This document shows, piece after piece, positions 1-64,000 of a stretch of DNA of 64,000 nucleotides. The notes under the pieces are model-generated. The model was given only the letters and a program-made list of their open reading frames with translations, searched no databases and was not told the DNA's origin. A program made the translations under genes and the position numbers. This DNA is from a virus. Numbering within the stretch: position 1 is the first letter of the stretch; each line of letters begins with the position of its first letter. Where the stretch lies: positions 1 to 64,000 of IMG/VR virus record IMGVR_UViG_3300005253_000063; one strand, 5' to 3'.

Positions 1-124
1 CAGAACGCGATCGGTTGTGTAGGGTGACCTTGGATCGGCAAGACGAACCAGTGGGGCTCGTCCGGGATCAATTCGGCACAGTATTCGCACCACTCAACGG
101 ATTCTATGCGGGTGCGCGTGCCGC

Positions 125-391
125 TCACGCTACAAGTCTCCTCACCGCGTCCTGCGCGAGCAGTCTGCGCCGCGCCTCTTCGTCAGTGTTGGGTCTGAGG
201 ATGCGCGCCGTCCGTGAGGTTATGCCGGTCGAGTCGATCGACACGTGCTTCGCCGCGAGGTATCCGTCCTTGTGGAGGGTCCAGAACACCTCTTCAACGT
301 CGGTGTGTCTGAGCGCTTCGCAGCCGTCCTTCCACCCTGCGATCTCTTCGAGGAAGCACGCGCCGCAGCAGGTTACGGTCCACTCGGTCAT
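125..391 (-). CDS. Hypothetical protein with C-terminal ARRRL/DAVRRL motif
   Basis: ATG at 391 overlaps stop of upstream ORF; part of a coupled minus-strand gene run. Confidence 0.6.
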   Translation of the reverse strand: MTEWTVTCCGACFLEEIAGWKDGCEALRHTDVEEVFWTLHKDGYLAAKHVSIDSTGITSRTARILRPNTDEEARRRLLAQDAVRRLVA

Positions 392-621
392 ACCGGGCCC
401 CACTCGTAGTCGGGGTGTCCGCCGTCGTCGCGGCTCCAGTCGGGCGCGACGGTGATGACATTCTGCGGTTCCAGCTCACGGTGCCAGGCGCAAGAGAAGT
501 ATGGCTCCTTAAACCGGCCGCCATGATAATACGAGACGCCAGACCCGCATCGGTGGTGTCCGCACCAGAACCTCGCGCCGAGTCGCGCCGCCGCTTCGAG
601 CGCTTGCGCTGCTTCGGTCAC
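388..621 (-). CDS. Hypothetical Cys/His-rich protein
   Basis: 4-bp overlaps with both neighbours. Confidence 0.55.
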   Translation of the reverse strand: MTEAAQALEAAARLGARFWCGHHRCGSGVSYYHGGRFKEPYFSCAWHRELEPQNVITVAPDWSRDDGGHPDYEWGPV

Positions 622-974
622 GACGCGATGTCCACGATCTCTCCGCGCAGCGCGCCGAGCATCTGCCGCTTCTCCTTTTCGATCTTGCCGAGGTCGATGT
701 CGAAGTATTCGGCCAACAGCTTCTCGACGCCGCGGTGGTCCGGGTAGTAGCCCTCTTCGCGCAGCTCAACGTTCGCGTCACACTCGGGACATTCTTCGCG
801 ACGTAGGCTCACGCGGCTGGGATCGATCTCCCCGCAGTCGAGACAGATGTACACCTCGGACAGGTAGTGGCAACGACTGAGGCCCTGTGCCGACAGCCAG
901 CTGAGAAACTCACCGATCGCTTGGCTGTGGGCCTTGACCGTTTCCAGCTTGTCGTGCTCGGGATAGTTGCTCAT
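618..974 (-). CDS. Hypothetical protein with zinc-ribbon (CxxC...CxxC) insertion
   Basis: MSNYPEHDKL...SQAIGEFLSWL; CLDCG and CPECD; coupled overlaps. Confidence 0.7.
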   Translation of the reverse strand: MSNYPEHDKLETVKAHSQAIGEFLSWLSAQGLSRCHYLSEVYICLDCGEIDPSRVSLRREECPECDANVELREEGYYPDHRGVEKLLAEYFDIDLGKIEKEKRQMLGALRGEIVDIAS

Positions 975-1150
975 GCTCTCACACTCATCAGTCGATGGAG
1001 GGTGCACTCGTCATTGATGCAGTAGACGCGCATCGCGCCAGTCCAGATGTAGTCGACGTACAACAACCTGCCGCACCCGTGGCAGTTGGGTTCTTCTCCG
1101 AGGCGGACGCGCGTCTCTAACTCCTCGACAGGTACGCAGTGCGGCTTCAC
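971..1150 (-). CDS. Small zinc-ribbon protein, paralog family A
   Basis: ETRVRLGEEPNCHGCGRLL...C..C; GTG start overlaps upstream stop; similar to 5500-5703 and 5957-6124. Confidence 0.6.
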   Translation of the reverse strand: MKPHCVPVEELETRVRLGEEPNCHGCGRLLYVDYIWTGAMRVYCINDECTLHRLMSVRA

Positions 1151-1383
1151 TCGTGCTCCAGCCGGCGTCGCGCGTTCTCGCACAGGAGGAACTTACGCAC
1201 CTCCTCGATCGGACACGTCAGTTGATATTTGTACTGATGTCTCCCGTTGCCCTGTTCCAGTGAGTCGAGGATGTAGCGTCGGTAGGGTTTGTTGTCGGTG
1301 AGGTAGTCCGCGACGGTATCGAATGGCAAGCCGGTGCCCTTCCGCACGCCATTGATTAGAGAGTTCCAGGTCCAAAACTTCAT
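1147..1383 (-). CDS. Hypothetical protein ending NARRRLEHE
   Basis: ATG at 1383 overlaps upstream stop. Confidence 0.6.
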   Translation of the reverse strand: MKFWTWNSLINGVRKGTGLPFDTVADYLTDNKPYRRYILDSLEQGNGRHQYKYQLTCPIEEVRKFLLCENARRRLEHE

Positions 1384-1835
1384 CCGACCCGTTCCCCTAG
1401 CCTGCGTCGCGCGTCGGCGGCGGTCGTGCACTGCAAGCACAGGAGCCTCTTGAACCGCCAGTGGTACTTGCCGTGGTCCGCCGCGTCGGTTTCGCAATCG
1501 GCGCACCACGGTTCCGCGCCGGACGGTGTGACTTCGAGGTCTTCGTCGATGAGCAGCTCGAACCCGGCTAGGTCCTGGGACTTGAACTGGCTCTGGTTCA
1601 GGCAGCAGATCAGTAGGTCTTTAGATGGTCGCCCTGTGAACTCGAACGATGCGACGTCGAAACGTATAGGGAACTCGCTGTCGCGCAGGCCCACGTCGGC
1701 GCGCGTGAGCTTGATCGTCTCGCGCAGGACGCAGACGAGATGTTCCCGCGTTGTAGCGTAGAAGCAGATTGGTCCGAAGTGGCCATACGCTTCGAGGATC
1801 GATTCCTGCCCCGTCCGCCCTTGCCAGCCGATCAT
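1380..1835 (-). CDS. Hypothetical protein with CxxC pairs, ending ADARRRLGERVG
   Basis: 151-aa ORF with coupled overlaps. Confidence 0.6.
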   Translation of the reverse strand: MIGWQGRTGQESILEAYGHFGPICFYATTREHLVCVLRETIKLTRADVGLRDSEFPIRFDVASFEFTGRPSKDLLICCLNQSQFKSQDLAGFELLIDEDLEVTPSGAEPWCADCETDAADHGKYHWRFKRLLCLQCTTAADARRRLGERVG

Positions 1836-2185
1836 TCTTCGTCCTTGGCGCTGAGCCGGCTACGACCGTCGCACACGAGCGCGTCGAGCGCTGCGTGGCA
1901 CACGGACCTGCGACACTCGTTGAGCGGTCCGTCGTGGTACGCGCGGTGCACTGTCTGCCGCATCCAGTCAATCAGGTCCAGGAGGTCGAGGTCTTTCTTC
2001 TCGAAGTATGAGGCCGTCGCCGCGTCTGCTTCGAGCGCGGTCAGACAAGCGTGTAGGCGGGTACATGCGTGTGTGTTCCCGAGCAGCGCACCACTAGTCA
2101 CGCCGCGGATCTTCACCAGCTGCGAGAGCGCAAGCCGTGCGAGGTGCAGGCGCGTCGTCTCGATCGCGGGTTCGTCGTTCGCCAA
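1832..2185 (-). CDS. Hypothetical protein
   Basis: TTG start preceded by AGGAGG. Confidence 0.55.
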   Translation of the reverse strand: MANDEPAIETTRLHLARLALSQLVKIRGVTSGALLGNTHACTRLHACLTALEADAATASYFEKKDLDLLDLIDWMRQTVHRAYHDGPLNECRRSVCHAALDALVCDGRSRLSAKDEE

Positions 2186-2187
2186 GG

Positions 2188-2214
2188 TCAGCCTCCTACC
2201 TATTGACTTGATCG
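2188..2214 (-). promoter_or_regulatory. 27-bp repeated leader element, copy 1 (CGATCAAGTCAATAGGTAGGAGGCTGA)
   Basis: 26/27 identical to 7669-7695; contains SD AGGAGG just before a start codon. Confidence 0.6.
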
Positions 2215-2472
2215 CGCATCGTCGCTTTCGATAGCTCGTGCGAGGCAGAGCATGCAGACCTCCGTTGGCGCGTGCGATCGACCGTCGTACCACGTACCGC
2301 AGAGCGACATCTTCTCTTTGTCTGGAGTGCCCCCATAGATACGTTTGAAGAGTTCGCGCTTCGCAGCAGCCGCGTCTGTGAAGTAGTGGGTCCGACCAGT
2401 GTGCGACGCGATCCAGTTTGGGTCGCCGAGCACGGCGCGCGCGAGGACCGCCTGCGCTCTAGTCGTTGGCAC
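2200..2472 (-). CDS. Hypothetical protein
   Basis: ORF within the minus-strand run. Confidence 0.5.
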   Translation of the reverse strand: MPTTRAQAVLARAVLGDPNWIASHTGRTHYFTDAAAAKRELFKRIYGGTPDKEKMSLCGTWYDGRSHAPTEVCMLCLARAIESDDARSSQ

Positions 2473-2492
2473 GCAACCTCTTGGCCACGTCG

Positions 2493-2726
2493 TCAGTTAC
2501 CGAGTCGCGTCCTTGCATCCCACGCTTGGATGATGGGTGCGAACTCTTCGATCGGGATCTTCAGCCGCCAGAGCTTCATTGGTGTTTCAGGTAAGCGGTC
2601 GTCGACGTACGTGCGTCTGTTCTCGCGCCACACGAAGAACGCGTCGAGGTGCCCGTACACCACGCCGGTCTTTTCCTCGACGTAGTAGAGGAAGTTGTGC
2701 CACGAGTTGAAGGTGGGTTCGCTCAC
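2493..2726 (-). CDS. Hypothetical protein ending WDARTRLGN
   Basis: GTGA overlap with upstream ORF. Confidence 0.6.
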   Translation of the reverse strand: MSEPTFNSWHNFLYYVEEKTGVVYGHLDAFFVWRENRRTYVDDRLPETPMKLWRLKIPIEEFAPIIQAWDARTRLGN

Positions 2727-3001
2727 GTGTCCAATCGCCTTCGCGCGTCAGACGCCTTCAGGTGGTCGACGAGCTTGTCCCAATCGATGTTTGCGAACAT
2801 GTAGTCGTCAACGTCCTCGCGGGTTGGAGCGGGCAGCACGTGATGCTCGACCAGGATGTCGATCCACTCGTGGTCGGTCTTCGTCCACGAACGCGCGCCG
2901 AGGTCCATCTCCAAGAGTACGGTCTGGAGGCAGGGCAGACAAATCAGAGTTGGGGCGCACCCTGCGACTCGGTCGATGGTATTACGGATCTCGGGCCTCA
3001 C
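2723..3001 (-). CDS. Hypothetical protein ending SDARRRLDT
   Basis: GTG start overlaps upstream stop. Confidence 0.6.
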   Translation of the reverse strand: MRPEIRNTIDRVAGCAPTLICLPCLQTVLLEMDLGARSWTKTDHEWIDILVEHHVLPAPTREDVDDYMFANIDWDKLVDHLKASDARRRLDT

Positions 3002-3261
3002 GTGGGCAGCTTTCCGATCCGCGCGCACCGGCGGCAGACCTTTTCGACGTTAGCCGTTTTGCGTACGAAGCCGTACATGCCGTTTATTTGATGCACTGGG
3101 GTTCCGCAGATCGCTTTGGTGCGGTGACCGTGATCGAACCAATCCAGACTATGTGAGACGCAGAGCGCGTGAATCGTGCCGTTCCAGTTGAGCCGCCACG
3201 AGCCGCGCACTCCGCCGAGGCGGTAGATCGCTTCAAGCTCTTGCGGTGTGGGGAGGCTCAC
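2998..3261 (-). CDS. Hypothetical Cys/His protein
   Basis: GTG start overlaps upstream stop. Confidence 0.5.
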   Translation of the reverse strand: MSLPTPQELEAIYRLGGVRGSWRLNWNGTIHALCVSHSLDWFDHGHRTKAICGTPVHQINGMYGFVRKTANVEKVCRRCARIGKLPT

Positions 3262-3407
3262 TTCTGGCTCCAGCGTCGGCCGGTCCAGTAGGAGATTGTC
3301 CACACTGCGATGGTCCAGACGAACAAACCCCAATGGCCGCGCGCTGCGAAGGCGCCGAGTACGCCCGCCCACCCGAGGTGGATGGTTGCGAGCACTGCGT
3401 CGATCAC
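3258..3407 (-). CDS. Small membrane protein (49 aa, not in ORF track)
   Basis: VIDAVLATIHLGWAGVLGAFAARGHWGLFVWTIAVWTISYW...; fills the gap with 4-bp overlaps on both sides. Confidence 0.5.
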   Translation of the reverse strand: MIDAVLATIHLGWAGVLGAFAARGHWGLFVWTIAVWTISYWTGRRWSQK

Positions 3408-3709
3408 GACTTCCGCTTCGCTTTCAACCGCTCATCCGCGTCGGCCGCGAGGATTTCGTCCTTGAACACACTCTCGATCGCATCGACGTAGTTGTTCTTG
3501 AATTCGAAGTCGTAGGAGCTGTGGTCCGTGCCCAGCTTCATCAGCATCGTAACGACGGTCTTCCGTTCTTCGAGGAGGCGATCGAGGGTCGCGATCGTGG
3601 ACTCGTCGCTGCGTCGTACGCTACCGAGCTTCCGGCTGACCGTTCGCGCGAGCTGCGCGGCTGCCGTGATCTGCTCCAGGACATCGATCGCGTCGGTCTG
3701 CTTCGCCAT
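3404..3709 (-). CDS. Hypothetical helical protein ending ADADERLKAKRKS
   Basis: ATG at 3709, TGATG coupling. Confidence 0.6.
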   Translation of the reverse strand: MAKQTDAIDVLEQITAAAQLARTVSRKLGSVRRSDESTIATLDRLLEERKTVVTMLMKLGTDHSSYDFEFKNNYVDAIESVFKDEILAADADERLKAKRKS

Positions 3710-4125
3710 CAGCTGTCCTTGTTCTGGAGCCGCTCGCGGGCATCCTGCGCACGATAGTCTTCTTCGTTCGGCACGGAGTAGGTCATTGGTTTCACAAACT
3801 CGTCTGGCTTCACGCAGCGAGAGCCGCCGTACTCGGAGTCGAAGCCGCCCGTTACGATCACGTGGCGGATTTCGAGTAGGACACTTCGTTGGCGCCAGAC
3901 CACCGCGATACGCCCGGCCTTGGTTTGGAAGCACTGTCCTGCAGGAAGCTCGCCGACCGGAACCCACTCGCACTGACAAACGAGCTTCTCTGGTTCGGGT
4001 CCAAGTCGGTTGACACAGTTCTCGATGCCGCAACCACACTTCCCGCAGCCAGGGCACGGACAACCGTAGGGTTCCCAGCGACCTGTGACGCGCCGGTTGT
4101 CAGACAACAACGTTGGTCTTTCCAT
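3709..4125 (-). CDS. Hypothetical Cys-rich protein ending QDARERLQNKDS
   Basis: ATG at 4125, TGATG coupling. Confidence 0.55.
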   Translation of the reverse strand: MERPTLLSDNRRVTGRWEPYGCPCPGCGKCGCGIENCVNRLGPEPEKLVCQCEWVPVGELPAGQCFQTKAGRIAVVWRQRSVLLEIRHVIVTGGFDSEYGGSRCVKPDEFVKPMTYSVPNEEDYRAQDARERLQNKDS

Positions 4126-4574
4126 CAACTGCTCCGCGTACGCCGCAGGTCGTCGAGGATCTCTTGCGTGACCTCGGCGATGTCTGGTTGACCGTCCTGC
4201 CACTCGTTGTAGGCAAGGCGCATCGCCGCGCCCTCCTTGCCAAGGGGACCCAGTTCGGGGTGGTCCTTCATCTTGTACTCTCCCTCGGCGTTCCAGTACA
4301 ACTCGACGAACTCGCGCTTGGACTCCAGCATCCGCTCCTTGGTGAGGTCGACGAACATCCGTGAGCCGATGGCGGGGATGTAGCTTGGCGCGCAGCGGTC
4401 GCCCTGCCAGTCGACGTGCGACAATTCGTGTTTACCGTCGACGCTATGAAGGATGAACGGTGTCACGCCGTCGCGACTGTTCCACAGCGTCTCGACGACG
4501 CTGCCGTCCTTCGTTGCATACTTCATCAGGGCGAACGCCTCGCCGTGCAGGTACTTACCCTTATGCAACTTCAT
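4125..4574 (-). CDS. Hypothetical phage protein
   Basis: 149-aa ORF with protein-like composition (WNSRDGVTPF). Confidence 0.7.
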   Translation of the reverse strand: MKLHKGKYLHGEAFALMKYATKDGSVVETLWNSRDGVTPFILHSVDGKHELSHVDWQGDRCAPSYIPAIGSRMFVDLTKERMLESKREFVELYWNAEGEYKMKDHPELGPLGKEGAAMRLAYNEWQDGQPDIAEVTQEILDDLRRTRSS

Positions 4575-4940
4575 CGGGGTCGTCGATCCCTTCCTTGCTG
4601 CTGTCGAACGTTGAGAAGTTGCCGGGCGCGCGGAACCGCGTTACGTGGCAACCGATGCACAGGTCGCCGATCCCTGGTACGTCTTGGTAGTACGCCGCGC
4701 CGACCTGGTTCCCGCAGTCGGCACACGGTTGCGTGGTCACTGGGATGTAAGTCCGTTCGAACAGGTCGGGCTTGCATGGGAAGCGTTCGCCTTCGGCGGT
4801 CGTGATAACCCAGTCGCCGGGGCAGACGATGCGCCCTGCCTCGCCGACGTCGAGCCAACCGTGCACGTGCATCGTCTGCTCGCACCACGCGCAGCTCAAG
4901 GTGGACGCGACGGCTGGGTGGCGGAAGCGTCGAACGACCC
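4561..4940 (-). pseudogene. Probably 5'-truncated phage protein of the CPGDW...PCKPDxF family
   Basis: HGWLD...IVCPGDWVIT...FPCKPDLFERTY; the frame extends upstream as VVRRFRHP into the phosphoesterase 3' end with no good start. Confidence 0.5.
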
Positions 4941-5348
4941 GTGGGAATGACCGTGCAGGTGCCAGCTTCCGTGATGGCTACGATTCCAGGTCTCGAAGGC
5001 GTAGTGGCACAGCACGATATGTTGCTCGTCGACCTTCAGGTCGAAGTAGTCCTTGATCCACTCGAAGCGGTCCCAGCTCGGTCCCTTCATCTGCCGGTCG
5101 TGGTTGCCTCGCACGTAGTAGATGCGACCGTGCATTTGGTTCAGCAGCGCGCGTGTTGCGTCCTTGGGTGCGAACGCCAGGTCGCCCAGGTAGTACACCA
5201 GGTCGTTCGGTGCCACAGCGGCGTTCCAGCGCGACATCATCTCCACGTCCATCTCCTCCACTGTCGCGAACGGCCGCTCCGAATAGCGCCGAATCGCGTC
5301 GTGGTTGAAGTGATGGTCACTCGAAAACCAGCGTTGAGGTTTCGGCAT
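4896..5348 (-). CDS. Calcineurin-like metallophosphoesterase, possibly C-terminally truncated
   Basis: Motifs SDHH, LGD, GNHD, CHY, HGHSH. Confidence 0.88.
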   Translation of the reverse strand: MPKPQRWFSSDHHFNHDAIRRYSERPFATVEEMDVEMMSRWNAAVAPNDLVYYLGDLAFAPKDATRALLNQMHGRIYYVRGNHDRQMKGPSWDRFEWIKDYFDLKVDEQHIVLCHYAFETWNRSHHGSWHLHGHSHGSFDASATQPSRPP

Positions 5349-5503
5349 CAGCTTTCCTTCTTCTCGCCGCGCGGCGGCTCGCCGTCGGCGCCGACGATGA
5401 CGGGCACCGGTCGATGCACCTCGTGGTACCCGACCTGCGCGAGATCCGCCGGGTTGAACTCTTTCCCGCAGACCGCACACTTGATGCCTTCCGGCTTCTT
5501 CAC
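5348..5503 (-). CDS. Small C2H2-like protein
   Basis: CAVCG...HEVH; coupled overlaps. Confidence 0.45.
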   Translation of the reverse strand: MKKPEGIKCAVCGKEFNPADLAQVGYHEVHRPVPVIVGADGEPPRGEKKES

Positions 5504-5703
5504 GGGTAGAGTCCTTCGATGGCCCGAAGGCGGGCGTACAGCCGGTTGCGTGCGTAAGTGTAGACCGGGCAGTTGGGGGTGTTGCAGTCGAAGACCTTCA
5601 GACCGTGGTTCGCGATCCAGAGTCGTAGCAGGTGCCCGCACGCGGGACACTCGACGGACTCGCCCAGACACACCCGCGTCTCGATGGTTGGGTCGAGCCT
5701 CAC
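5500..5703 (-). CDS. Small zinc-ribbon protein, paralog family A
   Basis: ETRVCLGESVECPACGHLL...CNTPNC. Confidence 0.6.
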   Translation of the reverse strand: MRLDPTIETRVCLGESVECPACGHLLRLWIANHGLKVFDCNTPNCPVYTYARNRLYARLRAIEGLYP

Positions 5704-5960
5704 GCGGCGAGCCTCCGTTCGGCGTCCGTGGCTACGAGCCGGTCGAGCCATGCGCGCTCTTCGCTCACGTATGCTCTGTACTCATAGCGTCGGAACCCAT
5801 GTTGGCCGCTGTACCTGATGCGCCTCTCGACCTCTTCGGCTTGGACGGCATCGTCGAGCGCGCGGTTCAAGCTGTTGAACGTTGCGTAGCATGGGGGGAT
5901 GTCGGCCTCGCCCAGACACACCCGCAACAGCTCTTCGCCAGTCCGCCACCAGCCGGTCAT
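5700..5960 (-). CDS. Hypothetical protein ending TDAERRLAA
   Basis: ATG at 5960 overlaps upstream stop. Confidence 0.55.
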   Translation of the reverse strand: MTGWWRTGEELLRVCLGEADIPPCYATFNSLNRALDDAVQAEEVERRIRYSGQHGFRRYEYRAYVSEERAWLDRLVATDAERRLAA

Positions 5961-6124
5961 CGACTGTGCGCCTTGACGAAGGTCACACACCGGTTCTCGC
6001 AGTCTACGATGTTAGCGAACCGCCCCGTCCACCCGACCTTCCCGACCTTGAGGACGCGACCGCAGCTGCACTTGAGCCTCTCGCCCAAGCGGATCCGCGC
6101 CTCGGTCTCGGGAGTGAGCTTCAC
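5957..6124 (-). CDS. Small zinc-ribbon protein, paralog family A
   Basis: EARIRLGERLKCSCGRVL...CENRC. Confidence 0.55.
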   Translation of the reverse strand: MKLTPETEARIRLGERLKCSCGRVLKVGKVGWTGRFANIVDCENRCVTFVKAHSR

Positions 6125-6141
6125 GCGGAGCGCCCCGTTCG

Positions 6142-6285
6142 TGGAGTGAGCGGGACTCGAACCCGCATCAGGTACCGTCCCTCCGACCAACTACGCAAAA
6201 CCCCTTCTTTCGAGAGGGGACAACGCTTGGTATCGGCTTGGGTACCACGGTCTTTCGACCGGCTTGTCCGTTCGGCCATCACCCC
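6142..6285 (-). ncRNA. tRNA-like RNA (144 nt) with acceptor stem, D-loop and T-arm but no canonical anticodon loop
   Basis: GGGGTGA/TCACTCC-A acceptor (G3-U70); TGGCCGAACGG D-region; perfect T-arm GCGGG-TTCGAGT-CCCGC; interior is a CGGTC-GAAA-GACCG hairpin plus a long arm closed by GGTACC/GGTACC. Confidence 0.75.
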
Positions 6286-6497
6286 TTCTTGCCCTCGAAC
6301 TTCGCGACGTGCTCCTGTTCCCGTGCGGCTTCGACGAACGCGGTCCCGCCGGCATTGTGCCCGCGTCGATGCGCGAACGGCACCCACTTCGTCCAGAGCT
6401 GGGTACGCTTGCCTCGCACCTCGCGGCACACGGAGTAGCGAACGCCATCCGGCGTTCGACTGGTCTCGCAGATGACGATGCGTTCGGGGACACTCAT
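6279..6497 (-). CDS. Hypothetical protein
   Basis: ORF whose stop codon lies in the 5' end of the tRNA-like RNA. Confidence 0.5.
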   Translation of the reverse strand: MSVPERIVICETSRTPDGVRYSVCREVRGKRTQLWTKWVPFAHRRGHNAGGTAFVEAAREQEHVAKFEGKKG

Positions 6498-6501
6498 CAG
6501 C

Positions 6502-6696
6502 TCAGCTCAGCTCCCCTTCCGCTCCCGGGCGGCGGACTTCTTCGGCATCGGCATCTTCCTTGCCCGGCACCATCTGAAAGCCACCGTAGCAGCAGGTATC
6601 ATCGCCACAGTGATAGTGGTCGCACTTTGGGCACTCCGTGGGCCAGCCGTCGAACTCGAACCCGTGAGCGCACTGAGTGCATTCGAACCGTGTCAC
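6502..6696 (-). CDS. Small Cys-rich zinc-ribbon protein
   Basis: CTQC...CPKC; SD GGAG upstream. Confidence 0.55.
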   Translation of the reverse strand: MTRFECTQCAHGFEFDGWPTECPKCDHYHCGDDTCCYGGFQMVPGKEDADAEEVRRPGAEGELS

Positions 6697-6724
6697 CTAC
6701 TTCTCCCTTTCGACGTTCACCGGG

Positions 6725-7000
6725 TCAGCTCCCTGCCTGTTCGCTCGGGGAGTCCTCGGGCTTCGATGCGGCCGTTGCCTCCGGCAGCCCGTGCAGTCGC
6801 GCCCGCAACGTCGCGACCATGTACTCGGCGCGGTTGACGGCGTTCTTCTTGATGCGGTGCAGGACGTTCTGGTCCCGCCCCGCGCTATGCGGGTACTGCT
6901 TGAACGTCTCGAACTCCACGTGAGCCCGGCGCAGCTTGCGCCCCCAGACATTCAGTCTCCAACCCAGCCACCACTCGCGTAGAGTGCGCGTGCCCGACAC
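6725..7000 (-). CDS. Hypothetical protein, paralog of 11283-11522
   Basis: WWLGWRLNVWGRKLRRAHVEFETFK versus WWRLWRLKAWERHLRAAQIRIDVFK. Confidence 0.6.
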   Translation of the reverse strand: MSGTRTLREWWLGWRLNVWGRKLRRAHVEFETFKQYPHSAGRDQNVLHRIKKNAVNRAEYMVATLRARLHGLPEATAASKPEDSPSEQAGS

Positions 7001-7003
7001 CGG

Positions 7004-7363
7004 TTAGCTCCCCGCCGTCGGTTGGCGCTGGCGTTCGGAGCGCTCCGCTTCTGCGCTCGGGTCGAACCACTTGTCCTCGATGATATGCCCGATGCACTGG
7101 ATCCGTGTCCCGTCGTATCCGATGCGCACGAACCGGCCGGGCAGCTGCTCCCAGCTCTCGACTCCGCACGTATAGAGGACGCGTTTGATGAAGTGCGGGA
7201 GTGACGCGACCGGTTCGTCCGTCGCATCCCAATGGTCACCGCCGAAGCTGCCGCCGGTGCCTTCCCAGCTCAGGTGGAGCCAGCAATGCAGACCGCGGCC
7301 CTCCTGCGCGCCCAGCCCTGTGCTGACGACCTTCGCGTTGGTCTGTCGTAGTGCTCCCGGCAT
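7004..7363 (-). CDS. Hypothetical phage protein
   Basis: GVESWEQLPGRFVR...IGHIIEDKWFDP; SD GGAGG. Confidence 0.7.
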   Translation of the reverse strand: MPGALRQTNAKVVSTGLGAQEGRGLHCWLHLSWEGTGGSFGGDHWDATDEPVASLPHFIKRVLYTCGVESWEQLPGRFVRIGYDGTRIQCIGHIIEDKWFDPSAEAERSERQRQPTAGS

Positions 7364-7366
7364 CGG

Positions 7367-7666
7367 TCAGCCTCCCTTCTTGCTCAGCGCGTCGGATGCC
7401 TCGGCCGCCTTTGCATAGGTCGCATCGCTCGTGTACGACAGCTCTCCGAAGCCGGAGACGCTGTAGCCGATGAGCTGGGCGAACTGCTCGCGATCTTCGC
7501 CCGACACGCCGGGCAGGACCGCGAGCTGGTTCATATCGATGCCCCCGGCGTTGAGCAGGTAGCGCACCAGGGCGTTCGGACGAAACCGGTGGACGCCATT
7601 GGGGTCCACTTCGACCTCCTGCATCGGTTGCGGACGGTCGTACTTCTCGATGGTGTTATCGGACAT
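7367..7666 (-). CDS. Hypothetical phage protein
   Basis: RFRPNALVRYLL...QFAQLIGYSVSGFGELSY; ATG after AGGAGG. Confidence 0.7.
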   Translation of the reverse strand: MSDNTIEKYDRPQPMQEVEVDPNGVHRFRPNALVRYLLNAGGIDMNQLAVLPGVSGEDREQFAQLIGYSVSGFGELSYTSDATYAKAAEASDALSKKGG

Positions 7667-7668
7667 GT

Positions 7669-7695
7669 TCAGCCTCCTGCCTATTGACTTGATCG
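7669..7695 (-). promoter_or_regulatory. 27-bp repeated leader element, copy 2
   Basis: 26/27 identical to 2188-2214. Confidence 0.6.
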
Positions 7696-7707
7696 TCTTG
7701 GAGCGGC

Positions 7708-8136
7708 TTACGCGCTGGGCTCGCGATCGATCGCCTGCCGTTCGCGCCCGCCCCGGACGACCCAGGCGATGAGGTCTTCGAGGCTGCCCGTCCGATAGAC
7801 CCCGTCCGGCCAATAGAAGGCGCAAGTGTCCGGCCCAACTTCGAAGTGGCGGGGGTTCGGCGAATAGATCCCGAGGGGCTTCCCGAACGCGAGCGCCATG
7901 CCCAGCTCGGCGTGCGTCCCGCGCCCTCCGGGGAGCAGCACGATGACTGCATCGGCCCGCTCCACTCCGTTCATCTCTCTGTCCGCGACCTCTCCGATGC
8001 GCGCCGGCGACGTGCCCTTGACCGAGCCATGCGTCGTCCAATCGTAGGTCAGGGTGGCGAACGGAGCGAGCCGGTCGCGGACCCAGTTGTGCTGCTCATG
8101 GTTTTCGAGCTTCGCTGCGATGTAGAGCTTGATCAT
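7708..8136 (-). CDS. Nucleoside 2-deoxyribosyltransferase-like protein
   Basis: KLYIAA...EMNGVERADAVIVLLPGGRGTHAELGMALAFGKP matches the NDT/MilB/Rcl family pattern. Confidence 0.82.
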   Translation of the reverse strand: MIKLYIAAKLENHEQHNWVRDRLAPFATLTYDWTTHGSVKGTSPARIGEVADREMNGVERADAVIVLLPGGRGTHAELGMALAFGKPLGIYSPNPRHFEVGPDTCAFYWPDGVYRTGSLEDLIAWVVRGGRERQAIDREPSA

Positions 8137-9221
8137 TGTATTCGCTGACTTGTACAACGGGGTAGGAGTTCGGGGATGGGTCGTGCGATCCAGGGGATGT
8201 CGCGCATCGAGCGCGCGTCCTTTGCGAAGTAGATCGACCCGTGCCCCAGCACGTTCACCGCGAAACCGTACCGGTGTTGCGGCTTGGCGCGCAAGATGAG
8301 TGTGGCCTCCTCGACGGCCCCGCAAGGCACGGGCATCTCGGTGCAGTTCGCACCTTCGATGTAGGTGTGCGAGTGGAGCATGTAGTTGACCTCGGGCAGC
8401 GCATCGTACAGCCGTAGCTGGATGGGGGTGTCCACCGAGGGCTTCCGGTCGCCATAGAACGCGACCGAGCCATCCGCGGCCTGCTCGACCGCGACGAACG
8501 CCTCGCGGCCGATGAACCGCTTGTCCACGTTGCGACGCGAGACGAAGATGCGGCCCTCCTGTCGGAACGACGGGAAGCCGCGGGCGCACCGGAAGGACGC
8601 ATTGCCGAGCATCCGCGTGTGGTTGACGCCATGGATGACCTCATGGAAGCGTTCCGCGTGTGTTCGGACCAGGTCGAAGAACTCTGCCTCGTCCGGGACC
8701 CGCACTGCGGGACCGACCGAGCGTGACCCGACCCGAGTGAACGACCGCAGCTGTTCGATGCGGTTGGCAAGGGTCCGAGCCACTTCGCGCACGTCCGGTT
8801 CGTCTAAGCAGTGCGCGACGCCGAGCGGATCGAGCACAGTGCCGCGGACCTTCTCCCGCTCGCCCGAGACCATGAGGACCAGGTTGGCCTTGTGGGTCAA
8901 CGCCCTGGCGACGACGTCTTCGATGGAGTAGTCGTCCCCCGCGAGGTTCCGCTTGCTGGTGACGAGCAGCAGCTTCCGATTGCGGCTCTTGAGACCCTCG
9001 ACGTACTTGGGCAGGTCGTTCTGCAGGTCTGGCATCCAGAGGACGACATCGTAGTAGTCCGCCCCCTGGCGCGCCGCGCGGGGGATGTCCTCGATGGGTC
9101 CGCCATTGACGACGACCGTTCCCGGTAGGTGCGCGTGCAGCTCTACCCCGAGCTTTCGCGCGTACCCGCTGGGCTTGCCGCCGTGCTCATCGAACCGCCC
9201 TGCTACAAGTAGAGTTCTCAT
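8133..9221 (-). CDS. Class II aldolase/adducin-domain protein with extra N-terminal domain
   Basis: GNASFR, PSVDTPIQLRLY, MLHSHTY, GHG (class II aldolase metal-binding motifs); SD AGGAGG. Confidence 0.75.
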   Translation of the reverse strand: MRTLLVAGRFDEHGGKPSGYARKLGVELHAHLPGTVVVNGGPIEDIPRAARQGADYYDVVLWMPDLQNDLPKYVEGLKSRNRKLLLVTSKRNLAGDDYSIEDVVARALTHKANLVLMVSGEREKVRGTVLDPLGVAHCLDEPDVREVARTLANRIEQLRSFTRVGSRSVGPAVRVPDEAEFFDLVRTHAERFHEVIHGVNHTRMLGNASFRCARGFPSFRQEGRIFVSRRNVDKRFIGREAFVAVEQAADGSVAFYGDRKPSVDTPIQLRLYDALPEVNYMLHSHTYIEGANCTEMPVPCGAVEEATLILRAKPQHRYGFAVNVLGHGSIYFAKDARSMRDIPWIARPIPELLPRCTSQRIQ

Positions 9222-9605
9222 TCCAGCCTCCTATATTCAACGACTTGCGCGGCCCCGGCTCTTTTTGCACCTCGGCCCTTCCGGCTTGCCCCCGCCAGTC
9301 CGATTAGAAGGGTATGAATCGACTCGACCGTTGCTCACCGTATACGACAGCTGCGGCCGGCTACTGCTGTGGTGGCAGACTCCCCTGCTCCCCCTGGGTG
9401 GTGTGAGCTTCTCGACCCGACTAACTGTTCCCCCGCGGTCGCTTGCGCCATGGTCCTCTTCAATGTTCGTTCTCTCTCCTACGACCTTGAACGCGAGCCG
9501 GGTATAGTGCCACGTGGAACAGCGCGCCGCTGGGTACGTTGCAGACATCGACCGCGCGCGTAGGTCCGCGAACGTGTCGCGGGGTGTACACGCTTCGAGC
9601 GCGTC

Positions 9606-9634
9606 TTGACGTGCGCGCGGTTCGGGGTTAGCAT
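9606..9634 (+). promoter_or_regulatory. Sigma70-type promoter for the rightward operon
   Basis: TTGACG-17 nt-TAGCAT in the divergent intergenic region, ~25 bp before ATG 9659. Confidence 0.6.
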
Positions 9635-9658
9635 CAGGCGTACCCCTTGGTGCAGTTC

Positions 9659-10441
9659 ATGTCCGCCCGCCGCATCACACGCGAATTCTACGACAAGCTG
9701 GTCGAAGCGTACCGCGAAAACCCATCGAACCATTCCAACGCGGCCACCCACGCCCTCTGTGATAGGCGAACTGCCCGTAGGGGTTGGGAAAAAGGCTGGT
9801 CCGCCGGTCGGAACCCTCTGCCCTGGGCGGGTCCGATATCGCAGCTGATCGCTGAAGAACAGACGATCGCAAGGGCGCGAGTGCTCGACGAACGCAAGCG
9901 CGCGATGGAACCGATCGTCGATGCGGAGTTGCAGACGTCGTACGACCGAGAGAAGGCCGCGAGTCAAGCGATCGACGCGCGCAAGCAAGAGGCGCAGATG
10001 ATTCGGTTGGTGCGCGCCGGCGTGACCAACGAGTTGGCGTCGGTCGCACGGATGCTCCCCGGCATTCAGAAGTGGGCCCAGGTCGCAGCAGAGCAGCTTT
10101 CGGAGACGCAGCCCGACAACCCGGCTGCTGCTGTGAAACTCATGGAGGGGTTGGCGCGCATCACCGACAATCTATCGGGAGCCGCGGACCGTTGCATGGC
10201 GATGGAGCGCAGGTTGCTCGGGGAGCCCGAGTCGATCGTGGGACTGCGCCTGCCGGACATGAGCATGGACGACGCGGTCCGACATATCGAAGCGTCGCAG
10301 CGAACGCTCGCGCGAGCGCGTAGCATGGGTCTGCTGCCGGCGGCGGAGGTTGTTGTTGACGCGGAGCTGGTTGACGAGGACGACGGGTCCGACGCAACAG
10401 ACGGAGCGCTCGCCGCGGACGATGTCAACGCGGTTGCGTGA
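9659..10441 (+). CDS. Putative terminase small subunit or HTH DNA-binding protein
   Basis: N-terminal HTH-like segment, helical middle, acidic tail; first gene of the operon containing TerL. Confidence 0.45.
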   Translation: MSARRITREFYDKLVEAYRENPSNHSNAATHALCDRRTARRGWEKGWSAGRNPLPWAGPISQLIAEEQTIARARVLDERKRAMEPIVDAELQTSYDREKAASQAIDARKQEAQMIRLVRAGVTNELASVARMLPGIQKWAQVAAEQLSETQPDNPAAAVKLMEGLARITDNLSGAADRCMAMERRLLGEPESIVGLRLPDMSMDDAVRHIEASQRTLARARSMGLLPAAEVVVDAELVDEDDGSDATDGALAADDVNAVA

Positions 10442-10830
10442 GGACGCGGTCGTCTCCAGGGGCGCATCGGCACGCGATCGACGGCTCCGGGCGGCGCGGG
10501 TAGGCTGCCTAAGTGCGCGGAATCATTACCGCGGTGACCCCTAATGATTCCCCCAACTTAGACACCCCTGATCCCCGTTCACCCCCCCTACCAATTTGCG
10601 GCAATTTTCGCGGAAAAAGTCGGCAGGGCAGTGAGTCGCGACCGAGGTGCAGCGCGGTCGGGTGATTTGCGACCGGCGCAGTTGGTCGCGAGCTGCACGT
10701 TGCGGCGGTGTAGGTTGTGGCACGACCGATTCCACACAAAAATCGCGCAGAAAATTCCCCGGGTCGGCGGTGTAGTACGACAGGCAGCGGTTGGCGTTGA
10801 AAGGCGCAGTCGGCGCGCAAGTCGGGGAAG

Positions 10831-11286
10831 ATGGGAATGAAAGCGCGCAAGCGGCGGCGTCCTCGAGGGCTGGGAGTCTGCCAGAGGCCCGACCGGGACG
10901 AGCCTCGCCTCAAGTGCGGGTATCCGCGACCCTGCCCGTGGCATTCATTAGAGATAGACCTCGGGCGGACTCCGGCGACTGTCGCGGTCCCGGTGACGGC
11001 TCTACCCGAGTCGGCGGCGGTCGCACGGGTCACGGAAGCCGCGCACGCTCTCGCAACCGAGAAGGAGAGTCCTTCGGACGAGTACGGTCGGGGCTACAAG
11101 GAGCAGCAGTTCAGGGACGAATTGAAGGACATGCACGAGCAGCGTCGGCAGCTAACAGCCCGGGTAGTTGTTCTAGAGGAGGCGCTGAAGCAAGGCATCG
11201 CCGGCCTCTCCGTAATTCCATTGCCGCACGCCGAGGACGTCGCCGACCGGATGCGCCGCGCTCTCGCCACTCAGGAGGAAAAATGA
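10831..11286 (+). CDS. Hypothetical protein (Cys/His N-terminus, coiled coil)
   Basis: CGYPRPCPWH; coupled to next gene. Confidence 0.55.
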   Translation: MGMKARKRRRPRGLGVCQRPDRDEPRLKCGYPRPCPWHSLEIDLGRTPATVAVPVTALPESAAVARVTEAAHALATEKESPSDEYGRGYKEQQFRDELKDMHEQRRQLTARVVVLEEALKQGIAGLSVIPLPHAEDVADRMRRALATQEEK

Positions 11287-11522
11287 TCAGATGGTGGAGG
11301 TTGTGGCGACTGAAGGCTTGGGAACGACATCTACGCGCAGCGCAGATCCGCATAGACGTGTTCAAGGAAAACAAATACGAGTGGGATCCCCGCCAGCGCG
11401 AGCATCGCCTGAACATGCTCGAACACGACTGCGCGCTCGCTGCGTTCGAGGTCGAGTCGCGCAAGGCGATCTTGTGGCCCGATCCGAAGCTACTGCCGTT
11501 GGCAAAGGTGCGCGATGAGTGA
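11283..11522 (+). CDS. Hypothetical protein, paralog of 6725-7000
   Basis: ATG 11283 after AGGAGG. Confidence 0.65.
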   Translation: MIRWWRLWRLKAWERHLRAAQIRIDVFKENKYEWDPRQREHRLNMLEHDCALAAFEVESRKAILWPDPKLLPLAKVRDE

Positions 11523-11615
11523 ACGATTGCATCTGGATAGCCGAATGGTGCTTACCGCCCGCCCGCCCGATACCTCATCCGTGATAGAGCTGGACGGTGG
11601 AAGATACGCGAGACG

Positions 11616-11978
11616 ATGACTGCCACCGGCTACCATCGCGGAAACTTGATGTACTTTGACAGCGCCGCGCAAGCATGGTGCTACATGGACACTGAGCAGC
11701 CGGTCGCCGACGCGCCGGACAGGCAGTGCGGGTTCTGTGGGCTCGGTAGCACGCCGGAAGGACATGACGGATGCTTGGGCGCGTTGCCGGGAGTGATGAA
11801 TGCGTGTTGCGGGCACGGACGGCAAAAAGAAGCCTACGTGCAGTTCAACCCGGACGCGCGGATCAGCGGTACCGAAGCGTTGAACTGGATCATGGCTACA
11901 ACAATCCGCCTCACCGTTCATGGGGAGGATGCGGACGAAATGCTCGACAAACCGATGTCCACCGCCGTGAAGCCGTAG
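11616..11978 (+). CDS. Hypothetical Cys-rich phage protein
   Basis: CGFCG...GHDGCLGALPGVMNACCGHG. Confidence 0.7.
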   Translation: MTATGYHRGNLMYFDSAAQAWCYMDTEQPVADAPDRQCGFCGLGSTPEGHDGCLGALPGVMNACCGHGRQKEAYVQFNPDARISGTEALNWIMATTIRLTVHGEDADEMLDKPMSTAVKP

Positions 11979-11996
11979 GTTGCGAAGGTGAAGTAG

Positions 11997-12377
11997 ATGA
12001 ACGCTCACGACACGGTGTATGCCGAGCTAGACCGACTGGAGCCCAACGTCAAGCGGACGCTGCTCCAGACCGTTTGGACCAACTACTTCGAGGCGGACTC
12101 CGAGTTACGCGCTTGGGTCCTGCGGCGGAGCGCGACTCACGGCGTTGCGGACGAGCTGCGCGCGGCGGATGCGAGATGGCGGCTTCGAGAGAAAGCCAAG
12201 CTGCGCGGCAACGTCCACTTGATTGGTTGCAAGCCGAACGGTCTGGTGACGATCATGGCTCCGCCCGCCCAACTGTCAAAGGAGAACGCGCTGGAGTTCG
12301 CTGCGCGGGTCGTCGCGATGGCGATGCCCGACGATGGCGAGTTCGAGCAGGTCCTCGATGCGGTCCGCAACACGTGA
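11997..12377 (+). CDS. Hypothetical protein with internal ADARWRL motif
   Basis: Stop TGA lies inside the first array repeat cgTGAgcc. Confidence 0.6.
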   Translation: MNAHDTVYAELDRLEPNVKRTLLQTVWTNYFEADSELRAWVLRRSATHGVADELRAADARWRLREKAKLRGNVHLIGCKPNGLVTIMAPPAQLSKENALEFAARVVAMAMPDDGEFEQVLDAVRNT

Positions 12378-12528
12378 GCCATGGGTAGAGCGGCATCCCC
12401 ACTACACAAGCGCGAGCCGATGTACACGCGACACCCCTTCGAGAGACGCGAGCCGCAGTTTTCACGATCACCCACAGTCAGAGCGCGAGCCGATCGGGTT
12501 GCGAAAAGCCGCGGTCGATGCGCAAGTC
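12373..12528 (+). repeat. TIGR-like array 1 (4 units)
   Basis: Edge repeats at 12373, 12411, 12447, 12484, 12521 with CGACACCC-like loop repeats midway. Confidence 0.8.
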
Positions 12529-12535
12529 TAAAGGC

Positions 12536-12733
12536 ATGGCCGAACCAGTACGCATCTCCGATGTGACCGTGGTCCGCGAGACGGACCTGGCACTGCTCTG
12601 CGATATCGAGGGCGAGGAATATTGGATTCCCAAGTCGCAGATCCACGATGACTCGGAGGTGTACGAAGACGGCACCGAAGGCGACCTTGTCATCAGCGCG
12701 TGGCTCGCGAAACAAAAGGATCTTGCGGGGTGA
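12536..12733 (+). CDS. Small acidic phage protein between arrays 1 and 2
   Basis: ETDLALLCDIEGEEYWIPKSQI...WLAKQK. Confidence 0.75.
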   Translation: MAEPVRISDVTVVRETDLALLCDIEGEEYWIPKSQIHDDSEVYEDGTEGDLVISAWLAKQKDLAG

Positions 12734-12734
12734 A

Positions 12735-13570
12735 CGCGAGCTGTCAACGAAGCGGTACCCTATTAGCCGACGCGAGCCGACGCCAAAGCGACAACCTAGG
12801 CAGAGACGCGAGCCACCGACTTGACGACACCCGTCCATCTGGCGCGAGCCGCAATCGTAACGTCGCCCAGAACTAAGGCGCGAGCCGCGGTTGTAGCGTC
12901 ACCCGCAGTTGCCATGCGAGCCACTTTGCGGACGACACCCTATCTTCGCGCGCGTGCCGATTGTCGTGCGACCCCCGATGGCTTCACGCGTGCCGTGCCT
13001 AATGCGTAACCCGGAGATGAGACGCGAGCCTTGGCTCAAACGGCTCCCAGTCGTCGACGCGCGAGCCATACGAGTTGCGACACCCGCTGGACCCGAGCGA
13101 GCCGTATCACACGCGCCAACCATCAAACACACGCGAGCCGGATAGGCAACGACCTCCATGCACAAAGCGCGAGCCGATCAGAGGACGTCACCCTACCAAG
13201 CGGCGCGTGCCTCTTCAACACACGACACCCGTCACAGATGCGCGAGCCCATGCTCACGCGACACCCAACGGACCTACGCGTGCCTGCAAGACTCGTTACC
13301 CGTCTTCGCAGCGCGTGCCAGATAAGAAGCGACTTCCGATGTATGAGCGCGAGCCCCAACTCCAACGACCCCCGCTGTGGTTGCGCGAGCCTTGATAGAT
13401 GCGACCTCCGTTGCTCCAACGCGAGCCGTGTCCGTATGACCCCCTATGGATCTACGCGAGTCGAAGATGTAGCGACACCCGTTCAAGCAGCACGAGCCTT
13501 CCCAAGCACGACATCCTCGCCTGCCGCGCGAGCCTTGTGAGCAGCGACACCCACGCAGCGAATGCGGGCC
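12735..13570 (+). repeat. TIGR-like array 2 (23 units of ~36 bp)
   Basis: CGCG(A/T)GCC at 12735, 12771, 12807, 12843, 12879, 12915, 12951, 12987, 13023, 13060...13527, 13563; loop repeat CGACACCC-like; two unique ~10-nt segments per unit. Confidence 0.93.
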
Positions 13571-13595
13571 AACAAACAGTCAACCGGAGGATCGA

Positions 13596-13802
13596 ATGAG
13601 TCGAACCAAGAAGGGTGTAGTTGTATCGCAAGAGCGGTCATTGCAGGGACCTGCAGGAGACGCCGAGGACGGTAAGGGCGAGTCCATCAACGTGACGGTC
13701 ATGCTCGACGAAAATTTCTCAATGCGATTCGAACTGCCGGCTGAGGAAGCGTCGGAGTGGTACGTCGGGCGGAAGGTCAAGTTGAAGTTGCAGGCGGACT
13801 GA
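13596..13802 (+). CDS. Hypothetical protein
   Basis: SD GGAGG; TGATG coupling to the methylase. Confidence 0.65.
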   Translation: MSRTKKGVVVSQERSLQGPAGDAEDGKGESINVTVMLDENFSMRFELPAEEASEWYVGRKVKLKLQAD

Positions 13803-14572
13803 TGGTCGACGTGCTGGTCGAGCTGTGTGCTGGGTCGGCGGCGTTGACGCGGTGGTGTAGCGGAGGATGGAAACTCGTTTCGTACGCGGGTGGCAAGGAC
13901 GGCTACGCGGAGATCATCGCGGACCTCATGGACCTACGGCGCGTCGAGCGAGTCCTCCTCGCGGAGCCTGGGATTTGGCACGACGTCTGGGTTGCTTTGA
14001 CGTGGGGTCTCTCGGATCGCGTCGCTGACGTGGTCGAGCAGTGGCAGTATGAGGACGCGCGGACGCTCTGGGATGCACTTCGTGGCGGTCGTGGTCAACA
14101 CGACCACGAGTGGGTCCGTGCGGCACGTGCATTGGTTCTCGTTGCGGGGACGCACGGCGGACACGAGCGCGGCGGATTCAAGGGCCTCCACGTCAACCGT
14201 CCGAGTGTCGACGGCTTCATCCCGTCGCGCGGTTCACTCGCGTGGCGGCTCCGCGAGGTACCCGAGCTTCCGCCAATCGAAGTCTTCAAGTATGCGGCCG
14301 ACGTCGAGCCGTTCGCCGGCGCCTGCGTCTACATCGATCCGCCGTACAAGGGGCGGTCGGGTTACGATCACGCGCTGACGCGGTTCGAGGTCATCGAGCT
14401 TGCGATGGCGTGGAAGAATGCGGGCGCCCGCGTCGTGGCCGTGTCGGAGGCGGCGCCTCTTCAATTCGACGACAGTTGGACGACACACGAACTCACGGCG
14501 GCTCGGCGTGGTCAGGTGCGCCGCAATTCCAGATCGGCGCAGGAGTGGTTGACGGTGTACAAGAAGACGTGA
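13802..14572 (+). CDS. DNA adenine methyltransferase (D12/Dam-like)
   Basis: ELCAGSAA, SYAGGK and catalytic YIDPPY motifs. Confidence 0.8.
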   Translation: MVDVLVELCAGSAALTRWCSGGWKLVSYAGGKDGYAEIIADLMDLRRVERVLLAEPGIWHDVWVALTWGLSDRVADVVEQWQYEDARTLWDALRGGRGQHDHEWVRAARALVLVAGTHGGHERGGFKGLHVNRPSVDGFIPSRGSLAWRLREVPELPPIEVFKYAADVEPFAGACVYIDPPYKGRSGYDHALTRFEVIELAMAWKNAGARVVAVSEAAPLQFDDSWTTHELTAARRGQVRRNSRSAQEWLTVYKKT

Positions 14573-14647
14573 GCCGTGCACGCAGCGACATCCGCACTTG
14601 CAACGCGAGCCGTGCACCCAGCGACAACCAAACGCGAAGCGCGATAC
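14568..14647 (+). repeat. TIGR-like array 3 (2 units)
   Basis: Edge repeats at 14568, 14604, 14640; loops CGACATCC and CGACAACC. Confidence 0.8.
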
Positions 14648-14657
14648 AGTCCTAGCG

Positions 14658-15104
14658 ATGGCTGACGAGCTGCCACCTTTCGATCCTGAGAAGTTCGACG
14701 GCATCGCCGTCACCCACGAGCGCCTGCTTTGCGCGCGTCACGGCGAGCCGTATCGCGCGCAGTGGCCGAAGGGTTTCGCGATCACGGTGGTCGCGCTGAT
14801 GGACTACATCTTCAAGCGTGACGACGTGGCGGCCGAGGCGCGCGAGTTGGCTGGTTGCGGGCCGGGCGACAAGCCGGAGCCGAAGGTCGTTGAGCAGGTT
14901 CTCGATCGGATTCCCGCCTGCTGCCGTGTGCACACCAAGCAGCTCCGCGAGGTCTACGTCAAAGCGAAGATCGGAACGCGTGCGCGCTGCGAGGATTGTC
15001 GACGGAAACGGTTTGGTACAAGCTACCTCTCGCAGGAGCGCGAGTTCGCGCATCTGTGCTTCGACTGCGTGCTCGACCCGGATCGCTGGAGGTCGTACAA
15101 CTGA
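14658..15104 (+). CDS. Hypothetical Cys-rich protein
   Basis: LCARHGEP...CEDC...CFDC. Confidence 0.65.
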   Translation: MADELPPFDPEKFDGIAVTHERLLCARHGEPYRAQWPKGFAITVVALMDYIFKRDDVAAEARELAGCGPGDKPEPKVVEQVLDRIPACCRVHTKQLREVYVKAKIGTRARCEDCRRKRFGTSYLSQEREFAHLCFDCVLDPDRWRSYN

Positions 15105-15217
15105 TGGGCAAACGTCTGGACTTGTTCAAGCACTTCTTCATGACCGGCTCGTTGCCGCTGCTCGTCTTCTTCATCGTCCTTGCGGTGGGGGTGCTGCTCG
15201 TGGTGTGGTTGAGGTAG
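15104..15217 (+). CDS. Small single-TM membrane protein
   Basis: LPLLVFFIVLAVGVLLVVWLR; TGATG coupling. Confidence 0.5.
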   Translation: MGKRLDLFKHFFMTGSLPLLVFFIVLAVGVLLVVWLR

Positions 15218-15218
15218 C

Positions 15219-16721
15219 TTGAGCGCACAACAGCAACGACCCGACGAGACCATGGCGGAAGTGCATGATCGTGCACGTCGACAGGTCGCGCTGCGCGTTC
15301 AGGTTGCACGTGGCAACGTCAATGAATTTTGCGAGCTGGTCCTCAAAGATGAGCAGACCGGGCAGCCGATTGAGCAGGCGTCGATCCATGAGGAATGGCA
15401 CCAGCTTGCCGAAGAGAACGATCGCGTAATCTTGTGGTCATTCACCGAAGGCGGGAAGACACAGCAGCTCTCGATCGCGCGCACGCTGCACGCGCTCGGT
15501 CGTGACACGAGCACACGCGTTGCGATCATCTCGAACACGCACGAGCAGGCGTCGAAGGTCATTCGCGCGGTCGCACACTTTATCGAGAAGTCCGAAGACT
15601 TGCGCGTGGTCTTCCCCGACCTAAAGAAGTCGGAGCCCTGGACCGGGCATCACCTCTACATCGACCGTTTGTTCCGCGCAAAAGATCCGAGCGTTCAGGC
15701 ATGCGGCGTTCACGGCGCGATCGTCGGCTCTCGCATCGATCTGCTCATCCTCGACGACATACTCGACTACGAGAACTGCCAGACCGTTGCTGCTCGCCAA
15801 GACCTTTGGGACTGGTACCACTCCGCGCTCGCCAGCCGTTTGACGGATCGCGCCCGCGTGCTCATCATTGGCACCGCGTTCCACCCCGAAGATTTGCTGC
15901 ACCGGCTCGCGGGGAATCCAGCTTGGATTGCAAAGCGCTTCCCCGTCATCTCCGACGCCGGTGTCTCCGCTTGGCCGGAGAAGTGGTCGGCGTCCCGCAT
16001 CCAGCGCCGCCGCGAGGAGCTGGGTCCGCTGGAGTTCAGCCGGCAGATGCTGTGCAAGGCGCGCGACGAGTCGCAGGCGCGGTTCCAGCGTGAGTGGATC
16101 GATCGGTGTATCGCAGAGGGCTCGGGGATGCGTCTCGTTCGTTCGCTCGCCGAGTTCGAGCAGCTCGATCCCGAGCTACACAAAATGGTCCAAGATGGGG
16201 AATGTTCAACGTACACCGGTGTCGACCTTGCGGTGCAACGCCACTCTGCGGCGGGACTCACCGTACTCTTCACGATCCTTGTCGACCCTGACGACTGTCG
16301 GCAGGTTCTTGCAATCGAAGCGGGTCGCTGGTCGGGGCCCGATATCGTTCGTCGTATCGTCGGCGCACACCAACGGTTCAACTCAGTGGTCGTTGTCGAG
16401 AACAACGCGGCGCAGGACTTCGTGCTTCAGTTCGCTCGCGAGGCGAGTGCAGTTCCGATCATGCCGTTCACTACTGGGCGCAACAAGGCGCATCCCGAGT
16501 TCGGCATCGAGTCGCTCGCGGCGGAGATGGCCGGTGGCAAGTGGCTCATCCCAAACGATGGCGGCAAGCTCGACCCCGAAGTCGAGGCATGGATCAGCGA
16601 GATGTTGTACTACGACCCGCGCTCGCACACAGGTGACCGGCTTATGGGATGCTGGTTTTCGCGCGAAGGTGCACGACTCGGCGGCCATAATTGTGCGGTG
16701 AATGCGCGGATCATCGGGTAA
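15219..16721 (+). CDS. terL: Terminase large subunit
   Basis: Walker A-like EGGKT, Walker B LLILDD, coupling motif IGT, nuclease GVDLA...VENNAAQ...HTGDRLM. Confidence 0.92.
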   Translation: MSAQQQRPDETMAEVHDRARRQVALRVQVARGNVNEFCELVLKDEQTGQPIEQASIHEEWHQLAEENDRVILWSFTEGGKTQQLSIARTLHALGRDTSTRVAIISNTHEQASKVIRAVAHFIEKSEDLRVVFPDLKKSEPWTGHHLYIDRLFRAKDPSVQACGVHGAIVGSRIDLLILDDILDYENCQTVAARQDLWDWYHSALASRLTDRARVLIIGTAFHPEDLLHRLAGNPAWIAKRFPVISDAGVSAWPEKWSASRIQRRREELGPLEFSRQMLCKARDESQARFQREWIDRCIAEGSGMRLVRSLAEFEQLDPELHKMVQDGECSTYTGVDLAVQRHSAAGLTVLFTILVDPDDCRQVLAIEAGRWSGPDIVRRIVGAHQRFNSVVVVENNAAQDFVLQFAREASAVPIMPFTTGRNKAHPEFGIESLAAEMAGGKWLIPNDGGKLDPEVEAWISEMLYYDPRSHTGDRLMGCWFSREGARLGGHNCAVNARIIG

Positions 16722-16748
16722 AAAGCGCGAAGTTCGTACAAGTCAAAC

Positions 16749-17045
16749 GTAGAGCCGTAGCACTTGCGGCGACCGAAGTTCCGACGCGAGCCATGAGGGA
16801 TTCGACAACCAGTCATTGAAATGCGAGCCGACCAGAGGACGTCATCCACGCCACGAGTGCGAGCCTTGTCTCAAACGTTCTCCAAAGAAGATGCGCGAGC
16901 CTTCGTACCGACGTCGCCCGCTATCTCTGCGCGAGCCGATCAGCGCGGGCCAACCATGGATGGATTGCGAGCCGAACACTTTGCGTCGACCGTCGCCATA
17001 ACGCGAGCCGCATGCTTCACGACATCCAATAGACGAGCGCGAGCC
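16749..17045 (+). repeat. TIGR-like array 4 (8 units)
   Basis: Edge repeats at 16749, 16785, 16822, 16858, 16894, 16930, 16966, 17002, 17038. Confidence 0.9.
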
Positions 17046-17046
17046 G

Positions 17047-17304
17047 ATGACTGCTTACTTCCCCGGCACCCTACGTTGCGATGAGTGCGGTGAGATGCGC
17101 ACTGCGAAGTTCGCGCTCACGAGCAGGGGAGTAACGGTCGTGCCGAGCATGCTGATAGACAGTTGGACGGCGGTCGAGAACCCGAGGACGCCGCTCGAAC
17201 CAACGCCGATGCTCTGTTCCGACAAGTGTCTCTTGGCCCACGACGCGCGCAAACGTCTTACGTCGGAGGTCATCGCCGGGCGCGTGGAGATCAAGAAGGC
17301 GTGA
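17047..17304 (+). CDS. Hypothetical zinc-binding protein with HDARKRL motif
   Basis: CDEC...CSDKC; ATG directly follows the last edge repeat. Confidence 0.6.
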   Translation: MTAYFPGTLRCDECGEMRTAKFALTSRGVTVVPSMLIDSWTAVENPRTPLEPTPMLCSDKCLLAHDARKRLTSEVIAGRVEIKKA

Positions 17305-17666
17305 TCGAACTAGTCTCAACCCTCTGTGTCGACTGCGGTGCACCGGTCGGCCCCGACGAGCAGCAGTGTGCGGAATGTTCCGACGCGCGGGATGCCCGTT
17401 GGCGTCTTGACGGGATGGAGCCAGACGAGGGTGCGCAGATTGTCTGCGACCACGTCACCAACAGTATCCTTCGTCTATGCAAAGATGGCGTGCTTCGCCA
17501 CGATCTCCTTGGTCGGCTCTTCGTACACTTCAAGAAGTGGCACCCGGAGATCGAAAGTATTGAGAGCGACCATGACGTCTTGAGAGACGCGCTCATCTTG
17601 CGCGTGAAGTTGTACGGTAAGCCCGCCGTAGAAACGTTGGTCCTTAGTCGGGAGCTATTTCAATGA
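17301..17666 (+). CDS. Hypothetical zinc-ribbon protein with RDARWRL motif
   Basis: GTG overlap; CVDCG...CAEC. Confidence 0.6.
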   Translation: MIELVSTLCVDCGAPVGPDEQQCAECSDARDARWRLDGMEPDEGAQIVCDHVTNSILRLCKDGVLRHDLLGRLFVHFKKWHPEIESIESDHDVLRDALILRVKLYGKPAVETLVLSRELFQ

Positions 17667-18076
17667 GCGAACCGCAACACGCCAACCTGTCGCTCGACTT
17701 CGACTTTGTCTCTTGCTACCGGTGCGGCTCACCGATCTGGATGGAGACGTGGATTCTGAAGAAGCGCAGGAACGACCATCAGGATTTTTACTGCTACAAC
17801 GGTCATCGCCAATCGTTCTCCGGCGAGACCGACGCTGCGCGTCTGAAGCGACAGCTTGAAACTGAACGCGGCAAGACGCGGATGGCACGCGACGAAGTCG
17901 GCAATGAGCGGCGCCGCGCTGACCACCTAGGGCGTAGTCGCGACGTATACAAAGGCAAATTGAAGGCGACGAAGCAGCGCATCAAGAACGGCGTGTGTCC
18001 GTGCTGCAAGCGTACGTTCAGGGACCTTCACGACCATATGAGGACGAAGCATCCGGCCTATGGCGGGCAAGCCTGA
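17663..18076 (+). CDS. Zinc-finger/coiled-coil phage protein
   Basis: CYRCG...FYCYNGH...CPCCKRTF..L..HMRTKHP (C2H2). Confidence 0.75.
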   Translation: MSEPQHANLSLDFDFVSCYRCGSPIWMETWILKKRRNDHQDFYCYNGHRQSFSGETDAARLKRQLETERGKTRMARDEVGNERRRADHLGRSRDVYKGKLKATKQRIKNGVCPCCKRTFRDLHDHMRTKHPAYGGQA

Positions 18077-18353
18077 CCGTGCTGCGCGTGAGGCCGAGCT
18101 ACGCCTCGGCGGTGTCGACATCCCGTCGGGCTTCGTGAGCCTCGACGAACTTGCCGACAACGTCCGCGCGATCTCCCAGGCGGTTGGCAAGGTGCTCAAC
18201 AATGGTCCGCTCACGCGGCGGGCGATCGAGGTGCTGCTCCTGGACCACCTACCCAACCGCGGGCCGCAGAAGGTTGGCCTTCGTGCGCTTCAGCAAGTGC
18301 TCGACGTGCTCAGCGAGCTTGAAGAGTTGGTGCTCCTCAAGCCTAATGACTAG
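18060..18353 (+). CDS. Hypothetical protein
   Basis: 97-aa ORF; stop lies in the first unit of array 5. Confidence 0.6.
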   Translation: MAGKPDRAAREAELRLGGVDIPSGFVSLDELADNVRAISQAVGKVLNNGPLTRRAIEVLLLDHLPNRGPQKVGLRALQQVLDVLSELEELVLLKPND

Positions 18354-18708
18354 CGTCGCCCAGTTCTATCACGCGGGCTGAAGATCATGCGCCAACCGAA
18401 GGAAGGGCGCGGGCCATAGGAGACGGGACACCCGAACGCACACGCGGCGCTGTATACCTCACGGCACCCTAACAAGTAGCGCGAGCCGCAGTCTCGACGA
18501 CACCCGAAATACAAACGCGAGCCTAATGACTAGCGGTCACCCGAATGAGCTACGCGAGCCGACGAAGAAGGCGCCACCCAGATGTCCTAGGCGGGTCATG
18601 AAAACGCTGACGCGCGATCAAGTCGTGGGATAGCGCCGCCGGTGTAATGCCGCCCATGGATGATGCGCGCGCCGGACGAATCACGACGCCCTTTGAAAGG
18701 AGCGAACC
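18336..18708 (+). repeat. TIGR-like array 5 (~10 units, partly degenerate), directly upstream of tasA
   Basis: Edge repeats at 18336, 18372, 18408, 18444, 18480, 18516, 18553, 18590, 18666; last repeat abuts ATG 18709. Confidence 0.85.
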
Positions 18709-19650
18709 ATGCCGCCGAAGCGAGTGAACCCAGCAATCGCCTCCGACCGTACTCGAGAGCAGACACGTCTTGGGTTGAAGAAGAAGGTCCGCATGTTCTA
18801 CGACCTGCAGCGGATGCGGCTGCAGTGCGGCGGACGGATTCAACCGAAGGCCGAGGGTAACGAGATCCAGCTTCACGAAGTCGACCAGGTGATCTTGGAA
18901 AACCGCGCGAAGGAGTTGCTCATCGCGGAGAAGGCCGCGCTGCGCGATGTCCAGGACCACCTCAAGACGATGCTCTTCTACACCGAGATCCTCAGCGACA
19001 AGTCGCGCTTCAAGGGACTCGGTCCGACAATGGCCGGTGTTATCCTCAGCGAGTTCGACATCGCACGCGAGGATACCGCTTCGCAAATGTGGGCGTTCGC
19101 CGGACTCGCTCCGGTACCGGCGCAGCGTTGCAAGAAGTGCAACCACCTCGTCGAGCCGGTCAAGGACGCCGACCGCTTCAAGCACGCCGTCAAGAAGGAA
19201 GCACACTGCGGGGTCGACGTGCTTCAGCGGTCGGCGATCTACGACAGCGGCAAGTCGATGCGACCGAAGCGCGGTGAGAAGCTGCCGTACAACGCGTTCC
19301 TGAAGACGAAGCTCGTCGGTGTTCTCGGGCCGTGTCTCATCAAAGCGAACTCGCCGTGGCGCAAGTTGTACGACGACTACAAGCATCGCAAGGCCAGCGC
19401 GGGCTGGGGCACGGGCGACGCGCACCGACACCATGCGGCGATCCGCTACATGGTCAAGCAGCTCCTCCTCGCGATCTGGAAGGACTGGCGCGCGTTCGAG
19501 GACTTGCCTGTCCGTCCGTCGTACCAAGAGGAGAAGCTCGGGCACACGCACGAGGCCACCGCTGTCGGCAGCAACGGCAAGTCGAGCGCCGACGTCGAGG
19601 CGTTGATGGACTCACCCGAGGTCGAGGAAGAGCTGGCGAACGCGCTGTAA
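18709..19650 (+). CDS. tasA: TIGR-associated Nop-domain protein, TasA type (IS110 C-terminal-like, no RuvC/HNH)
   Basis: Coiled-coil N-terminus then KGLGPTMAGVILSEFDI...ASQMWAFAGL...KRGEKLPYNAFLKTKL...HRHHAAIRYMVK..L..IW..WR; no DEDD domain; 36-bp arrays on both sides. Confidence 0.82.
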   Translation: MPPKRVNPAIASDRTREQTRLGLKKKVRMFYDLQRMRLQCGGRIQPKAEGNEIQLHEVDQVILENRAKELLIAEKAALRDVQDHLKTMLFYTEILSDKSRFKGLGPTMAGVILSEFDIAREDTASQMWAFAGLAPVPAQRCKKCNHLVEPVKDADRFKHAVKKEAHCGVDVLQRSAIYDSGKSMRPKRGEKLPYNAFLKTKLVGVLGPCLIKANSPWRKLYDDYKHRKASAGWGTGDAHRHHAAIRYMVKQLLLAIWKDWRAFEDLPVRPSYQEEKLGHTHEATAVGSNGKSSADVEALMDSPEVEEELANAL

Positions 19651-19862
19651 TGGAGGCGGCACCCGGTCCTCACGCGCGAGCCGTTGGCACTACGACAACC
19701 GTCCCGCTGACGCGAGCCGTTCTCCTCACGCCGCCCGTGGTACTCGCGCGCGCCTCACCACTTGCGCCGCCCTCTACTGACACGCGAGCCATAGCAGATA
19801 CGACGACCACTCGATCTACGCGAGCCGTTCTGAAAGCGTCGCCCGAAGTCCTAGCGCGCTTC
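19639..19862 (+). repeat. TIGR-like array 6 (6 units), directly downstream of tasA
   Basis: Edge repeats at 19639 (degenerate), 19675, 19711, 19747, 19783, 19819, 19855; exact 36-bp period. Confidence 0.9.
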
Positions 19863-20164
19863 TAACTCATCGCGCCGTCGCTGGGCACCCAACACTGACG
19901 CGTGTCCGGCTCCCACTCCATTCCGTCCAGCTCTGCGCGCAGGTACGCGGGCAGGTGGTCGAGGATGCGCTGGAGGCCCCAGTCGAGATCGCCGCGCAGC
20001 TCTTTGAAGATGCGCGTACAAATTTCGAAGCGTCGTTTGATCTCCGCCATCGTCTGCGGACCCTGGTCTACGATGAAGCTCCCAAAGATGACGCGCTCGA
20101 ATCCGCCGACCACGATCCCGAGATCGCGAGGGTTGCTCATCAGCGCGGCTAGCGTTCCAGTCAT
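19862..20164 (-). CDS. Hypothetical protein
   Basis: SD GGAGG; last gene of the portal block. Confidence 0.7.
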   Translation of the reverse strand: MTGTLAALMSNPRDLGIVVGGFERVIFGSFIVDQGPQTMAEIKRRFEICTRIFKELRGDLDWGLQRILDHLPAYLRAELDGMEWEPDTRQCWVPSDGAMS

Positions 20165-20167
20165 GGA

Positions 20168-21235
20168 TCAAACCTCCGGGACTACCGTACTACGGCAAAA
20201 ACCATGCAGCGGAGGCTGTTGGATGCCGTTCTTCTCCAGGCCCTTGTCCGACATCGTGTTGGTGTAGGTACCGATCTTGTCGGCCTCGCCGAAGCCCGGC
20301 TCTTGTACCACACCGATGCTCTGCTGCGATCCGTCCTCACGTTCGAACGCCATGACGTCGCGGCCCTTCGAATCTTTGCGGTCGCGGACCCAGGGGAGCG
20401 CAGCCTTGACCTTGTCCGAGTCGCGTTCGCCGCGCACGCTGTCCAGTCGCTTGAGACCCGAGTCGACGGTGAACGTCTTCTCGTGCATGAATCGACAAAC
20501 CTCGGTCGTCGCCTCGTCGAGGACGGCTTCGAAGATGTAGCGATCGAGTCCGGCCTCCTTGAAGGAAAGCAGGCTCGATGTTGTACGCGCTCGGTTCACG
20601 AACGACGACGCGATGACCTGCCAATACGATTTGCTTTGTCTCAACGAGGACGCGGTGAGTTTGCTTTGGAGTTGTTCGGCGATGGCCTTGCGCCCGAGTC
20701 CTCGTTCGAGTCCGTCGGAGACGATGCGTCTTGCCTGTGCGGAGAAGTTCTGTCGCCGCAAGCCGAGCTGGTCGGTGATGAAGTTGGCTTGGCTGCGCGC
20801 GAGTTCGCGCGTCGCGCGTCGGTCGACGAGCCGGGTCGCGCTTTGGATCTTCAGTCGGAACCGTCGCTTGACCGCCTTCCGCGTCTGGCCGACCACGCGA
20901 GTTCCCGACACTTCGAAGACTTTGTCCACCTTCGGCAGGATCGCCTTCGGCAGCGGCGCAAGTGACCTTGTCGCTGCCGTGACGGCTCGTGCGCGTTGAG
21001 CCGCGCTAAGATTTGGCCAGTCAACGTCAAGCCGTTTCAGCGCGGCGCGCAGCACCTTCGCTTCGTCCCCCGCCGTCGCGCGTTTCAGGCTTCGCGAGAG
21101 ACGGTTGACGATCGTGAGGAAGTCGCCGCGGTTCGTTGGGTTGAGGGCCTTCGCGACATCGAGGTGATAGACGTCGCTGAGTATCTCCTCGATCGCAGCG
21201 GCGCCGTCCTCGTAGAGGTCAGTCAGGCTCTCCAT
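20168..21235 (-). CDS. Head morphogenesis protein (Mu gpF / SPP1 gp7 family)
   Basis: AVLDEATTEVCRFMH...PPLHGFCRSTVVP; follows portal; likely start ATG 21235. Confidence 0.85.
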   Translation of the reverse strand: MESLTDLYEDGAAAIEEILSDVYHLDVAKALNPTNRGDFLTIVNRLSRSLKRATAGDEAKVLRAALKRLDVDWPNLSAAQRARAVTAATRSLAPLPKAILPKVDKVFEVSGTRVVGQTRKAVKRRFRLKIQSATRLVDRRATRELARSQANFITDQLGLRRQNFSAQARRIVSDGLERGLGRKAIAEQLQSKLTASSLRQSKSYWQVIASSFVNRARTTSSLLSFKEAGLDRYIFEAVLDEATTEVCRFMHEKTFTVDSGLKRLDSVRGERDSDKVKAALPWVRDRKDSKGRDVMAFEREDGSQQSIGVVQEPGFGEADKIGTYTNTMSDKGLEKNGIQQPPLHGFCRSTVVPEV

Positions 21236-24119
21236 CGTCCGCTTCGTCCTTCGCGGCGAGGAACTCGTCCTCGGCCTGTCGTCGCTCTTCCGCGCGGATC
21301 GCGTCTCGAACCTTGATGAGGTGTGCGGCCTGCGCGACGAGACGCCGCTTCCCGATTGACGGCGGGACCTGTGGTCGCCGACGGGCTTGCTCTGGGTTGA
21401 GTAGCCCACCTTCCTCGGCGAGGTCCTGGACCGTGAGGTCGGCCTTGTCTCCACCCCTGTCCGGTTCCTCGCCAGGCCCGGCCCCAACGACTGAAAGCTG
21501 CAACGGCTGTTCGGTCCAGAACGCATCGATGCGTTTGAACTCTCGGTTGAAGACGTCCTCGGCAAGCTGCCGCGCCTCGCTTGGCACGATCGCACCGGCG
21601 CGCAGCAGCGTTGCGATCATCTCGGTCAGCTGCGCCGCGTCCTTTGTGATCGGACCGTTCGAACGGAAGCGCCAGAACCGGATCCCCATGTCGGTGAGGA
21701 TCTTGCGGTTGATGATGAAGTCGAACTCCTCGCGCTCCGGTTGGAAGACCTGCGCCTCGGCGAAGACCAACGCCGCTTGAGCTGTGTTACCCTGCACGGC
21801 GACTTTACCGTTGCGGCGAGTGACGTAGAACCCGTACTCTGGTACGGAGAAGCAGTACACTCGGCCTTGGTAGTGTACCCGCTCCGGCAGGTCACGGAAC
21901 TCGGCGTCGCGGCCCACCGAGATCAACACGCGCCAACATGCGCGCCGGTTGTCGTGCGCGGCGTAGTGCAGCGACAGCGTAGCACGGTGACCGAGTCGGA
22001 GCGCGAGCACCTGTACGTCGTCGCACAGGCCGCGAGACACCGAAGGATAGAACCCGCTGTTGCGGCCCGGTCTCGAATCCCAGTGTCCGTCGCCCGCCAT
22101 CAGAGCATTGAACAAGATTCGCGTCTGCTCGGGACACAGATCGCGGGCGATGTCCGGGATCCGCTTCGAGCCAGAGTCCGAGCCGCAGTGCTCGCGCAGC
22201 CACGACGACAGGCACCGGTTGCTCAGCTGCCACCGACGCATCTCGGCGACCTCGTCGCAGCTCTCAGAGAAGGCCCATCCGGTTCGCTTCAAGCACGCGC
22301 GGATCGCGTCGGCCGTCCCACCGTCACGCTGGCTCAAGGTCACGAGGTACGGTGCGCTCGGGTGATTCGTACTCAGGAGCGACCCCTCGCTGAGCCAGTA
22401 ACCGAGAAAGGCCACGAAGTCGTCGCCGGCTACGCTCGACACATGGTCGTGCCCTCGCTCGATCTGGCACCCGTCGTCCTTGGGCAGCGTGAAGCCGTCA
22501 AGCCGCGTGCCGTCGGCGTGCCCCACCGTGGTCTTGAGCGCGTAGCGCGGCCACGGAATCGACTGCGACGCGTGGACCTCGAACCGCTCAGCGCCGAGTG
22601 GGCGCGCGAGCATCCGGTGATCTTCGGTCACCATCACGTCGGCGACCGCAGATCGGAAGTGCAGCAGCTCCTCATCCACCTCGTACACGTGCAGCGCATC
22701 GGGTCTCGTGAACTCAACATTGTCCTGGCCCGGGTGGTACGCGGCGATCTCGTCGTCGTCGCGGAACTGATCGAGCCGCAGCCACCCCCGCCGCGTGAGC
22801 GTCTCCGTGCGCTCGTCGTAGCAGGCGCGGTTGAAGTCGCGGATGTCACCGCGGAGCATTCGCGGCAGGCGGAAGCTCATTCCGACCTTATCGATGTTGC
22901 GCTCGTCGTACTTCTGGAACAACGCGTCCTGGTAGATCGCTTGCGTCAGCGGCTTGAGTTCGATTTTCATCTTGCCGCCGCCGGCAGTCGCGTCGCTCTC
23001 GCCTTCGAGCACGAGAATTTTGTGGAAGTTGCGTCGACCCTTCGATGCGTTCTTGACGTGATCCTCTACCCTGCTGATCGTCTCTGACGACACGCGTCCG
23101 CCCGACACGAGCATGACCATCGGGGGGATCGACTTGTTCTCGAAGTAGAGGAAGTTCACCTCTTCACTCTGGCGCGAGCCCATGACCGAGAGCAGGTTGC
23201 CGATCCAACGTGGCGTGCCGTACGCTGAGCGTGGGTTGTGAATCTTGAAGTGTAGGACCTCGTGGGCGGGTCCGTCCATCGGGTCGTTCTTCTTCAGCGC
23301 CTCAACATCCTTGAACTCCTTGCCGGTCTTGCGCGAGATGACCCGTGGGTCGCCGAGTTCCTTGAACCAGACCGACTTCCCTTCGACTACCTGGACCAGC
23401 TTGCGGAACTGTCGCTGCATCTTGATCGTATCGAATTCAAGATCGGAGATTTTGATCTTGGTTTCGACGTCAACCGCTGTTGCGTCGAGCGACAGCAGGC
23501 GCATGGTGTAGCCGGGGATGTAATTGAACTGCGCGATCTCCCCGGCGCCGTTGCGAATGATTTCCCAGTAGGCGTTGCCCAGGACTTCGATGTCTTGCCG
23601 CATTCGTCTGCGTAGTGAGACGAAGCTCACGTCCGCGCAGCAGAACTCGAAGAAGTTGACGAGCTTTGATTTCTCGCGTCGCATGAGGTCGTGCAGTTCG
23701 ATGATCTTCGCGTCCACCTCTTCCTTGGTGGGATCCAGGTTCTCGAACGTGGTTTCTTCGCCGGCTTCTTGCTGCCGCAGTCGTTCGATGTAGATCGCGT
23801 TCGCGATTTGCGCGGGCGCCTCGTCGGATTCGAGGTTGATCACTGGCTCGAACTTGTGGCCGAAGCCGTCGATGTTGGTGACGTAAGCGTCGATGTTCTG
23901 GCGGAGCGCGTTCGAATGCTCCAGCAGTAGGCACAGCGTCTCGGGGTCGAATGGCGGCTCGATCGCGCCGAGCTGCGAGAACGTTCGTGCCAGCTCGTCT
24001 TCGCGTACCTGGACCGCGTTCGGCTGCTCAACGTCGTCCCGACCAACCAGGTGTGCCTTGACGAGCGGAACCACGTCCGCCAGCTCAGCTACGGCTGCGT
24101 TCACGTCCTCCTGCTTCAT
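21219..24119 (-). CDS. Portal protein (PBSX-like) containing an intein
   Basis: LGNAYWEIIRNGAGEI, EVLHFK, YGTPRW, FRLPRML; intein interrupts DFNRA|TAQAA. Confidence 0.9.
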   Translation of the reverse strand: MKQEDVNAAVAELADVVPLVKAHLVGRDDVEQPNAVQVREDELARTFSQLGAIEPPFDPETLCLLLEHSNALRQNIDAYVTNIDGFGHKFEPVINLESDEAPAQIANAIYIERLRQQEAGEETTFENLDPTKEEVDAKIIELHDLMRREKSKLVNFFEFCCADVSFVSLRRRMRQDIEVLGNAYWEIIRNGAGEIAQFNYIPGYTMRLLSLDATAVDVETKIKISDLEFDTIKMQRQFRKLVQVVEGKSVWFKELGDPRVISRKTGKEFKDVEALKKNDPMDGPAHEVLHFKIHNPRSAYGTPRWIGNLLSVMGSRQSEEVNFLYFENKSIPPMVMLVSGGRVSSETISRVEDHVKNASKGRRNFHKILVLEGESDATAGGGKMKIELKPLTQAIYQDALFQKYDERNIDKVGMSFRLPRMLRGDIRDFNRACYDERTETLTRRGWLRLDQFRDDDEIAAYHPGQDNVEFTRPDALHVYEVDEELLHFRSAVADVMVTEDHRMLARPLGAERFEVHASQSIPWPRYALKTTVGHADGTRLDGFTLPKDDGCQIERGHDHVSSVAGDDFVAFLGYWLSEGSLLSTNHPSAPYLVTLSQRDGGTADAIRACLKRTGWAFSESCDEVAEMRRWQLSNRCLSSWLREHCGSDSGSKRIPDIARDLCPEQTRILFNALMAGDGHWDSRPGRNSGFYPSVSRGLCDDVQVLALRLGHRATLSLHYAAHDNRRACWRVLISVGRDAEFRDLPERVHYQGRVYCFSVPEYGFYVTRRNGKVAVQGNTAQAALVFAEAQVFQPEREEFDFIINRKILTDMGIRFWRFRSNGPITKDAAQLTEMIATLLRAGAIVPSEARQLAEDVFNREFKRIDAFWTEQPLQLSVVGAGPGEEPDRGGDKADLTVQDLAEEGGLLNPEQARRRPQVPPSIGKRRLVAQAAHLIKVRDAIRAEERRQAEDEFLAAKDEADDGEPD
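21786..22823 (-). mobile_element. Intein (346 aa) with LAGLIDADG homing endonuclease
   Basis: Starts CYDERTETLTRRGW; block B VTEDHRM; FLGYWLSEGS and LMAGDGH; ends VYCFSV...VTRRNGKVAVQGN followed by Thr. Confidence 0.9.
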
Positions 24120-24176
24120 CCCGCACAAGACCCTAGCACGGTTTGGTATTTCGCCGCGATACTCGCGGAGGCCCTG

Positions 24177-24398
24177 CTACGGGGTTCGCTTGTCGGGGAA
24201 CGTCACCGCGTGGACGATGTTGTTCGGGCCGAACGAGATCGACCGTGCCTCGCGGCCCTGCTTCTCGATCTCAGCGCGTACCGCGCCCCTAACTGCGTCA
24301 TGGTTCGAACCACTTACCTCGAATGACGGCAGCGGTTTGGGCTTGCTCGTCTTCGCTGCACCGCGCTCGATCTCGTAGAGCTTCACCTGGACCTTCAT
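24177..24398 (-). CDS. Hypothetical protein
   Basis: ATG 24398, 7 nt after TAGGAT. Confidence 0.55.
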   Translation of the reverse strand: MKVQVKLYEIERGAAKTSKPKPLPSFEVSGSNHDAVRGAVRAEIEKQGREARSISFGPNNIVHAVTFPDKRTP

Positions 24399-24515
24399 CG
24401 GGTCTATCCTACGGCGACAACGTCTCGGTGCCAAGGCCCTCGCATCAAGCCGCAAGATCGTGGTATTTGTAGACCCATACTCAAGGTGGAGCGCAGCCTC
24501 CAGGAGGATCCGGGA

Positions 24516-25313
24516 ATGTCATCGACAGTTCAAGAGACCAAGGTCGAGAAGATCAAGGCGGCATTCGCGCGGCTTTTGGAGGCGCAAGGTCACACGGGTG
24601 GTGCGGGTGGTCCCGGTGCCGCGATGCTTCGCGGCGCGCTCGAACAACTGACGTCCGTCGTGAAGCGCGCGGGCGAGGGCGAGGAGCCTTCGGGGATGGC
24701 GGATCAGATCCGTTCCATCACTGCGTTGCTGTCGGCGGCAAGCGGTGTCGCGTCGCACGGGTACGAGCTGCGCGAGATGAACCAAGAGGCGTTCATCTCG
24801 TACGCCAAGGCCGAAGTCGCGAAGGCGCTCGCGGGCGGCCTGAACGCAGAGCAGCTCGACGCGCTTCGTACCTCGATCGAGATCGCGAAGGCCGGCTTCG
24901 CCGACGGCGTGGCCGAGAGCATCCAGTTCCCGGTTGCGGTGGCAGAGGTCGCGGGTGAGGGCAGCGGCGCCGGAGATGGCGGCGCAGACGACGGTGTCGC
25001 CGCCGGGGACGGTGATGCGGGCGATGACGGGGACGGGGACGCCGCCGGGGACAATGATGTTGGTGAAGGCGCGGGCGACGGAGACGGAGACGCTGCCGGG
25101 GACAATGATGCGAGTGCTGCCGGTGACGGTGACGCGGGTGATGCTGCTGCGGGTGATGCTGCTGCGGCCGGCGACGGCGACGGCGAGGTCACGGAGCGCG
25201 CGGAGTGGCCCGCGGATATGAACACCGAGTCGTTCATGAAGGGCGAGCCGATCCAGAAGGCGGACTTGCCCTTCGGCCACGATCCTTGGCACAAGCAACC
25301 CGAAGGCGACTAG
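24516..25313 (+). CDS. Scaffold-like protein with Gly/Asp-rich linker and C-terminal WPADMN motif
   Basis: SD AGGAGG; GDGDAAGDND repeats; C-terminal motif shared with 30503-31558. Confidence 0.7.
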   Translation: MSSTVQETKVEKIKAAFARLLEAQGHTGGAGGPGAAMLRGALEQLTSVVKRAGEGEEPSGMADQIRSITALLSAASGVASHGYELREMNQEAFISYAKAEVAKALAGGLNAEQLDALRTSIEIAKAGFADGVAESIQFPVAVAEVAGEGSGAGDGGADDGVAAGDGDAGDDGDGDAAGDNDVGEGAGDGDGDAAGDNDASAAGDGDAGDAAAGDAAAAGDGDGEVTERAEWPADMNTESFMKGEPIQKADLPFGHDPWHKQPEGD

Positions 25314-25389
25314 AACGGGTTACACTCGCTGCGGCTCAGCGGCTCCGCCCCGCCTCCTTCCCGCTGTCGAGACAGAGTCGACGAGCCAC

Positions 25390-25419
25390 GGGGCCCGCTT
25401 CGGCGGGCCCCTCTTTCGT
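25390..25419 (+). terminator. Intrinsic terminator
   Basis: GGGGCCCGC-TTCG-GCGGGCCCC hairpin followed by TCTTTCGT. Confidence 0.7.
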
Positions 25420-25521
25420 TCAGATCGTGGCTAGCTCCGGCGTGCGCAGCTCTGCTATCTTGGGCGCATCCATTTAGCGTAGACTTGACATCGTGCTTAC
25501 AGACTATGCAATATCAACATC

Positions 25522-26019
25522 GTGGATGCTGGTACTGTAGAGCGCTTTACGAAATCGCCGTGGTGGCCCACTCGCACAGATTCAGCGGGCTACGTCGTCA
25601 TCGCGATAGACGGTCGAGCAGAGAAGGAGCACCGCCTGGTAGTCGCTGCAGCGCTGGGCCGACCGCTGCGGTCCGATGAAGTAGTGCATCACGTGAACGG
25701 AATCAGAGCCGACAATCGAGCAGAGAACTTGCGGTTGTTGAGCTTAGCAGAACACACGCGGTTACATCGACGGCAGCCATGGAAGCACCAGATCGCGCTG
25801 TGCGCGTGGTGTGGATCAAACGTCGATAGGCTTATGGACAACGGTCGGCCGTCCAAACGCGCATTCTGTGACATCGCATGCAGGCGCGCGTGGGGTCGAC
25901 GCGTGCGTGAGTGTGTTTGTGTTACGTGTGGTGCATTGTTCGAACGGCGCGGTTCTAGAAATAGGCGCCCAAAATTCTGCTCGTTGCAGTGCTCAGCAAA
26001 GTCTGCTTGTGGGCACTGA
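25522..26019 (+). CDS. HNH homing endonuclease with C-terminal zinc fingers
   Basis: EHRLVV...[18 protein letters not shown]; CxxC...FCxxxC repeats. Confidence 0.85.
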
Positions 26020-29000
26020 ACTCCAGAAGGTCGAGCCACCTCGCGGCAAGCTGCCCGCGTTGAAGATGTCGGACCCGGCGTTCCTGGTCGGACGGCTTCG
26101 CGCGGGGAAGTCGGCCGGCTTCCTGTCGCGCCAGGCACGGCGCCGGCGAGTTGGCGCTCGACAGTTCCTCGTGAACGAGGTCGGGCTCGCGGTCAAGAAG
26201 GGTGTTTTTGTTTGGGCAGTGGTTACACAAGGCGAGCCCGAACGGTTCCGCGACCTCGCGGCAGTGCCCAAGAAGCTGCGCGAAGGCATCGACCAGTTCA
26301 CGCTCGAAGAGTTCTCGACGGTCTCGCCGCTACACTTTATGCCGTTCGAGATCGTCGTGGTGTTCGAGGAGCCTATCGAACTCAAGAAGCCGCCGCCCGG
26401 TCGCCGCTTCGCGAGCGAGATCGAGATCGCGGAGGCCCGGAAGGGCTTCCCGAACTCGGTGGTCGAGGGCGGCATCCACGTCCACACGCTCGACCGCGAC
26501 AAGAAGACGACGCGCGAGGACGGTGCGCACACTCACCTGTTTGCCCTGCCCGACGGGAAGACGATCGTCACCGAGGAGGACGGAGTACACACTCACGCCC
26601 TCGCGAATAGTGGCGCCAACAAGTCGGCCGAGGATGGCGCGCATACGCACCGGGTACGAATGCCCGACGGCTCGATCGTGGAAACCGTTGCTGGGGGTAA
26701 CCACGCCCACCAGCTCCAAGTGTTCTATTCAGCGTTCGATGGGCTGCACCAGCACGAGCTGAAGATCGGCGAGCACTCGTGGCGCAGCGCCAGCCCCGGC
26801 GAGTTTTGGGACGAGTTCCGCGATCGGCTCGACGCACCCGACGTTGATGCGCCACCCGCGTCACAGTTGGCAAAGTCGGGACCATTCTCGCGATGGGGCG
26901 GTTCCGCGAAGTACGCATCGAAGATTGCCACGATGCTCCCCGAGCATAAACGCTACGTCGAGCCCTTCTCCGGCGCGGCTTCTGTGCTGTTCGCCAAGGA
27001 GCGTGCCGACGACGAGGTCTTGAACGACTTCGATGCTGAGGTCTCGCACGCGCTCAAGATGATCCAGAAGGCGGATGAGAAGCTCATCGCTCACCTCAAG
27101 AGGTTCAACCGGAAAGTCCGCGTTGCGGGCTGGAAGGAAATGCTCGATTCGCGGCCGAAGGACCCGGTCGAGCGGCTACATCGGTTCCTCTACTTGCAGG
27201 GCGGCTCATGGGCCGGCGTCCGCCGCGCGAATCCGAACTCGGCCAAGGTCGGGAAAGACGCATACGACCCTGAGAGGCTGGTGCGATTTGCTGAACGGCT
27301 CAAGGGCGTTCGCATCTTCAATCTCGACTACCGCGCGGTTCTGAAGAAGTTTGACTCTCCCGACACACTCTTCTTTATCGATCCACCCTGGTCCGAGGAG
27401 TGGACGGACGCCGCTGATGACATCGGCAAGCGCGACGAGTTCGACCTCGATGAGCTGGTCAAGGTAGTCCGGGCGCTCAAGGGTCAGTGGATTTGCGAAC
27501 TGGGCGACCACGATGAACATCGCGCCGCGCTCAAAGCAATGGGCAGTAAGCAATTTACTATCGCGACCAGTGAAGTTCGGTCAGAGGTTGGCGGTGGCAT
27601 TAAACAAGCTCGGCGCTACTTTGCGACGAACATCGCGACCGCGTGCCGCGAAGCGGAGACCAAGGCCGACATCACTACGGAGGACCTCGTGACCGAAGGC
27701 GGCGCGTTGGTTCCTTCGCAGGACGGACCGGGCAAGCAGCTTAGTGTTGAGGATATCGATCCCGTTCGCCTGCGCCAGCTCAGCGAGGAAGAGTTCAAGA
27801 CGACAGTTGCCCGGGTCGACTCCGCGTACGTCAGCGGGTTCAAGGGGAACGACAAAACTACGCTCCGTGGTCTCTCGCGTGAAGACGTGGTTAATGCTGC
27901 GCTGTTCGTTCTCGACGAAGCGAAGCGTCGCGACCGTGACATCAAGCTCGACAACGCTCTCGTCGACGAGGTGCAGCAGCTCAGGCAGAAGGCCGCAGAG
28001 GACCCCGAGTACGCGACGATTCACGCGTCCGGCGAAGAGCAGGGCGACGTTCTCAAGCTCGATGAGGTGTTGAGCCACCTCAAGTCGTTCAAGCTGCGGA
28101 TGCCGTTGCTTTATCTTGTTGGTGGGCTCGCGAACCGTGGCGAGACGCCCAACGATATCGACCTGCTGATCAAGGGTCCGATGTCACCCGCGCTGCGCCA
28201 CGTTCTGGAGTTTCGCATCGGGCGCATGTTCCCGCCGGAGCTATCACGTCGAATCCAATTCCTCGACGACGAGTTCGGCGGACCGTTCACTCGGCACGTC
28301 GAACTCGCGGATCTCGTTGTCGAGATGCGTCCGCAATTCGACGTGAAGCAGATGGCCCTCGCGAAGCAGGACGATCCGCTGCTCGACCTTCCGAAGCAAC
28401 GCGGGCCCCGTCCGGCGATTCTCCAGTACCACTTCCGCGGCAAGAGTCTGCACGCCGATCTCCGTCTCCAGGTTAGCGACTTCCTGGTCGGCTGGACCTT
28501 GTCCAATCAACGGGCCGGCGCGATTCGACAACCGGTCGACACGGTAGCCAATGCGCGGCGGATCGCGCAGTCGTTCTCGCTCGATGGCGATCGGTTCACG
28601 AAGCCGATGCGCGCGCCGGCCAAACTCTTCGCGACACCGAAGTCGCGGCAGCCGCTCATCTGGCTCGGTATCGACAACCGCGTCTTCGAAGAGGGGGAGG
28701 TTGGCGCGACACGCAACGAAGAAGGCGTGATGGTCATTGCGAGCAAGCCCAAGGTCGAGTTCGGTTTGCAGAAGTCCTTCTCGCACGAGTATTTTTTCAC
28801 TGGGAAGGGATCGGAACTCAGGGGCACGATGTTCTTCCGCCAACTTGTTGGAAAGGCCGACGATGGCGACGGCGGCAAGACGCCTACGGGTGAAGCGTTC
28901 TGGACGTCGTGGGTGAGCAAGGAGTTGATGCCTTCAGTTCTCGGGCGACGCGCGGTCAAAACGAAGTCGATGCCGCCCGATGGACACTCCGCGATCCCGA

Positions 29001-30400
29001 TCTCACTCGAACGGGTGACGCCAAAGGAGTTCCGCTACTGGGAGAGGAAAGGCAACGAGGCGCGGACGGTTCGTGATGCGTTGGTCGATGAGCGCTTCTT
29101 CACCGACGACAACATCAAGCTGGTCGACGGTCAGTACAAGCGTGTGGTGACCGAGAAGAAGTTCTTCGTACCAGCTGATCTTCCAGACGACGCGGCGGTG
29201 GAGGAACTGCCCCGACGTAAGCAGACCGTCGAGATCCTCCAGAAGTACGTCGGTGGCCGCGACCTCGCGATCGTTGTGCCGGTGGGCTTGCCGTTCGAGG
29301 AATGGTCCGATTACTTTGCACTGTGTGCGAAGCAGAACGACGGTGCGGTACTCGTTACCACACCGCCCCATCCGCAGTCGGAGGGCAACGAGGACGCGAT
29401 CGTTGACGCCATTGTTGGTGTCACAACCGACTTCATCGTTGAGCTGCCCAACTCGGCGTACGCGCTTGCAGCGCTCGCGAAGATCGGCCGCCCCTTCAGG
29501 ATTGCAGGCAAGGGCGGGCGGCTCTATGTCGCGTCGCTTCCGCCCGCGTCGAAAGTCGACATCGAGTGGATCGATCTGGCCGATGCGACGTATGCGCTTG
29601 GTGGGCAGACGTCCTCGTGGACCAAGCTCAAACTCGCTCGCATCGTCAATGCGATCGTCCACGGTCGAGACTCCGTGAAGGACTCCCCGGGCGTCTGGAA
29701 CTACTTTGGTGCAGTCGGGCCGATTCCCAAGGCCGATACTGGGAAGTGGAAGGAAACGGTCGAGGTTGGCGGCAAGCTCTACGTGCCGATCGGCACGACG
29801 GGCAACTCCAAGGTCGATGCGAAGGTCGGCGACGTCATTATTGCAGAGGTGTCGGAGATCCTCTTCACCGAGACTGAGCCGTTCCGGCTGCGTTGGTTCG
29901 GGCCCGCCTCGGTTGTCAAGCTGTCGGACCGCAAGTCGTCATCTGGCATTCAGGAGGTCCTCGACCTGCTTGAGCCGGGTGAGCGCAAGAAGTCGATGAG
30001 CCCGGACGACGAGCTGCTCCTTGGCGAGCGTGTCGTCAAGGTCGTCCGACCGAAGGATGCCGAAGAGCGGTACGTGCTCGGAATCGTTCTTGAACCCGAG
30101 ACCATCGACGCTCAGCGAGACATCTACTCGCACGAGGAGGTCCGGCAGGTTGCACACAAGTTCATGGAGCGGTTCCAGAACATCGGTCTCATGCACCAGA
30201 CCGTCATCAACAGTCGGGTCAAGATCCTCGAATCCTTCCTGGCCCCGAGCGACTTCAAGGTCGGCAGACAGCTCGTGAAGCGGGGCACCTGGCTGCTCGC
30301 TGTGCGCATCAAGGACGACGACCTGTGGAAAAAAGTGAAGACAGAAGGCTTGACGGGCTTCTCGATCGGGGGCAGTGCTGTACGAGTACCGGATGCCTAG
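26009..30400 (+). CDS. Polyprotein: His-repeat region, Dam-like MTase, NTase-like, LigD phosphoesterase-like, C-terminal XkdF-type prohead protease
   Basis: GxHxH x6; [20 protein letters not shown]; YLVGGL...DIDLL; [15 protein letters not shown]; [17 protein letters not shown]...MHQ...GTWLL...TGFSIGG. Start uncertain (GTG 26009 or ATG 26066). Confidence 0.8.
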
Positions 30401-30502
30401 GGGAGTTTACGCGCGAAAACACTACCGTAACGAGCGTGAGTCGGTTAGAGTCCCGGATTGACAGCGACTTTAGATCCGGGGCAGACTGTCCAGTGAGCGT
30501 AC

Positions 30503-31558
30503 GTGTCGGAGCAGACGATCAGTGACCGCGACAAAGACGAAGACGAAGACGAGGACGGAATCTTCCGCCTCTTCGATATGCTCGTTGAAGAAGTCTCGTT
30601 GGTCGATCGCCCCGCGAACAAGCGACGTTTCTTGGTCGTGAAGAGGAGAGACGAGATGGCTCAAGCGAACGCAGGCACCGAAGTCGTCGTAGACGAGACC
30701 GGCGAGTTGACCGCGAAGCCCGATGACGGCGGCGACGGTGCAGGCGACGGTGTAGGCGACGGTGAAGGTGGTGGCGACGCAACCGCAGCCGCTATCGTAG
30801 CCGTGGAAGAAGCCATCTCGAAGGCGCTGACGATTCCGAAGCCGGTCAAGGCTGCGGTCCTTCGCCTCGCGACCGAGGCGCTCGAACGTCAACTGTCCTT
30901 GGTCGACACAATCAAGTCGGCGAAGGAGACGGACGAACAAATCGACAAACCGTTGCCCGCCCAGGTATCCCGCGAGATCGGTGCGATCGTGAAGCTCCTA
31001 CAGGGCATCGGCGAGCGCTATCCGTCGCCGGTCGCGGGTGCGGCTGCCGCGAAGTCCGATGACGAGACCGACGCGGTCGCGCTCGACGACCTGGTCTCCG
31101 CGCTGAACAGCATCACCGAGAAGGTGACGCCCATCGACAAGCGCGGACGCAAGATGGCGAAAGAGAAGCTGAAGCGCTTCCGCGCCGCGCTGAAGGCGCT
31201 CGACGAGTTGCTCAAGGAGTTGGACCCCGAGGCGGCCGGTATCGTCGCCGAGCCGGCGAAGGGTTTGCACGACGGCAAGGACAAAGGCAAGACGAAGAAG
31301 GACGACAAGCCCGCCGAGCCGATCGCGAAGTCCTCGCCCGACGTCGAGAAGCTCGTGACCAGCGTCACGGAGCTGACCGAGGTCGTGAAGCAGCAGTCGA
31401 CGGAGCTGACGGCCCTCAAGAAGGCGCACGGTCTTCCGAGCGCGTTGACGGTCGATGGCGGCGGTGGTCCGCCTCCGAAAGAGGCATCGTGGCCCGCCGA
31501 CATGAACAACCCGATCAATCGGGACACGGTCAAGAAGGAACACTGGTTCGGGGAGTAG
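30503..31558 (+). CDS. Capsid scaffold / protease-associated protein
   Basis: N-terminal EEVSLVDRPANKRRFLVVK; lies between protease and capsid genes; helical. Confidence 0.7.
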   Translation: MSEQTISDRDKDEDEDEDGIFRLFDMLVEEVSLVDRPANKRRFLVVKRRDEMAQANAGTEVVVDETGELTAKPDDGGDGAGDGVGDGEGGGDATAAAIVAVEEAISKALTIPKPVKAAVLRLATEALERQLSLVDTIKSAKETDEQIDKPLPAQVSREIGAIVKLLQGIGERYPSPVAGAAAAKSDDETDAVALDDLVSALNSITEKVTPIDKRGRKMAKEKLKRFRAALKALDELLKELDPEAAGIVAEPAKGLHDGKDKGKTKKDDKPAEPIAKSSPDVEKLVTSVTELTEVVKQQSTELTALKKAHGLPSALTVDGGGGPPPKEASWPADMNNPINRDTVKKEHWFGE

Positions 31559-31596
31559 ACCCCGCACTTCTCTAGGCTCACTCACGGAGGAAGATC

Positions 31597-32556
31597 ATGG
31601 GACTCGCAAGCGTTATCGACAATCGGTCGATCCTGGAGAAGGCGACCGACCTGGCCCTCTCCGACCTGACCACCGATGGTGGTCTGTTGGAGGCGGAGCA
31701 GGCGCAACGCTTCATTCGCATCCTGATCGACGAGTCGGTCATCATGAAGCAGGCGACCGTCGCGCCGATGAAGAGCCACAAGAAGCTCATCGAGAAGGCG
31801 CGGTTCGAGGGTCGCGTCCTTCGCGCCGGTGCGGAGGCGACCGCTCTGCCGGTGGGTGACCGGTCGAAGCCCGACCTCTCGAAGGTCGAGCTGGACGCGC
31901 AGTTGTTCAAGGCGGAAGTGCGCCTGAACGACGAGGTGCTCGAAGACAACATCGAGCGCGCGAACCTCAAGAACACCATCATGCAGATGATGGCCGAGGC
32001 GATCTCTCGCGACATGGACGAGATCGTGATCAACGGGGACACCGGGTCCGCCGACCTGTTCCTCGCGAAGTTCGACGGGATGCTCGTTCAGGCCACGTCG
32101 AACCTCGTCGCCGCGGGCTCGATCCCGCTCGACAAGACCGTCCTCCGCAACATGCTGAAGACGATGCCCAGCGAGTTCTTGCGGAACAAGCGGGCGATGC
32201 GCTACTTCACTTCGGTGGACGCGCGCCTCGACTACGTCGACACGCTGTCGGACCGCGCCACCGACCTCGGCGACCGCACGACCACCCAGGACCCGGGTAC
32301 CGAGATCGGCTACTCGGCCGTTCCGGTGGTCGACGTGCCGCTGTTCCCGGAGAACCAGGGCGGCGGTACCGACGAGACCAGCGTGGTTCTCACGGACCCG
32401 AAGAACATCCACGTCGGCATCTGGCGCAACATCAAGGTCGAGACGGATCGTCTCGTCCGCGAGGGTGTGCTGATCATCGTCGCCACCTTGCGCTTCGACA
32501 TGAAGTTCGCGGAGGAGACGGCCGTCGTGAAGGCGACGGCGGTGAAGGTCGCGTAG
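31597..32556 (+). CDS. Major capsid protein (HK97 fold)
   Basis: [13 protein letters not shown]...EVLEDNIER...INGDT; position and 319-aa size. Confidence 0.9.
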
Positions 32557-32615
32557 CAACCCGTCAACCCTGAAGGGCGGGGCAGAGTGCCCCGCCCGCC
32601 ACCGGAGGAAAGACT

Positions 32616-32942
32616 ATGGCACTCGGAGCAATCACAGGCGTGGCCGCGGTTGGGCACGAAGGCGGCCCGGAGTTCATCGAGCGCGTCACCATCGTGGGTG
32701 ACGGTTCCTACCCGACGGGCGGGACGGCGCTCTTCCAGGCGGCGGTACGCGCCGCGCTTGGCAAGGGCAACCTGGAGTTGCTCGCCGTCATCCACCAGGG
32801 CCCCATCGGCGCCGACTTCATCATCGCGTACGACAAGACGAACGACAAGCTCACGGCGCGCGTAGCTTCGACCGGTGTCGAAGTTGCCGGCACCGTCGAT
32901 ATGTCGGGCACCACGCTCGAAGCGCTCATCTTCGCGAAGTAG
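32616..32942 (+). CDS. Putative head decoration protein
   Basis: GDGSYPTGG motif; immediately after capsid gene. Confidence 0.55.
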   Translation: MALGAITGVAAVGHEGGPEFIERVTIVGDGSYPTGGTALFQAAVRAALGKGNLELLAVIHQGPIGADFIIAYDKTNDKLTARVASTGVEVAGTVDMSGTTLEALIFAK

Positions 32943-32951
32943 GAGGCCGGC

Positions 32952-33212
32952 ATGGCATCGACAGTCAAGACCAACTCGTTCAGTGGCGGCGCAGCCGTCC
33001 AGCCTGGCGGTTCCGCAGGGAAGGACGACCTTGCGACCATGCTTCGCGATGCAGTCGACGACGTGACGGAGTTGCGCACACAACTCATCGCGTTCTTCGC
33101 GAAGCTCGATACCGATTTCGCGGCGCAGAACGGGGTAGTCACTTCTTCGCAGCTCGACGTCGACTACGAGTCGGTGCTGACCCCGGCGGCGCAGGCACTC
33201 ACCAAGGGCTAG
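32952..33212 (+). CDS. Virion-associated hypothetical protein
   Basis: SD AGGAGG. Confidence 0.6.
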   Translation: MASTVKTNSFSGGAAVQPGGSAGKDDLATMLRDAVDDVTELRTQLIAFFAKLDTDFAAQNGVVTSSQLDVDYESVLTPAAQALTKG

Positions 33213-33224
33213 GAAAGGCAACCC

Positions 33225-33599
33225 ATGGCCAAACTCGTAAGGCTCAAGCCGTACGACAAGCATCGGGGTCATGTACTCCGCCGGCTCCACGTCCACGGGA
33301 CCCTCTTCCACGAGGCGCGTGGCTGGTACAAGGTCGACGACGCGGTGGCCGAGAGGCTCGCATCGGTCCACCAGAGGGACAACGATCCGGTTTCGCCGCT
33401 CGCCTTCGACATCTGCTCCGAAGAGGAAGCAGTCCAGCTGGAGACAGACGAGAGGAAGGCTGCCGAAGCCCGCGCATCGGCAGCGGAGCCGAATGTCTCA
33501 GCTGCGACCGACCTCACCTCGAAGGACGTCAAGCCGGACGAGGACGAGAGGCCGGCGTCACGGCGCCGGTCCCGCCGGAAGCCCTCCGACGACGAGTAG
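33225..33599 (+). CDS. Hypothetical protein
   Basis: ORF in the head operon. Confidence 0.6.
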   Translation: MAKLVRLKPYDKHRGHVLRRLHVHGTLFHEARGWYKVDDAVAERLASVHQRDNDPVSPLAFDICSEEEAVQLETDERKAAEARASAAEPNVSAATDLTSKDVKPDEDERPASRRRSRRKPSDDE

Positions 33600-33643
33600 G
33601 CGGACCGAAACCGCCGCTCTTGCCGTGCTAGCATAGGCTCGGG

Positions 33644-34747
33644 ATGAGGTACCTCGCGCAGGGTCAGACGGTTGGCTGTTCTCTGCCGTTGCTGGAACTT
33701 CCCACCGTCTTCGGTGGGTTCCAGAAGGACGCCTTCTCGGTCGAGTTCACGATCCATGACGGGGCCGGTACGCAGACCTTCCCGGCCGCCGGGCGCGAAG
33801 TCGTTGACCTGAACGATTGTCCGACAGGGACGCGCCTTGGCGTGGGGCGCTACGCCGCCGCGTGGACGGTTTCGTTGACCGAGCCGTTGGGCCGTCACGA
33901 GATCCGTTGGTTCTACAAGGAGACTGCGGCATCCGATGAACAGATCCTCGTCCGTAAGTTCGAGGTGCTGGTGACTGTGTCCGACCCGCTCGCACCCGCG
34001 TATGCCAGTATCGCCGAGATGCGCGAGGACGGCATCACGGAGGCCGATGCGAGCGACGCTCGACTGTTGCGGCTCCTACAATTCGCCAGTCGTCGGGTCG
34101 AACAGTTCACGGGGCGCCACTTCGATCCACGTTCGCTGACCCTCATGGTCGATGGCTCGGGCGGCCGGTCGCAGCTCCTCGACCAGCCAATCATTGCCTT
34201 GGAGTCCGTAGCTCTCGATGCGAGCGCCTTCGTTGGCGCCGAGCTGCTCATCGAGAATGATCTGTTCCTCGTCTACAATCGACACCTCTCGCAGGGTTTG
34301 CTGCATCCAGACGACCGTAACAACCCGAAGATCGAGTTCGTGCACGGCCGCGATCTCTTTGGCCGGGGTCAGCTCGATATCATCCAAGGGCTTACGCTCA
34401 CCCGTTTGGCGTTCCCGATCGGACCGCAGAACGTACGTATCACTGGGGTCTTTGGCTACACCGATGCAGATGGTACGCCGCTTGGTGACACGCCCGTACT
34501 TCTGCAGCATGCGACGAAGCTACTGCTCTTGCGAGACCTACCGGGGCTCACCGATTGCGATGCACGTGAGGACGCCCAGAAGCGCTGGCGGCTCCTTGCG
34601 GAGAAGACGAGTGAGCAGAGCTACCGGCTGGCCAACCTCTCGTCAGCGGGCACTGCGCACGTTGCCACGGGTGCGCTCTCAGGTGATCCGGAGATTGACA
34701 CAATTCTTGTGCAATACCTTCGGCCACCCGCAATGGGGTCGGCATGA
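33644..34747 (+). CDS. Putative head-tail connector/adaptor
   Basis: YASIAEMREDG...ASRRVEQFTGRHF...GDPEIDTILVQY; position. Confidence 0.6.
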   Translation: MRYLAQGQTVGCSLPLLELPTVFGGFQKDAFSVEFTIHDGAGTQTFPAAGREVVDLNDCPTGTRLGVGRYAAAWTVSLTEPLGRHEIRWFYKETAASDEQILVRKFEVLVTVSDPLAPAYASIAEMREDGITEADASDARLLRLLQFASRRVEQFTGRHFDPRSLTLMVDGSGGRSQLLDQPIIALESVALDASAFVGAELLIENDLFLVYNRHLSQGLLHPDDRNNPKIEFVHGRDLFGRGQLDIIQGLTLTRLAFPIGPQNVRITGVFGYTDADGTPLGDTPVLLQHATKLLLLRDLPGLTDCDAREDAQKRWRLLAEKTSEQSYRLANLSSAGTAHVATGALSGDPEIDTILVQYLRPPAMGSA

Positions 34748-34748
34748 T

Positions 34749-35285
34749 ATGCGCGGGCGACTGATCAACCCGTTCGAGGTCGAGTTGGCGCAGCTTGACA
34801 CAAGCGCAATGGATCTTGATCCGGACGGGTCCGCGGGGCCGCTTACGTCGGGCTACGACGACGACTTCCGCGAGCCCGTTGTGCTGCTACGTGACGAAGT
34901 CGCCGACGACACGACCGGGATCGCGCTTCGCAAGGAGACGTTCATCAGGGTGCCGTGCCAGATTGAGCCGCAGTCGTGGGAGCAGCTCCGGCAGCTCCTC
35001 GGTGGTTCGTCGCCCAATGCGGCGGTGCGAATCGTCTTTCATTTCCGAGACCTGGAACGCCTCTGCTTCATCGACTCCGACACGGGCGAGGCGCTCATTC
35101 GTAACAACGATCGGCTCTGCTCGATCTTCGGCTGTGATGGCGAACTGCTTCAGGAGGTTCGGAACCCGCCTGGGTTGTTCGCGACTCAGGTCAGACCGAA
35201 CTTCGGAATCGGGCGCAGCAGGAACCTGCTGATTGCAACGTTCGAGGAGCGCGAGCAGGGCACGCTTCAAGCTGTCGCGCGATGA
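34749..35285 (+). CDS. Putative head closure protein
   Basis: MRGRLINPF...GYDDDFREPV; position. Confidence 0.55.
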   Translation: MRGRLINPFEVELAQLDTSAMDLDPDGSAGPLTSGYDDDFREPVVLLRDEVADDTTGIALRKETFIRVPCQIEPQSWEQLRQLLGGSSPNAAVRIVFHFRDLERLCFIDSDTGEALIRNNDRLCSIFGCDGELLQEVRNPPGLFATQVRPNFGIGRSRNLLIATFEEREQGTLQAVAR

Positions 35286-35914
35286 GCGTCACTAAGGTCG
35301 GTGATTGGGGCAAGGCGCAAGCGATCCTTGGAGCATCAAGTGCCAAGTTTCGAAAGGCGTTCGACAAAGCCCTGCTGCAGGAGGCGCAGTTCTTCCGCAA
35401 GAAGATCATCCAGGGCTTCACGCGGCAGGCCCCTGGCGGAAAGAAGTTCCGCAAGTTGGCGAGGTCAACGTTGCGGTCGCGCCGGTTCAAGGGTTTTCGC
35501 GGACGCAAGGCGCTCATTCGTACCGCTGAGCTACGCAACTCGGTCACGCTCGTCAAAAAGCGCGAGGGCATCTTTGTCGGTGTGCTCAGGTCGGCGCGGG
35601 GTAAGGATGGGCGGAAGCTGGTTGACATCGCCCTTCTCATGGAGAAGGGCTCGCGTCCGATCGTTATTCGGATCACGCCGAAGATGCAGCGGTTCCTCGC
35701 GGCGATGTTCGGGGGTCGACGCGCACGGCGTCTCAAGAAAAAATCAGCTGGTGTGCAGGGGATCATCATAATCAAGATCCCGGCACGGCCTTTCTTAGCG
35801 CCCATCTTCAAACGGTTCGGCAGACCGTCGATGGTCAAAAACCGCTTCCTTGCGCGTGTCGCGAAACAGCTGAAGGGTGACTATGGCGTCGCCCTCGCAA
35901 AGACCTCGCTCTAA
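35282..35914 (+). CDS. Putative neck/tail-completion protein (virion morphogenesis family)
   Basis: Basic; KALIRTAELRNSV...IPARPFLAP. Confidence 0.65.
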   Translation: MSVTKVGDWGKAQAILGASSAKFRKAFDKALLQEAQFFRKKIIQGFTRQAPGGKKFRKLARSTLRSRRFKGFRGRKALIRTAELRNSVTLVKKREGIFVGVLRSARGKDGRKLVDIALLMEKGSRPIVIRITPKMQRFLAAMFGGRRARRLKKKSAGVQGIIIIKIPARPFLAPIFKRFGRPSMVKNRFLARVAKQLKGDYGVALAKTSL

Positions 35915-35948
35915 GAAGGCGAAACCCCTCGTGCTATAGTCGAACTCG

Positions 35949-36938
35949 TTGGCCGTTCCGCTCATCATTTCGGCAGTGCCCAACACCGGACCAGCCGGTG
36001 GGTTGACCCTCGTCACTCTCACAACCAACAATCTGCGTGAGCATCCCGAGCCGCCACTGACTGGACAGACGAGCGGCGTCCTGCAACGCAACGTCCAGGT
36101 ACTGTTCGGTGCAACGCCCGCGGACGACGTACGCGTCATCTCACAAGGCAAGGCGACCTGCCTCACCCCGATCCACGATCCCGGTCGGGTCGATGTCACC
36201 GTCAAGAACCTCGACGACAACGGAGATCCGATCGTAGGCGAAGAGGCAACGAAAGCGAGCGCCTACACGTTTCAACGACCGAACCTGACCGTTGAGTCGG
36301 ACTTCACCCGGGTTATCCGCACGCTGCTCCGCGAGATGAAGCGGCAGATTCTACCCGAGGTGAGCATCACCGTCCATACCGACTACGACGAAGATACAGG
36401 CGACTTCCTCAACACTCCGAAGGTCGCTTCGCTGCCCGCCCTGATTCTCAACGGGCCCGACGTGGCCGAGAACCGCTTCTTCTCGGTCAACCAGAACACC
36501 CAGGTCACGTTGCCCGATGGCACGGTGCAGCTTCGGCGGGGGCCCTACACGGTCGATCTGGAGTTCGACCTGATCGGAGCTGCCGATTTGACCAAGCAGC
36601 TTTTCGACTTGTCGGCCGCGACCACCCTCTTCTTCCATCGAAACAAGTTCCTGGTGATGGACAGAGACCCCGCCGACGCCTCGCTAGGCACGGTTCGCTA
36701 CGAGATGGATTTCATCCCAGAGGGTGAGCCCGACTCGACTACGAGGCGTGGCGAGTCCAACATTCGCAGCTTCTCTGGTACGGTACTGATCCGGGGCTTT
36801 GACCTTGAAGATTTGGCTGGAGTAACGGATGATGCGGTCGTTGGCCTGTCGAAGGAGATGCCGACGGTACCCGAGCTTGAAGACGCGAATCAACTCAACC
36901 CCGGTCTTCCGGTTGGTAAGTCCCCGGGCAGCTGTTAG
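35949..36938 (+). CDS. IPT/TIG-domain structural protein, possible tail terminator
   Basis: PNTGPAGGLTLVTL...VLFG...GRVDVTVKN (IPT/TIG pattern); precedes sheath. Confidence 0.6.
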   Translation: MAVPLIISAVPNTGPAGGLTLVTLTTNNLREHPEPPLTGQTSGVLQRNVQVLFGATPADDVRVISQGKATCLTPIHDPGRVDVTVKNLDDNGDPIVGEEATKASAYTFQRPNLTVESDFTRVIRTLLREMKRQILPEVSITVHTDYDEDTGDFLNTPKVASLPALILNGPDVAENRFFSVNQNTQVTLPDGTVQLRRGPYTVDLEFDLIGAADLTKQLFDLSAATTLFFHRNKFLVMDRDPADASLGTVRYEMDFIPEGEPDSTTRRGESNIRSFSGTVLIRGFDLEDLAGVTDDAVVGLSKEMPTVPELEDANQLNPGLPVGKSPGSC

Positions 36939-36947
36939 GAGTCTCGT

Positions 36948-37301
36948 ATGACGGTCACCTTGATCAGCCACGTTCCTCGGATGCAGGTGTTCAACCTTGA
37001 CCACCCGACCTTTCGTACGAAGGAGTGGGGGTTCCAGCGCAAGGATATGGTCGTGATCGAGGAGAGTCGCGACGGTCGAAGCGCACCGAAGAACATTCGC
37101 AAGTCGATCTGCGGCAGCTTGACGTTACGTGCTCACGAGAAGCGTGAAGATCTGCCGCCGCAGATCGTCAACGTGCCCGAGGTAAAGAGTGCGCGCGATC
37201 TGGGCTACGTCTCGATCGAGAAGAGCGTGCCGCCGGCTAAGGTGCCGCAACCGAAGAACAAGCCGACGTCCAAGAAGCGGCGCAGCGACACGGAGGGCTA
37301 A
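36948..37301 (+). CDS. Hypothetical protein
   Basis: SD AGGAG; small gene before sheath. Confidence 0.6.
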   Translation: MTVTLISHVPRMQVFNLDHPTFRTKEWGFQRKDMVVIEESRDGRSAPKNIRKSICGSLTLRAHEKREDLPPQIVNVPEVKSARDLGYVSIEKSVPPAKVPQPKNKPTSKKRRSDTEG

Positions 37302-37304
37302 CCG

Positions 37305-39527
37305 ATGGCCGAGCTTCTCAGTAGCAAGATCGTCGTCGTCGAGGAAGAGCCGCGGATCCGCAACATCCCGGGTCTTCCCACAGCGGTGCTCGCCGCTGTG
37401 GGAATCACGGAGCGAGGTCCGATCGCAGCGGCTACTCTCGTGACGAGCTTCGAGGAGTTCATCCGGGTCTTCGGTGGGTTCACTGTCGACTCGGATCTCG
37501 CGCTCGCCATGCAGGGTTTCTTCCAGAATGGTGGGACGACTGTGTGGGTCGTTCGCACCGTTCACTTCACCGACATCACCAACCCCGCCACGAAGACGTC
37601 GCTGGCAGCGACGCTCAACTTGCAGACCGCGGCCGGGGCCCCGGCCGCAGGCACGATCCTCGGAACGGTTGTCGGTCCGTACGATCTGGAGCCAGGCGAC
37701 ACGCTGTCGATCGACGTCGACACAGGTGGTCCGGTCGTAGCGACATTCCTCGCAACGGCTGCACTGCGAACCTCGGCCGTTGAGACGTATGCGCTCGTAG
37801 ACGGTCAAACGCTCACTGTCAAGATCGACAGTGAGGCGGTCGCCCAGGTCATCACTTTCAACACTGCGGAGTTCGTCGCCATCGGCGCCGCAACTGCGCT
37901 CGAAGTGGCCGCGGTCATCAATGCCGAGATCGTCGGTGCGAGCGCCGACGGCTCAAGTGGTTCGGTCGTTCTCACGTCGGACAAGCGCGGCACCGACTCC
38001 AACGTCGACGTGACCGGCGGGACCGCGAACCCCGTTCTCGTGTTCCCGACCGGCCCTCTCGCCGGCACCGGCAACGTGGCGGACATCGATGCAGTTACGG
38101 TCGCCGAAGTCAAGACCATCGTCGAGGCCGCAGTTGCTGGTCTGACCGTCTCCGATGTCGGCGGGGCGACTCAGATCGCTTCCAACACAACCGGGCCCGC
38201 CAGTTCGATTCTCGTCGAGGCTGCTTCGACCGCGGACGACGAGCTGGGGTTCGACAACGCGACCCACTCCGGGGACTCCGGTGCGGCAGCCAACACGCTC
38301 AAGATCGACGGCAAGACGGACGGGACCTACGCGAACGGCATCCGCCCGATCATCTCGGCGCCGACGAGCGGTGCAGCTGACGAGTTCAACCTGCAAGTCG
38401 AGGATGACGGGGTCATCGTCGAGACGTTCCCGAACCTCTCGATGGTCGACGCGAACGACAACTTCGTCGAGACGGTCGTCAATGATTCCGACAACGGTTC
38501 GGACCTCATCGTCGTCACTGACCTAGACTCGACCGCCGCCGATCCGCGTCCGGCCGTGGGCAGGTTCGGTCCGCTCACCGGAGGAGACGACGGGCTCACG
38601 TTGCTCGACGACAACGACTTCCTCGGCAGCGGCGCGGGTGCGACTGGGTTGCACGCACTCGACCAAGTTCAGGGTGCTACGATGCTCGTCGTGCCGGGCA
38701 GGTCCACGTCGGCGGTACACAACGGGATGGTTTCGTACTCCGAGATCGATCGCGCGAAGAGCCTCTTCCCCGTGCTCGATCCGCCCGCCGGTTTGAGCGC
38801 TGCGGGTATCGTGACCTACCAGGTGACGACGGCCGCGTTGCTGAACCTTTCCGAGTTCGGCGCGATCTACTGGCCGCGCGTCAAGGTGCTGAACCCGTCG
38901 AAGACGGTGTTCGGCAACGTGAACGAACTCACGGTGCCGCCTTCGGGCATCATCGCCGGCGTCTTCAGCCGCACGGATGCCGAGGCACCCGGTGGTGTGT
39001 ATCGTGCGCCGGCCGGGGTCGAGAAGGGTCGGCTGCTCGGCGTGCTCGGGTTCGAGACCGATGAGGTCTTGGAAGAAGCGAAGCGCGACCTCGTCTACCC
39101 GAAGCGAATCAACCCGCTCTCGACGTTCCCGGGCGCGCCTCGCTTCATCGATGGCTCACGTACGCTCAAGGGTAACGGGAACTTCCCGTCCGTGCCCGAG
39201 CGGCGCGGTGTGATCTTCATCGAGCAGTCGCTGAAGCAGGGACTGGAGTTCCTGCGCTTCCAGCCGAACACGGAAGAGACGCGAGCGGTGGCGAACCGAA
39301 CGGTGACCGCGTTCTTACTCAACCAGATGCGGAACGGTGCGTTCGCGACGAAGGATCCGGCGACGGCTTTCTTCGTCGACACGAGCGAGGCGTTGAACAC
39401 GCCGTCCGTAGTCGCGTCGGGACGGATGATCATTCGCATCGGACTCGCGACCGCAAAGCCGGCCGAGTTCATCATCCTGCGGATTTCTCAGGACACGCGC
39501 GCTCTCGAAGAGGAGCTTGCTTCCTAG
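37305..39527 (+). CDS. Tail sheath protein
   Basis: GITERGP...FFQNGG; YWPRVKV...PPSG...RAPAG...KPAEFIILRISQ. Confidence 0.95.
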   Translation: MAELLSSKIVVVEEEPRIRNIPGLPTAVLAAVGITERGPIAAATLVTSFEEFIRVFGGFTVDSDLALAMQGFFQNGGTTVWVVRTVHFTDITNPATKTSLAATLNLQTAAGAPAAGTILGTVVGPYDLEPGDTLSIDVDTGGPVVATFLATAALRTSAVETYALVDGQTLTVKIDSEAVAQVITFNTAEFVAIGAATALEVAAVINAEIVGASADGSSGSVVLTSDKRGTDSNVDVTGGTANPVLVFPTGPLAGTGNVADIDAVTVAEVKTIVEAAVAGLTVSDVGGATQIASNTTGPASSILVEAASTADDELGFDNATHSGDSGAAANTLKIDGKTDGTYANGIRPIISAPTSGAADEFNLQVEDDGVIVETFPNLSMVDANDNFVETVVNDSDNGSDLIVVTDLDSTAADPRPAVGRFGPLTGGDDGLTLLDDNDFLGSGAGATGLHALDQVQGATMLVVPGRSTSAVHNGMVSYSEIDRAKSLFPVLDPPAGLSAAGIVTYQVTTAALLNLSEFGAIYWPRVKVLNPSKTVFGNVNELTVPPSGIIAGVFSRTDAEAPGGVYRAPAGVEKGRLLGVLGFETDEVLEEAKRDLVYPKRINPLSTFPGAPRFIDGSRTLKGNGNFPSVPERRGVIFIEQSLKQGLEFLRFQPNTEETRAVANRTVTAFLLNQMRNGAFATKDPATAFFVDTSEALNTPSVVASGRMIIRIGLATAKPAEFIILRISQDTRALEEELAS

Positions 39528-39538
39528 CGAGGTGAAAG

Positions 39539-40006
39539 ATGCCGATTATCGGGGGCCCCAGATCGTTCCACGACAAGTTCAAGTTCCTCGTCGAAATTGA
39601 CGGGGTGCTCAGTGCAGCTTTCAACAAGTGTGGTGAGCTGTCGGCGGAGTTCGCGAAGATCGAGTACAGCGAGGGCGGCACGCTCATTCCCAACAAGACG
39701 CCAGGGCGTATGACGTTCGCCGACGTCACCTTGGAACGCGGCGTTGCGAGCGACCTCGACCTGTTCCTGTGGTTCTCGCAGACGGGTATCGCCTCCGCGA
39801 ACTTCGGCTTGCCGGAGCCCGCGTACAAGCGTGACCTGGACATCGTCCAGAAGGACCGTGACAACACCACACTCCGACGCTGGCACCTCAACAACGCGTG
39901 GGTGCTGAAGTTCGTCGCCGGCGAGTGGGACAACGATGCCGACGAGAAGGCCATCGAGATGGTCACGCTCACGTACGACTTCTTCGAGCTGGTCTTCTCA
40001 CTGTAA
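39539..40006 (+). CDS. Tail tube protein (T4 gp19-like)
   Basis: FKFLVEIDG...EYSEGG...[14 protein letters not shown]...W.L.NAW. Confidence 0.92.
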
Positions 40007-40033
40007 GCTAGCGCAAAAACAGCGGGGTAAAAA

Positions 40034-40807
40034 ATGAGCAGTAGTGAGATCGTTTGTCCTTCGGGACTGAAGGGTGAGATCCGGGGTCTGAAGACCAAGG
40101 ACGCGAACATGCTCGCCGCGTCCCAGAGCACCCGGATGCGTGTCGGCGTCCTGAACAAGCTGCTGGGCTCCTGCTGGCAGAACACTCTGGACCCCGGACC
40201 GTACACGCTCGACGCCGACGGGGCGCCGAACTGGAACCAGGTTCTCCAAGGCGACCGGCAGTTCCTGCTGCTTCAGGTTCGGTGCAAGTCGTACGGCCCG
40301 GACTACGAGTTCAAGATTCAGTGTGATGAGGTCTCCTGCCGTGAACGCTTCTCGTGGGGCCTCGACCTCAACGATATCCCGGTGAAGAGGTTGCCGGCCG
40401 AGTCGTTCGAGCGGTTCAAGAACGGGAATCGTTTCGACGCCGAACTGCCCAGCGACGGCCGGAAGATCGTGTTTCAGCTTCCGACTGGCGGGGATGAGGT
40501 CTCGGCTGCGAAGTTGAAGTCGCAGTTTCGAGACCGCCTCATCACGCTCGCGCTGAACATCCGCATCGTTGAGGTCGAGGATGTTGAGGAGCGCGAGTTG
40601 CGCCGCTTCTTCGACGAGATGGAGCTGTCGGATGCGAACGCCCTGCTCGACATCCTTGATGAGCCGGACTGCGGCGTCGAGACCGAGATCGAGATCGAGT
40701 GCCCGGAGTGCTACGGTGTGCAGGACGTGCGTCTCCCTTTCGATCGCGACTTCTTCTTTCCGAGGAAGAAGCAACGGAAGGGAGCAGCGAAGCTCCGCGC
40801 GATCTGA
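40034..40807 (+). CDS. Tail assembly chaperone
   Basis: Between tube and tape measure; GDRQFLLLQVR, CPEC. Confidence 0.7.
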   Translation: MSSSEIVCPSGLKGEIRGLKTKDANMLAASQSTRMRVGVLNKLLGSCWQNTLDPGPYTLDADGAPNWNQVLQGDRQFLLLQVRCKSYGPDYEFKIQCDEVSCRERFSWGLDLNDIPVKRLPAESFERFKNGNRFDAELPSDGRKIVFQLPTGGDEVSAAKLKSQFRDRLITLALNIRIVEVEDVEERELRRFFDEMELSDANALLDILDEPDCGVETEIEIECPECYGVQDVRLPFDRDFFFPRKKQRKGAAKLRAI

Positions 40808-41016
40808 GCGGTATCCTCCCGGTCATCCCCGAGGAGACGCTCTGGGAGGGTATTCGACAGCTTACCTACAAGCAGCACGGTGGCAGCGGCACCAACCTAA
40901 CACTGTCGGAAGTAGAGGACATGGACCTCCGTTGCTTCCTCCGCTGGCTTGACTGGCTTGGGGATCAGCGGGAGAAGGAAGCGAAGGCGATTCGCATGGC
41001 GGCGAAACGCAGGTAG
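40735..41016 (+). CDS. Chaperone C-terminal extension, probably reached by -1 frameshift
   Basis: In-frame slippery heptamer C CCT TTC at 40735-40741; -1 frame open to 41016. Confidence 0.5.
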   Translation, partial: PFRSRLLLSEEEATEGSSEAPRDLSGILPVIPEETLWEGIRQLTYKQHGGSGTNLTLSEVEDMDLRCFLRWLDWLGDQREKEAKAIRMAAKRR

Positions 41017-41085
41017 GATAGGTAGGCCGTGGCTCTCAGCTCAAGACAGGTCGTGAATGTCAAACCGTATTGGGAGTCAATTTAA

Positions 41086-43266
41086 TTGGCCCTCAACTCG
41101 TTAGGACTCGGTTTTTTGTTCACCGCGAAGGATCTCGCATCGGGGAAGGTGCGCGAACTCGATAGGTCGATGAAGGGCCTCGGCAACACGACCGAGAAGA
41201 CCGGGAGCAAGGTCAAGTCGGGCCTCAAGCAGATGGGCGTTGGTCTCGGCTTGCTCGCCGTGGGAGCTGGCACGCTGACTGGGACGTTCAAGCTGGCTGG
41301 TGCCGCGGGCGAGTTCGAGCAGGGCCTTGCCGCGGTTGGCGCGGTGACCCGTGCGACGGAGAAGGAGCTGAAGCTGCTGGAATCGACTGCGATCCGTGCG
41401 GGCATCGAGACACAGTTTAGCCCCGCTATCGCGGTCGAGGGGCTCAAGTCACTTGCGACTGCGGGTCAGACGGCGACGCAAGCGACCGAGACCTTGATTC
41501 CTGTGCTCGACCTGGCGGCCGGATCGTTGGGCGAGCTGGGCGTTGCAGAGGCCGCCGCGGCTGTAGTCGGTACGCTGAACGCCTACGGTCAAACCGCGGA
41601 CCAAGCGGCCGATGTCACCGACAAGCTGCTGCGGATCACGCAGCTCACGAACTTCCAGACGCGTGATTTCTCGGTCGGCCTGTCGAAAGCTGCGGCGGCT
41701 GGCGCCACGTTTGACCAGAGTCTTGACGATGTCCTCATCACGATGGGCCTGCTGCGGAACAGGAACATCGAGGCCAGCTCGTCCGCGACCGCGTTCCGCG
41801 AGGTCACCCGGCGTCTCGGCTCGGACCAGCGGGCGCAAAGTGCGGTCACACAGATTGGCGTCGACGTGTTCGATAAGCAGACGGGCGCGATGCGTTCGGT
41901 CGTCGACGTCATGTCGGAGTTCGCTGCCGCGACCGAGGGGCTCACGGAGAAGGAGCGGTTGCGTCGAGTGACGACCGCGTTCGGTGCGCGCGGTCTGCTT
42001 GCCTTCAATGCGATCCAGAAGGCGACCTTCACGGACATGTCGACCGGACAGCCGATCGTCCTGCGCGGCGCCGCCGCGATCGAGGCGATGCGGAAAGAGT
42101 TGGGAAACGCGACTGGGACCGCGGGTGAGTTTCGCGAGGCGCTGCTTGACACGTTCGAAGGTCAGAAGACCTTGTTGAAAGGAACGATCGAGACCCTTGC
42201 TGTGGTGCTTGGTAAACCGTTCGCGCGCGTCTTCAAGCCGATCGTGAAGGCTGTCACTGACGCGCTCAACTTCCTGATCGAAGCCTTCTCGAACCTATCG
42301 CCGCGCACGCAGGAGATCATCGCGGTGGTCATCGGGCTCTCGGCTTTGTTGCTGACCTTGAGCGGAATTTTTGCCATCGTGAAAGGTGGTGCCGCGCTGC
42401 TCGGGTTCTCCTTCAAGTCGTTCCTGCTCGCACCTTTGAAGCAAGTCGGTGCGACCCTGTTGTGGATCGTGAAGTCGCCGTTGCTGCTCTACCGTGGAGC
42501 GGTCAAGGTTGCGCGCGCGTTCACGAAGCTCTTCGGCTTTGCCCTGAAAGGCGTGAACAAGGTCGGCAAGATTTTCGGCATCGTGGTCGGCAAGATGGGG
42601 AAGGCTCTTGGCTTCATGGTGAAAGGGATCATCAAAGCGATCCCGTTCCTCATCAAGATGGGCGCGGCAATGTTCACTGCGCTGGGGCCGATCGGTCTCA
42701 TCATCGGTGCCGTGGCTTTGGTCGCAGGTGCGATCGTCATCTTCAAGGATGAGGTCGGTGCGGCGCTCAGTGCGATAGGGGGCGCTTTTGCGACAGTGTT
42801 CGGTGGGATTAGGGACGTCGTGGTCAGCGTTGCCGAGTTCATCGAGAAAGTATTCAACGAAATCCTCGAATTCATCAGAGGCGTTATCGACGAGATTATC
42901 GACGCGGGTAAGGCGGCGGCAGAATTCATCTTCGGCGGGGGCGGTGTCACCGGCGTCGGGTTGGACTTTCTCGTCAAGGAAGTTGAGGAGAGCACGGGCG
43001 TAAAGAGGCGGTCCGGGGAAACTCAGGGTGATTTCATTGAGAGGGCTCAAGCAACACCCTCGCCTGCGGTTGCTGAGGTCACGGCGCTCGCACCACAAGG
43101 GGCTCAAGCGGTGCCCGGAGGACAGCAGCGCGGGCAGCAACCGATCGCTGCGACCTTTAACGTCTCGCTCGAAGTCGACGGCGACAAGCTCGCAGAGAAG
43201 GTGTTCTCGCAGGAGGTCTCGGGGCGGTCCCGCGAGTTCGGCAATGTTCCACCGGAGGCCGACTGA
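41086..43266 (+). CDS. Tape measure protein (TP901-like core)
   Basis: [11 protein letters not shown]...LKSLATAG...PVLDLAAG; Ala/Gly-rich with hydrophobic repeats. Confidence 0.9.
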
Positions 43267-43904
43267 TGCCGCACCTTGAGGAGGAAGCACGTAGGCGCGC
43301 TGCACTACAGATACGAGAAGGGCTCTCGAAGGAGCAGCGGTCGTTGACCCGAGCAACGCGGCGCACGCCGGAGAAGATGTACATGACGAACCTCGTCGAC
43401 GGTTCGAACATCGTCGCGCAGTTCAACCCGACCGAGTTCTCTGAGGCTATCTCTGTCAACTACGCGAGGCAGGCGATTCCCGGCCTCTCGCACCAGCCGC
43501 TTCAGTACATCCACACGAGCAACGAGACCTTCAACCTTGCGCTCTTCTTCAATGCCAATGACGAGGTCGAACCGCGACAGAACACGTTTGCGCAGATCGA
43601 GAAGAACCTGACCTCGCGCGCGTTCCTGCTGAGCGTGTGCTATCCGCGGCGCGGCAACCTTGGTGTTGTCGGAGGCGGGCCGCCTCGGCTCCTGTTCGTG
43701 TGGCCAACCTTCATCGCGCTGACCTGCGTGATCACGGGTCTACAGTTTCGCTACTCACGCTTCAACGCGAACGGGACGCCGTTGGAGTTCACCGCGACCA
43801 TCGCGCTCGAAGAGATCCGCGACGTGCGGTTGCTGTCCGAAGACGTCTTCGCGCTCGGCACGCAACGCGGGCCGGACAACGCGGGACGATCGGGGAGTGT
43901 CTGA
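43266..43904 (+). CDS. Tube-initiator-like baseplate protein
   Basis: AQFNPTE...PPRLLFVWP...YSRFNANGTP. Confidence 0.7.
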   Translation: MPHLEEEARRRAALQIREGLSKEQRSLTRATRRTPEKMYMTNLVDGSNIVAQFNPTEFSEAISVNYARQAIPGLSHQPLQYIHTSNETFNLALFFNANDEVEPRQNTFAQIEKNLTSRAFLLSVCYPRRGNLGVVGGGPPRLLFVWPTFIALTCVITGLQFRYSRFNANGTPLEFTATIALEEIRDVRLLSEDVFALGTQRGPDNAGRSGSV

Positions 43905-44248
43905 TGCCACCGCGCCGCTTCTCTCGATACACGTTTACGTCGGCTGTTCTCGACGACGACGACAACCTCCTGCTCACGGAGCCCGAGCCCTTCCGGTTCC
44001 GCGAACTCGCAGACAACCGTATCCATATCGCGGCCGACGGCGACACGCTCTTCACGTTAGCGCACCGCTTCTTCGACGGGCTCCCACGTCCTGCCGGCCT
44101 GTGGTGGATCATCGCCGACTTCCAGCCCGACCCGATCCTGGACCCGACGTTGAAGCTGGCGCGCGGACGCGCGATGTTCCTCCCTTCAGTGCGGACCATC
44201 ACCGATGAGGTGTTCAGCGAGACCCGTCGGGGTGAAGCGACGCCGTGA
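43904..44248 (+). CDS. LysM / tail X-like baseplate protein
   Basis: GDTLFTLAHRFF...LWWIIADF. Confidence 0.75.
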   Translation: MPPRRFSRYTFTSAVLDDDDNLLLTEPEPFRFRELADNRIHIAADGDTLFTLAHRFFDGLPRPAGLWWIIADFQPDPILDPTLKLARGRAMFLPSVRTITDEVFSETRRGEATP

Positions 44249-45867
44249 CGCGCAGCGCCGCAGTCTACCACGTCAAGGTGATCCCGCAGGGACGCCGCGG
44301 CGTGCGGCTCGACCTCTCGAACCGCGTGAAGAAGCTCACCTTCGAGGACAACGAACGGAAGGCCGACGTCCTCAAGCTGGCCGTCGACAATTGGGATCTC
44401 GCGAACTTCGACAACCCGGTCTGGGCGAAGGGTAACTTCCTCGAAGTCTCGTTCGGCTACCCGGGCAACATGTCGCCTGCGCGGCTGATGCTGATCAAGA
44501 AGGTCACTGGCGCGACGAAGCTCACGGTGGAGGCGTACGACAAGGCGTTCCTCCTTGACCGCGAGAAGCGCTGCCGGACGTTCTTCGACTCGAAGCGGTC
44601 CGACGTGGTCAAGCAGATTGCCCTGAAGAACGGTTTCGGGTCCGACGTGCAGACCATCGAGGACACTGAGGAGGTCCTGCCGACAGTCACACAAGCGGCG
44701 GAGACGGATGCTCATCTCTTACGCCGCCTCGCCAATAAAGAGGGCTTCGAGTTTTTCATCGACCACGATGGTTTTCATTGGCACAGTCGGAACATCAAGC
44801 AGCGCCCGCTGAAGACGCTGACGTGGTACGCGAGCGGGCAAGGCGAGATCAAGAGCTTCAACATCGACAACGATATTACGATCCGCACGGGGAAGTCGAG
44901 GACGCGCGGGCGTGACCCAATCAAGAAGAAGGATTACGAGATCATCGTCGACCACGTTCAGGATCTCTTACAGGTTATCGCACCAACTGCGGAGGTAGTG
45001 TCCGAAGCTGTGACAGGGTTAGGCAACGCCGCACGACTCACGATCGAGACGGCGGGCGAACTTAGTCCTATCACCGCCAAGCGGCGTGCGAAGAGCAAAG
45101 CGCGGAAGTCGCGACAGCTCACCGTCAAGATGAAGTTGAACATCATTGGCGATCCGCAGCTGCTTGCGAAGTCGGTTGTTCGTATCGAGGGGATTGGCAA
45201 GCGGTTGAGTGGCAACTACTACGTGAAGAAGTCCAAGCACGCCGTCTCCGCTGACGGTTACGCGGGCGAGCTTGAAGTGATTCGCGACGGGCACAATGAG
45301 CTGAAGACATCGGAGCGCCTCTTCGAGCAGAGGCTCGGTGGTACGGGCGGCGCAACCAACCGCGACTGCACGTCAAAGGTCGCGCTCGTGCGCAAGCTCC
45401 TCGCAAAGTTCCGCCCGGTACGTCGAGCGGAGTTCATCGAGCGCGGGCTAGCGAACATCCCGATCGCGCCGGGGATTGCAGAAGAGTTGGGTGCCTTCGA
45501 AACGTTCGCAAGAGGTGCGGTGGGTCGGTTGAAGAAGAACCCGCATGACACCGCCTTCATCGAAGAGGTGCGGATCAAGGCATCCGATGCGCGGTCCGCG
45601 GCCAGCATTGTCAACCTCACGAGGACGCGGGTCATCGCAGACAAGATCCAGTTCGCCGCGTTGCTCGCGGGCGGTGTGTGCAAGGAAGAGGTTCAGGCGA
45701 AGGTCAACAACCTGCAACCGTCGGTGAGGATAGGCCAGAGGCAGCTGGAGAAGCTGCCTGCTTGGTTCCGCGATTCCAACCCGACATTGACCGCGGTCGA
45801 GGTGCCGGACGCGGAGACGGGTGAGTTCCGAACGATCTTCGTCGACAAGCGTGGGAGGGATCAGTAG
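44245..45867 (+). CDS. Baseplate hub (late control D / gp27-like)
   Basis: QAAETDAHLLRRLANKEGFEFFID...GIGKRLSGNYYVKKSKH. Confidence 0.8.
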   Translation: MTRSAAVYHVKVIPQGRRGVRLDLSNRVKKLTFEDNERKADVLKLAVDNWDLANFDNPVWAKGNFLEVSFGYPGNMSPARLMLIKKVTGATKLTVEAYDKAFLLDREKRCRTFFDSKRSDVVKQIALKNGFGSDVQTIEDTEEVLPTVTQAAETDAHLLRRLANKEGFEFFIDHDGFHWHSRNIKQRPLKTLTWYASGQGEIKSFNIDNDITIRTGKSRTRGRDPIKKKDYEIIVDHVQDLLQVIAPTAEVVSEAVTGLGNAARLTIETAGELSPITAKRRAKSKARKSRQLTVKMKLNIIGDPQLLAKSVVRIEGIGKRLSGNYYVKKSKHAVSADGYAGELEVIRDGHNELKTSERLFEQRLGGTGGATNRDCTSKVALVRKLLAKFRPVRRAEFIERGLANIPIAPGIAEELGAFETFARGAVGRLKKNPHDTAFIEEVRIKASDARSAASIVNLTRTRVIADKIQFAALLAGGVCKEEVQAKVNNLQPSVRIGQRQLEKLPAWFRDSNPTLTAVEVPDAETGEFRTIFVDKRGRDQ

Positions 45868-46595
45868 TGCCCAACGAGTTCGACGAGAGTTCCGACCTCC
45901 ACTACGTCGGCTTCTACAATGCGGTGGTGGTCGACAACGAAGACCCCAGGAAGCTGGGCCGGGTTCGTTTTCGTATCCCAGGACTCATCGAGCCTGCAGG
46001 CGCGTTCGCGTTCCCACTCGGAATTGGTGGTGGTGCGCCACAGCGCGGCTTCTATGACCCGCCTGACAAGGGCGCAGACATCGGCGTGCTGTTCATGCAA
46101 GGTGACCTCGAACAGCCGTACTACCTCGGGGGTCATTGGGGAGAACCAGACAGCGGCGTCGAGACGCCAGGACCTGCCGCGTCAGCGAGCGCCGCCGACG
46201 CACCGAAGGTCAAGGCGTACGAGACCTCGCGCTACTTGACGATCTGGGACAACCGGAGCGGTCAGGAAGAGTGGTTCATTCGTGACAAAGAGACGGGCGA
46301 TACGATCGTCTTGAATGCCGCGGATGGGGTCCGCCTCTCGACCCAACAAAAGGTTATCATTGACGCGGCGGGTGACGTCGAGATCGGCTCAGCGGGGAAC
46401 GTCTCGATCGGGGGTACGCAAGTCGAACTGAACGGGCCCGGTGTGGCCGTTGGACGTGTCGGAGACGCGGTGCAAGTCACGATACCGCCAGGCGTCGTTC
46501 TCGTGCTCTCACCCACGGGGCCTGTTCCCAACCCGGTTCCGATCGTTGTTCCGGGCACGATCGTGTCTGGGAGTGTTACGGTGAAGGCGGGTTAG
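45867..46595 (+). CDS. Baseplate spike (gpV/gp5 OB-fold)
   Basis: AVVVDNEDPRKLGRVRFRIP...F.QGDLEQPYYLGG. Confidence 0.85.
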   Translation: MPNEFDESSDLHYVGFYNAVVVDNEDPRKLGRVRFRIPGLIEPAGAFAFPLGIGGGAPQRGFYDPPDKGADIGVLFMQGDLEQPYYLGGHWGEPDSGVETPGPAASASAADAPKVKAYETSRYLTIWDNRSGQEEWFIRDKETGDTIVLNAADGVRLSTQQKVIIDAAGDVEIGSAGNVSIGGTQVELNGPGVAVGRVGDAVQVTIPPGVVLVLSPTGPVPNPVPIVVPGTIVSGSVTVKAG

Positions 46596-46596
46596 G

Positions 46597-47034
46597 ATGG
46601 CAGAGCCGTTCGCAGAACTTCTTCACCTCGGCCGAGGTGTGACCCGACCCTTCCGACGGGACGGGCGTGGGGACTTCGCGGTCGCTACGGGTGCCGCACT
46701 CGTCTCGGCGGCCGTGGGTCAGATCCTCGGGACGATCGCGGACAGCGCGGTGAACGTTGGCGAGCTGCCGTGGCGGCCCGACTTCGGTTCGAAGCTGCAC
46801 CTGTTACGCCACTCACCGAACAATGAGGCGCTCGTCGAGACGGCTCGCGTCTTCGTGATCGAGGCCGTACAGCGTTGGGAGCCGCGGGTGCGAATCTCCA
46901 ATGTCGAGATCAGTCGCGATGAGACTGAGGGGAGCGGGGGCAACAAGTTGACGATCAGACTCCGGTACGCCTTCGTCGAGCTGCAGACAGGCGTCGCAAT
47001 CTTCGAAGACCTTGAAACGGCCGTGGTCGTCTAG
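46597..47034 (+). CDS. Baseplate wedge gp25/gpW-like
   Basis: GELPWRPDFGSKL...AVQRWEPRVRI. Confidence 0.88.
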   Translation: MAEPFAELLHLGRGVTRPFRRDGRGDFAVATGAALVSAAVGQILGTIADSAVNVGELPWRPDFGSKLHLLRHSPNNEALVETARVFVIEAVQRWEPRVRISNVEISRDETEGSGGNKLTIRLRYAFVELQTGVAIFEDLETAVVV

Positions 47035-47054
47035 GCTATACTGCGCGGGTCAAA

Positions 47055-48566
47055 ATGGCGATCCTACCTTCATCGCTGGACTTCACCGACCGAGACTTCG
47101 ACAGTCTCAATGCCCGGCTCGATGCCTTGCTCGCGTCGGTCTTCCCCGACTGGACCGACTTTCAGGTTGCGACCTTTGGGAACATCCTCAAGGAGATGTT
47201 TGCTTTCGTTGGTGGCGTCTTCACGAAGTACCAGGATTCGTCCGCCATCGAATCGCGGATCGTCACCGCGACCCAACGCAAGAACCTGATCAACCTCGCA
47301 AAGCTGGTCGGGTTCGTACCGCAAGGAGCCGCAGTAGCAACTGCCGAGGAAACGTTCACGCTCGCCGCTGTGCCGACACAGGATGTCGTCTTCGTTGAAG
47401 GGCAGGAAGTGCGGACGAAAGATGTCGTGGATCCCGCCACCTTCAGACTCTTGACGGACCTCACGATCCCAGCGTTCAAAGACCCCCCCATCGGTTTGGT
47501 TCAAGTGGAGAATGCGGACCCCACGGCAGAGCAGTTCCAGTCCGACGGTCTGGCGAACCAGCGGTTCGAACTCGCCGAGGTGCCGTTCCTTGACGACTCG
47601 GCGGTCATCCTCGCGGCCAATGGCGACTACGACGAGGTCGTCAACTTCCTCGACTCCGCTGCTGCCGACCGACACTTCGTGATCGTCGTCGACCAGAACG
47701 ACAGAGCCACGATCAAGTTTGGCAATGGCGTGAATGGTGCGATCCCGCAGGGCACGATCGCGGTCTCGTACAAGACGGGCGGCGGTGCGGCAGGCAACGT
47801 CGAGGTCGGGACGATCACCACAATCGAAGGTTCGTTCACCGACATCCTCGGCGGGTCCGTCTCGGTATCGGTTAACAACGCGGCGAAGGCGTCGGGCGGT
47901 ACCGACCGGCAGGGGAATGAGGAGATTCGCGAACTCGCACCGGAGTCGGTACGTGTGCTCAACCGAACCGTTGCCCGCGAGGACTACGAGATCAACGCGA
48001 AGAAGATCGCGGGCGTGTCGCGTGCGCTGATGCTCACCGCTGACCAGGACACGGAGATCGATGAGAACGCGGGCAAGCTCTTCATCATCCCCGATGGCGG
48101 TGGCGTACCCACACAGACGCTCAAGGACTCTGTCCTCAACCAGGTGACCGTCGTGTTTCCGAAGACCGTCACCTTCCGCCTTGACGTCGTGGATCCGGTT
48201 TTTCTTGTCGTCAACGTCGCAGCACGAGTGTTCAAACGGACCAACATCACACAGGCGACTGTGCGCGCGAACATCCAGGCTGCGCTCGACGCCCACTTCG
48301 CGCTCGACAACCCCGATGGTTCGGCTAACACAAACATCGACTTCGGTTTCAACTTCAAGGATGTTGACGGGAACCCGGCCGGTGAGATCGCCTGGTCCGA
48401 CATTTTCAACGTCGTGCGCGACGCTAGCGGCGTACGAAAGATTGGTGACCAGAATAACGACCTCACGCTCAACGGCCAGGACGACGATCTGCCAATCCAG
48501 GTGAAACAGTTCCCGGTGCTCGGTCAGATCGTCTTACTGGACGGTGATACCGGAGGCGCGTTCTAG
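47055..48566 (+). CDS. Baseplate J / gp6-like wedge protein
   Basis: DFTDRDFDSL...FGNGVNGAIP...Y..GGGAAGNV...GGTD...RTVAREDYE. Confidence 0.88.
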   Translation: MAILPSSLDFTDRDFDSLNARLDALLASVFPDWTDFQVATFGNILKEMFAFVGGVFTKYQDSSAIESRIVTATQRKNLINLAKLVGFVPQGAAVATAEETFTLAAVPTQDVVFVEGQEVRTKDVVDPATFRLLTDLTIPAFKDPPIGLVQVENADPTAEQFQSDGLANQRFELAEVPFLDDSAVILAANGDYDEVVNFLDSAAADRHFVIVVDQNDRATIKFGNGVNGAIPQGTIAVSYKTGGGAAGNVEVGTITTIEGSFTDILGGSVSVSVNNAAKASGGTDRQGNEEIRELAPESVRVLNRTVAREDYEINAKKIAGVSRALMLTADQDTEIDENAGKLFIIPDGGGVPTQTLKDSVLNQVTVVFPKTVTFRLDVVDPVFLVVNVAARVFKRTNITQATVRANIQAALDAHFALDNPDGSANTNIDFGFNFKDVDGNPAGEIAWSDIFNVVRDASGVRKIGDQNNDLTLNGQDDDLPIQVKQFPVLGQIVLLDGDTGGAF

Positions 48567-49364
48567 GTGGCACACACGTTCGCGAACCTGAGCTACGAGG
48601 ACGCCGGCTTGGAGCCTGGCGATGCCGCCAGTTGGGTGCAGTCGCAGCTCGCAACCGCGGAGGAGCTTGCGGGCTACGGCCCGTCGAGCCTGAGCGTACG
48701 TCGGCGACCCGAGGAGGACTTCGAAGATGGCTGGCTCAGCAACGAGGACTTCGTGTTTGTCCTCGGTCTCGTGGATGACGCGTTCTACGATATCGCCATC
48801 TCACCGCAGCGGGGTGAAGACTACGAAGAGGGTTGGCTCAGCAACGAGAACTTCACGTTCGTCCACAGCGGACTCGACGTGGCGGTGTACGACTCGACTC
48901 CGCAAGACTTCGAAGACTTCGAAGAGGAGTGGCTCGGCAATGAGGCGTTCGAGTTCCAACTCGGCACGATTTTATCCGCCCCGTTCGGCGGCGTTGGCGG
49001 CTCCGAAGACTTCGAGCAGACATGGGACATCGACATCCGCATCTTCGCGTTCGCCGAGTTCTCTGGTTTGCTCACGTTTACAAAAACGTCCGACGAGATC
49101 GAACGGGCCTCCGGTAGTTGGATCACAGATGGCTTCGCCGACGTGCCGCAAATCGAGATTTTCAACTCGCTCTCGAATGACGGGATTCACGATCCGGTTA
49201 CCGTCGCCGCTCTGTCGATCATCACGGACGGCACCCCGGCTATCGTTGACGAAGTGCCAGCCCTGACCGTTCGGGTTCGCTCGTTCTCGGTTGCCCTGTA
49301 CGATGGCGGTGCGCTAACCGAAGAAAACTTCCAGGGGACCTGGACTCTGATGACGACCTTCTAG
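48567..49364 (+). CDS. Acidic structural protein with EDFEEGW repeats
   Basis: Repeated EDFEDGWLSNEDF / EDYEEGWLSNENF / EDFEEEWLGNEAF. Confidence 0.6.
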   Translation: MAHTFANLSYEDAGLEPGDAASWVQSQLATAEELAGYGPSSLSVRRRPEEDFEDGWLSNEDFVFVLGLVDDAFYDIAISPQRGEDYEEGWLSNENFTFVHSGLDVAVYDSTPQDFEDFEEEWLGNEAFEFQLGTILSAPFGGVGGSEDFEQTWDIDIRIFAFAEFSGLLTFTKTSDEIERASGSWITDGFADVPQIEIFNSLSNDGIHDPVTVAALSIITDGTPAIVDEVPALTVRVRSFSVALYDGGALTEENFQGTWTLMTTF

Positions 49365-49373
49365 GAGAGTTGA

Positions 49374-50093
49374 ATGGCCGAAGTTGATTTTACTGAACTT
49401 GCTAACAGCCTCGCGACCGGGCAGCTCGACCGAGGCGCGACGGCAGGCATCGATCGACCCCCCGGGGGCGGGTCGTTCGTCTTCGGGTTCAACTCGCTGG
49501 CCGTCGTCGACGGCGCGGCCGGGTTGTTCACGAACCAGACGAACTTCGCTCCGATGTCGAAGGGCGGTCGCATCCAGGGCGCGATCAAGCGACACCCGTC
49601 GGCTGGCGCGACCGGATTCGCTCCATTTCTGTTCATCGGCTTGCAAGGCCCCGACGTTTCCGATCTGGGCTACCTGCTCGGGCTCGGCGATGCCGACCCG
49701 CATCACATCGTGTTGCGCAAAGGGGCCATCAACGAGGGGCTCCCCGAGTCACTCGGCGTCGAAGGTGTGCTCGCCATCGGCACCGAGCCCTTCAACAACG
49801 ACACGTGGCTACACCTCCGACTCGACATGGTGGTGAACCTCAACGGCGACGTCGTGCTCAATGTGTTCCGCAACGATCTGGACGTCAATCCGGTCGGCGC
49901 TCCGATCTTCGCTCCGGTACCCGGCATGGACGATCTGAACCCGGGCTCCGGTCGCGCCTTCCTCGACGACGCGCTCGGCATCAACTCGGGCTCGCAACCG
50001 TTCGAGAACGGGCGCGTCGGGTTTGCCTTCCGCGTCGAGGATACTGCGCGGCGCGGCGCGTTTGATTCTATCGAGATCGCGAGACAATTATAG
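49374..50093 (+). CDS. Structural hypothetical protein
   Basis: SD AGGAG; in tail region. Confidence 0.65.
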   Translation: MAEVDFTELANSLATGQLDRGATAGIDRPPGGGSFVFGFNSLAVVDGAAGLFTNQTNFAPMSKGGRIQGAIKRHPSAGATGFAPFLFIGLQGPDVSDLGYLLGLGDADPHHIVLRKGAINEGLPESLGVEGVLAIGTEPFNNDTWLHLRLDMVVNLNGDVVLNVFRNDLDVNPVGAPIFAPVPGMDDLNPGSGRAFLDDALGINSGSQPFENGRVGFAFRVEDTARRGAFDSIEIARQL

Positions 50094-50112
50094 TTGTCTA
50101 GCAATCTCTTTT
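50073..50112 (+). terminator. Hairpin plus T-tract upstream of the HNH gene
   Basis: GAGATCGCGAGACAAT-TATA-GTTGTCTAGCAATCTC-TTTT. Confidence 0.5.
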
Positions 50113-50129
50113 CGTGTTAGGAAAGCGGC

Positions 50130-50780
50130 ATGAACAAAGCGCGATCGAAAGCGAGAACCAAAGAATGGGAGGATCCCGAGATCCGCAAGCGTCGTGTCGA
50201 AGGCGTTCGCAAGGCCGCATTTCGACGTTACGAAGATCAGGGCGAACGAAACAAGGCCTCGGCTCGCACGAAAGCTCTCTTCGATGATCCTGCTTACCGA
50301 GAGAAACACCGACGCGCGATGCAGAAACTTGGCAAACAGAACCGAGGCAAGCCTCGGAGCGCAAAGGGTCTTAGCAGATCGCCCGAGTACAAAATCTGGT
50401 CCGGCATGATCGAACGCTGCCACAACCCGAAGACGGTGCCCTATAAGAACTATGGTGGTCGAGGCATCCACGTCTGTGACGAGTGGCGGGGCCGTGGCGG
50501 GTTCGTGCGGTTCATCGAGCACGTCGGTCGACGGCCTTCCTCTGAACTCACGATCGGTCGTATCGATAATGATGGCCACTACGAGCCTGGCAATGTTCGT
50601 TGGGAGACGCGTGTCGAGCAGATGGCGAACCGTCGAATAACACGGCATGTAACGATCCGCGGAGAAACTATGACCTTGACTGCCTGGGCTCGTCATATCG
50701 GTATCGCGGTGCCGACATTGTCTCGCCGTTTACGCCTTGGCTGGTCAGACGATAAATTGCTTCAACCAGGAAGACACTGA
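50130..50780 (+). CDS. HNH-type homing endonuclease
   Basis: YKIWSGMIERC...YGGRGIHVCDEW...TIGRIDNDGHYEPGNVRW. Confidence 0.85.
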   Translation: MNKARSKARTKEWEDPEIRKRRVEGVRKAAFRRYEDQGERNKASARTKALFDDPAYREKHRRAMQKLGKQNRGKPRSAKGLSRSPEYKIWSGMIERCHNPKTVPYKNYGGRGIHVCDEWRGRGGFVRFIEHVGRRPSSELTIGRIDNDGHYEPGNVRWETRVEQMANRRITRHVTIRGETMTLTAWARHIGIAVPTLSRRLRLGWSDDKLLQPGRH

Positions 50781-50783
50781 CCG

Positions 50784-51866
50784 ATGGCAACCCCGATCAT
50801 ACAGCTCGACGGTTCAGTTTCCGGGGTAGGGACGCCGGGGGATTCGCGCGACAACTTCATCGTGCCCGAGACCATCAGGATCACCGACACGGCGAATCCC
50901 GCGCCGAGCACGTTTTCTGTCGTGCTGCGCGCTCGGCCGCCCGGCTCGTCTGCGGCTATCTCGCTCGGACCGGGCGCGAACGAGGCGGGATTCCCGATGG
51001 ACGTCCTCGGCACCTATCTCGTCGAGGTTATCGCTGACGGCGCGAGCAGCGGGGTCCTTGCTGTGCTCGGCGGACAGGACTTCTTCTTCTCGACGCAGGG
51101 CGGCGCGGCCTCGAAGCTACTGAACGGCAAGCGCCCGCCTGCAGCTGGCGAAACGATTCAGTATGGTTCAGACGGTTGGGCCGTTGCGCTGAACGAGATC
51201 GTTGCCGCCGCTCTGAGCAGTAGCCAATTCGATGCCATCAACAACGCGAGTCCCGCGCCGTCGGCGGCCAACCCATTCGTCACCGAGGGCAACGCCGAGC
51301 TGGTCCCGGTTGCGACACAGGCGCTCATTCCGACTACGGATCAGAAGACCGATCTGGGTACGCTTGACGGCGCAGCACACGGTACCGTGTTCCACTCCGA
51401 TGCTGCCGGTCGTGTTGCCGCACTCGCGCCGGGTAACGTCGGACAGGTTCTCGAAACGCAGGCGGCGGCGGACCCCGTATTCGCCGACGCCAAGCAGAAG
51501 GTTGCCGCAGAGATTATAGCGGTCGGCACAACGAACCACGCTGGCGCAACGGATACACTCGTCGCCCTGATGACGTCGACGCCTGGGGCCGGTGACTATG
51601 AGGTCGAGTTCGGCGCGAGCGCCGATCTCGATACCGTCAACATTTCGATGTTTTATTCCATCTACGTCAACGGTGTGCAGATCGCTCATAGCGAACGCGA
51701 GTTCCGGCGTGGAGGTTCGGCCGGCGATGTAGCTGGCGCGCTGCACACGAAGGCCGACGCGATTGGAGTGGGAGACGGTCAAGCAATCGAGATCCGCGCT
51801 CGTCTTTCCGCAGGCAGTGCCGACATTTTCCAGCGCTCCCTGAGCATCAAGAAAGTGGTGCCGTAA
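50784..51866 (+). CDS. Tail fiber/appendage-like protein
   Basis: Gly/Ala-rich beta-type composition; position. Confidence 0.5.
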   Translation: MATPIIQLDGSVSGVGTPGDSRDNFIVPETIRITDTANPAPSTFSVVLRARPPGSSAAISLGPGANEAGFPMDVLGTYLVEVIADGASSGVLAVLGGQDFFFSTQGGAASKLLNGKRPPAAGETIQYGSDGWAVALNEIVAAALSSSQFDAINNASPAPSAANPFVTEGNAELVPVATQALIPTTDQKTDLGTLDGAAHGTVFHSDAAGRVAALAPGNVGQVLETQAAADPVFADAKQKVAAEIIAVGTTNHAGATDTLVALMTSTPGAGDYEVEFGASADLDTVNISMFYSIYVNGVQIAHSEREFRRGGSAGDVAGALHTKADAIGVGDGQAIEIRARLSAGSADIFQRSLSIKKVVP

Positions 51867-52507
51867 TGGCGAAGTACACTCGTTCAAAGTCTACGGACTT
51901 TACGTCGTCTGCCGGCGCGATCACTCATAGTGCGCTGCGAGACGAGGTTGGCGCCGCGATTCCGGCCAAGACGCTCATGACGATCACCGAGTTGGAGGAC
52001 GGGGATCTCGTCGAGTTCGACTTCGGCTCTGACACGCTGACCGGTGGAGAGCAGACGACGCTCACGACGGTTTGCAACGACCACACTGCGCCGATGCACG
52101 AATTGATCTTGCGAACTGCGCCGGCCTCGGGTCTTGAGACTGCCGTCGTTACGGATGGTTCGTGGACCGTTCTCCACTACCAAGTCGTCGACCCGAAAAC
52201 ATTGCACGATGACTTGACCAAAATCTTTATGCGGTTCGTTGCCGCTGTGAAAGTAAACGACGGTGCCGCAAGCGAGCTTCCCAAATTTCGGATCGTCGAA
52301 CGCAAAGTATCCGACGATGTTGAAGTGGTCCTGATGACCGCAGTACATCAGCCAGCCGATACCGCCACAGCATTCCGGGCAATGCAATTCGACAGTGACG
52401 TGGACCCCCGCGCCGGCCTGATGGAATACCGCGTTGAGGCTGACCGGAACAGTGCAACAGAATGCGTTGTTCGGGGGGCTGGCTTCATGCTTTGTGCGAA
52501 CGTGTAG
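51866..52507 (+). CDS. Hypothetical tail-associated protein
   Basis: TAATG coupling. Confidence 0.55.
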   Translation: MAKYTRSKSTDFTSSAGAITHSALRDEVGAAIPAKTLMTITELEDGDLVEFDFGSDTLTGGEQTTLTTVCNDHTAPMHELILRTAPASGLETAVVTDGSWTVLHYQVVDPKTLHDDLTKIFMRFVAAVKVNDGAASELPKFRIVERKVSDDVEVVLMTAVHQPADTATAFRAMQFDSDVDPRAGLMEYRVEADRNSATECVVRGAGFMLCANV

Positions 52508-52513
52508 AACTCA

Positions 52514-52960
52514 ATGTTCGGAACGGGCGGATACGGACACGCGGGATACGGCGGCGGAGGCGTCCCGGCTCCGGGTCTCAACGCGTGGACGCGTGAGCTA
52601 GGCGCAACGCAAGGTCGACTGATACCCGTCAACGCCGACGCGGTCGACGGTGACTGGGTTTTCGTCTTGGGCCGTGATCTTGCCGGACTCGAACAGGATC
52701 TGAACATCGGCGACTTCGTGCAAGTCGAGCAAACCGCGGACTTCGATACCACTGAAATCGTCTCAGTGGCGCTTCGGATGCGCAGCTCTGCTAGCCTTCC
52801 CAGCCCGCGCAAGTGGAAGGTTCAGCTACTGATCGACGGCGGTGAGCGGGTGGCGCGCACCCTTCGCGATTCGGAAGACGTAGATCAGAAACTCGCCGCG
52901 AACGTTTCACAGCTTGCACCCGGAGATCATACGCTGGCGATCCGGTTGGGGCTTATCTAA
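52514..52960 (+). CDS. Hypothetical structural protein
   Basis: ORF in tail operon. Confidence 0.6.
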   Translation: MFGTGGYGHAGYGGGGVPAPGLNAWTRELGATQGRLIPVNADAVDGDWVFVLGRDLAGLEQDLNIGDFVQVEQTADFDTTEIVSVALRMRSSASLPSPRKWKVQLLIDGGERVARTLRDSEDVDQKLAANVSQLAPGDHTLAIRLGLI

Positions 52961-53679
52961 TGACGATGGTCGAACTCCCAGCCGTCTACATCGACGACGT
53001 GCAGATGCTAGAGCCTGGTGGGCTCGCGCTGCTGAATCGCGATCCAGACGACGGACAAGTCCGAGTTCCCGAAGACCTGAACATCGTGGTCGATATCGCT
53101 GACTTGACTGGTATCGGGATCGACACGTCGGCGACACAGGTCTTCGTCGCAGGCATACTCGCGTTCGATGGTGGCGTCTTTCAGCCGGGCTTCGCGGGCT
53201 CGACGTCGAGTCCCGACTCCGACACGTTGCGCATCGACATCAACCCGGCCTCCGACTTCGCGAGTGAGCAGGCTGTTACCGTGCGCGTGGTCAGTGAGAC
53301 GACCGGTGGCGCGAACACGATCGACGAAACCTATTCGTTCACCATTATCGATCTGATCCCGCCCGCATTTGCGAGCGCGGTTCCCCAGAGCCTTCGCGTC
53401 GTGCGATTCACGTTCGACGATCCGGTCAAGCAAACCGATCCAAATGACTTGCTCGACGCACTCAATCACGATGCCTATCTCTTCACGCCGCTGACCTTTC
53501 CTGCCGTGACGCCGGTCGGTGTAAGCGTGGTCTCCGTTGACGAGCGGACGGTCGACGTCACAGTCAGCATCGATCTATCGCCGGGCCAGACCTATCAGGT
53601 TCGAGCCCCGAACTTCACCGATCCAACGGCGCAACCGCCTCCGCCGATTTTCATTCCGCCTGAAGAGGGGGGTGGCTAG
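52960..53679 (+). CDS. Ig-like-domain tail/baseplate protein
   Basis: Beta-rich; coupled to tail protein I. Confidence 0.55.
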   Translation: MTMVELPAVYIDDVQMLEPGGLALLNRDPDDGQVRVPEDLNIVVDIADLTGIGIDTSATQVFVAGILAFDGGVFQPGFAGSTSSPDSDTLRIDINPASDFASEQAVTVRVVSETTGGANTIDETYSFTIIDLIPPAFASAVPQSLRVVRFTFDDPVKQTDPNDLLDALNHDAYLFTPLTFPAVTPVGVSVVSVDERTVDVTVSIDLSPGQTYQVRAPNFTDPTAQPPPPIFIPPEEGGG

Positions 53680-54335
53680 TGGCTACGACGATCACTTTCG
53701 TGGCGTTCGTGCCCCCGGCGCCAGCGGACCGGCAGTTCGATCTCATCCGGCTGCTGCCGCTGCTCAACCGCGAGGAGGATGCAACCGAAGACCTCCTGAA
53801 GTTCATCACGTGCTTGCAGGAGATTGTAGACCTCCTGCTGTTCGATGCGGACCGCTGGGTAGATATCCTCGACCCCGACGTTGCTGGCGAGCCCTTCCTC
53901 GATGCGATGCTCGCGGACCTGGGCAACCCGTTCGAGTTCGACCTGAGCGAGATCGACAAGCGGCGGCTCATCTCGGTGCTCGTCGCGATGTACAAGCAGA
54001 AGGGTACTGTGCCCGGCATCATCAACACGATCCGGTTCTTCCTCGGATTCGATGTCACGGTCGTGCCATTTAACACGACGAGCTGGATCCTGGGCGAGGA
54101 CACGCTGGGTGATGACACGATTCTCGGGCCCAGCGCCCAGTTTAACCTCTACGCCTTCAACCTCGTGGCACCCATTGCGCTGACTGTTGAGCAGCGGAAG
54201 CGGATAAGATCGCTGGTAGAGCTGATGAAGGTTGCGCACGAGCACTTCGTCGACCTCATTGAACCAGACACAACCGTCTTCGATCATGTAGAGTTGGGCG
54301 AGTCGGAACTCGGGGACACCTTCTTGCTGCACTAA
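53679..54335 (+). CDS. Phage tail protein I (P2 gpI-like)
   Basis: DPDVAGEPFLDAMLADLG...MYKQKGTVPGI...FLG. Confidence 0.8.
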   Translation: MATTITFVAFVPPAPADRQFDLIRLLPLLNREEDATEDLLKFITCLQEIVDLLLFDADRWVDILDPDVAGEPFLDAMLADLGNPFEFDLSEIDKRRLISVLVAMYKQKGTVPGIINTIRFFLGFDVTVVPFNTTSWILGEDTLGDDTILGPSAQFNLYAFNLVAPIALTVEQRKRIRSLVELMKVAHEHFVDLIEPDTTVFDHVELGESELGDTFLLH

Positions 54336-55249
54336 TGCGACTTATTCCGCATAGCTCGTTTTGTGGCGCCGCCCGACTTACGCGCGCATGCCGTAGAGCA
54401 ATTTTTCTGATTAGAATTCTGAGGTTGAAAATCAGTACGGCACCACGCACACAGTCGCGACCCGATACTGCGCCTCAATGTAAATTTGCAGGAATTCGAG
54501 CAGCAGGGGATTGCAATTCTCCGCTTTGCCTGGGAAAGCGGCATGGAGAAGACTTTTTCACAGACCGGGCATGTAAACGTAGGTCGTCGGCTACGTTTCT
54601 TCGCCGCGGTTGCGGCATTGCCGCATGCTTGCGAACACCGCAGCGTCTTGGAATGGATCGGCGTGAAGGTTGCGCCGCACTCGATGCAGGCTCGCTCCTT
54701 CGGCGCACGAGCCGCTCTATAGCAGGTCGCGGAACAGTGTTTGCGTTCCTTGCTTTGCTGGTGTTCAAACTTTTCCCCGCAATGCGCGCAGACAGTCTTC
54801 GTTCGCTTACGTTTGTGAGCGTGCCTGTGACACGTAGCGCACAGCAGCTCAATATTGTCGATCGCGAACAGGAGAGTGATATCCTTGGTTGGCCAAGGAT
54901 CAACACGATGGTGTCCTACAAGACCGTCGGCGTGACCACATCGCTCACAGGTTTTGTCAACTTTCAAACGCCGTGCGAAGCCGATCCAACCATGCCGGTT
55001 GTACCAGGCCATACGAGTCCTAGCTGGCTCGTCACCGCGTCTGCTGATGCCAAAACATCCTTGAGAGCAAAACTTCCCGTACCCATCCGCTACCTGCCTT
55101 GCACTAGCCGTGAAGGCTTTGCCGCAGACGAGACATACCTTCTTGACTGTCTTCCGCTTCGACTCGGCGTAGCAAGACCTCGAACAGAATTTTGCTGCTC
55201 GTTGGGAGCGCTTGAATGTCGATCCGCATTGTTTGCACACCGTTTCCAT
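54332..55249 (-). CDS. HNH endonuclease with multiple zinc-finger repeats, antisense insertion
   Basis: CERCG...HHRVD...NIELLCATCHRHAH; six or seven CxxC...CSxxC repeats; visibly AT-richer. Confidence 0.8.
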   Translation of the reverse strand: METVCKQCGSTFKRSQRAAKFCSRSCYAESKRKTVKKVCLVCGKAFTASARQVADGYGKFCSQGCFGISRRGDEPARTRMAWYNRHGWIGFARRLKVDKTCERCGHADGLVGHHRVDPWPTKDITLLFAIDNIELLCATCHRHAHKRKRTKTVCAHCGEKFEHQQSKERKHCSATCYRAARAPKERACIECGATFTPIHSKTLRCSQACGNAATAAKKRSRRPTFTCPVCEKVFSMPLSQAKRRIAIPCCSNSCKFTLRRSIGSRLCAWCRTDFQPQNSNQKNCSTACARKSGGATKRAMRNKSH

Positions 55250-55292
55250 GACGGACAACGTGTAGCACGTTTTCGTCAAAAAGGCTAGCCAC

Positions 55293-56450
55293 ATGTCCGA
55301 CCGTCTCGATTACTTTTTTAGGCAACTGCTGACCGAGCAAGAATTAGATTCTGGTTTCGATAAGACCGAGGCCGCTGAGCAGAAGCTGATGACCGATCAG
55401 CTCTTGACCGGCATTTTCATTGGCGGCGAAGTGGCCGAGCACTTCCCGACGCCTGATCTGACGGTTGACATCGCCGGCCCGTTGAACGCCTACGACCAGC
55501 TCGGCCGCCGCATCTTTTTCTCACCGCTTCAAGTCCTCGACATGTCCGTCGACGAGCTTGCGGTTTCGACCGCGGTCGACACGCCGGGCAACGAGAAGAT
55601 CCTCACCATCTTCGTGGAGTTCGATCGGCTCCTCTCCGACCCACGTCTCGACGGCAACAATCTCACTGTTTTCTTTCAGCGTGTCGAGAGTTTCAAACTG
55701 AACGTGGTGCAATCGGCCGAGGCCGCGATCGGCCTGGCCGTTCCACCTGCGCCTCGCGCCGACCAGCTCATTCTGGCTGACGTTACGATCGTCAACGCGC
55801 AGGTAGCGATCCTCGATGCCGACATCGATGCCTCGCGCCGCGCCGACGTCTTCAAGCTGACTGGAGCACCGAACTCGATTACAGCAGGACGGGTCAAGCA
55901 AGTTCTGCAGGACATGCTCGACATCCTCAACGGCGGTATCGGCGGGGTAGACGTCATCGAGGGTGGCGATACCGTCATCGACTTCTCGACGCTCCAGAGT
56001 GCCATTCAGGACCTGGCGGAACAGAAGCACGTCGGCATCAACTACGTCTTCGGACTCACTGACATCAATCCGCGGTTGACGGATTGGGTGTACAGCGACG
56101 CACTGTTCGGATGGCGCTCCACCGTCATCGGTGCGAAAGCCGACGGCTGGTGGAAGATGCAGGATAAGCACAAGATTTTGGAGGTCGATGCCTTTGTTAG
56201 TGATGGCGCCCCGGACAGCATCGTCAGTGCTCGGTTGAACGTCCTGAGCATGACGACTCCGGTGGCGCTCATATCCAAGGACTTCCAAATATCGAACGGA
56301 TCCGGTTTGCCGCAGATCATGAGCTTCACGTTCACCCCATTCACGCTCGGGGTGAACGAGATCCTCTTTATCGAGTTCGAAAACACGGATGCCGGAGTCC
56401 TCGCCCGTATCCTTCGGGGGGGCCGCGTCAAGGCTCGTCGCATCCTGTAG
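55293..56450 (+). CDS. Tail fiber proximal / baseplate-anchored protein
   Basis: RLDYFFRQLLTEQEL...AYDQLGRRI; follows tail protein I. Confidence 0.6.
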   Translation: MSDRLDYFFRQLLTEQELDSGFDKTEAAEQKLMTDQLLTGIFIGGEVAEHFPTPDLTVDIAGPLNAYDQLGRRIFFSPLQVLDMSVDELAVSTAVDTPGNEKILTIFVEFDRLLSDPRLDGNNLTVFFQRVESFKLNVVQSAEAAIGLAVPPAPRADQLILADVTIVNAQVAILDADIDASRRADVFKLTGAPNSITAGRVKQVLQDMLDILNGGIGGVDVIEGGDTVIDFSTLQSAIQDLAEQKHVGINYVFGLTDINPRLTDWVYSDALFGWRSTVIGAKADGWWKMQDKHKILEVDAFVSDGAPDSIVSARLNVLSMTTPVALISKDFQISNGSGLPQIMSFTFTPFTLGVNEILFIEFENTDAGVLARILRGGRVKARRIL

Positions 56451-56453
56451 TTC

Positions 56454-57005
56454 ATGCCGACAACGAACAACGGACAGAAGCCTGACCCGCAGCCGCGCGC
56501 GGACACTGACAAGCTCGTCGGTGACGTGCTCGCGGCTGGACAGGACCTCAGCCTTGCGAACGGCAACGACCCCGAGACGGTGTTTCGCAAGACGCTCACG
56601 GCGTTCATCCAGGAGGCTCGCAACGGGGGCAACGGCAACGGCGGCCCGCCATCGAAGGGGCTTAGGCATCCGGTGACCGCTGCCCTCATCAAGTACGTGG
56701 TCACCGCGCTGTTCGCGCTCGGCGCTGCGTACGGTGGAATCAAGCTCGCGGTGAAGAGCAACTCCGACGACATCAAAGCGGTCGATACGAAGTTCGAGGT
56801 CCACGCAGATAAGTCTGCGCACCCTGGCGCGGCAACGAGGGTTGAGGTTAAGAAGGTCGAGGACAAGGTGCAGGCGCTTGACAAGAGCGTTGGCGAACTC
56901 GGCGTCCAGATTGATCAGCAGGAGTTACGGCAAAAGGAACGCCACGATGACATCAAGGGCGAACTGAAGTATCTTCGTCGACGGCGTAACCGGAGGGAGG
57001 ACTAA
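56454..57005 (+). CDS. Membrane protein with one TM and a coiled coil
   Basis: YVVTALFALGAAYGGI. Confidence 0.6.
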   Translation: MPTTNNGQKPDPQPRADTDKLVGDVLAAGQDLSLANGNDPETVFRKTLTAFIQEARNGGNGNGGPPSKGLRHPVTAALIKYVVTALFALGAAYGGIKLAVKSNSDDIKAVDTKFEVHADKSAHPGAATRVEVKKVEDKVQALDKSVGELGVQIDQQELRQKERHDDIKGELKYLRRRRNRRED

Positions 57006-57011
57006 GAGACG

Positions 57012-57299
57012 ATGGCACGATTCGAGAAAGTCGCGTTGGCGAACGGGGCGCCTGGCACTGCGTCAAACGTCGAGAAGCTTCGCGACAAGTTCGTCCAAGC
57101 CGAGGGAGGCTTCGGCGGTTCACTTGACGTTCAGGGTTCGGTTGACGGGACGAACTTCCGGGTGGTGCTGGCCGCGGTCGCTGCGGGGAGCATCACCGCG
57201 CTACCAGAAACGTTGAAGGAAGTCCGTCTCGACACAACGAACGCGACCGGTGGGCCTGCCGAGGTCGTGCTTGGTGGGTTCAACGAGCGCGTCTCGTAG
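57012..57299 (+). CDS. Hypothetical structural protein
   Basis: LDVQGSVDGTNF. Confidence 0.6.
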   Translation: MARFEKVALANGAPGTASNVEKLRDKFVQAEGGFGGSLDVQGSVDGTNFRVVLAAVAAGSITALPETLKEVRLDTTNATGGPAEVVLGGFNERVS

Positions 57300-57319
57300 G
57301 CGCCGCAGGAGTGTAACGG

Positions 57320-57781
57320 ATGGCCAAGATCGCAGAGGGTTTGAAAGGCATCAACTTGTGTGGGCCCGGCTGCGTGTGGGCCGGTTCGCGTACTGATACG
57401 CAAGCGACCTGGAACGAATGCACGGACGGCAGTTGGCTGCTCGGGCTCTGTTACGCGCTCGCCGTCGATGCCGCGCTCATCGTCTCTGCCGCGCGAGCTT
57501 GTGCTGCGCTCGCGTTGCCGACGCTCGCGGAGCGGAGGGCGTCCCGCCTGCAGCTTGGCATCGACAAGATCGATTCGTGGGAAGGACAGCCGACCAGTTC
57601 TCAAGTGAAGCAGGCGATCGCCGTCGCGCTTGGGGCTGCCCGCCTCGGGCTTTTCCCGCCCAAGATAGACGCGCGCCTCCTTCAGCGATACGCGGTCGCC
57701 ATCCGCGCAACGATTCCATGGTCGGCGGTGGATGCTCGGTTTGCCGAAGATAGGCAGGGCAACCTGACCCCGGTGGCTTGA
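57320..57781 (+). CDS. Hypothetical protein
   Basis: SD AGGAG. Confidence 0.55.
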   Translation: MAKIAEGLKGINLCGPGCVWAGSRTDTQATWNECTDGSWLLGLCYALAVDAALIVSAARACAALALPTLAERRASRLQLGIDKIDSWEGQPTSSQVKQAIAVALGAARLGLFPPKIDARLLQRYAVAIRATIPWSAVDARFAEDRQGNLTPVA

Positions 57782-57782
57782 C

Positions 57783-59324
57783 ATGAAGCGCTTCGCACAG
57801 AGCGAACCCACTGCGAATCGGCGGCAGATCCTGTTTAAGCTCGTAGACGCGACCGACAATCACACGCCGGAACCGGGGCTCAACCTCGTGACGCTGCTGG
57901 GCGCGATGATCGTGTTGAAGAACGGTGTTGACGCAGGGGCCGCAGGCGTTGTCGACGAGCTAGACGGCGGCTTCTACATCTACACTTTCACCGTCGGCGA
58001 ATGCGACACGCTCGGCGTCTTGCGACTATTCATCGATACCGTCGGCGCTGCGACCGCGATCAGGGTCTTAGATTTCGAAGTGCGCGAGGTGACGTTGATC
58101 TACGGCGACCTGTACCCCGAGGACGCCATCTTCGTCAACGTCGCCACTGGCAGCGCGGGTGCTCTACCTGGTGTCAACGGAACGCCCGCCAACCCGGTCA
58201 ATAACCCGACCGACGCGCGAACGCTGGCAGACCTCTTCGGCCGACGGAAGTACAAGCTCGACGGTGACGATAGCCTCGACATCACGGTCGATCACAAGGG
58301 GTGGACATTTGAATCCGTCGGCTTGATGACGCCGATCTCTTTCCTGGCGACCGCAAACATCGACGGGTCCGTCATTCGTGGCGGGCAGGTGGGGGACCTC
58401 GGAGTGGCGCCCCTGCTTGGGGTCACCCTGGAAGACTGCATCATAACGAACACCTCGTTCTCCGACATCGTGATCGCCAAGCGGTGCATCGTCGTCGGTG
58501 TACTCACGTTCCGCGCCGTGAAATTCTCCCTCTTGGTGTTGTTGGATTGCGTGTTCGGCGATGCGGGGCTTGGTGCGCCAGGTATAGACGCGAACGACAC
58601 CGGCGGAGCGGTATTGGCGAGCGGTCTCATGGGCGAGATGCTCCTGCGAAACGCATCGACCGTCACGGATTATATCTTCTTCCTGAATGGCGGGAAGGTG
58701 CTGTTCGAGGCGACGGCGAGCGGCGGCACGGCGAGGGTCAGTGGCATCGGTACCTACGACAACCAGGGCGCAATCGCGATCGACGCGGAGGGTTTGGTCG
58801 ATCAGGCGGACCCGTTCGTTCGTCATACGGTTACGAGCGGCGCGAGCGACGCAAGCAACGTTCCTGTCCCGTCGAACCTACCGGCTGGCACCTACAATGG
58901 TTACCGTTGCGTCGTCGAGAGCGTAGGCGGCGCGAAAATCGAAGAGAGGATCATCAAGGCTCACACGCGACCGACGCCTGGGGACGACGTCGCGAACCTG
59001 GAACTGGAGACGCCGCTCTCGTTCGTGCCGGCACTCGGCGATCCCGTTTCAATTCGTCTTTCGCCGGATGAGTCGCTCTTGGAAAACGCGCTGCTCGACC
59101 AACGCGTGTACGTGGACGACGGCCTCGGTTCGTTGCAAGTCTCTGCACGACTTTCGAAGTTCCCCGATGCGGCGAGTGCGGCGGCGGCGGTCAAGGACAC
59201 GTCCGCCGGGCCGGGCGTTCCCCACGCTGCCGCAATCAAGACGATCCGCGTCACGTCCGACAAGGACTCCGCGGCTCCTGGTCAACCCAACGCGCACCGG
59301 CAGGTGAAGGAGGATCCGCCGTGA
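57783..59324 (+). CDS. Tailspike-like / beta-helix structural protein
   Basis: 513 aa; GVNGTPANPV followed by beta-helix-like repeats. Confidence 0.5.
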   Translation: MKRFAQSEPTANRRQILFKLVDATDNHTPEPGLNLVTLLGAMIVLKNGVDAGAAGVVDELDGGFYIYTFTVGECDTLGVLRLFIDTVGAATAIRVLDFEVREVTLIYGDLYPEDAIFVNVATGSAGALPGVNGTPANPVNNPTDARTLADLFGRRKYKLDGDDSLDITVDHKGWTFESVGLMTPISFLATANIDGSVIRGGQVGDLGVAPLLGVTLEDCIITNTSFSDIVIAKRCIVVGVLTFRAVKFSLLVLLDCVFGDAGLGAPGIDANDTGGAVLASGLMGEMLLRNASTVTDYIFFLNGGKVLFEATASGGTARVSGIGTYDNQGAIAIDAEGLVDQADPFVRHTVTSGASDASNVPVPSNLPAGTYNGYRCVVESVGGAKIEERIIKAHTRPTPGDDVANLELETPLSFVPALGDPVSIRLSPDESLLENALLDQRVYVDDGLGSLQVSARLSKFPDAASAAAAVKDTSAGPGVPHAAAIKTIRVTSDKDSAAPGQPNAHRQVKEDPP

Positions 59325-59518
59325 GCGCACCTCTTGCGACTGGCGGTATGGAGTGCCCGTCGTCGGGCGCCGGGTTGGCGACCGAGGGCCTGGAGTGCCT
59401 TGGCGCTGGCGCGCAGCGCGGCCGGGTCAATCTTCGAGGCTCCATCCAACTCATCTCGAACTTCCAAGGCACGCTCGTTGAGCGACAGCGTCTGCAAGGT
59501 AAGATCAAGATCGGCTGA
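59321..59518 (+). CDS. Small hypothetical protein
   Basis: Coupled overlaps on both sides; LATGGMEC/LATEGLEC internal repeat. Confidence 0.5.
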   Translation: MSAPLATGGMECPSSGAGLATEGLECLGAGAQRGRVNLRGSIQLISNFQGTLVERQRLQGKIKIG

Positions 59519-60288
59519 TGGAGATCCCGCGACAGCCACTCCGCATGGTCCGAGGCGACACGGTTGTCATGCGGCTCACCGTAGTCGACGAGAAGGGGGA
59601 ACTGCAGAATCTCACTGGCAGCACAATCCACTTCCGCATTAAGAAGTCGGTCGCGTCCTCGCGCATCGAGGTGCTCAAGTCCTCGGCGGACGCTAGCGAG
59701 ATCGATCTTCTACCGCAATCCGGGGACACGTTCGCGCAGGCCGACATCTTCCTGGACCCGGCCGACACGGCTGGGCTCGACCCCGGCAAGCACTTCTACG
59801 ACGTCTGGGTAGAAGACCTCCCCGGAGTCGCCGACGATAACGTGCTCATCCGACCGTCACCGATCTTCATCGAGCGCGCGGTGACCGAACTCTCGATACC
59901 GGCGCCACCGCCGCCCGGACCGCCAGGGCCCTCCCTGATCGGTATCTACACGCGCGGCCACAAGGAGACGATCGCAGTTGGCTCCGCGACGACCGAGACC
60001 AGCCTGGGTATCGTCGCGTTCCCCGGCTCCGTGCTCGCTGTCTCCGCGCTGCTTGGCGAGGCGGTGACTGCGGGATCGGTCACGGTCAACGTGAAGGTTG
60101 CGGGGATAGTCGTTTTGTCGATCGTGCTCGACTTGACCAACCCGCTGAAGCTGAGCAGCCCACAGGCATTCGGGGTTGACACCTTCGCCGTCGACGATGA
60201 GATCGCAGTTGAGGTCATTACGGCTGGCTACGACAACGCCGGTTCGATACCATCCGGTCTCACGGTCAACGTCTACCTGGGAACCTAA
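59518..60288 (+). CDS. BppU-like baseplate/fiber adaptor protein
   Basis: RGDTVVMRLTV.D..G...NLTGSTIHF...YDVWV. Confidence 0.55.
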   Translation: MEIPRQPLRMVRGDTVVMRLTVVDEKGELQNLTGSTIHFRIKKSVASSRIEVLKSSADASEIDLLPQSGDTFAQADIFLDPADTAGLDPGKHFYDVWVEDLPGVADDNVLIRPSPIFIERAVTELSIPAPPPPGPPGPSLIGIYTRGHKETIAVGSATTETSLGIVAFPGSVLAVSALLGEAVTAGSVTVNVKVAGIVVLSIVLDLTNPLKLSSPQAFGVDTFAVDDEIAVEVITAGYDNAGSIPSGLTVNVYLGT

Positions 60289-60300
60289 CAGGAGGAAGCC

Positions 60301-60852
60301 TTGCGAAAGATACTCACACCGATCACTCTGATCCTTGGCGGGCTACTGCTCGCCGTGGTCGCATACGCACAACCCGAGGCTCCGCCCGCCGAGACGCCAG
60401 ACACTGTGACTCCCGCGTTGGCAGATGCCGCACCTGCTCAGCCCGAGGCGGAGGTACCGGACAAGCCCAAGGCCGAAGAGCCCAAGACCGAGCCCGGTTC
60501 GAACCCGGACCTGTTCGACAAAGGCAAGAAGGTCAAGGGTGCCGTCGACGATCTGCGAGGTGACAGCGACCTGGAGAGGAAGTTCTTGATCGCAGCGCTC
60601 ATCGCCGCCCTCGCGAATCTATTGCTGTCCGGCATCAAGCGAGGGATGAAGCTCACGAGCCGTGGCAAGAAATGGCTACCGCGTGTCGCTCTTGGCCTAG
60701 GTGTAGTCGTCGGAGTTGCTACCTACTTCATACCGGGACATTCGCTCGTCGAGGCGTTGATCTATGGCGGGGGTCCGCCTGGCGCGATCATCATCCAGGA
60801 GGTCTTTCCCTGGGTCATCGGTTCCAAGCCGGGGGGCAGCGGGGAAGCCTAG
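60301..60852 (+). CDS. Membrane protein, holin candidate
   Basis: Signal-like N-terminus plus 2-3 hydrophobic helices; upstream of endolysin. Confidence 0.5.
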   Translation: MRKILTPITLILGGLLLAVVAYAQPEAPPAETPDTVTPALADAAPAQPEAEVPDKPKAEEPKTEPGSNPDLFDKGKKVKGAVDDLRGDSDLERKFLIAALIAALANLLLSGIKRGMKLTSRGKKWLPRVALGLGVVVGVATYFIPGHSLVEALIYGGGPPGAIIIQEVFPWVIGSKPGGSGEA

Positions 60853-61272
60853 TTGCCTGAGTCGGCGCAGCCTTCCGCGCAGAACCTCCTCGAACGTATC
60901 GCGGGCGCAGTCGAGAAGCGGAAGTCGGAGAAGGGTGGGGGCGCGAAGTCGTGGTGGCATTGGCCGCTGCTGATCGTGCTCTTACTCTTTGGGCTCGCGG
61001 TAGTGGCGTGGTTCTCCAACCGACACCGCCGCGAGCTTGCGCGCCTGCGTCACGAGCAGTTCAAGCGAGAGAATGCTGAGGCGCAGGCGAAGACCGACGC
61101 CAAGGTCGCGGCATCGGATGCCGAACGCGAGAAGCGTCTGCTCGCGGTCACAGCTTCCGAAGAGCGGCTCAAGGAGATCGACGATGCAGTGGACACAGCG
61201 GAACAAGACTTCAGGAAGGACCTGGCTACGATCGATCGTATTCGCCTTAGTGACCTTCCTCGCGGCGAGTAG
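60853..61272 (+). CDS. Spanin-like protein (TM plus coiled coil)
   Basis: WPLLIVLLLFGLAVVAWF followed by coiled coil. Confidence 0.5.
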   Translation: MPESAQPSAQNLLERIAGAVEKRKSEKGGGAKSWWHWPLLIVLLLFGLAVVAWFSNRHRRELARLRHEQFKRENAEAQAKTDAKVAASDAEREKRLLAVTASEERLKEIDDAVDTAEQDFRKDLATIDRIRLSDLPRGE

Positions 61273-61711
61273 CGTCGGCGCCGAACCGTACCGGCCGAAG
61301 ATCGCTCCCGAGTGCAAGGTGTACCCGCTCGCCGATGGTCGCGAGGTCTGCGGCTACATCGTCAAGCAAGCCGACGGGACCGAGACGATGGATGAGTGGC
61401 AAGCGGTTCTCCGTGTTGACGCGGAGCTGGTCGTGCGGCGCAAGAGCGCGGAGCTTCAGGCCGAGCGCGAGGTCGAACTGCAAGGACAGATCGGCGACCT
61501 GCGCGGCGCGCTGGAGGCGTGCGGTACGGGCACCGCTGCGCTGAAGGATCGCAATGCAGTGTTGACTACGCAGCTCATCGATCGCGACCGGCTCTATCAG
61601 AACGAACGCGTCAAGCCGCGGTTCAGTTTGGGCGGAGGCTGGGCTTGGGGTACGGCCGCAGTTCTGGCGGCTACGTTAGTGGGCTTCGTTGGCAAGGAGC
61701 TGATAGACTAG
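61184..61711 (+). CDS. Secreted/membrane coiled-coil protein, spanin partner candidate
   Basis: Signal peptide IVFALVTFLAASSVGA, C-terminal TM; overlaps previous gene. Confidence 0.45.
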   Translation: MQWTQRNKTSGRTWLRSIVFALVTFLAASSVGAEPYRPKIAPECKVYPLADGREVCGYIVKQADGTETMDEWQAVLRVDAELVVRRKSAELQAEREVELQGQIGDLRGALEACGTGTAALKDRNAVLTTQLIDRDRLYQNERVKPRFSLGGGWAWGTAAVLAATLVGFVGKELID

Positions 61712-61715
61712 GGTC

Positions 61716-62507
61716 ATGCCAGAAGCGGGGAGCCGGCTCACGAGCGTGAGCGCCGCGGCGCGCGAGGAAGGGCGTCACGAGACACCGGGCGAGTCGATCT
61801 ACGCGAGTCGCTCGGTGAACATGTACGACAAGAACGACCGAACCAAGCCGGTCTTCGGACTCGTCGTACACACGACCGGGGGCGGCGCACCAAACGCAGC
61901 GAAGAAGGAACGCATCTCCGTTCTCGAATGGTGCGTGGCGCGGTACGAGCGCACGTATGGGTGCCACTACGTCAACGGCTACGACGGTGTTGACGGAGAC
62001 CTCATCCAGGTCGGCAACGAATATGAGAAGCCGCACACGGTCGGGATGAAGGAGCAGAACGCGTCGATTCGCGCGGGCACGTGGAAGACGGACATCAGCA
62101 AGAAGACGTTGAAGCATTGGCGTGCGCATTGGCCCACGCGCGCCAACCCGCTGAAGCTCTTCCCCGGCAGCTCGGCGAACAACGTCTACGTCGGCATGGA
62201 GTGTCCGCCCTGCGTCTGGTGGGACCGGAAGCTCAAGCGGACAGTCTCCTCGCCGAAGCCGATGCGCCCTGGGTTGCGCTTCACGGAGGCCCAGCACGAC
62301 GCGGTCGTGCTCCTCTCGATCGACCTGGCAGAGCGCCACAACTGGCCCGACGGTTGGTGGCTCCTGCCGCGGCTCGTTGGTCACGAGGACCTCAGCCCGA
62401 TCGTGCGAAGCACCAAGACCGGCGGCTGGGATCCTGGATTTTTGAGAGACCGCCCCTATTTCGACTGGGACTACGTGAAGGTCGAGATCGAAACCGTCGT
62501 CGGCTAG
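61716..62507 (+). CDS. Endolysin, N-acetylmuramoyl-L-alanine amidase (Amidase_2)
   Basis: VVHTTG, CHY, VGMEC, VGHEDL, DPG zinc-amidase motifs. Confidence 0.8.
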   Translation: MPEAGSRLTSVSAAAREEGRHETPGESIYASRSVNMYDKNDRTKPVFGLVVHTTGGGAPNAAKKERISVLEWCVARYERTYGCHYVNGYDGVDGDLIQVGNEYEKPHTVGMKEQNASIRAGTWKTDISKKTLKHWRAHWPTRANPLKLFPGSSANNVYVGMECPPCVWWDRKLKRTVSSPKPMRPGLRFTEAQHDAVVLLSIDLAERHNWPDGWWLLPRLVGHEDLSPIVRSTKTGGWDPGFLRDRPYFDWDYVKVEIETVVG

Positions 62508-62728
62508 TCCTCGGTCTCGTCATCGTCGTCGTCCTCCTCGACGGCTTCGGACGTGACGAGTTGCATCGCGCAGCGCGAGACGACGATTAGGAATTCATCG
62601 TCGATCGAAGCTGCGACCAGGCAGACGGGTGCGTGGAAGCACGTCTCGCAGAGGTGTTCCTCGCGGCGGATCGCTTTCACTTCGCCAGGCACGAGGTCCA
62701 CTGGCCAGCCGCCGACCTTCTCGCTCAC
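62504..62728 (-). CDS. Small Cys-rich protein with acidic tail
   Basis: GTG overlaps the ruvC stop. Confidence 0.5.
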   Translation of the reverse strand: MSEKVGGWPVDLVPGEVKAIRREEHLCETCFHAPVCLVAASIDDEFLIVVSRCAMQLVTSEAVEEDDDDDETED

Positions 62729-63279
62729 AGCAGTTTTCTCACCAGGATGATGGTCTCGGATTCGAGACACGAGACGACCGCGGCGAGCCCGTCGAACGCG
62801 TGCTCTTGCTTGCACGCAGTCACGTGTTCGATCTTCCGCGACAGCAGCGCGCCGCCGTACGTCTCTTCCAACACCTGTCGGACCTCTTCCTTCGACGCGG
62901 TTTTCCTGCCAGTGACGCTCTTCTTGATCTCCTTCGGCGTTGCCTGCAAGATCGGCACGTCGTGTTCAAGGGCTATCGCTACGACGACGCCCCACGCCAT
63001 CGCGAGCTTTGCTGCAGCGCTCGCGCCGCGCGGGAACGACATTGACTCGCAGCAGAGCACGGTGACCTTGTGGCGCACGAAGACGGCGCGGAGTGCCCTG
63101 ACGATCTCACCGGCTCGGCGGACGTTGTCGTCCGCTTCGCGGATGCGACGCTTCCTCGTTGCCGGCGAAGTCCGTACGACGTCCATCTCTATGACGCGCT
63201 CGGAGTCCTCGCCGATTTCGACAACGGCGAAACCGAGACTCGCAAACCCGGGGTCGATCCCTAACGCTAGGCAAGGCAT
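62725..63279 (-). CDS. ruvC: Holliday junction resolvase RuvC
   Basis: LGIDPGFASLGFAVV...CCES...TPKEIKKSVTG...ASKEEV...HAFDGLA. Confidence 0.9.
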   Translation of the reverse strand: MPCLALGIDPGFASLGFAVVEIGEDSERVIEMDVVRTSPATRKRRIREADDNVRRAGEIVRALRAVFVRHKVTVLCCESMSFPRGASAAAKLAMAWGVVVAIALEHDVPILQATPKEIKKSVTGRKTASKEEVRQVLEETYGGALLSRKIEHVTACKQEHAFDGLAAVVSCLESETIILVRKLL

Positions 63280-63428
63280 CGTCTCCTCCCTTCACGTTTT
63301 CAGTATCACTTGGAAAACTACGAAGGCCGTCGCCAACACCATCGCGAGCAACAGCCACCTGTGTTTCGATTTCTTCCGCGCCACAAACCAGACGTGTCCG
63401 TTCAAACCTGCGAGCGCGACCGACGAGA

Positions 63429-63689
63429 TTAGTTTGTGTTTGCGCGCGCCTCTATCGTCAAGGCGCTTGCGCGATAGGATGTCCAGAACAGTTCGATCAC
63501 TTCTTCGAGCTTCACGCCGGTAATTTCGCAGAGACGTCCTGCTGCAAGCGCGAGCGCGACGACCGAGTCCTCGGCCGACAGTGTTTCTTGGAGGGTCTCG
63601 AAGAGGGTCGCACACGATTGGATCACTCGTTCGGATTGCAGGTCGTCGACCACCCGCTGAGTAGACCACAAGTTCAACGGCCACTGCAT
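63429..63689 (-). CDS. Hypothetical protein
   Basis: SD GAGG; 86 aa. Confidence 0.5.
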   Translation of the reverse strand: MQWPLNLWSTQRVVDDLQSERVIQSCATLFETLQETLSAEDSVVALALAAGRLCEITGVKLEEVIELFWTSYRASALTIEARANTN

Positions 63690-63802
63690 ACTTCAACCTC
63701 TCTCGTCCTGCAGCGCGCACTTGGCTGCCTGTGCCTTGATCTCGCCCAACGCCTTCGCGTGCCGTCCGACGTAAGTCTGCCAGACGCGTTCGGCTGCGTT
63801 GA

Positions 63803-64000
63803 CTACACGACGGAGCCAACGAATCGCAGGGCTGAGGACTTCGCCTCGGCTCTGAGGTCGTTCCAGACCGCGGTCAGCGCGCTGTTCACGTTCTTGTTGT
63901 AGTCCGCAGCATCCATCATGACGTCGTCCCCCGACTTGCGCGCGAGCTGTGATTTTCGCAGCTCCGCAGCACTCATACGATCGAGACGCGCGTGGTGCTT
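63803..64000 (-). CDS. Partial CDS running off the window end
   Basis: Open frame KHHARLDRMSAAELRKS...GSVV* from the window edge. Confidence 0.4.
   Translation of the reverse strand, partial: KHHARLDRMSAAELRKSQLARKSGDDVMMDAADYNKNVNSALTAVWNDLRAEAKSSALRFVGSVV

What the first reader, a model, noticed from the sequence alone, without database searches (positions are those of the whole stretch)
12373..19862. Phage-encoded TIGR-Tas-like RNA-guided system: nuclease-less TasA with ~53 dual-spacer units split over six arrays
Seen in sequence: a strictly ~36-bp unit, edge repeat YGCGAGCC - 10 variable nt - loop repeat CGACACCC-like - 10 variable nt. The last variable base is almost always a purine, so 9 nt are free. 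Arrays lie at 12373-12528 (4 units), 12735-13570 (23), 14568-14647 (2), 16749-17045 (8), 18336-18708 (~10) and 19639-19862 (6), all on the + strand. The last two flank a 313-aa protein resembling the IS110 C-terminal/Nop domain with no RuvC or HNH domain. Established: TIGR-Tas systems use 36-nt tigRNAs with two 9-nt spacers between edge and loop repeats, bound by Nop-domain Tas proteins; TasA has no nuclease. Inference: this is a high-GC, large-repertoire TasA system acting as a programmable DNA binder (repression, or interference with competing elements or the host), with a CG-rich repeat variant.
Basis: partly seen in the sequence, partly recalled or inferred. Interest (0 to 1): 0.95.

Follow-up and report, generated by a model that had tools for sequence, protein, structure and literature searches.

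The report
Phage TIGR-TasA with six guide arrays
A 118-kb uncultured phage carries a genuine copy of the recently described TIGR-Tas RNA-guided DNA-binding system, ordinary in kind but unusual in having about fifty guides split over six arrays that fill the gaps between neighbouring phage genes.

Summary
Six + strand arrays of ~36-bp units (edge CGCGAGCC, 10 nt, loop CG-N4-CC, 10 nt) lie at 12373-19862. 47 units are canonical, 4 have variant loops and 2 are degenerate. They occur nowhere else in the 118,354-bp genome.

The 313-aa ORF at 18709-19650 is a TasA:
- it passes NCBIfam's curated TIGR-Tas model;
- its profile hits solved TasR and TasH;
- its model (pLDDT 90.4) aligns with TasR at Z 20.4, over the part after the RuvC domain;
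- it keeps the tyrosine/histidine pair that processes pre-tigRNA in SpTasH.

Homologues sit beside 36-bp arrays in 30 of 34 distinct loci, and the closest ones use the same repeats. The arrays are non-coding.

The kind is published (Faure 2025; Xu 2026, TasA as repressor), and this scan has met it before on other DNA. So this is a new member, not a new system.

Unusual points: the arrays fill every intergenic gap of a co-directional gene block that includes the terminase gene, and the largest array lies more than 5 kb from tas. Natural targets were not found; the phage's own genome is not one. Expression is untested.

The parts
12373..12520 (+). TIGR array 1: 3 canonical units plus 1 with a variant loop. 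The first edge repeat (CGTGAGCC) contains the stop codon of the upstream gene 11997-12377.
12735..13570 (+). TIGR array 2, the largest: 23 units (22 canonical, 1 variant loop at 13420) plus a terminal edge repeat at 13563. It ends 25 nt before the ATG at 13596.
14568..14647 (+). TIGR array 3: 2 units plus a partial terminal edge. The first edge repeat contains the stop codon of the methyltransferase-like gene 13802-14572.
16749..17045 (+). TIGR array 4, directly downstream of terL: 8 units (7 canonical, 1 variant loop) plus a terminal edge repeat that ends 1 nt before the ATG at 17047.
18336..18701 (+). TIGR array 5, upstream of tasA: 7 canonical units, 1 variant loop and about 2 degenerate units. 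The first unit overlaps the 3' end of gene 18060-18353. The last unit holds the ribosome-binding site of tasA.
18709..19650 (+). tasA: a 313-aa solo coiled-coil + Nop protein. It has a conserved Tyr272/His279 pair and a clade-specific Cys141-x2-Cys144...His159...Cys167 insertion.
19639..19862 (+). TIGR array 6, downstream of tasA: 6 units plus a partial terminal edge. The first, degenerate unit contains the tasA stop codon. The array ends at the 3' end of a convergent - strand gene.
15219..16721 (+). Terminase large subunit gene, lying between arrays 3 and 4 (context, not part of the system).
   Evidence: phrog_38, E 1.9e-58
11997..18353 (+). Co-directional gene block whose intergenic gaps the arrays fill: ORFs 11997-12377, 12518-12733, 13596-13802, 13802-14572 (methyltransferase-like), 14658-15104, terL, 17047-17304, 17301-17666, 17663-18076, 18060-18353.

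Best explanation
This is a dual-repeat TIGR-TasA system of a tailed phage.

Shown: the six arrays and tasA lie on one strand with no room for separate promoters or terminators, and none was detected.

Inferred from that: they are most likely transcribed together with the neighbouring genes.

Inferred by homology:
- A TasA dimer binds each unit through the motifs shared by the edge and loop repeats: purine-CG at the start and CC at the end.
- It cuts in the edge repeat with its Tyr272/His279 pair, as SpTasH does.
- It keeps a 36-nt tigRNA with two roughly 9-nt spacers.
- The two spacers pair with opposite strands of an 18-bp DNA site. With no nuclease, the complex occupies the site and blocks transcription or replication, as shown for MbTasA.

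The roughly 50 guides do not match the phage's own genome. The likely targets are the unknown host or rival mobile elements.
For: Protein:
- NCBIfam NF052498.1 (TIGR-Tas) scores 104.9 bits against a cut-off of 100.
- A profile of 76 homologues hits TasR 9mty at E 1.9e-28 and TasH at E 5.9e-18, over the parts behind their nuclease domains.
- The AF2 model has pLDDT 90.4 and pTM 0.86. All of Foldseek's top 10 are TasH or TasR complexes.
- VIA-align gives Z 20.4, rmsd 1.7 and 191 residues aligned to TasR 110-302, and Z 19.5 to TasH 66-300.
- Tyr272 and His279 align with SpTasH Y289 and H296 (passage in PMC13421893). They are kept in 75 and 62 of 76 aligned homologues.

RNA side:
- 47 canonical units. 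Edge and loop share CG...CC, a purine before and a non-C base after.
- Edge positions 2:7 can pair in 50 of 56 copies and positions 3:6 in 52 of 56. For six of eight control position pairs the range is 1-10 of 56. Of the other two, 2:8 pairs in 52, because position 8 is also C; 1:8 pairs in 4.

Association:
- 36-bp arrays sit next to tas homologues in 30 of 34 distinct loci.
- The closest loci (53-62% identity) use the same two repeats.

Repressor activity of a TasA: Xu 2026, section 12.
Against: No expression or binding data exist for this locus.

No target was found. Against the phage's own genome and against 1.16 Mb of fetched loci, real spacer pairs score like mismatched pairs.

Published arrays typically end in a terminator. 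None is detected here.

His279 is replaced in 14 of 76 homologues, so self-processing may not be universal in the clade.

Spacer GC depends on position in the same way in both spacers. That shows a constraint I cannot explain.
Confidence: 0.88

Rival explanations
1. The repeats are translated coding repeats (12-residue periodicity) under protein-level selection, not guide RNAs.
For: The 36-bp period is a multiple of three. An open frame of 169 codons runs through part of array 2. In one relative (L007) units do lie inside the 3' end of the tas reading frame.
Against: - GC by codon position is flat in the arrays (0.54-0.71). In the 11 neighbouring genes it is about 0.55-0.79 / 0.37-0.52 / 0.66-0.84.
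- The longer arrays have stops in all six frames.
- Units of 35, 37 and 38 bp shift the frame.
- In 39 canonical units every unit-frame has 8-15 stops, as in shuffled spacers.
Confidence: 0.02
2. The protein is a remnant of an IS110-family transposase, and the repeats are unrelated intergenic repeats such as REP-like elements.
For: Pfam and PHROGs call it a transposase: PF02371 at E 1.5e-6 and phrog_4285 at E 2e-28. IS621 and ISCro4 recombinases align at Z about 15.
Against: - The NCBIfam IS110 model scores 23.2 bits against a cut-off of 140.
- The fold begins at the coiled coil, with no N-terminal catalytic domain.
- TasR and TasH score higher than the IS110 recombinases.
- The same repeats accompany homologues in unrelated contigs.
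Confidence: 0.02
3. The arrays' main role is in cis. They act as TasA-dependent cleavage cassettes that cut the polycistronic message into separate mRNAs and so tune expression of terminase and its neighbours. DNA targeting would be secondary or lost.
For: The arrays fill every gap of the gene block. Stop codons lie inside first units, and start codons follow 1-25 nt after last units. No promoter-like or terminator-like site lies in or after the arrays. The processing pair is conserved. None of 59 phages with a related terminase has arrays or tas nearby.
Against: - The spacers are diverse: 1,081 pairwise comparisons give only 6 near-identical spacer A pairs and 1 spacer B pair. That fits a guide repertoire better than mere cleavage sites.
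- Co-transcription is inferred only.
- Relatives keep their arrays directly beside tas.
Confidence: 0.15
4. The locus is a decaying, no longer functional TIGR system.
For: Only 29 of 56 edge repeats are exact. Units at the array borders are degenerate, and arrays 1 and 3 are very short.
Against: - tasA is intact, with the family's invariant residues.
- Its codon-position GC pattern is as strongly gene-like (0.63/0.40/0.84) as that of its neighbours.
- 47 units keep both motifs.
- Truncated border repeats are normal for TIGR arrays (Faure 2025, section 4).
Confidence: 0.05

Closest known systems
Dual-repeat TIGR-TasA systems (FpTasA of Flavonifractor plautii; MbTasA), Faure et al. 2025 (PMC12045711) and Xu et al. 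2026 (bioRxiv 10.64898/2026.09.09.750476)
   Same: - A solo coiled-coil + Nop protein.
[quoted passage not shown]
- Arrays on both sides of tas, on the same strand.
- A phage host.
- A conserved C-terminal Tyr/His pair.
   Different: - Six arrays instead of one or two. They are separated by ten unrelated genes, including terL, and reach 6.3 kb upstream of tas.
- About 50 units, against 'most often 5 to 15' and a mean of about 16 per dual-repeat array (65,635 units / 4,126 arrays).
- No terminator-like site after the arrays.
- The leading motif is CG, not UG or AG, and the base after CC is variable.
- The protein has a Cys-x2-Cys...His...Cys insertion, conserved in 67-71 of 76 homologues. It is absent from TasR and TasH and, by eye, Cys-free in FpTasA.
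SpTasH of Salicola phage CGphi29 (PDB 9w03, 9w04, 21kl; PMC13421893)
   Same: - Fold match at Z 18-19.5.
- Edge core GCGAGCC.
- The catalytic processing residues Y289/H296, and R278, R286, E292 and K293, have identical counterparts here (alignment, residue list).
   Different: No HNH domain, so no cleavage is expected. H268 of SpTasH corresponds to Gln251 here.
TaTasR (PDB 9mty)
   Same: - The best structural match: Z 20.4, rmsd 1.7 A, 191 residues.
- The same edge core, with two potential base pairs across the edge repeat, as described for TasR (section 8).
   Different: No RuvC domain. TasR has Trp where this protein has Tyr272, and is reported not to cut its own precursor.
IS110/IS621 bridge-RNA recombinases
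   Same: The same RNA-binding coiled-coil + Nop-like fold, at Z about 15. The Pfam Transposase_20 signature is shared.
   Different: No catalytic domain. Arrays of many short guides instead of one bridge RNA. The curated IS110 model is not passed.

Membership tests
TIGR-Tas (dual-repeat, TasA subtype) | Tas protein with coiled-coil + Nop domain homologous to solved TasR/TasH | tested here: met
   NF052498.1 scores 104.9 bits against a cut-off of 100. Profile against PDB: TasR E 1.9e-28, TasH E 5.9e-18. Z 20.4 and 19.5. Foldseek's top 10 are all Tas.
TIGR-Tas (dual-repeat, TasA subtype) | No N-terminal HNH or RuvC nuclease domain (defines TasA) | tested here: met
   Model residues 14-284 align to TasR 110-302 and TasH 62-300, behind their nuclease domains. 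Only about 13 residues precede the first helix region. Pfam reports no other domain at E up to 10.
TIGR-Tas (dual-repeat, TasA subtype) | Array of ~36-nt units with two alternating short repeats and two ~9-nt spacers | tested here: met
   47 canonical units. Spacing is 36 bp, with some units of 35, 37 or 38. There are 8 free positions plus a purine and a non-C position in each spacer.
TIGR-Tas (dual-repeat, TasA subtype) | Box D-like and box C-like motifs shared (co-varying) between edge and loop repeats | tested here: met
   Both repeats read purine-CG-N4-CC-(not C). The closest relatives read CG...CCA in both repeats. The names box C and box D are taken from Faure 2025, section 8.
TIGR-Tas (dual-repeat, TasA subtype) | Arrays adjacent to tas and on the same strand | tested here: met
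   Arrays 5 and 6 abut the gene. The same holds in 30 of 34 distinct related loci.
TIGR-Tas (dual-repeat, TasA subtype) | C-terminal Tyr/His processing pair of dual-repeat Tas proteins | tested here: met
   Tyr272 and His279 align with SpTasH Y289 and H296. They are kept in 75 and 62 of 76 homologues. Activity was not tested.
TIGR-Tas (dual-repeat, TasA subtype) | Array transcribed and processed into 36-nt tigRNAs bound by Tas | not testable with these tools
   Needs small-RNA sequencing or RNA pull-down.
TIGR-Tas (dual-repeat, TasA subtype) | Tandem-spacer, RNA-guided binding of double-stranded DNA by a Tas dimer | not testable with these tools
A long helical hairpin (helices 16-42 and 57-85) is predicted. 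Binding needs a band-shift or reporter assay.
IS110-family RNA-guided transposase | N-terminal DEDD (RuvC-like) catalytic domain, passing the curated family model | tested here: not met
   NF033542.1 scores 23.2 bits against a cut-off of 140. The alignment to IS621 covers only chain residues 124-314.
CRISPR-Cas | Single repeat of about 25-36 nt alternating with spacers of similar size, plus cas genes | tested here: not met
   There are two alternating 8-nt repeats and 10-nt variable stretches. None of the 20 neighbouring ORFs scanned matches a Cas family in PHROGs.

The most novel reading that the evidence does not exclude
Guide production and phage gene expression are coupled. The six arrays are transcribed as part of one long message that also encodes terminase. 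TasA's own Tyr/His ribonuclease site then cuts that message at about 50 edge repeats. This releases guides and at the same time separates the cistrons, so TasA would control the stability or translation of its neighbours.

A corollary: arrays can work far from tas. In another phage with a 56% identical TasA, the only array lies about 45 kb away. Catalogues built on windows of a few kb would therefore undercount guides.
Probability: 0.2. Interest if true: 0.6.

Novelty: new member of a known kind. Interest (0 to 1): 0.3.

Why it matters
TIGR-Tas is a young field. Its natural targets, how spacers are acquired and what TasA does for a phage are all open questions (discussion sections).

This locus adds no new kind, but it is a rich natural example:
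- a complete phage genome;
- about 50 distinct guides;
- arrays wedged between packaging genes;
- the largest array beyond the +/-5 kb window used in the founding survey.

Three lines of work could start here. One is whether array transcripts are carved out of mRNAs. Another is whether remote arrays serve tas in trans. The third is what a large guide repertoire is aimed at, once the host is known. The position-dependent composition of the spacers, alike in both spacers, hints at a constraint on what can serve as a guide.

Tried and rejected
- **Self-targeting.** I built 18-mers from each of 47 spacer pairs in both strand arrangements and searched the phage's own genome with the arrays masked. 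The best real hits had 3 mismatches (5 of 94 queries). 372 mismatched-pair controls gave the same distribution. Rejected.
- **Targets in fetched DNA.** The same test on 1.16 Mb of fetched loci (98 loci; 11 duplicate or own stretches left out) also matched the controls.
- **Public-collection scans for 18-mers.** Not attempted. By my own estimate an exact 18-mer is expected about once by chance in a collection of that size. Scans are capped at one pattern each, and Xu 2026 notes the same false-positive problem.
- **RNA evidence.** No RNA holder listed. 3 DNA runs of one study hold the stretch, and 2 of them are marked as a possible source. No reads were laid.
- **Rfam.** 0 matches at E up to 1 over 11500-20500.
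- **RNA folding.** Six units fold no better than shuffles, z 0.18. This fits the dual-repeat type and rules out the stem-loop type.
- **Published catalogue.** Five peptides of the protein were searched in Table S1 of PMC12045711. Only a 12-residue C-terminal motif was found, in two catalogued relatives, one of them from the same contig as my locus L017. The held copy of the table is cut (9,182 rows), so whether this protein is listed stays open.
- **Linked methyltransferase.** The methyltransferase-like gene between arrays 2 and 3 has no homologue in 41 sequence stretches: 35 related Tas loci and 6 stretches of the second phage G001. It also has no look-alike in earlier windows, so no link is supported.
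- **Terminase relatives.** 0 of 59 loci have a Tas homologue. 11 show weak 36-bp periodicity, and the 3 strongest are coding or low-complexity repeats.
- **Genome collection.** The first scan, with the single protein, found nothing. The profile scan found 15 distant loci in assemblies of many phyla, which gives no host.

Full report
**Observation**

The sequence at 12373-19862 holds six + strand arrays of a ~36-bp unit.
- GCGAGCC occurs 59 times in the window against 28.05 +/- 5.70 in shuffles. 34 of these are + strand copies inside the arrays, spaced 35-38 bp.
- A strict two-motif scan of the whole genome gave 39 + strand hits, all at 12373-19819, and 2 scattered - strand hits.
- In register there are 56 edge positions: 47 with a canonical loop, 4 with variant loops, 4 terminal edges and 1 degenerate unit. 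A second degenerate unit appears.

The unit reads purine-CG-CGAG-CC-(not C), 8 free bases, purine-CG-N4-CC-(not C), 8 free bases.
- Edge position 5 and the four inner loop bases vary: 25 different tetramers occur in 47 loops.
- Edge positions 2:7 and 3:6 can pair in 50 and 52 of 56 copies. This fits the two base pairs described for the TasR edge repeat (Faure 2025, section 8).

**The protein**

ORF 18709-19650 encodes 313 residues.
- It passes NCBIfam's curated TIGR-Tas model (104.9 bits, cut-off 100) and fails the IS110 transposase model (23.2 bits, cut-off 140).
- Pfam and PHROGs call it a transposase. That is the old label of the family.
- Alone it hits TasR 9mty (E 2e-8) and TasH (E 6.1e-7) in the PDB. 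A profile of 76 homologues gives E 1.9e-28 and 5.9e-18.
- The AlphaFold model is confident: pLDDT 90.4, pTM 0.86.
- Foldseek's ten best chains are all TasH or TasR complexes.
- VIA-align gives Z 20.4 to TasR residues 110-302, Z 18-19.5 to TasH from residue 62-66 on, and Z about 15 to IS621 and ISCro4.
- The protein therefore starts where the nuclease domains of TasR and TasH end. It is a TasA.
- Tyr272 and His279 align with SpTasH Y289 and H296, the residues reported to cut pre-tigRNA. They are kept in 75 and 62 of 76 homologues.
- A beta-rich insertion at 136-182 carries Cys141, Cys144, His159 and Cys167, kept in 67-71 of 76 homologues. The insertion has no counterpart in TasR or TasH. Metal binding is my inference.

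**Relatives**

The family is large: 1,785 cluster representatives at E up to 0.001, and 917 at E up to 1e-10.

I fetched 35 loci with homologues, 34 of them distinct.
- 30 of the 34 show a 36-bp periodic array beside the gene.
- The four closest array-bearing loci (53-62% identity) use the same edge and loop repeats, followed by A.
- In a rough automated count, arrays in relatives lie within about 1.7 kb of tas (most within about 1.1 kb), and none is interleaved with other genes as here. Many of these loci are short.

One phage (G001, TasA 56% identical) has no array within 10 kb. Its only TIGR-like array, of about 8 units, lies about 45 kb from tas. G001 shares no other ORF product with this phage at E up to 1e-8. 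The gene therefore moves between unrelated phages.

**Context**

The window is the first 64 kb of a 118,354-bp virus record with terminal repeats, rated complete, at 62% GC.

It is a tailed phage with a contractile tail and its own replication genes. No integrase was seen among the 104 ORFs scanned.

The arrays fill every gap in a + strand gene block.
- Three upstream stop codons lie inside first units.
- Downstream start codons follow the last unit by 1-25 nt.
- The tasA ribosome-binding site lies in the last unit of array 5.
- No promoter-like or + strand terminator-like site lies in or after the arrays. Such consensus scans may not fit this host.

None of 59 phage loci with a related terminase has tas or arrays within 8 kb.

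**Rivals**

Translation of the repeats is rejected.
- Codon-position GC is flat in the arrays and strongly skewed in the genes.
- All frames of the longer arrays have stops.
- No unit-frame is spared stops relative to shuffles.

An IS110 remnant is rejected by the curated model and by the missing catalytic domain. Rfam has no match. The RNA folds no better than shuffles, as expected for dual-repeat rather than stem-loop arrays.

**Targets**

Real spacer pairs match the phage's own genome, and 1.16 Mb of fetched DNA, no better than mismatched pairs. The host is unknown.

The spacers are nearly all different. Of the 6 near-identical spacer A pairs, 4 link different arrays.

The free positions average about 46% GC. 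GC peaks at the third and sixth free position in both spacers (chi-square p 0.0017 and 6.8e-7). I cannot explain this. 160 pooled units of relatives do not show it clearly.

**Mechanism**

- Shown here: the anatomy, the homology and the conserved residues.
- Inferred from published work on other members: 36-nt tigRNAs (Faure, section 5); pairing of the two spacers with opposite strands (sections 6 and 8); self-processing by the Tyr/His pair; and repression without cleavage by a TasA (Xu, section 12).
- Inferred from the layout: co-transcription with the neighbouring genes.

**Novelty**

The kind is published, and this scan has reported TIGR-TasA loci on other DNA before.

In the texts I read I found no description of arrays interleaved with unrelated phage genes (term searches; library search). 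However, the figures, the supplementary PDF, the preprint's supplements and the TIGRSafari resource were not visible to me.

Arrays 1 and 2, with 27 units, lie 5.1-6.3 kb upstream of tas. That is outside the +/-5 kb examined by Faure et al. (section 24).

**What I saw of each paper**

- PMC12045711: outline; sections 4, 5, 6, 8, 10 and 24; passages; Table S1 part 1 and two searches of its held, cut copy.
- Xu et al. 2026 preprint: abstract; sections 5, 6, 10, 12 and 13; passages.
- PMC13421893 and the Guan et al. preprint: passages only.
- Other titles: search listings only.

Noticed in passing
G001 (record of locus L002), positions 5903-6200; tas at about 50.9-51.9 kb: A second, unrelated 101.7-kb phage encodes a 56% identical TasA, but its only TIGR-like array (about 8 units) lies about 45 kb from the gene. 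It shares only TasA with this phage (ORFs of 70 aa or more, E up to 1e-8).
   Followed up: partly
window 12373-19862, spacer positions: Spacer GC averages about 46% against 62% for the genome. It peaks at the third and sixth free position in both spacers (p 0.0017 and 6.8e-7). The cause is unknown.
   Followed up: partly
window 18336-18353 and 18516-18533: The first unit of array 5 overlaps the last codons of gene 18060-18353. It shares an identical 10-nt spacer A with the unit at 18516. Of 5 further near-identical spacer A pairs, 4 link different arrays (two of them arrays 2 and 4), while their spacer B differs.
   Followed up: partly
L007 10880-11020: In a relative with 61% identical TasA, TIGR units lie inside the 3' end of the tas reading frame. 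Xu et al. 2026 describe this as rare for dual-repeat arrays.
   Followed up: no
window 18709-19650, residues 136-182: A clade-specific beta insertion with a conserved Cys-x2-Cys...His...Cys motif, probably metal-binding. It is absent from TasR and TasH, and from the five most distant homologues in the alignment.
   Followed up: partly
window 21219-24128 (- strand): The portal gene carries a LAGLIDADG homing-endonuclease domain (residues 672-742), which suggests an intein. The DNA polymerase and helicase genes outside the window show similar foreign segments.
   Followed up: no
window 19862-24128 against loci L072, L079, L083, L090, L094: In phages with a related terminase, the portal, MuF-like and small downstream genes follow terL on the same strand. 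Here that block is inverted and converges on the tasA end of the operon.
   Followed up: no
G000 87.4-90.8 kb (outside the window; locus L111 4454-7760): A cluster of QueC-, QueD- and QueE-like genes and a guanine transglycosylase-like gene, with a ParB-like gene. It suggests 7-deazaguanine modification of the phage DNA.
   Followed up: no
window 25811-30400: A 1,529-aa ORF joins a D12-class adenine methyltransferase domain (residues 363-529) to an XkdF-type serine protease domain (1410-1525).
   Followed up: no
window 13802-14572: A weak methyltransferase-like ORF (phrog_56, E 1.4e-4) sits between arrays 2 and 3. No homologue lies beside tas in 35 related Tas loci and 6 stretches of G001.
   Followed up: yes

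What the first reader, a model, noticed from the sequence alone, without database searches (positions are those of the whole stretch)
11997..19862. Guide arrays are interleaved with the packaging operon and overlap gene boundaries
Seen: array pieces fill the gaps between genes, including directly after terL. Stop codons lie inside repeats (cgTGAgcc at 12375 and 14570) or spacers (TAG 18351, TAA 19648), and ATG 17047 follows an edge repeat by one base. A 65-aa gene (12536-12733) separates arrays 1 and 2 like an insertion. Inference: guide maturation would cut the polycistronic mRNA carrying the methylase, terL and tasA, coupling guide production to mRNA segmentation. The repeats may also act as recombination sites that capture or shuffle small gene cassettes.
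Basis: partly seen in the sequence, partly recalled or inferred. Interest (0 to 1): 0.75.

Follow-up and report, generated by a model that had tools for sequence, protein, structure and literature searches.

The report
Guide arrays woven through phage operon
A 118-kb sediment phage carries a known kind of RNA-guided system (TIGR-TasA) whose guide arrays fill every gap between a run of same-strand genes and overlap their ends, so making the guides would probably cut the messenger RNA apart, which has not been tested.

Summary
About 50-52 units of 36 nt (rCGCGAGCC-N9-rCGaCaxCC-N9) form six same-strand arrays. They fill all six real intergenic gaps of a co-oriented gene block (11997-19862) that includes a DPPY methylase, terL and a nuclease-less tas gene. 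All six quoted codon positions check out.

This is a dual-repeat TIGR-TasA system, a kind described in 2025. The arrangement is unusual. I found no sigma-70-type promoter or intrinsic terminator next to any array, although the same scan finds both around the Salicola phage CGphi29 tasH module. TasA keeps the Tyr/His pair that cleaves pre-tigRNA in SpTasH.

Across about 100 related arrays, conservation of the end repeats places the cut between edge positions 5 and 6. In 19 of 105 arrays the upstream gene's stop codon sits at that point. Split and widely scattered arrays recur in other phage contigs.

mRNA segmentation is therefore plausible but unproven, because no RNA data exist. The gene-cassette recombination idea is poorly supported: no close relatives exist, no cassette homologs occur near other arrays, and composition is flat. 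Half-guides (spacer A) are, however, shared between units more than chance allows.

Verdict: a new variant of a known kind, of moderate interest.

The parts
11997..12377 (+). 126-aa gene of unknown function. Its TGA (12375-12377) lies inside the first edge repeat of array 1.
   Evidence: no Pfam or PHROG match
12372..12528 (+). TIGR array 1: 4 units plus terminal edge repeat GCGCAAGTC (12520-12528)
   Evidence: sequence
12536..12733 (+). 65-aa gene (phrog_8389). It starts 7 nt after the array 1 terminal edge, and its TGA abuts the array 2 first edge.
   Evidence: E 2.5e-8; homologs in 4 array-less TerL-related loci
12734..13570 (+). TIGR array 2: 23 units plus terminal edge ATGCGGGCC (13562-13570)
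13596..13802 (+). 68-aa gene with a GGAGGA ribosome-binding site. Its stop overlaps the start of the next gene.
13802..14572 (+). 256-aa putative DNA methyltransferase (DPPY motif). Its TGA (14570-14572) lies inside the first edge repeat of array 3.
   Evidence: phrog_56, E 1.4e-4, weak; IDPPYKG in the translation
14567..14647 (+). TIGR array 3: 2 units plus 3'-truncated edge GCGCGATAC
14658..15104 (+). 148-aa Cys-rich gene of unknown function with no obvious ribosome-binding site
   Evidence: no family
15104..15217 (+). 37-codon hydrophobic ORF that fills the only gap without TIGR units
   Evidence: read; not otherwise tested
15252..16721 (+). Large terminase subunit (terL); an alternative TTG start lies at 15219
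   Evidence: phrog_38, E 8.6e-58
16748..17045 (+). TIGR array 4: 8 units plus a full terminal edge GCGCGAGCC (17037-17045)
17047..18353 (+). Four overlapping small genes (17047-17304, 17301-17666, 17663-18076 = phrog_33336, 18060-18353). The first has no ribosome-binding site. The last ends inside the first unit of array 5.
18335..18700 (+). TIGR array 5: 7 units (18335-18587) and 2 degenerate units (18629-18700). The last spacer B holds the tasA ribosome-binding site AAAGGAG.
18709..19650 (+). tasA: 313-aa Nop-type Tas protein without a nuclease domain. It has Y272/H279 and a 45-aa CxxC...HC insertion at about residues 134-178.
19638..19862 (+). TIGR array 6: 6 units plus truncated edge GCGCGCTTC. 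It abuts the stop (19862-19864) of a convergent - strand gene.

Best explanation
This is a dual-repeat TIGR-TasA system in which the guide array has been broken into six same-strand pieces. The pieces occupy all intergenic space of one roughly 8-kb co-oriented gene block.

The most likely mechanism is as follows. The arrays have no transcription signals of their own and are read as part of the polycistronic RNA. TasA dimers bind each 36-nt unit and use the Tyr/His pair to cut every edge repeat between positions 5 and 6 (xCGCG|AGCC). This releases AGCC-spacerA-loop-spacerB-xCGCG guides and necessarily splits the transcript into five gene-bearing segments.

At two junctions the cut would fall inside the upstream stop codon (TG|A, for the 126-aa gene and the methylase). 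At one junction in the block it would leave a 5-nt leader before an ATG that lacks a ribosome-binding site (17047). At a two-unit array 95 kb away it would leave a 4-nt leader.

Status of each step. Shown: array anatomy, gene overlaps, Tas identity, conservation of the catalytic pair. Inferred: co-transcription, the exact cut position, and any effect on expression.
For: - Array anatomy and statistics.
- Tas identity: Pfam Transposase_20 at 1.5e-6, phrog_4285 at 2e-28, the solved TasR 9mty at 2e-8 and SpTasH at 6e-7.
- Catalytic pair: Y272/H279 align with SpTasH Y289/H296. The Tyr is kept in 27 of 27 and the His in 25 of 27 aligned Tas proteins.
- Transcription signals: no promoter-like site lies at any array border. 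Terminator-like sites number 7 against 9.4 expected in 9500-21500, with none at an array end. Only four runs of four or more T occur in 11900-19900, and none follows an array. As a positive control, the same scan finds TTGACA-17-TATAGT before tasH and a hairpin plus T-run after the array in phage CGphi29.
- Strand bias: AT skew is mostly positive over 9600-19600 and is negative beyond 20000, as expected for one + strand unit.
- Cut position: terminal edges are conserved at positions 1-5 (0.76-0.82) but not at 6-9 (0.33-0.53), n=95. First edges show the reverse, 0.38-0.49 at positions 1-5 against 0.83-0.91 at 6-9, n=87. [quoted passage not shown]
- Stop codons: the stop of an open frame of at least 60 codons begins at edge positions 3-5 in 19 of 105 non-redundant array starts. 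Elsewhere the rate is 0.61 per offset.
Against: - No RNA run holds this DNA, so nothing about transcripts has been observed.
- The host is unknown. Its promoters and terminators may not fit the sigma-70 or hairpin-plus-T-run consensus, and promoters could sit inside upstream coding sequence.
- A crude strand-concordance test across related arrays is only mildly biased: 60 same-strand against 36 opposite, with 69 unclear.
- TaTasR needs a host RNase (PMC12045711 discussion), so self-processing by this TasA is inferred from conserved residues only.
- The cut site is inferred from conservation and was not measured.
- First edges of A4-A6 are degenerate, so not every junction need be cut.
- The enrichment of ATG directly after terminal edges is weak: 8 of 130 arrays, about 3-fold, and the measure favours early positions.
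- Three of the 19 stop-in-edge cases come from closely related loci.
Confidence: 0.6

Rival explanations
1. The arrays are independent small transcription units. Each is driven by a promoter hidden in the 3' end of the upstream gene or in a spacer. Their tight packing against genes reflects only genome compaction, and the mRNAs of neighbouring genes are not substrates.
For: - The canonical CGphi29 module has its own promoter and terminator.
- Published arrays typically end with a terminator (PMC12045711, section 4).
- The 2026 preprint states that sequence alone cannot decide co-transcription (10.64898/2026.09.09.750476, discussion).
- The host's promoter type is unknown.
Against: - Seven arrays would need seven promoters inside coding sequence.
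- No terminator follows any array.
- Any transcript of an upstream gene must run into the first edge repeat, because its stop codon lies within or after that repeat.
- Even with separate promoters, read-through RNA would still carry cleavable full edge repeats.
Confidence: 0.25
2. The interleaving is mainly a product and tool of recombination. Edge repeats act as crossover sites that insert, delete or shuffle gene cassettes between array pieces.
For: - Gene blocks are bounded by edge repeats on both sides.
- Near-identical spacer A halves with unrelated spacer B occur between arrays 2 and 4 and within arrays 3 and 5: 4 pairs with at most 1 mismatch against 0.31 expected, reached by 1 of 1000 column shuffles.
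- The same pattern holds in 30 other loci: 14 against 1.9 expected.
- The last codons and stop of gene 18060-18353 share a 15-nt string with unit 18515.
- The module sits where terL and portal are convergent. In 10 of 10 relatives that have a detectable portal, the two genes are co-directional.
Against: - No cassette gene has a homolog next to arrays in the 103 array-bearing loci.
- Homologs of the 65-aa gene lie in array-less phages.
- GC content is flat.
- Contigs of three DNA runs show no length or cassette variants.
- End repeats across the family keep only the half that a terminal guide needs. Processing constraints predict this; crossover footprints do not.
- No close relative was available for a boundary comparison.
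Confidence: 0.1
3. The scattered pieces are decaying or selfish intergenic repeats that are no longer used as guides.
For: - Several units are degenerate (scores of 5-18 bits).
- No target was found in the phage's own genome.
Against: - About 30 units score at least 24 bits and keep exact 36-nt register.
- tasA is intact and keeps its catalytic residues.
- Spacers are diverse.
- Absence of self-targets is expected for a system aimed at other DNA.
Confidence: 0.05

Closest known systems
Dual-repeat TIGR-TasA systems (Faure et al. 2025, PMC12045711; sections 4-7 and 10 read)
   Same: - 36-nt units made of edge repeat, 9-nt spacer A, loop repeat and 9-nt spacer B.
- A Nop-type Tas protein without a nuclease domain.
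- Carried by a phage.
- Arrays lie upstream and downstream of tas.
- First edges are 5'-truncated and last edges 3'-truncated.
   Different: - There are six arrays rather than one or two, spread over 7.5 kb and separated by non-tas genes (methylase, terL, small genes). A two-unit array also lies 95 kb away.
- No terminator follows any array.
- Stop codons of non-tas genes are embedded in full-length first edges.
SpTasH module of Salicola phage CGphi29 (NC_020844; PMC13421893 passages)
   Same: - It lies inside a co-directional run of phage structural genes.
- The Tyr/His processing pair is conserved.
- The repeat logic is the same.
   Different: - CGphi29 is an autonomous cassette: promoter, tasH, one array, terminator.
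- The effector carries an HNH nuclease.
tasParB-tasA loci, and intragenic or flanking arrays reported by TIGRFinder (PMC12045711 section 44; 10.64898/2026.09.09.750476 sections 5, 10-13 read)
   Same: - Arrays can lie upstream of, downstream of and between genes of one operon, or overlap the tas coding sequence.
- A possible coupling of guide maturation to tas translation has been suggested in print.
   Different: - Those reports concern tas itself and its partner gene.
- Here unrelated phage genes, including terL, are the flanking and overlapped genes.
- In related contigs arrays lie 45-94 kb from tas.
Self-processing CRISPR effectors (Cas12a, Cas13) and clustered polycistronic snoRNAs. This comparison is recalled knowledge and is also cited in the papers above.
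   Same: The effector or a partner excises many short guides from one long precursor.
   Different: Here the precursor would also be the mRNA of essential phage genes.

Membership tests
TIGR dual-repeat array | Two alternating short repeats (8-12 nt) separated by spacers of about 9 nt, giving a 36-nt period | tested here: met
   The unit is rCGCGAGCC-N9-rCGaCaxCC-N9. Spacing between successive in-register units is 35-38 nt and mostly 36.
TIGR dual-repeat array | Variable spacers between conserved repeats | tested here: met
   Information content is about 0-0.4 bit at spacer columns against 0.5-2.0 at repeat columns.
TIGR dual-repeat array | Association with a tas gene | tested here: met
   tasA at 18709-19650 is flanked by arrays 5 and 6.
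TIGR dual-repeat array | [quoted passage not shown] | tested here: not met
   Truncated or full terminal edges are present, but no terminator follows any of the six arrays. The positive control is found in CGphi29.
TIGR dual-repeat array | Transcription and processing into 36-nt tigRNAs | not testable with these tools
   No RNA run holds the stretch.
TasA (Nop-only Tas protein) | C-terminal Nop-type RNA-binding domain related to the IS110 RNA-binding domain | tested here: met
   PF02371 at 1.5e-6; TasR 9mty at 2e-8 and TasH at 6e-7.
TasA (Nop-only Tas protein) | No N-terminal HNH or RuvC nuclease domain | tested here: met
   Query residues 29-133 align to TasR residues 120-211, which leaves only 28 N-terminal residues. 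No nuclease family was found. The fold was not predicted.
TasA (Nop-only Tas protein) | Tyr/His processing pair of dual-repeat Tas proteins | tested here: met
   RPSYQEEKLGHT aligns with SpTasH RPLYVQEKLGHT. Alignment of 27 sequences.
TasA (Nop-only Tas protein) | RNA-guided DNA binding or repression | not testable with these tools
   No target was found in the phage's own genome beyond chance. The host is unknown.

The most novel reading that the evidence does not exclude
Guide maturation doubles as a post-transcriptional switch for phage genes. TasA cutting at junction edge repeats would split the stop codons of the methylase and the 126-aa gene (TG|A), turning them into non-stop messages. 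It would also release downstream messages with 0-5-nt leaders for genes that lack ribosome-binding sites. Rising TasA levels would thereby re-programme expression of the block that holds terL. The same stop-in-first-edge design in 19 of 105 related arrays, often with tas itself upstream, would then be a family-wide feedback device. Separately, sharing of half-guides (spacer A) between units hints that TIGR arrays diversify by repeat-mediated shuffling of half-units, which bears on the open question of how these arrays gain spacers.
Probability: 0.2. Interest if true: 0.8.

Novelty: new variant of a known kind. Interest (0 to 1): 0.55.

Why it matters
TIGR-Tas biology has open questions that the field states itself: whether tas and the arrays are co-transcribed, what TasA does in phages, and how arrays arise and grow.

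This locus is a natural test case. Co-transcription is almost forced by the anatomy, and processing would have a measurable consequence for essential genes (terL, a methylase).

The family-wide results give concrete, cheap experiments:
- the conservation-derived cut point (positions 5|6);
- stop codons placed on that cut point;
- arrays tens of kilobases from tas;
- shared half-guides.

The results also suggest that array finders which look only around tas miss part of the guide repertoire.

Tried and rejected
- Close relatives for a cassette-boundary comparison. blastn of the 7.9-kb stretch against 50,697 phage records found no match. TerL-based scans gave 59 viral and 80 metagenome loci, with at most 58-59% identity over the full length (66% over one 121-residue fragment). 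None has arrays: 0 chained hits in 885 kb and in 708 kb. Peaks in lag-36 autocorrelation in those loci were collagen-like or low-complexity coding repeats.
- Closest Tas. The nearest relative (56% identity, a 101.7-kb record) has no TerL relative, and its single array lies 45 kb from tas. It is not syntenic.
- RNA evidence. No RNA holder is listed.
- DNA runs. The three DNA runs, probably the source sample, were laid as contigs and showed no variants in or near the arrays.
- Self-targeting. For 53 guides, both strand arrangements and gaps of 0-2, I found 0 hits with at most 1 mismatch and 1 hit with 2 mismatches (mispaired controls give about 1 per arrangement). With 3 mismatches there were 33 hits against about 25 in controls. 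Rejected.
- Targets in public collections. Not searched, because 18-nt matches are expected by chance there.
- Rfam. 0 matches at E up to 1.
- Strand concordance of arrays with flanking long open frames. Only a weak bias; the method is crude in GC-rich DNA.
- Start codons after terminal edges. Enrichment is weak.
- Distal mini-array. The TAG in its first edge does not end a long ORF.
- Composition. No foreign-DNA signal.
- Structure prediction, complex prediction and the large protein searches were not run. The sequence matches to solved TasR and TasH were judged sufficient.
- Literature. Three full-text searches found no description of arrays interleaved with terL or other non-tas phage genes. 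I read only the sections named above. Supplements are closed, and table S1 and figures S4 and S14 of PMC12045711 may show such loci.

Full report
**What is there.**
The window is the first 64 kb of a 118,354-bp virus record with direct terminal repeats. DNA runs that hold it come from marine sediment metagenomes.

Between 12372 and 19862 the + strand carries 36-nt units of the form rCGCGAGCC-N9-rCGaCaxCC-N9. The core pattern occurs 46 times in the window against 6.8 +/- 2.6 in shuffles, and 0 of 100 shuffles reach 46. A weight matrix gives 47 + strand hits against 1 - strand hit, and 45 of the 47 lie in 12303-19853.

In register, the units form six arrays:
- A1 12372-12528, 4 units
- A2 12734-13570, 23 units
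- A3 14567-14647, 2 units
- A4 16748-17045, 8 units
- A5 18335-18587, 7 units, plus 2 degenerate units up to 18700
- A6 19638-19862, 6 units

A further two-unit array lies on the - strand at 114062-114142 of the genome. It ends ACGCGAGCC directly followed by the ATG of an 85-aa gene.

**Genes.**
All genes of the block are on the + strand:
- a 126-aa gene;
- a 65-aa gene (phrog_8389);
- a 68-aa gene;
- a 256-aa DPPY protein with a weak methyltransferase match (phrog_56, 1.4e-4);
- a 148-aa Cys-rich protein;
- a 37-codon hydrophobic ORF;
- terL (phrog_38, 8.6e-58);
- four overlapping small genes;
- a 313-aa Tas protein.

Arrays cover 86-100% of all six real intergenic gaps.

One correction is needed. 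Portal (Pfam Phage_portal, 2.2e-14, with a LAGLIDADG domain) and a Mu-F-like head protein lie on the - strand and converge on array 6. In 10 of 10 TerL-related loci with a detectable portal, portal follows terL on the same strand. The block therefore contains terL but is not a classical packaging operon.

**Identity.**
The anatomy is that of dual-repeat TIGR arrays (PMC12045711, section 4).

The protein matches Pfam Transposase_20, the solved TasR 9mty (2e-8) and SpTasH (6e-7). Only 28 residues precede the region that aligns with TasR residues 120 onward. It is therefore a nuclease-less TasA, with a 45-residue CxxC...HC insertion.

SpTasH cleaves pre-tigRNA with Y289 and H296 (PMC13421893 passages). 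Dual-repeat Tas proteins are reported to conserve this pair (10.64898/2026.09.09.750476, section 10). The window protein has Y272 and H279 in the aligned motif RPSYQEEKLGHT. In my alignment of 27 Tas proteins the Tyr is kept in 27 and the His in 25.

**Transcription signals.**
Between 9500 and 21500 the consensus scan finds no promoter-like site at an array border. It finds 7 terminator-like sites against 9.4 expected, and none lies at an array end. Only four runs of four or more T occur in 11900-19900, and none follows an array.

The same scan on Salicola phage CGphi29 finds a near-perfect promoter before tasH and a hairpin plus T-run right after its array. The canonical module is therefore autonomous, and this one looks embedded.

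AT skew is mostly positive from 9600 to about 19600 and negative beyond 20000.

This is indirect evidence. The host and its promoter type are unknown, and no RNA data exist.

**Where the cut should fall.**
A pattern scan of viral contigs returned 103 stretches from 82 contigs, and I mapped arrays in them.

Terminal edge repeats match their locus consensus at positions 1-5 (0.76-0.82) but not at 6-9 (0.33-0.53), n=95. First edges match at positions 6-9 (0.83-0.91) but not at 1-5 (0.38-0.49), n=87.

[quoted passage not shown] It gives AGCC-A-loop-B-xCGCG = 36 nt. This cut site is inferred, not measured.

**A family-wide junction design.**
In 19 of 105 non-redundant array starts, the stop codon of an open frame of at least 60 codons begins at edge position 3, 4 or 5 (xxxxTAGCC, xxxTAAGCC, xxxTGAGCC). 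Elsewhere between -100 and +40 the rate is 0.61 per offset. Three of the 19 come from closely related loci.

Many of these upstream frames are tas genes ending ...GH.DYIPPP. In the window the same junction is used by two non-tas genes, and the first edge is kept nearly full length (ACGTGAGCC, 8 of 9). The predicted cut would fall at TG|A.

At the other end, some arrays run into a start codon within 0-5 nt of the predicted cut. There are 8 such cases among 130 arrays, including 17047 and the distal array. The enrichment is weak.

**Scattered arrays are common.**
Sixty of the 82 contigs have at least one array by my matrix, 29 have two or more, and 10 have three or more. Gaps of about 70-110 nt are probably missed units. 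In 19 contigs at least one gap exceeds 290 nt.

One 105.9-kb record has 12 arrays on both strands over 94 kb, with its tas near 88 kb. The closest Tas relative (56% identity) has its array 45 kb from tas. A 72-kb record shows array-tas-array-genes-array.

The published catalogue looked around tas loci. It reports arrays upstream of, downstream of, flanking or inside tas, and between tasParB and tasA. In the sections I read I found no description of arrays interleaved with terL or other unrelated genes, or tens of kilobases from tas. Three searches were made, and supplements could not be seen.

**Recombination.**
No relative is close enough to compare cassette boundaries. None of the block's 10 non-tas, non-terL genes has a homolog in the 103 array-bearing loci. 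The 65-aa gene's four homologs lie in array-less TerL relatives. GC content is flat, and contigs of three runs show no variants. The cassette idea is therefore unsupported.

Half-units, however, are reused. In the window, four spacer A pairs differ by at most 1 base, against 0.31 expected, and 1 of 1000 column shuffles reaches this. Their spacer B partners are unrelated, and spacer B shows no such excess.

In 30 other loci there are 14 such spacer A pairs against 1.9 expected. Spacer B gives 6 against 2.3, and only one pair shares both halves.

The end of gene 18060-18353 and unit 18515 share GCCTAATGACTAGCG. Shared target half-sites are an alternative reading that I cannot exclude.

**Targets.**
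None of the 53 guides matches the phage's own genome better than mispaired or reversed controls.

**Verdict.**
The system is a member of a known kind (TIGR-TasA). Its operon-embedded, gene-overlapping, multi-piece layout is a variant that I did not find described.

The mRNA-segmentation inference is the best-supported mechanism (about 0.6) but rests on anatomy and conserved residues. The cassette-capture inference is weak (about 0.1).

My counts agree.

Noticed in passing
window 20171-24128 (- strand) relative to 15252-16721: Portal (with a LAGLIDADG domain, possibly an intein or homing endonuclease insertion) and the Mu-F-like head protein are convergent with terL. In 10 of 10 TerL relatives with a detectable portal, the order terL-portal-MuF-gX is co-directional. 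The TIGR/tasA module sits at this apparent inversion junction.
   Followed up: partly
G000 114062-114142, - strand (outside the window): A two-unit TIGR mini-array lies 95 kb from tasA. Its full terminal edge ACGCGAGCC is directly followed by the ATG of an 85-aa gene (114061-113804).
   Followed up: partly
window arrays 2-5, and loci L118, L131, L134 and others: Near-identical spacer A halves, often with the same loop-repeat variant, are paired with unrelated spacer B halves. This is enriched over column shuffles in the window (4 against 0.31) and in 30 other loci (14 against 1.9). It may bear on how TIGR arrays diversify.
   Followed up: partly
window 18709-19650, residues about 134-178: TasA has a 45-residue insertion relative to solved TasR, with CKKC...HC. 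It may be a zinc knuckle. The protein was not folded.
   Followed up: no
window 15104-15217: A 37-codon strongly hydrophobic ORF (MGKRLDLFKHFFMTGSLPLLVFFIVLAVGVLLVVWLR) overlaps the stop of the 148-aa gene just upstream of terL.
   Followed up: no
window 11997-12377, 17047-17304, 17301-17666; G000 114061-113804: Small proteins of the array-interleaved block carry D-A-R-x-R-L (DARWRL twice, DARKRL, DARLRL). This matches a motif that other notes of this scan report across the genome.
   Followed up: no
window 12484-12523: The degenerate last unit of array 1 folds into a stable hairpin (-17.0 kcal/mol, beyond the 5th percentile of random 40-nt windows). It lies just upstream of the 65-aa gene and has no T-run.
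   Followed up: no
L248 (Ralstonia phage phiRSL1, record 14217-15643): An annotated 'transposase' that matches the window's TasA at 32% identity is followed by a 1.4-kb stretch without annotation. This is a likely unannotated TIGR array in a cultured jumbo phage. I did not inspect it.
   Followed up: no
L129 (contig of 159,872 bp): A 24-residue fragment, 78% identical to the TasA C-terminal processing motif (PVRPSYHEEKLGHVHG), lies near arrays. It may be a tas remnant.
   Followed up: no
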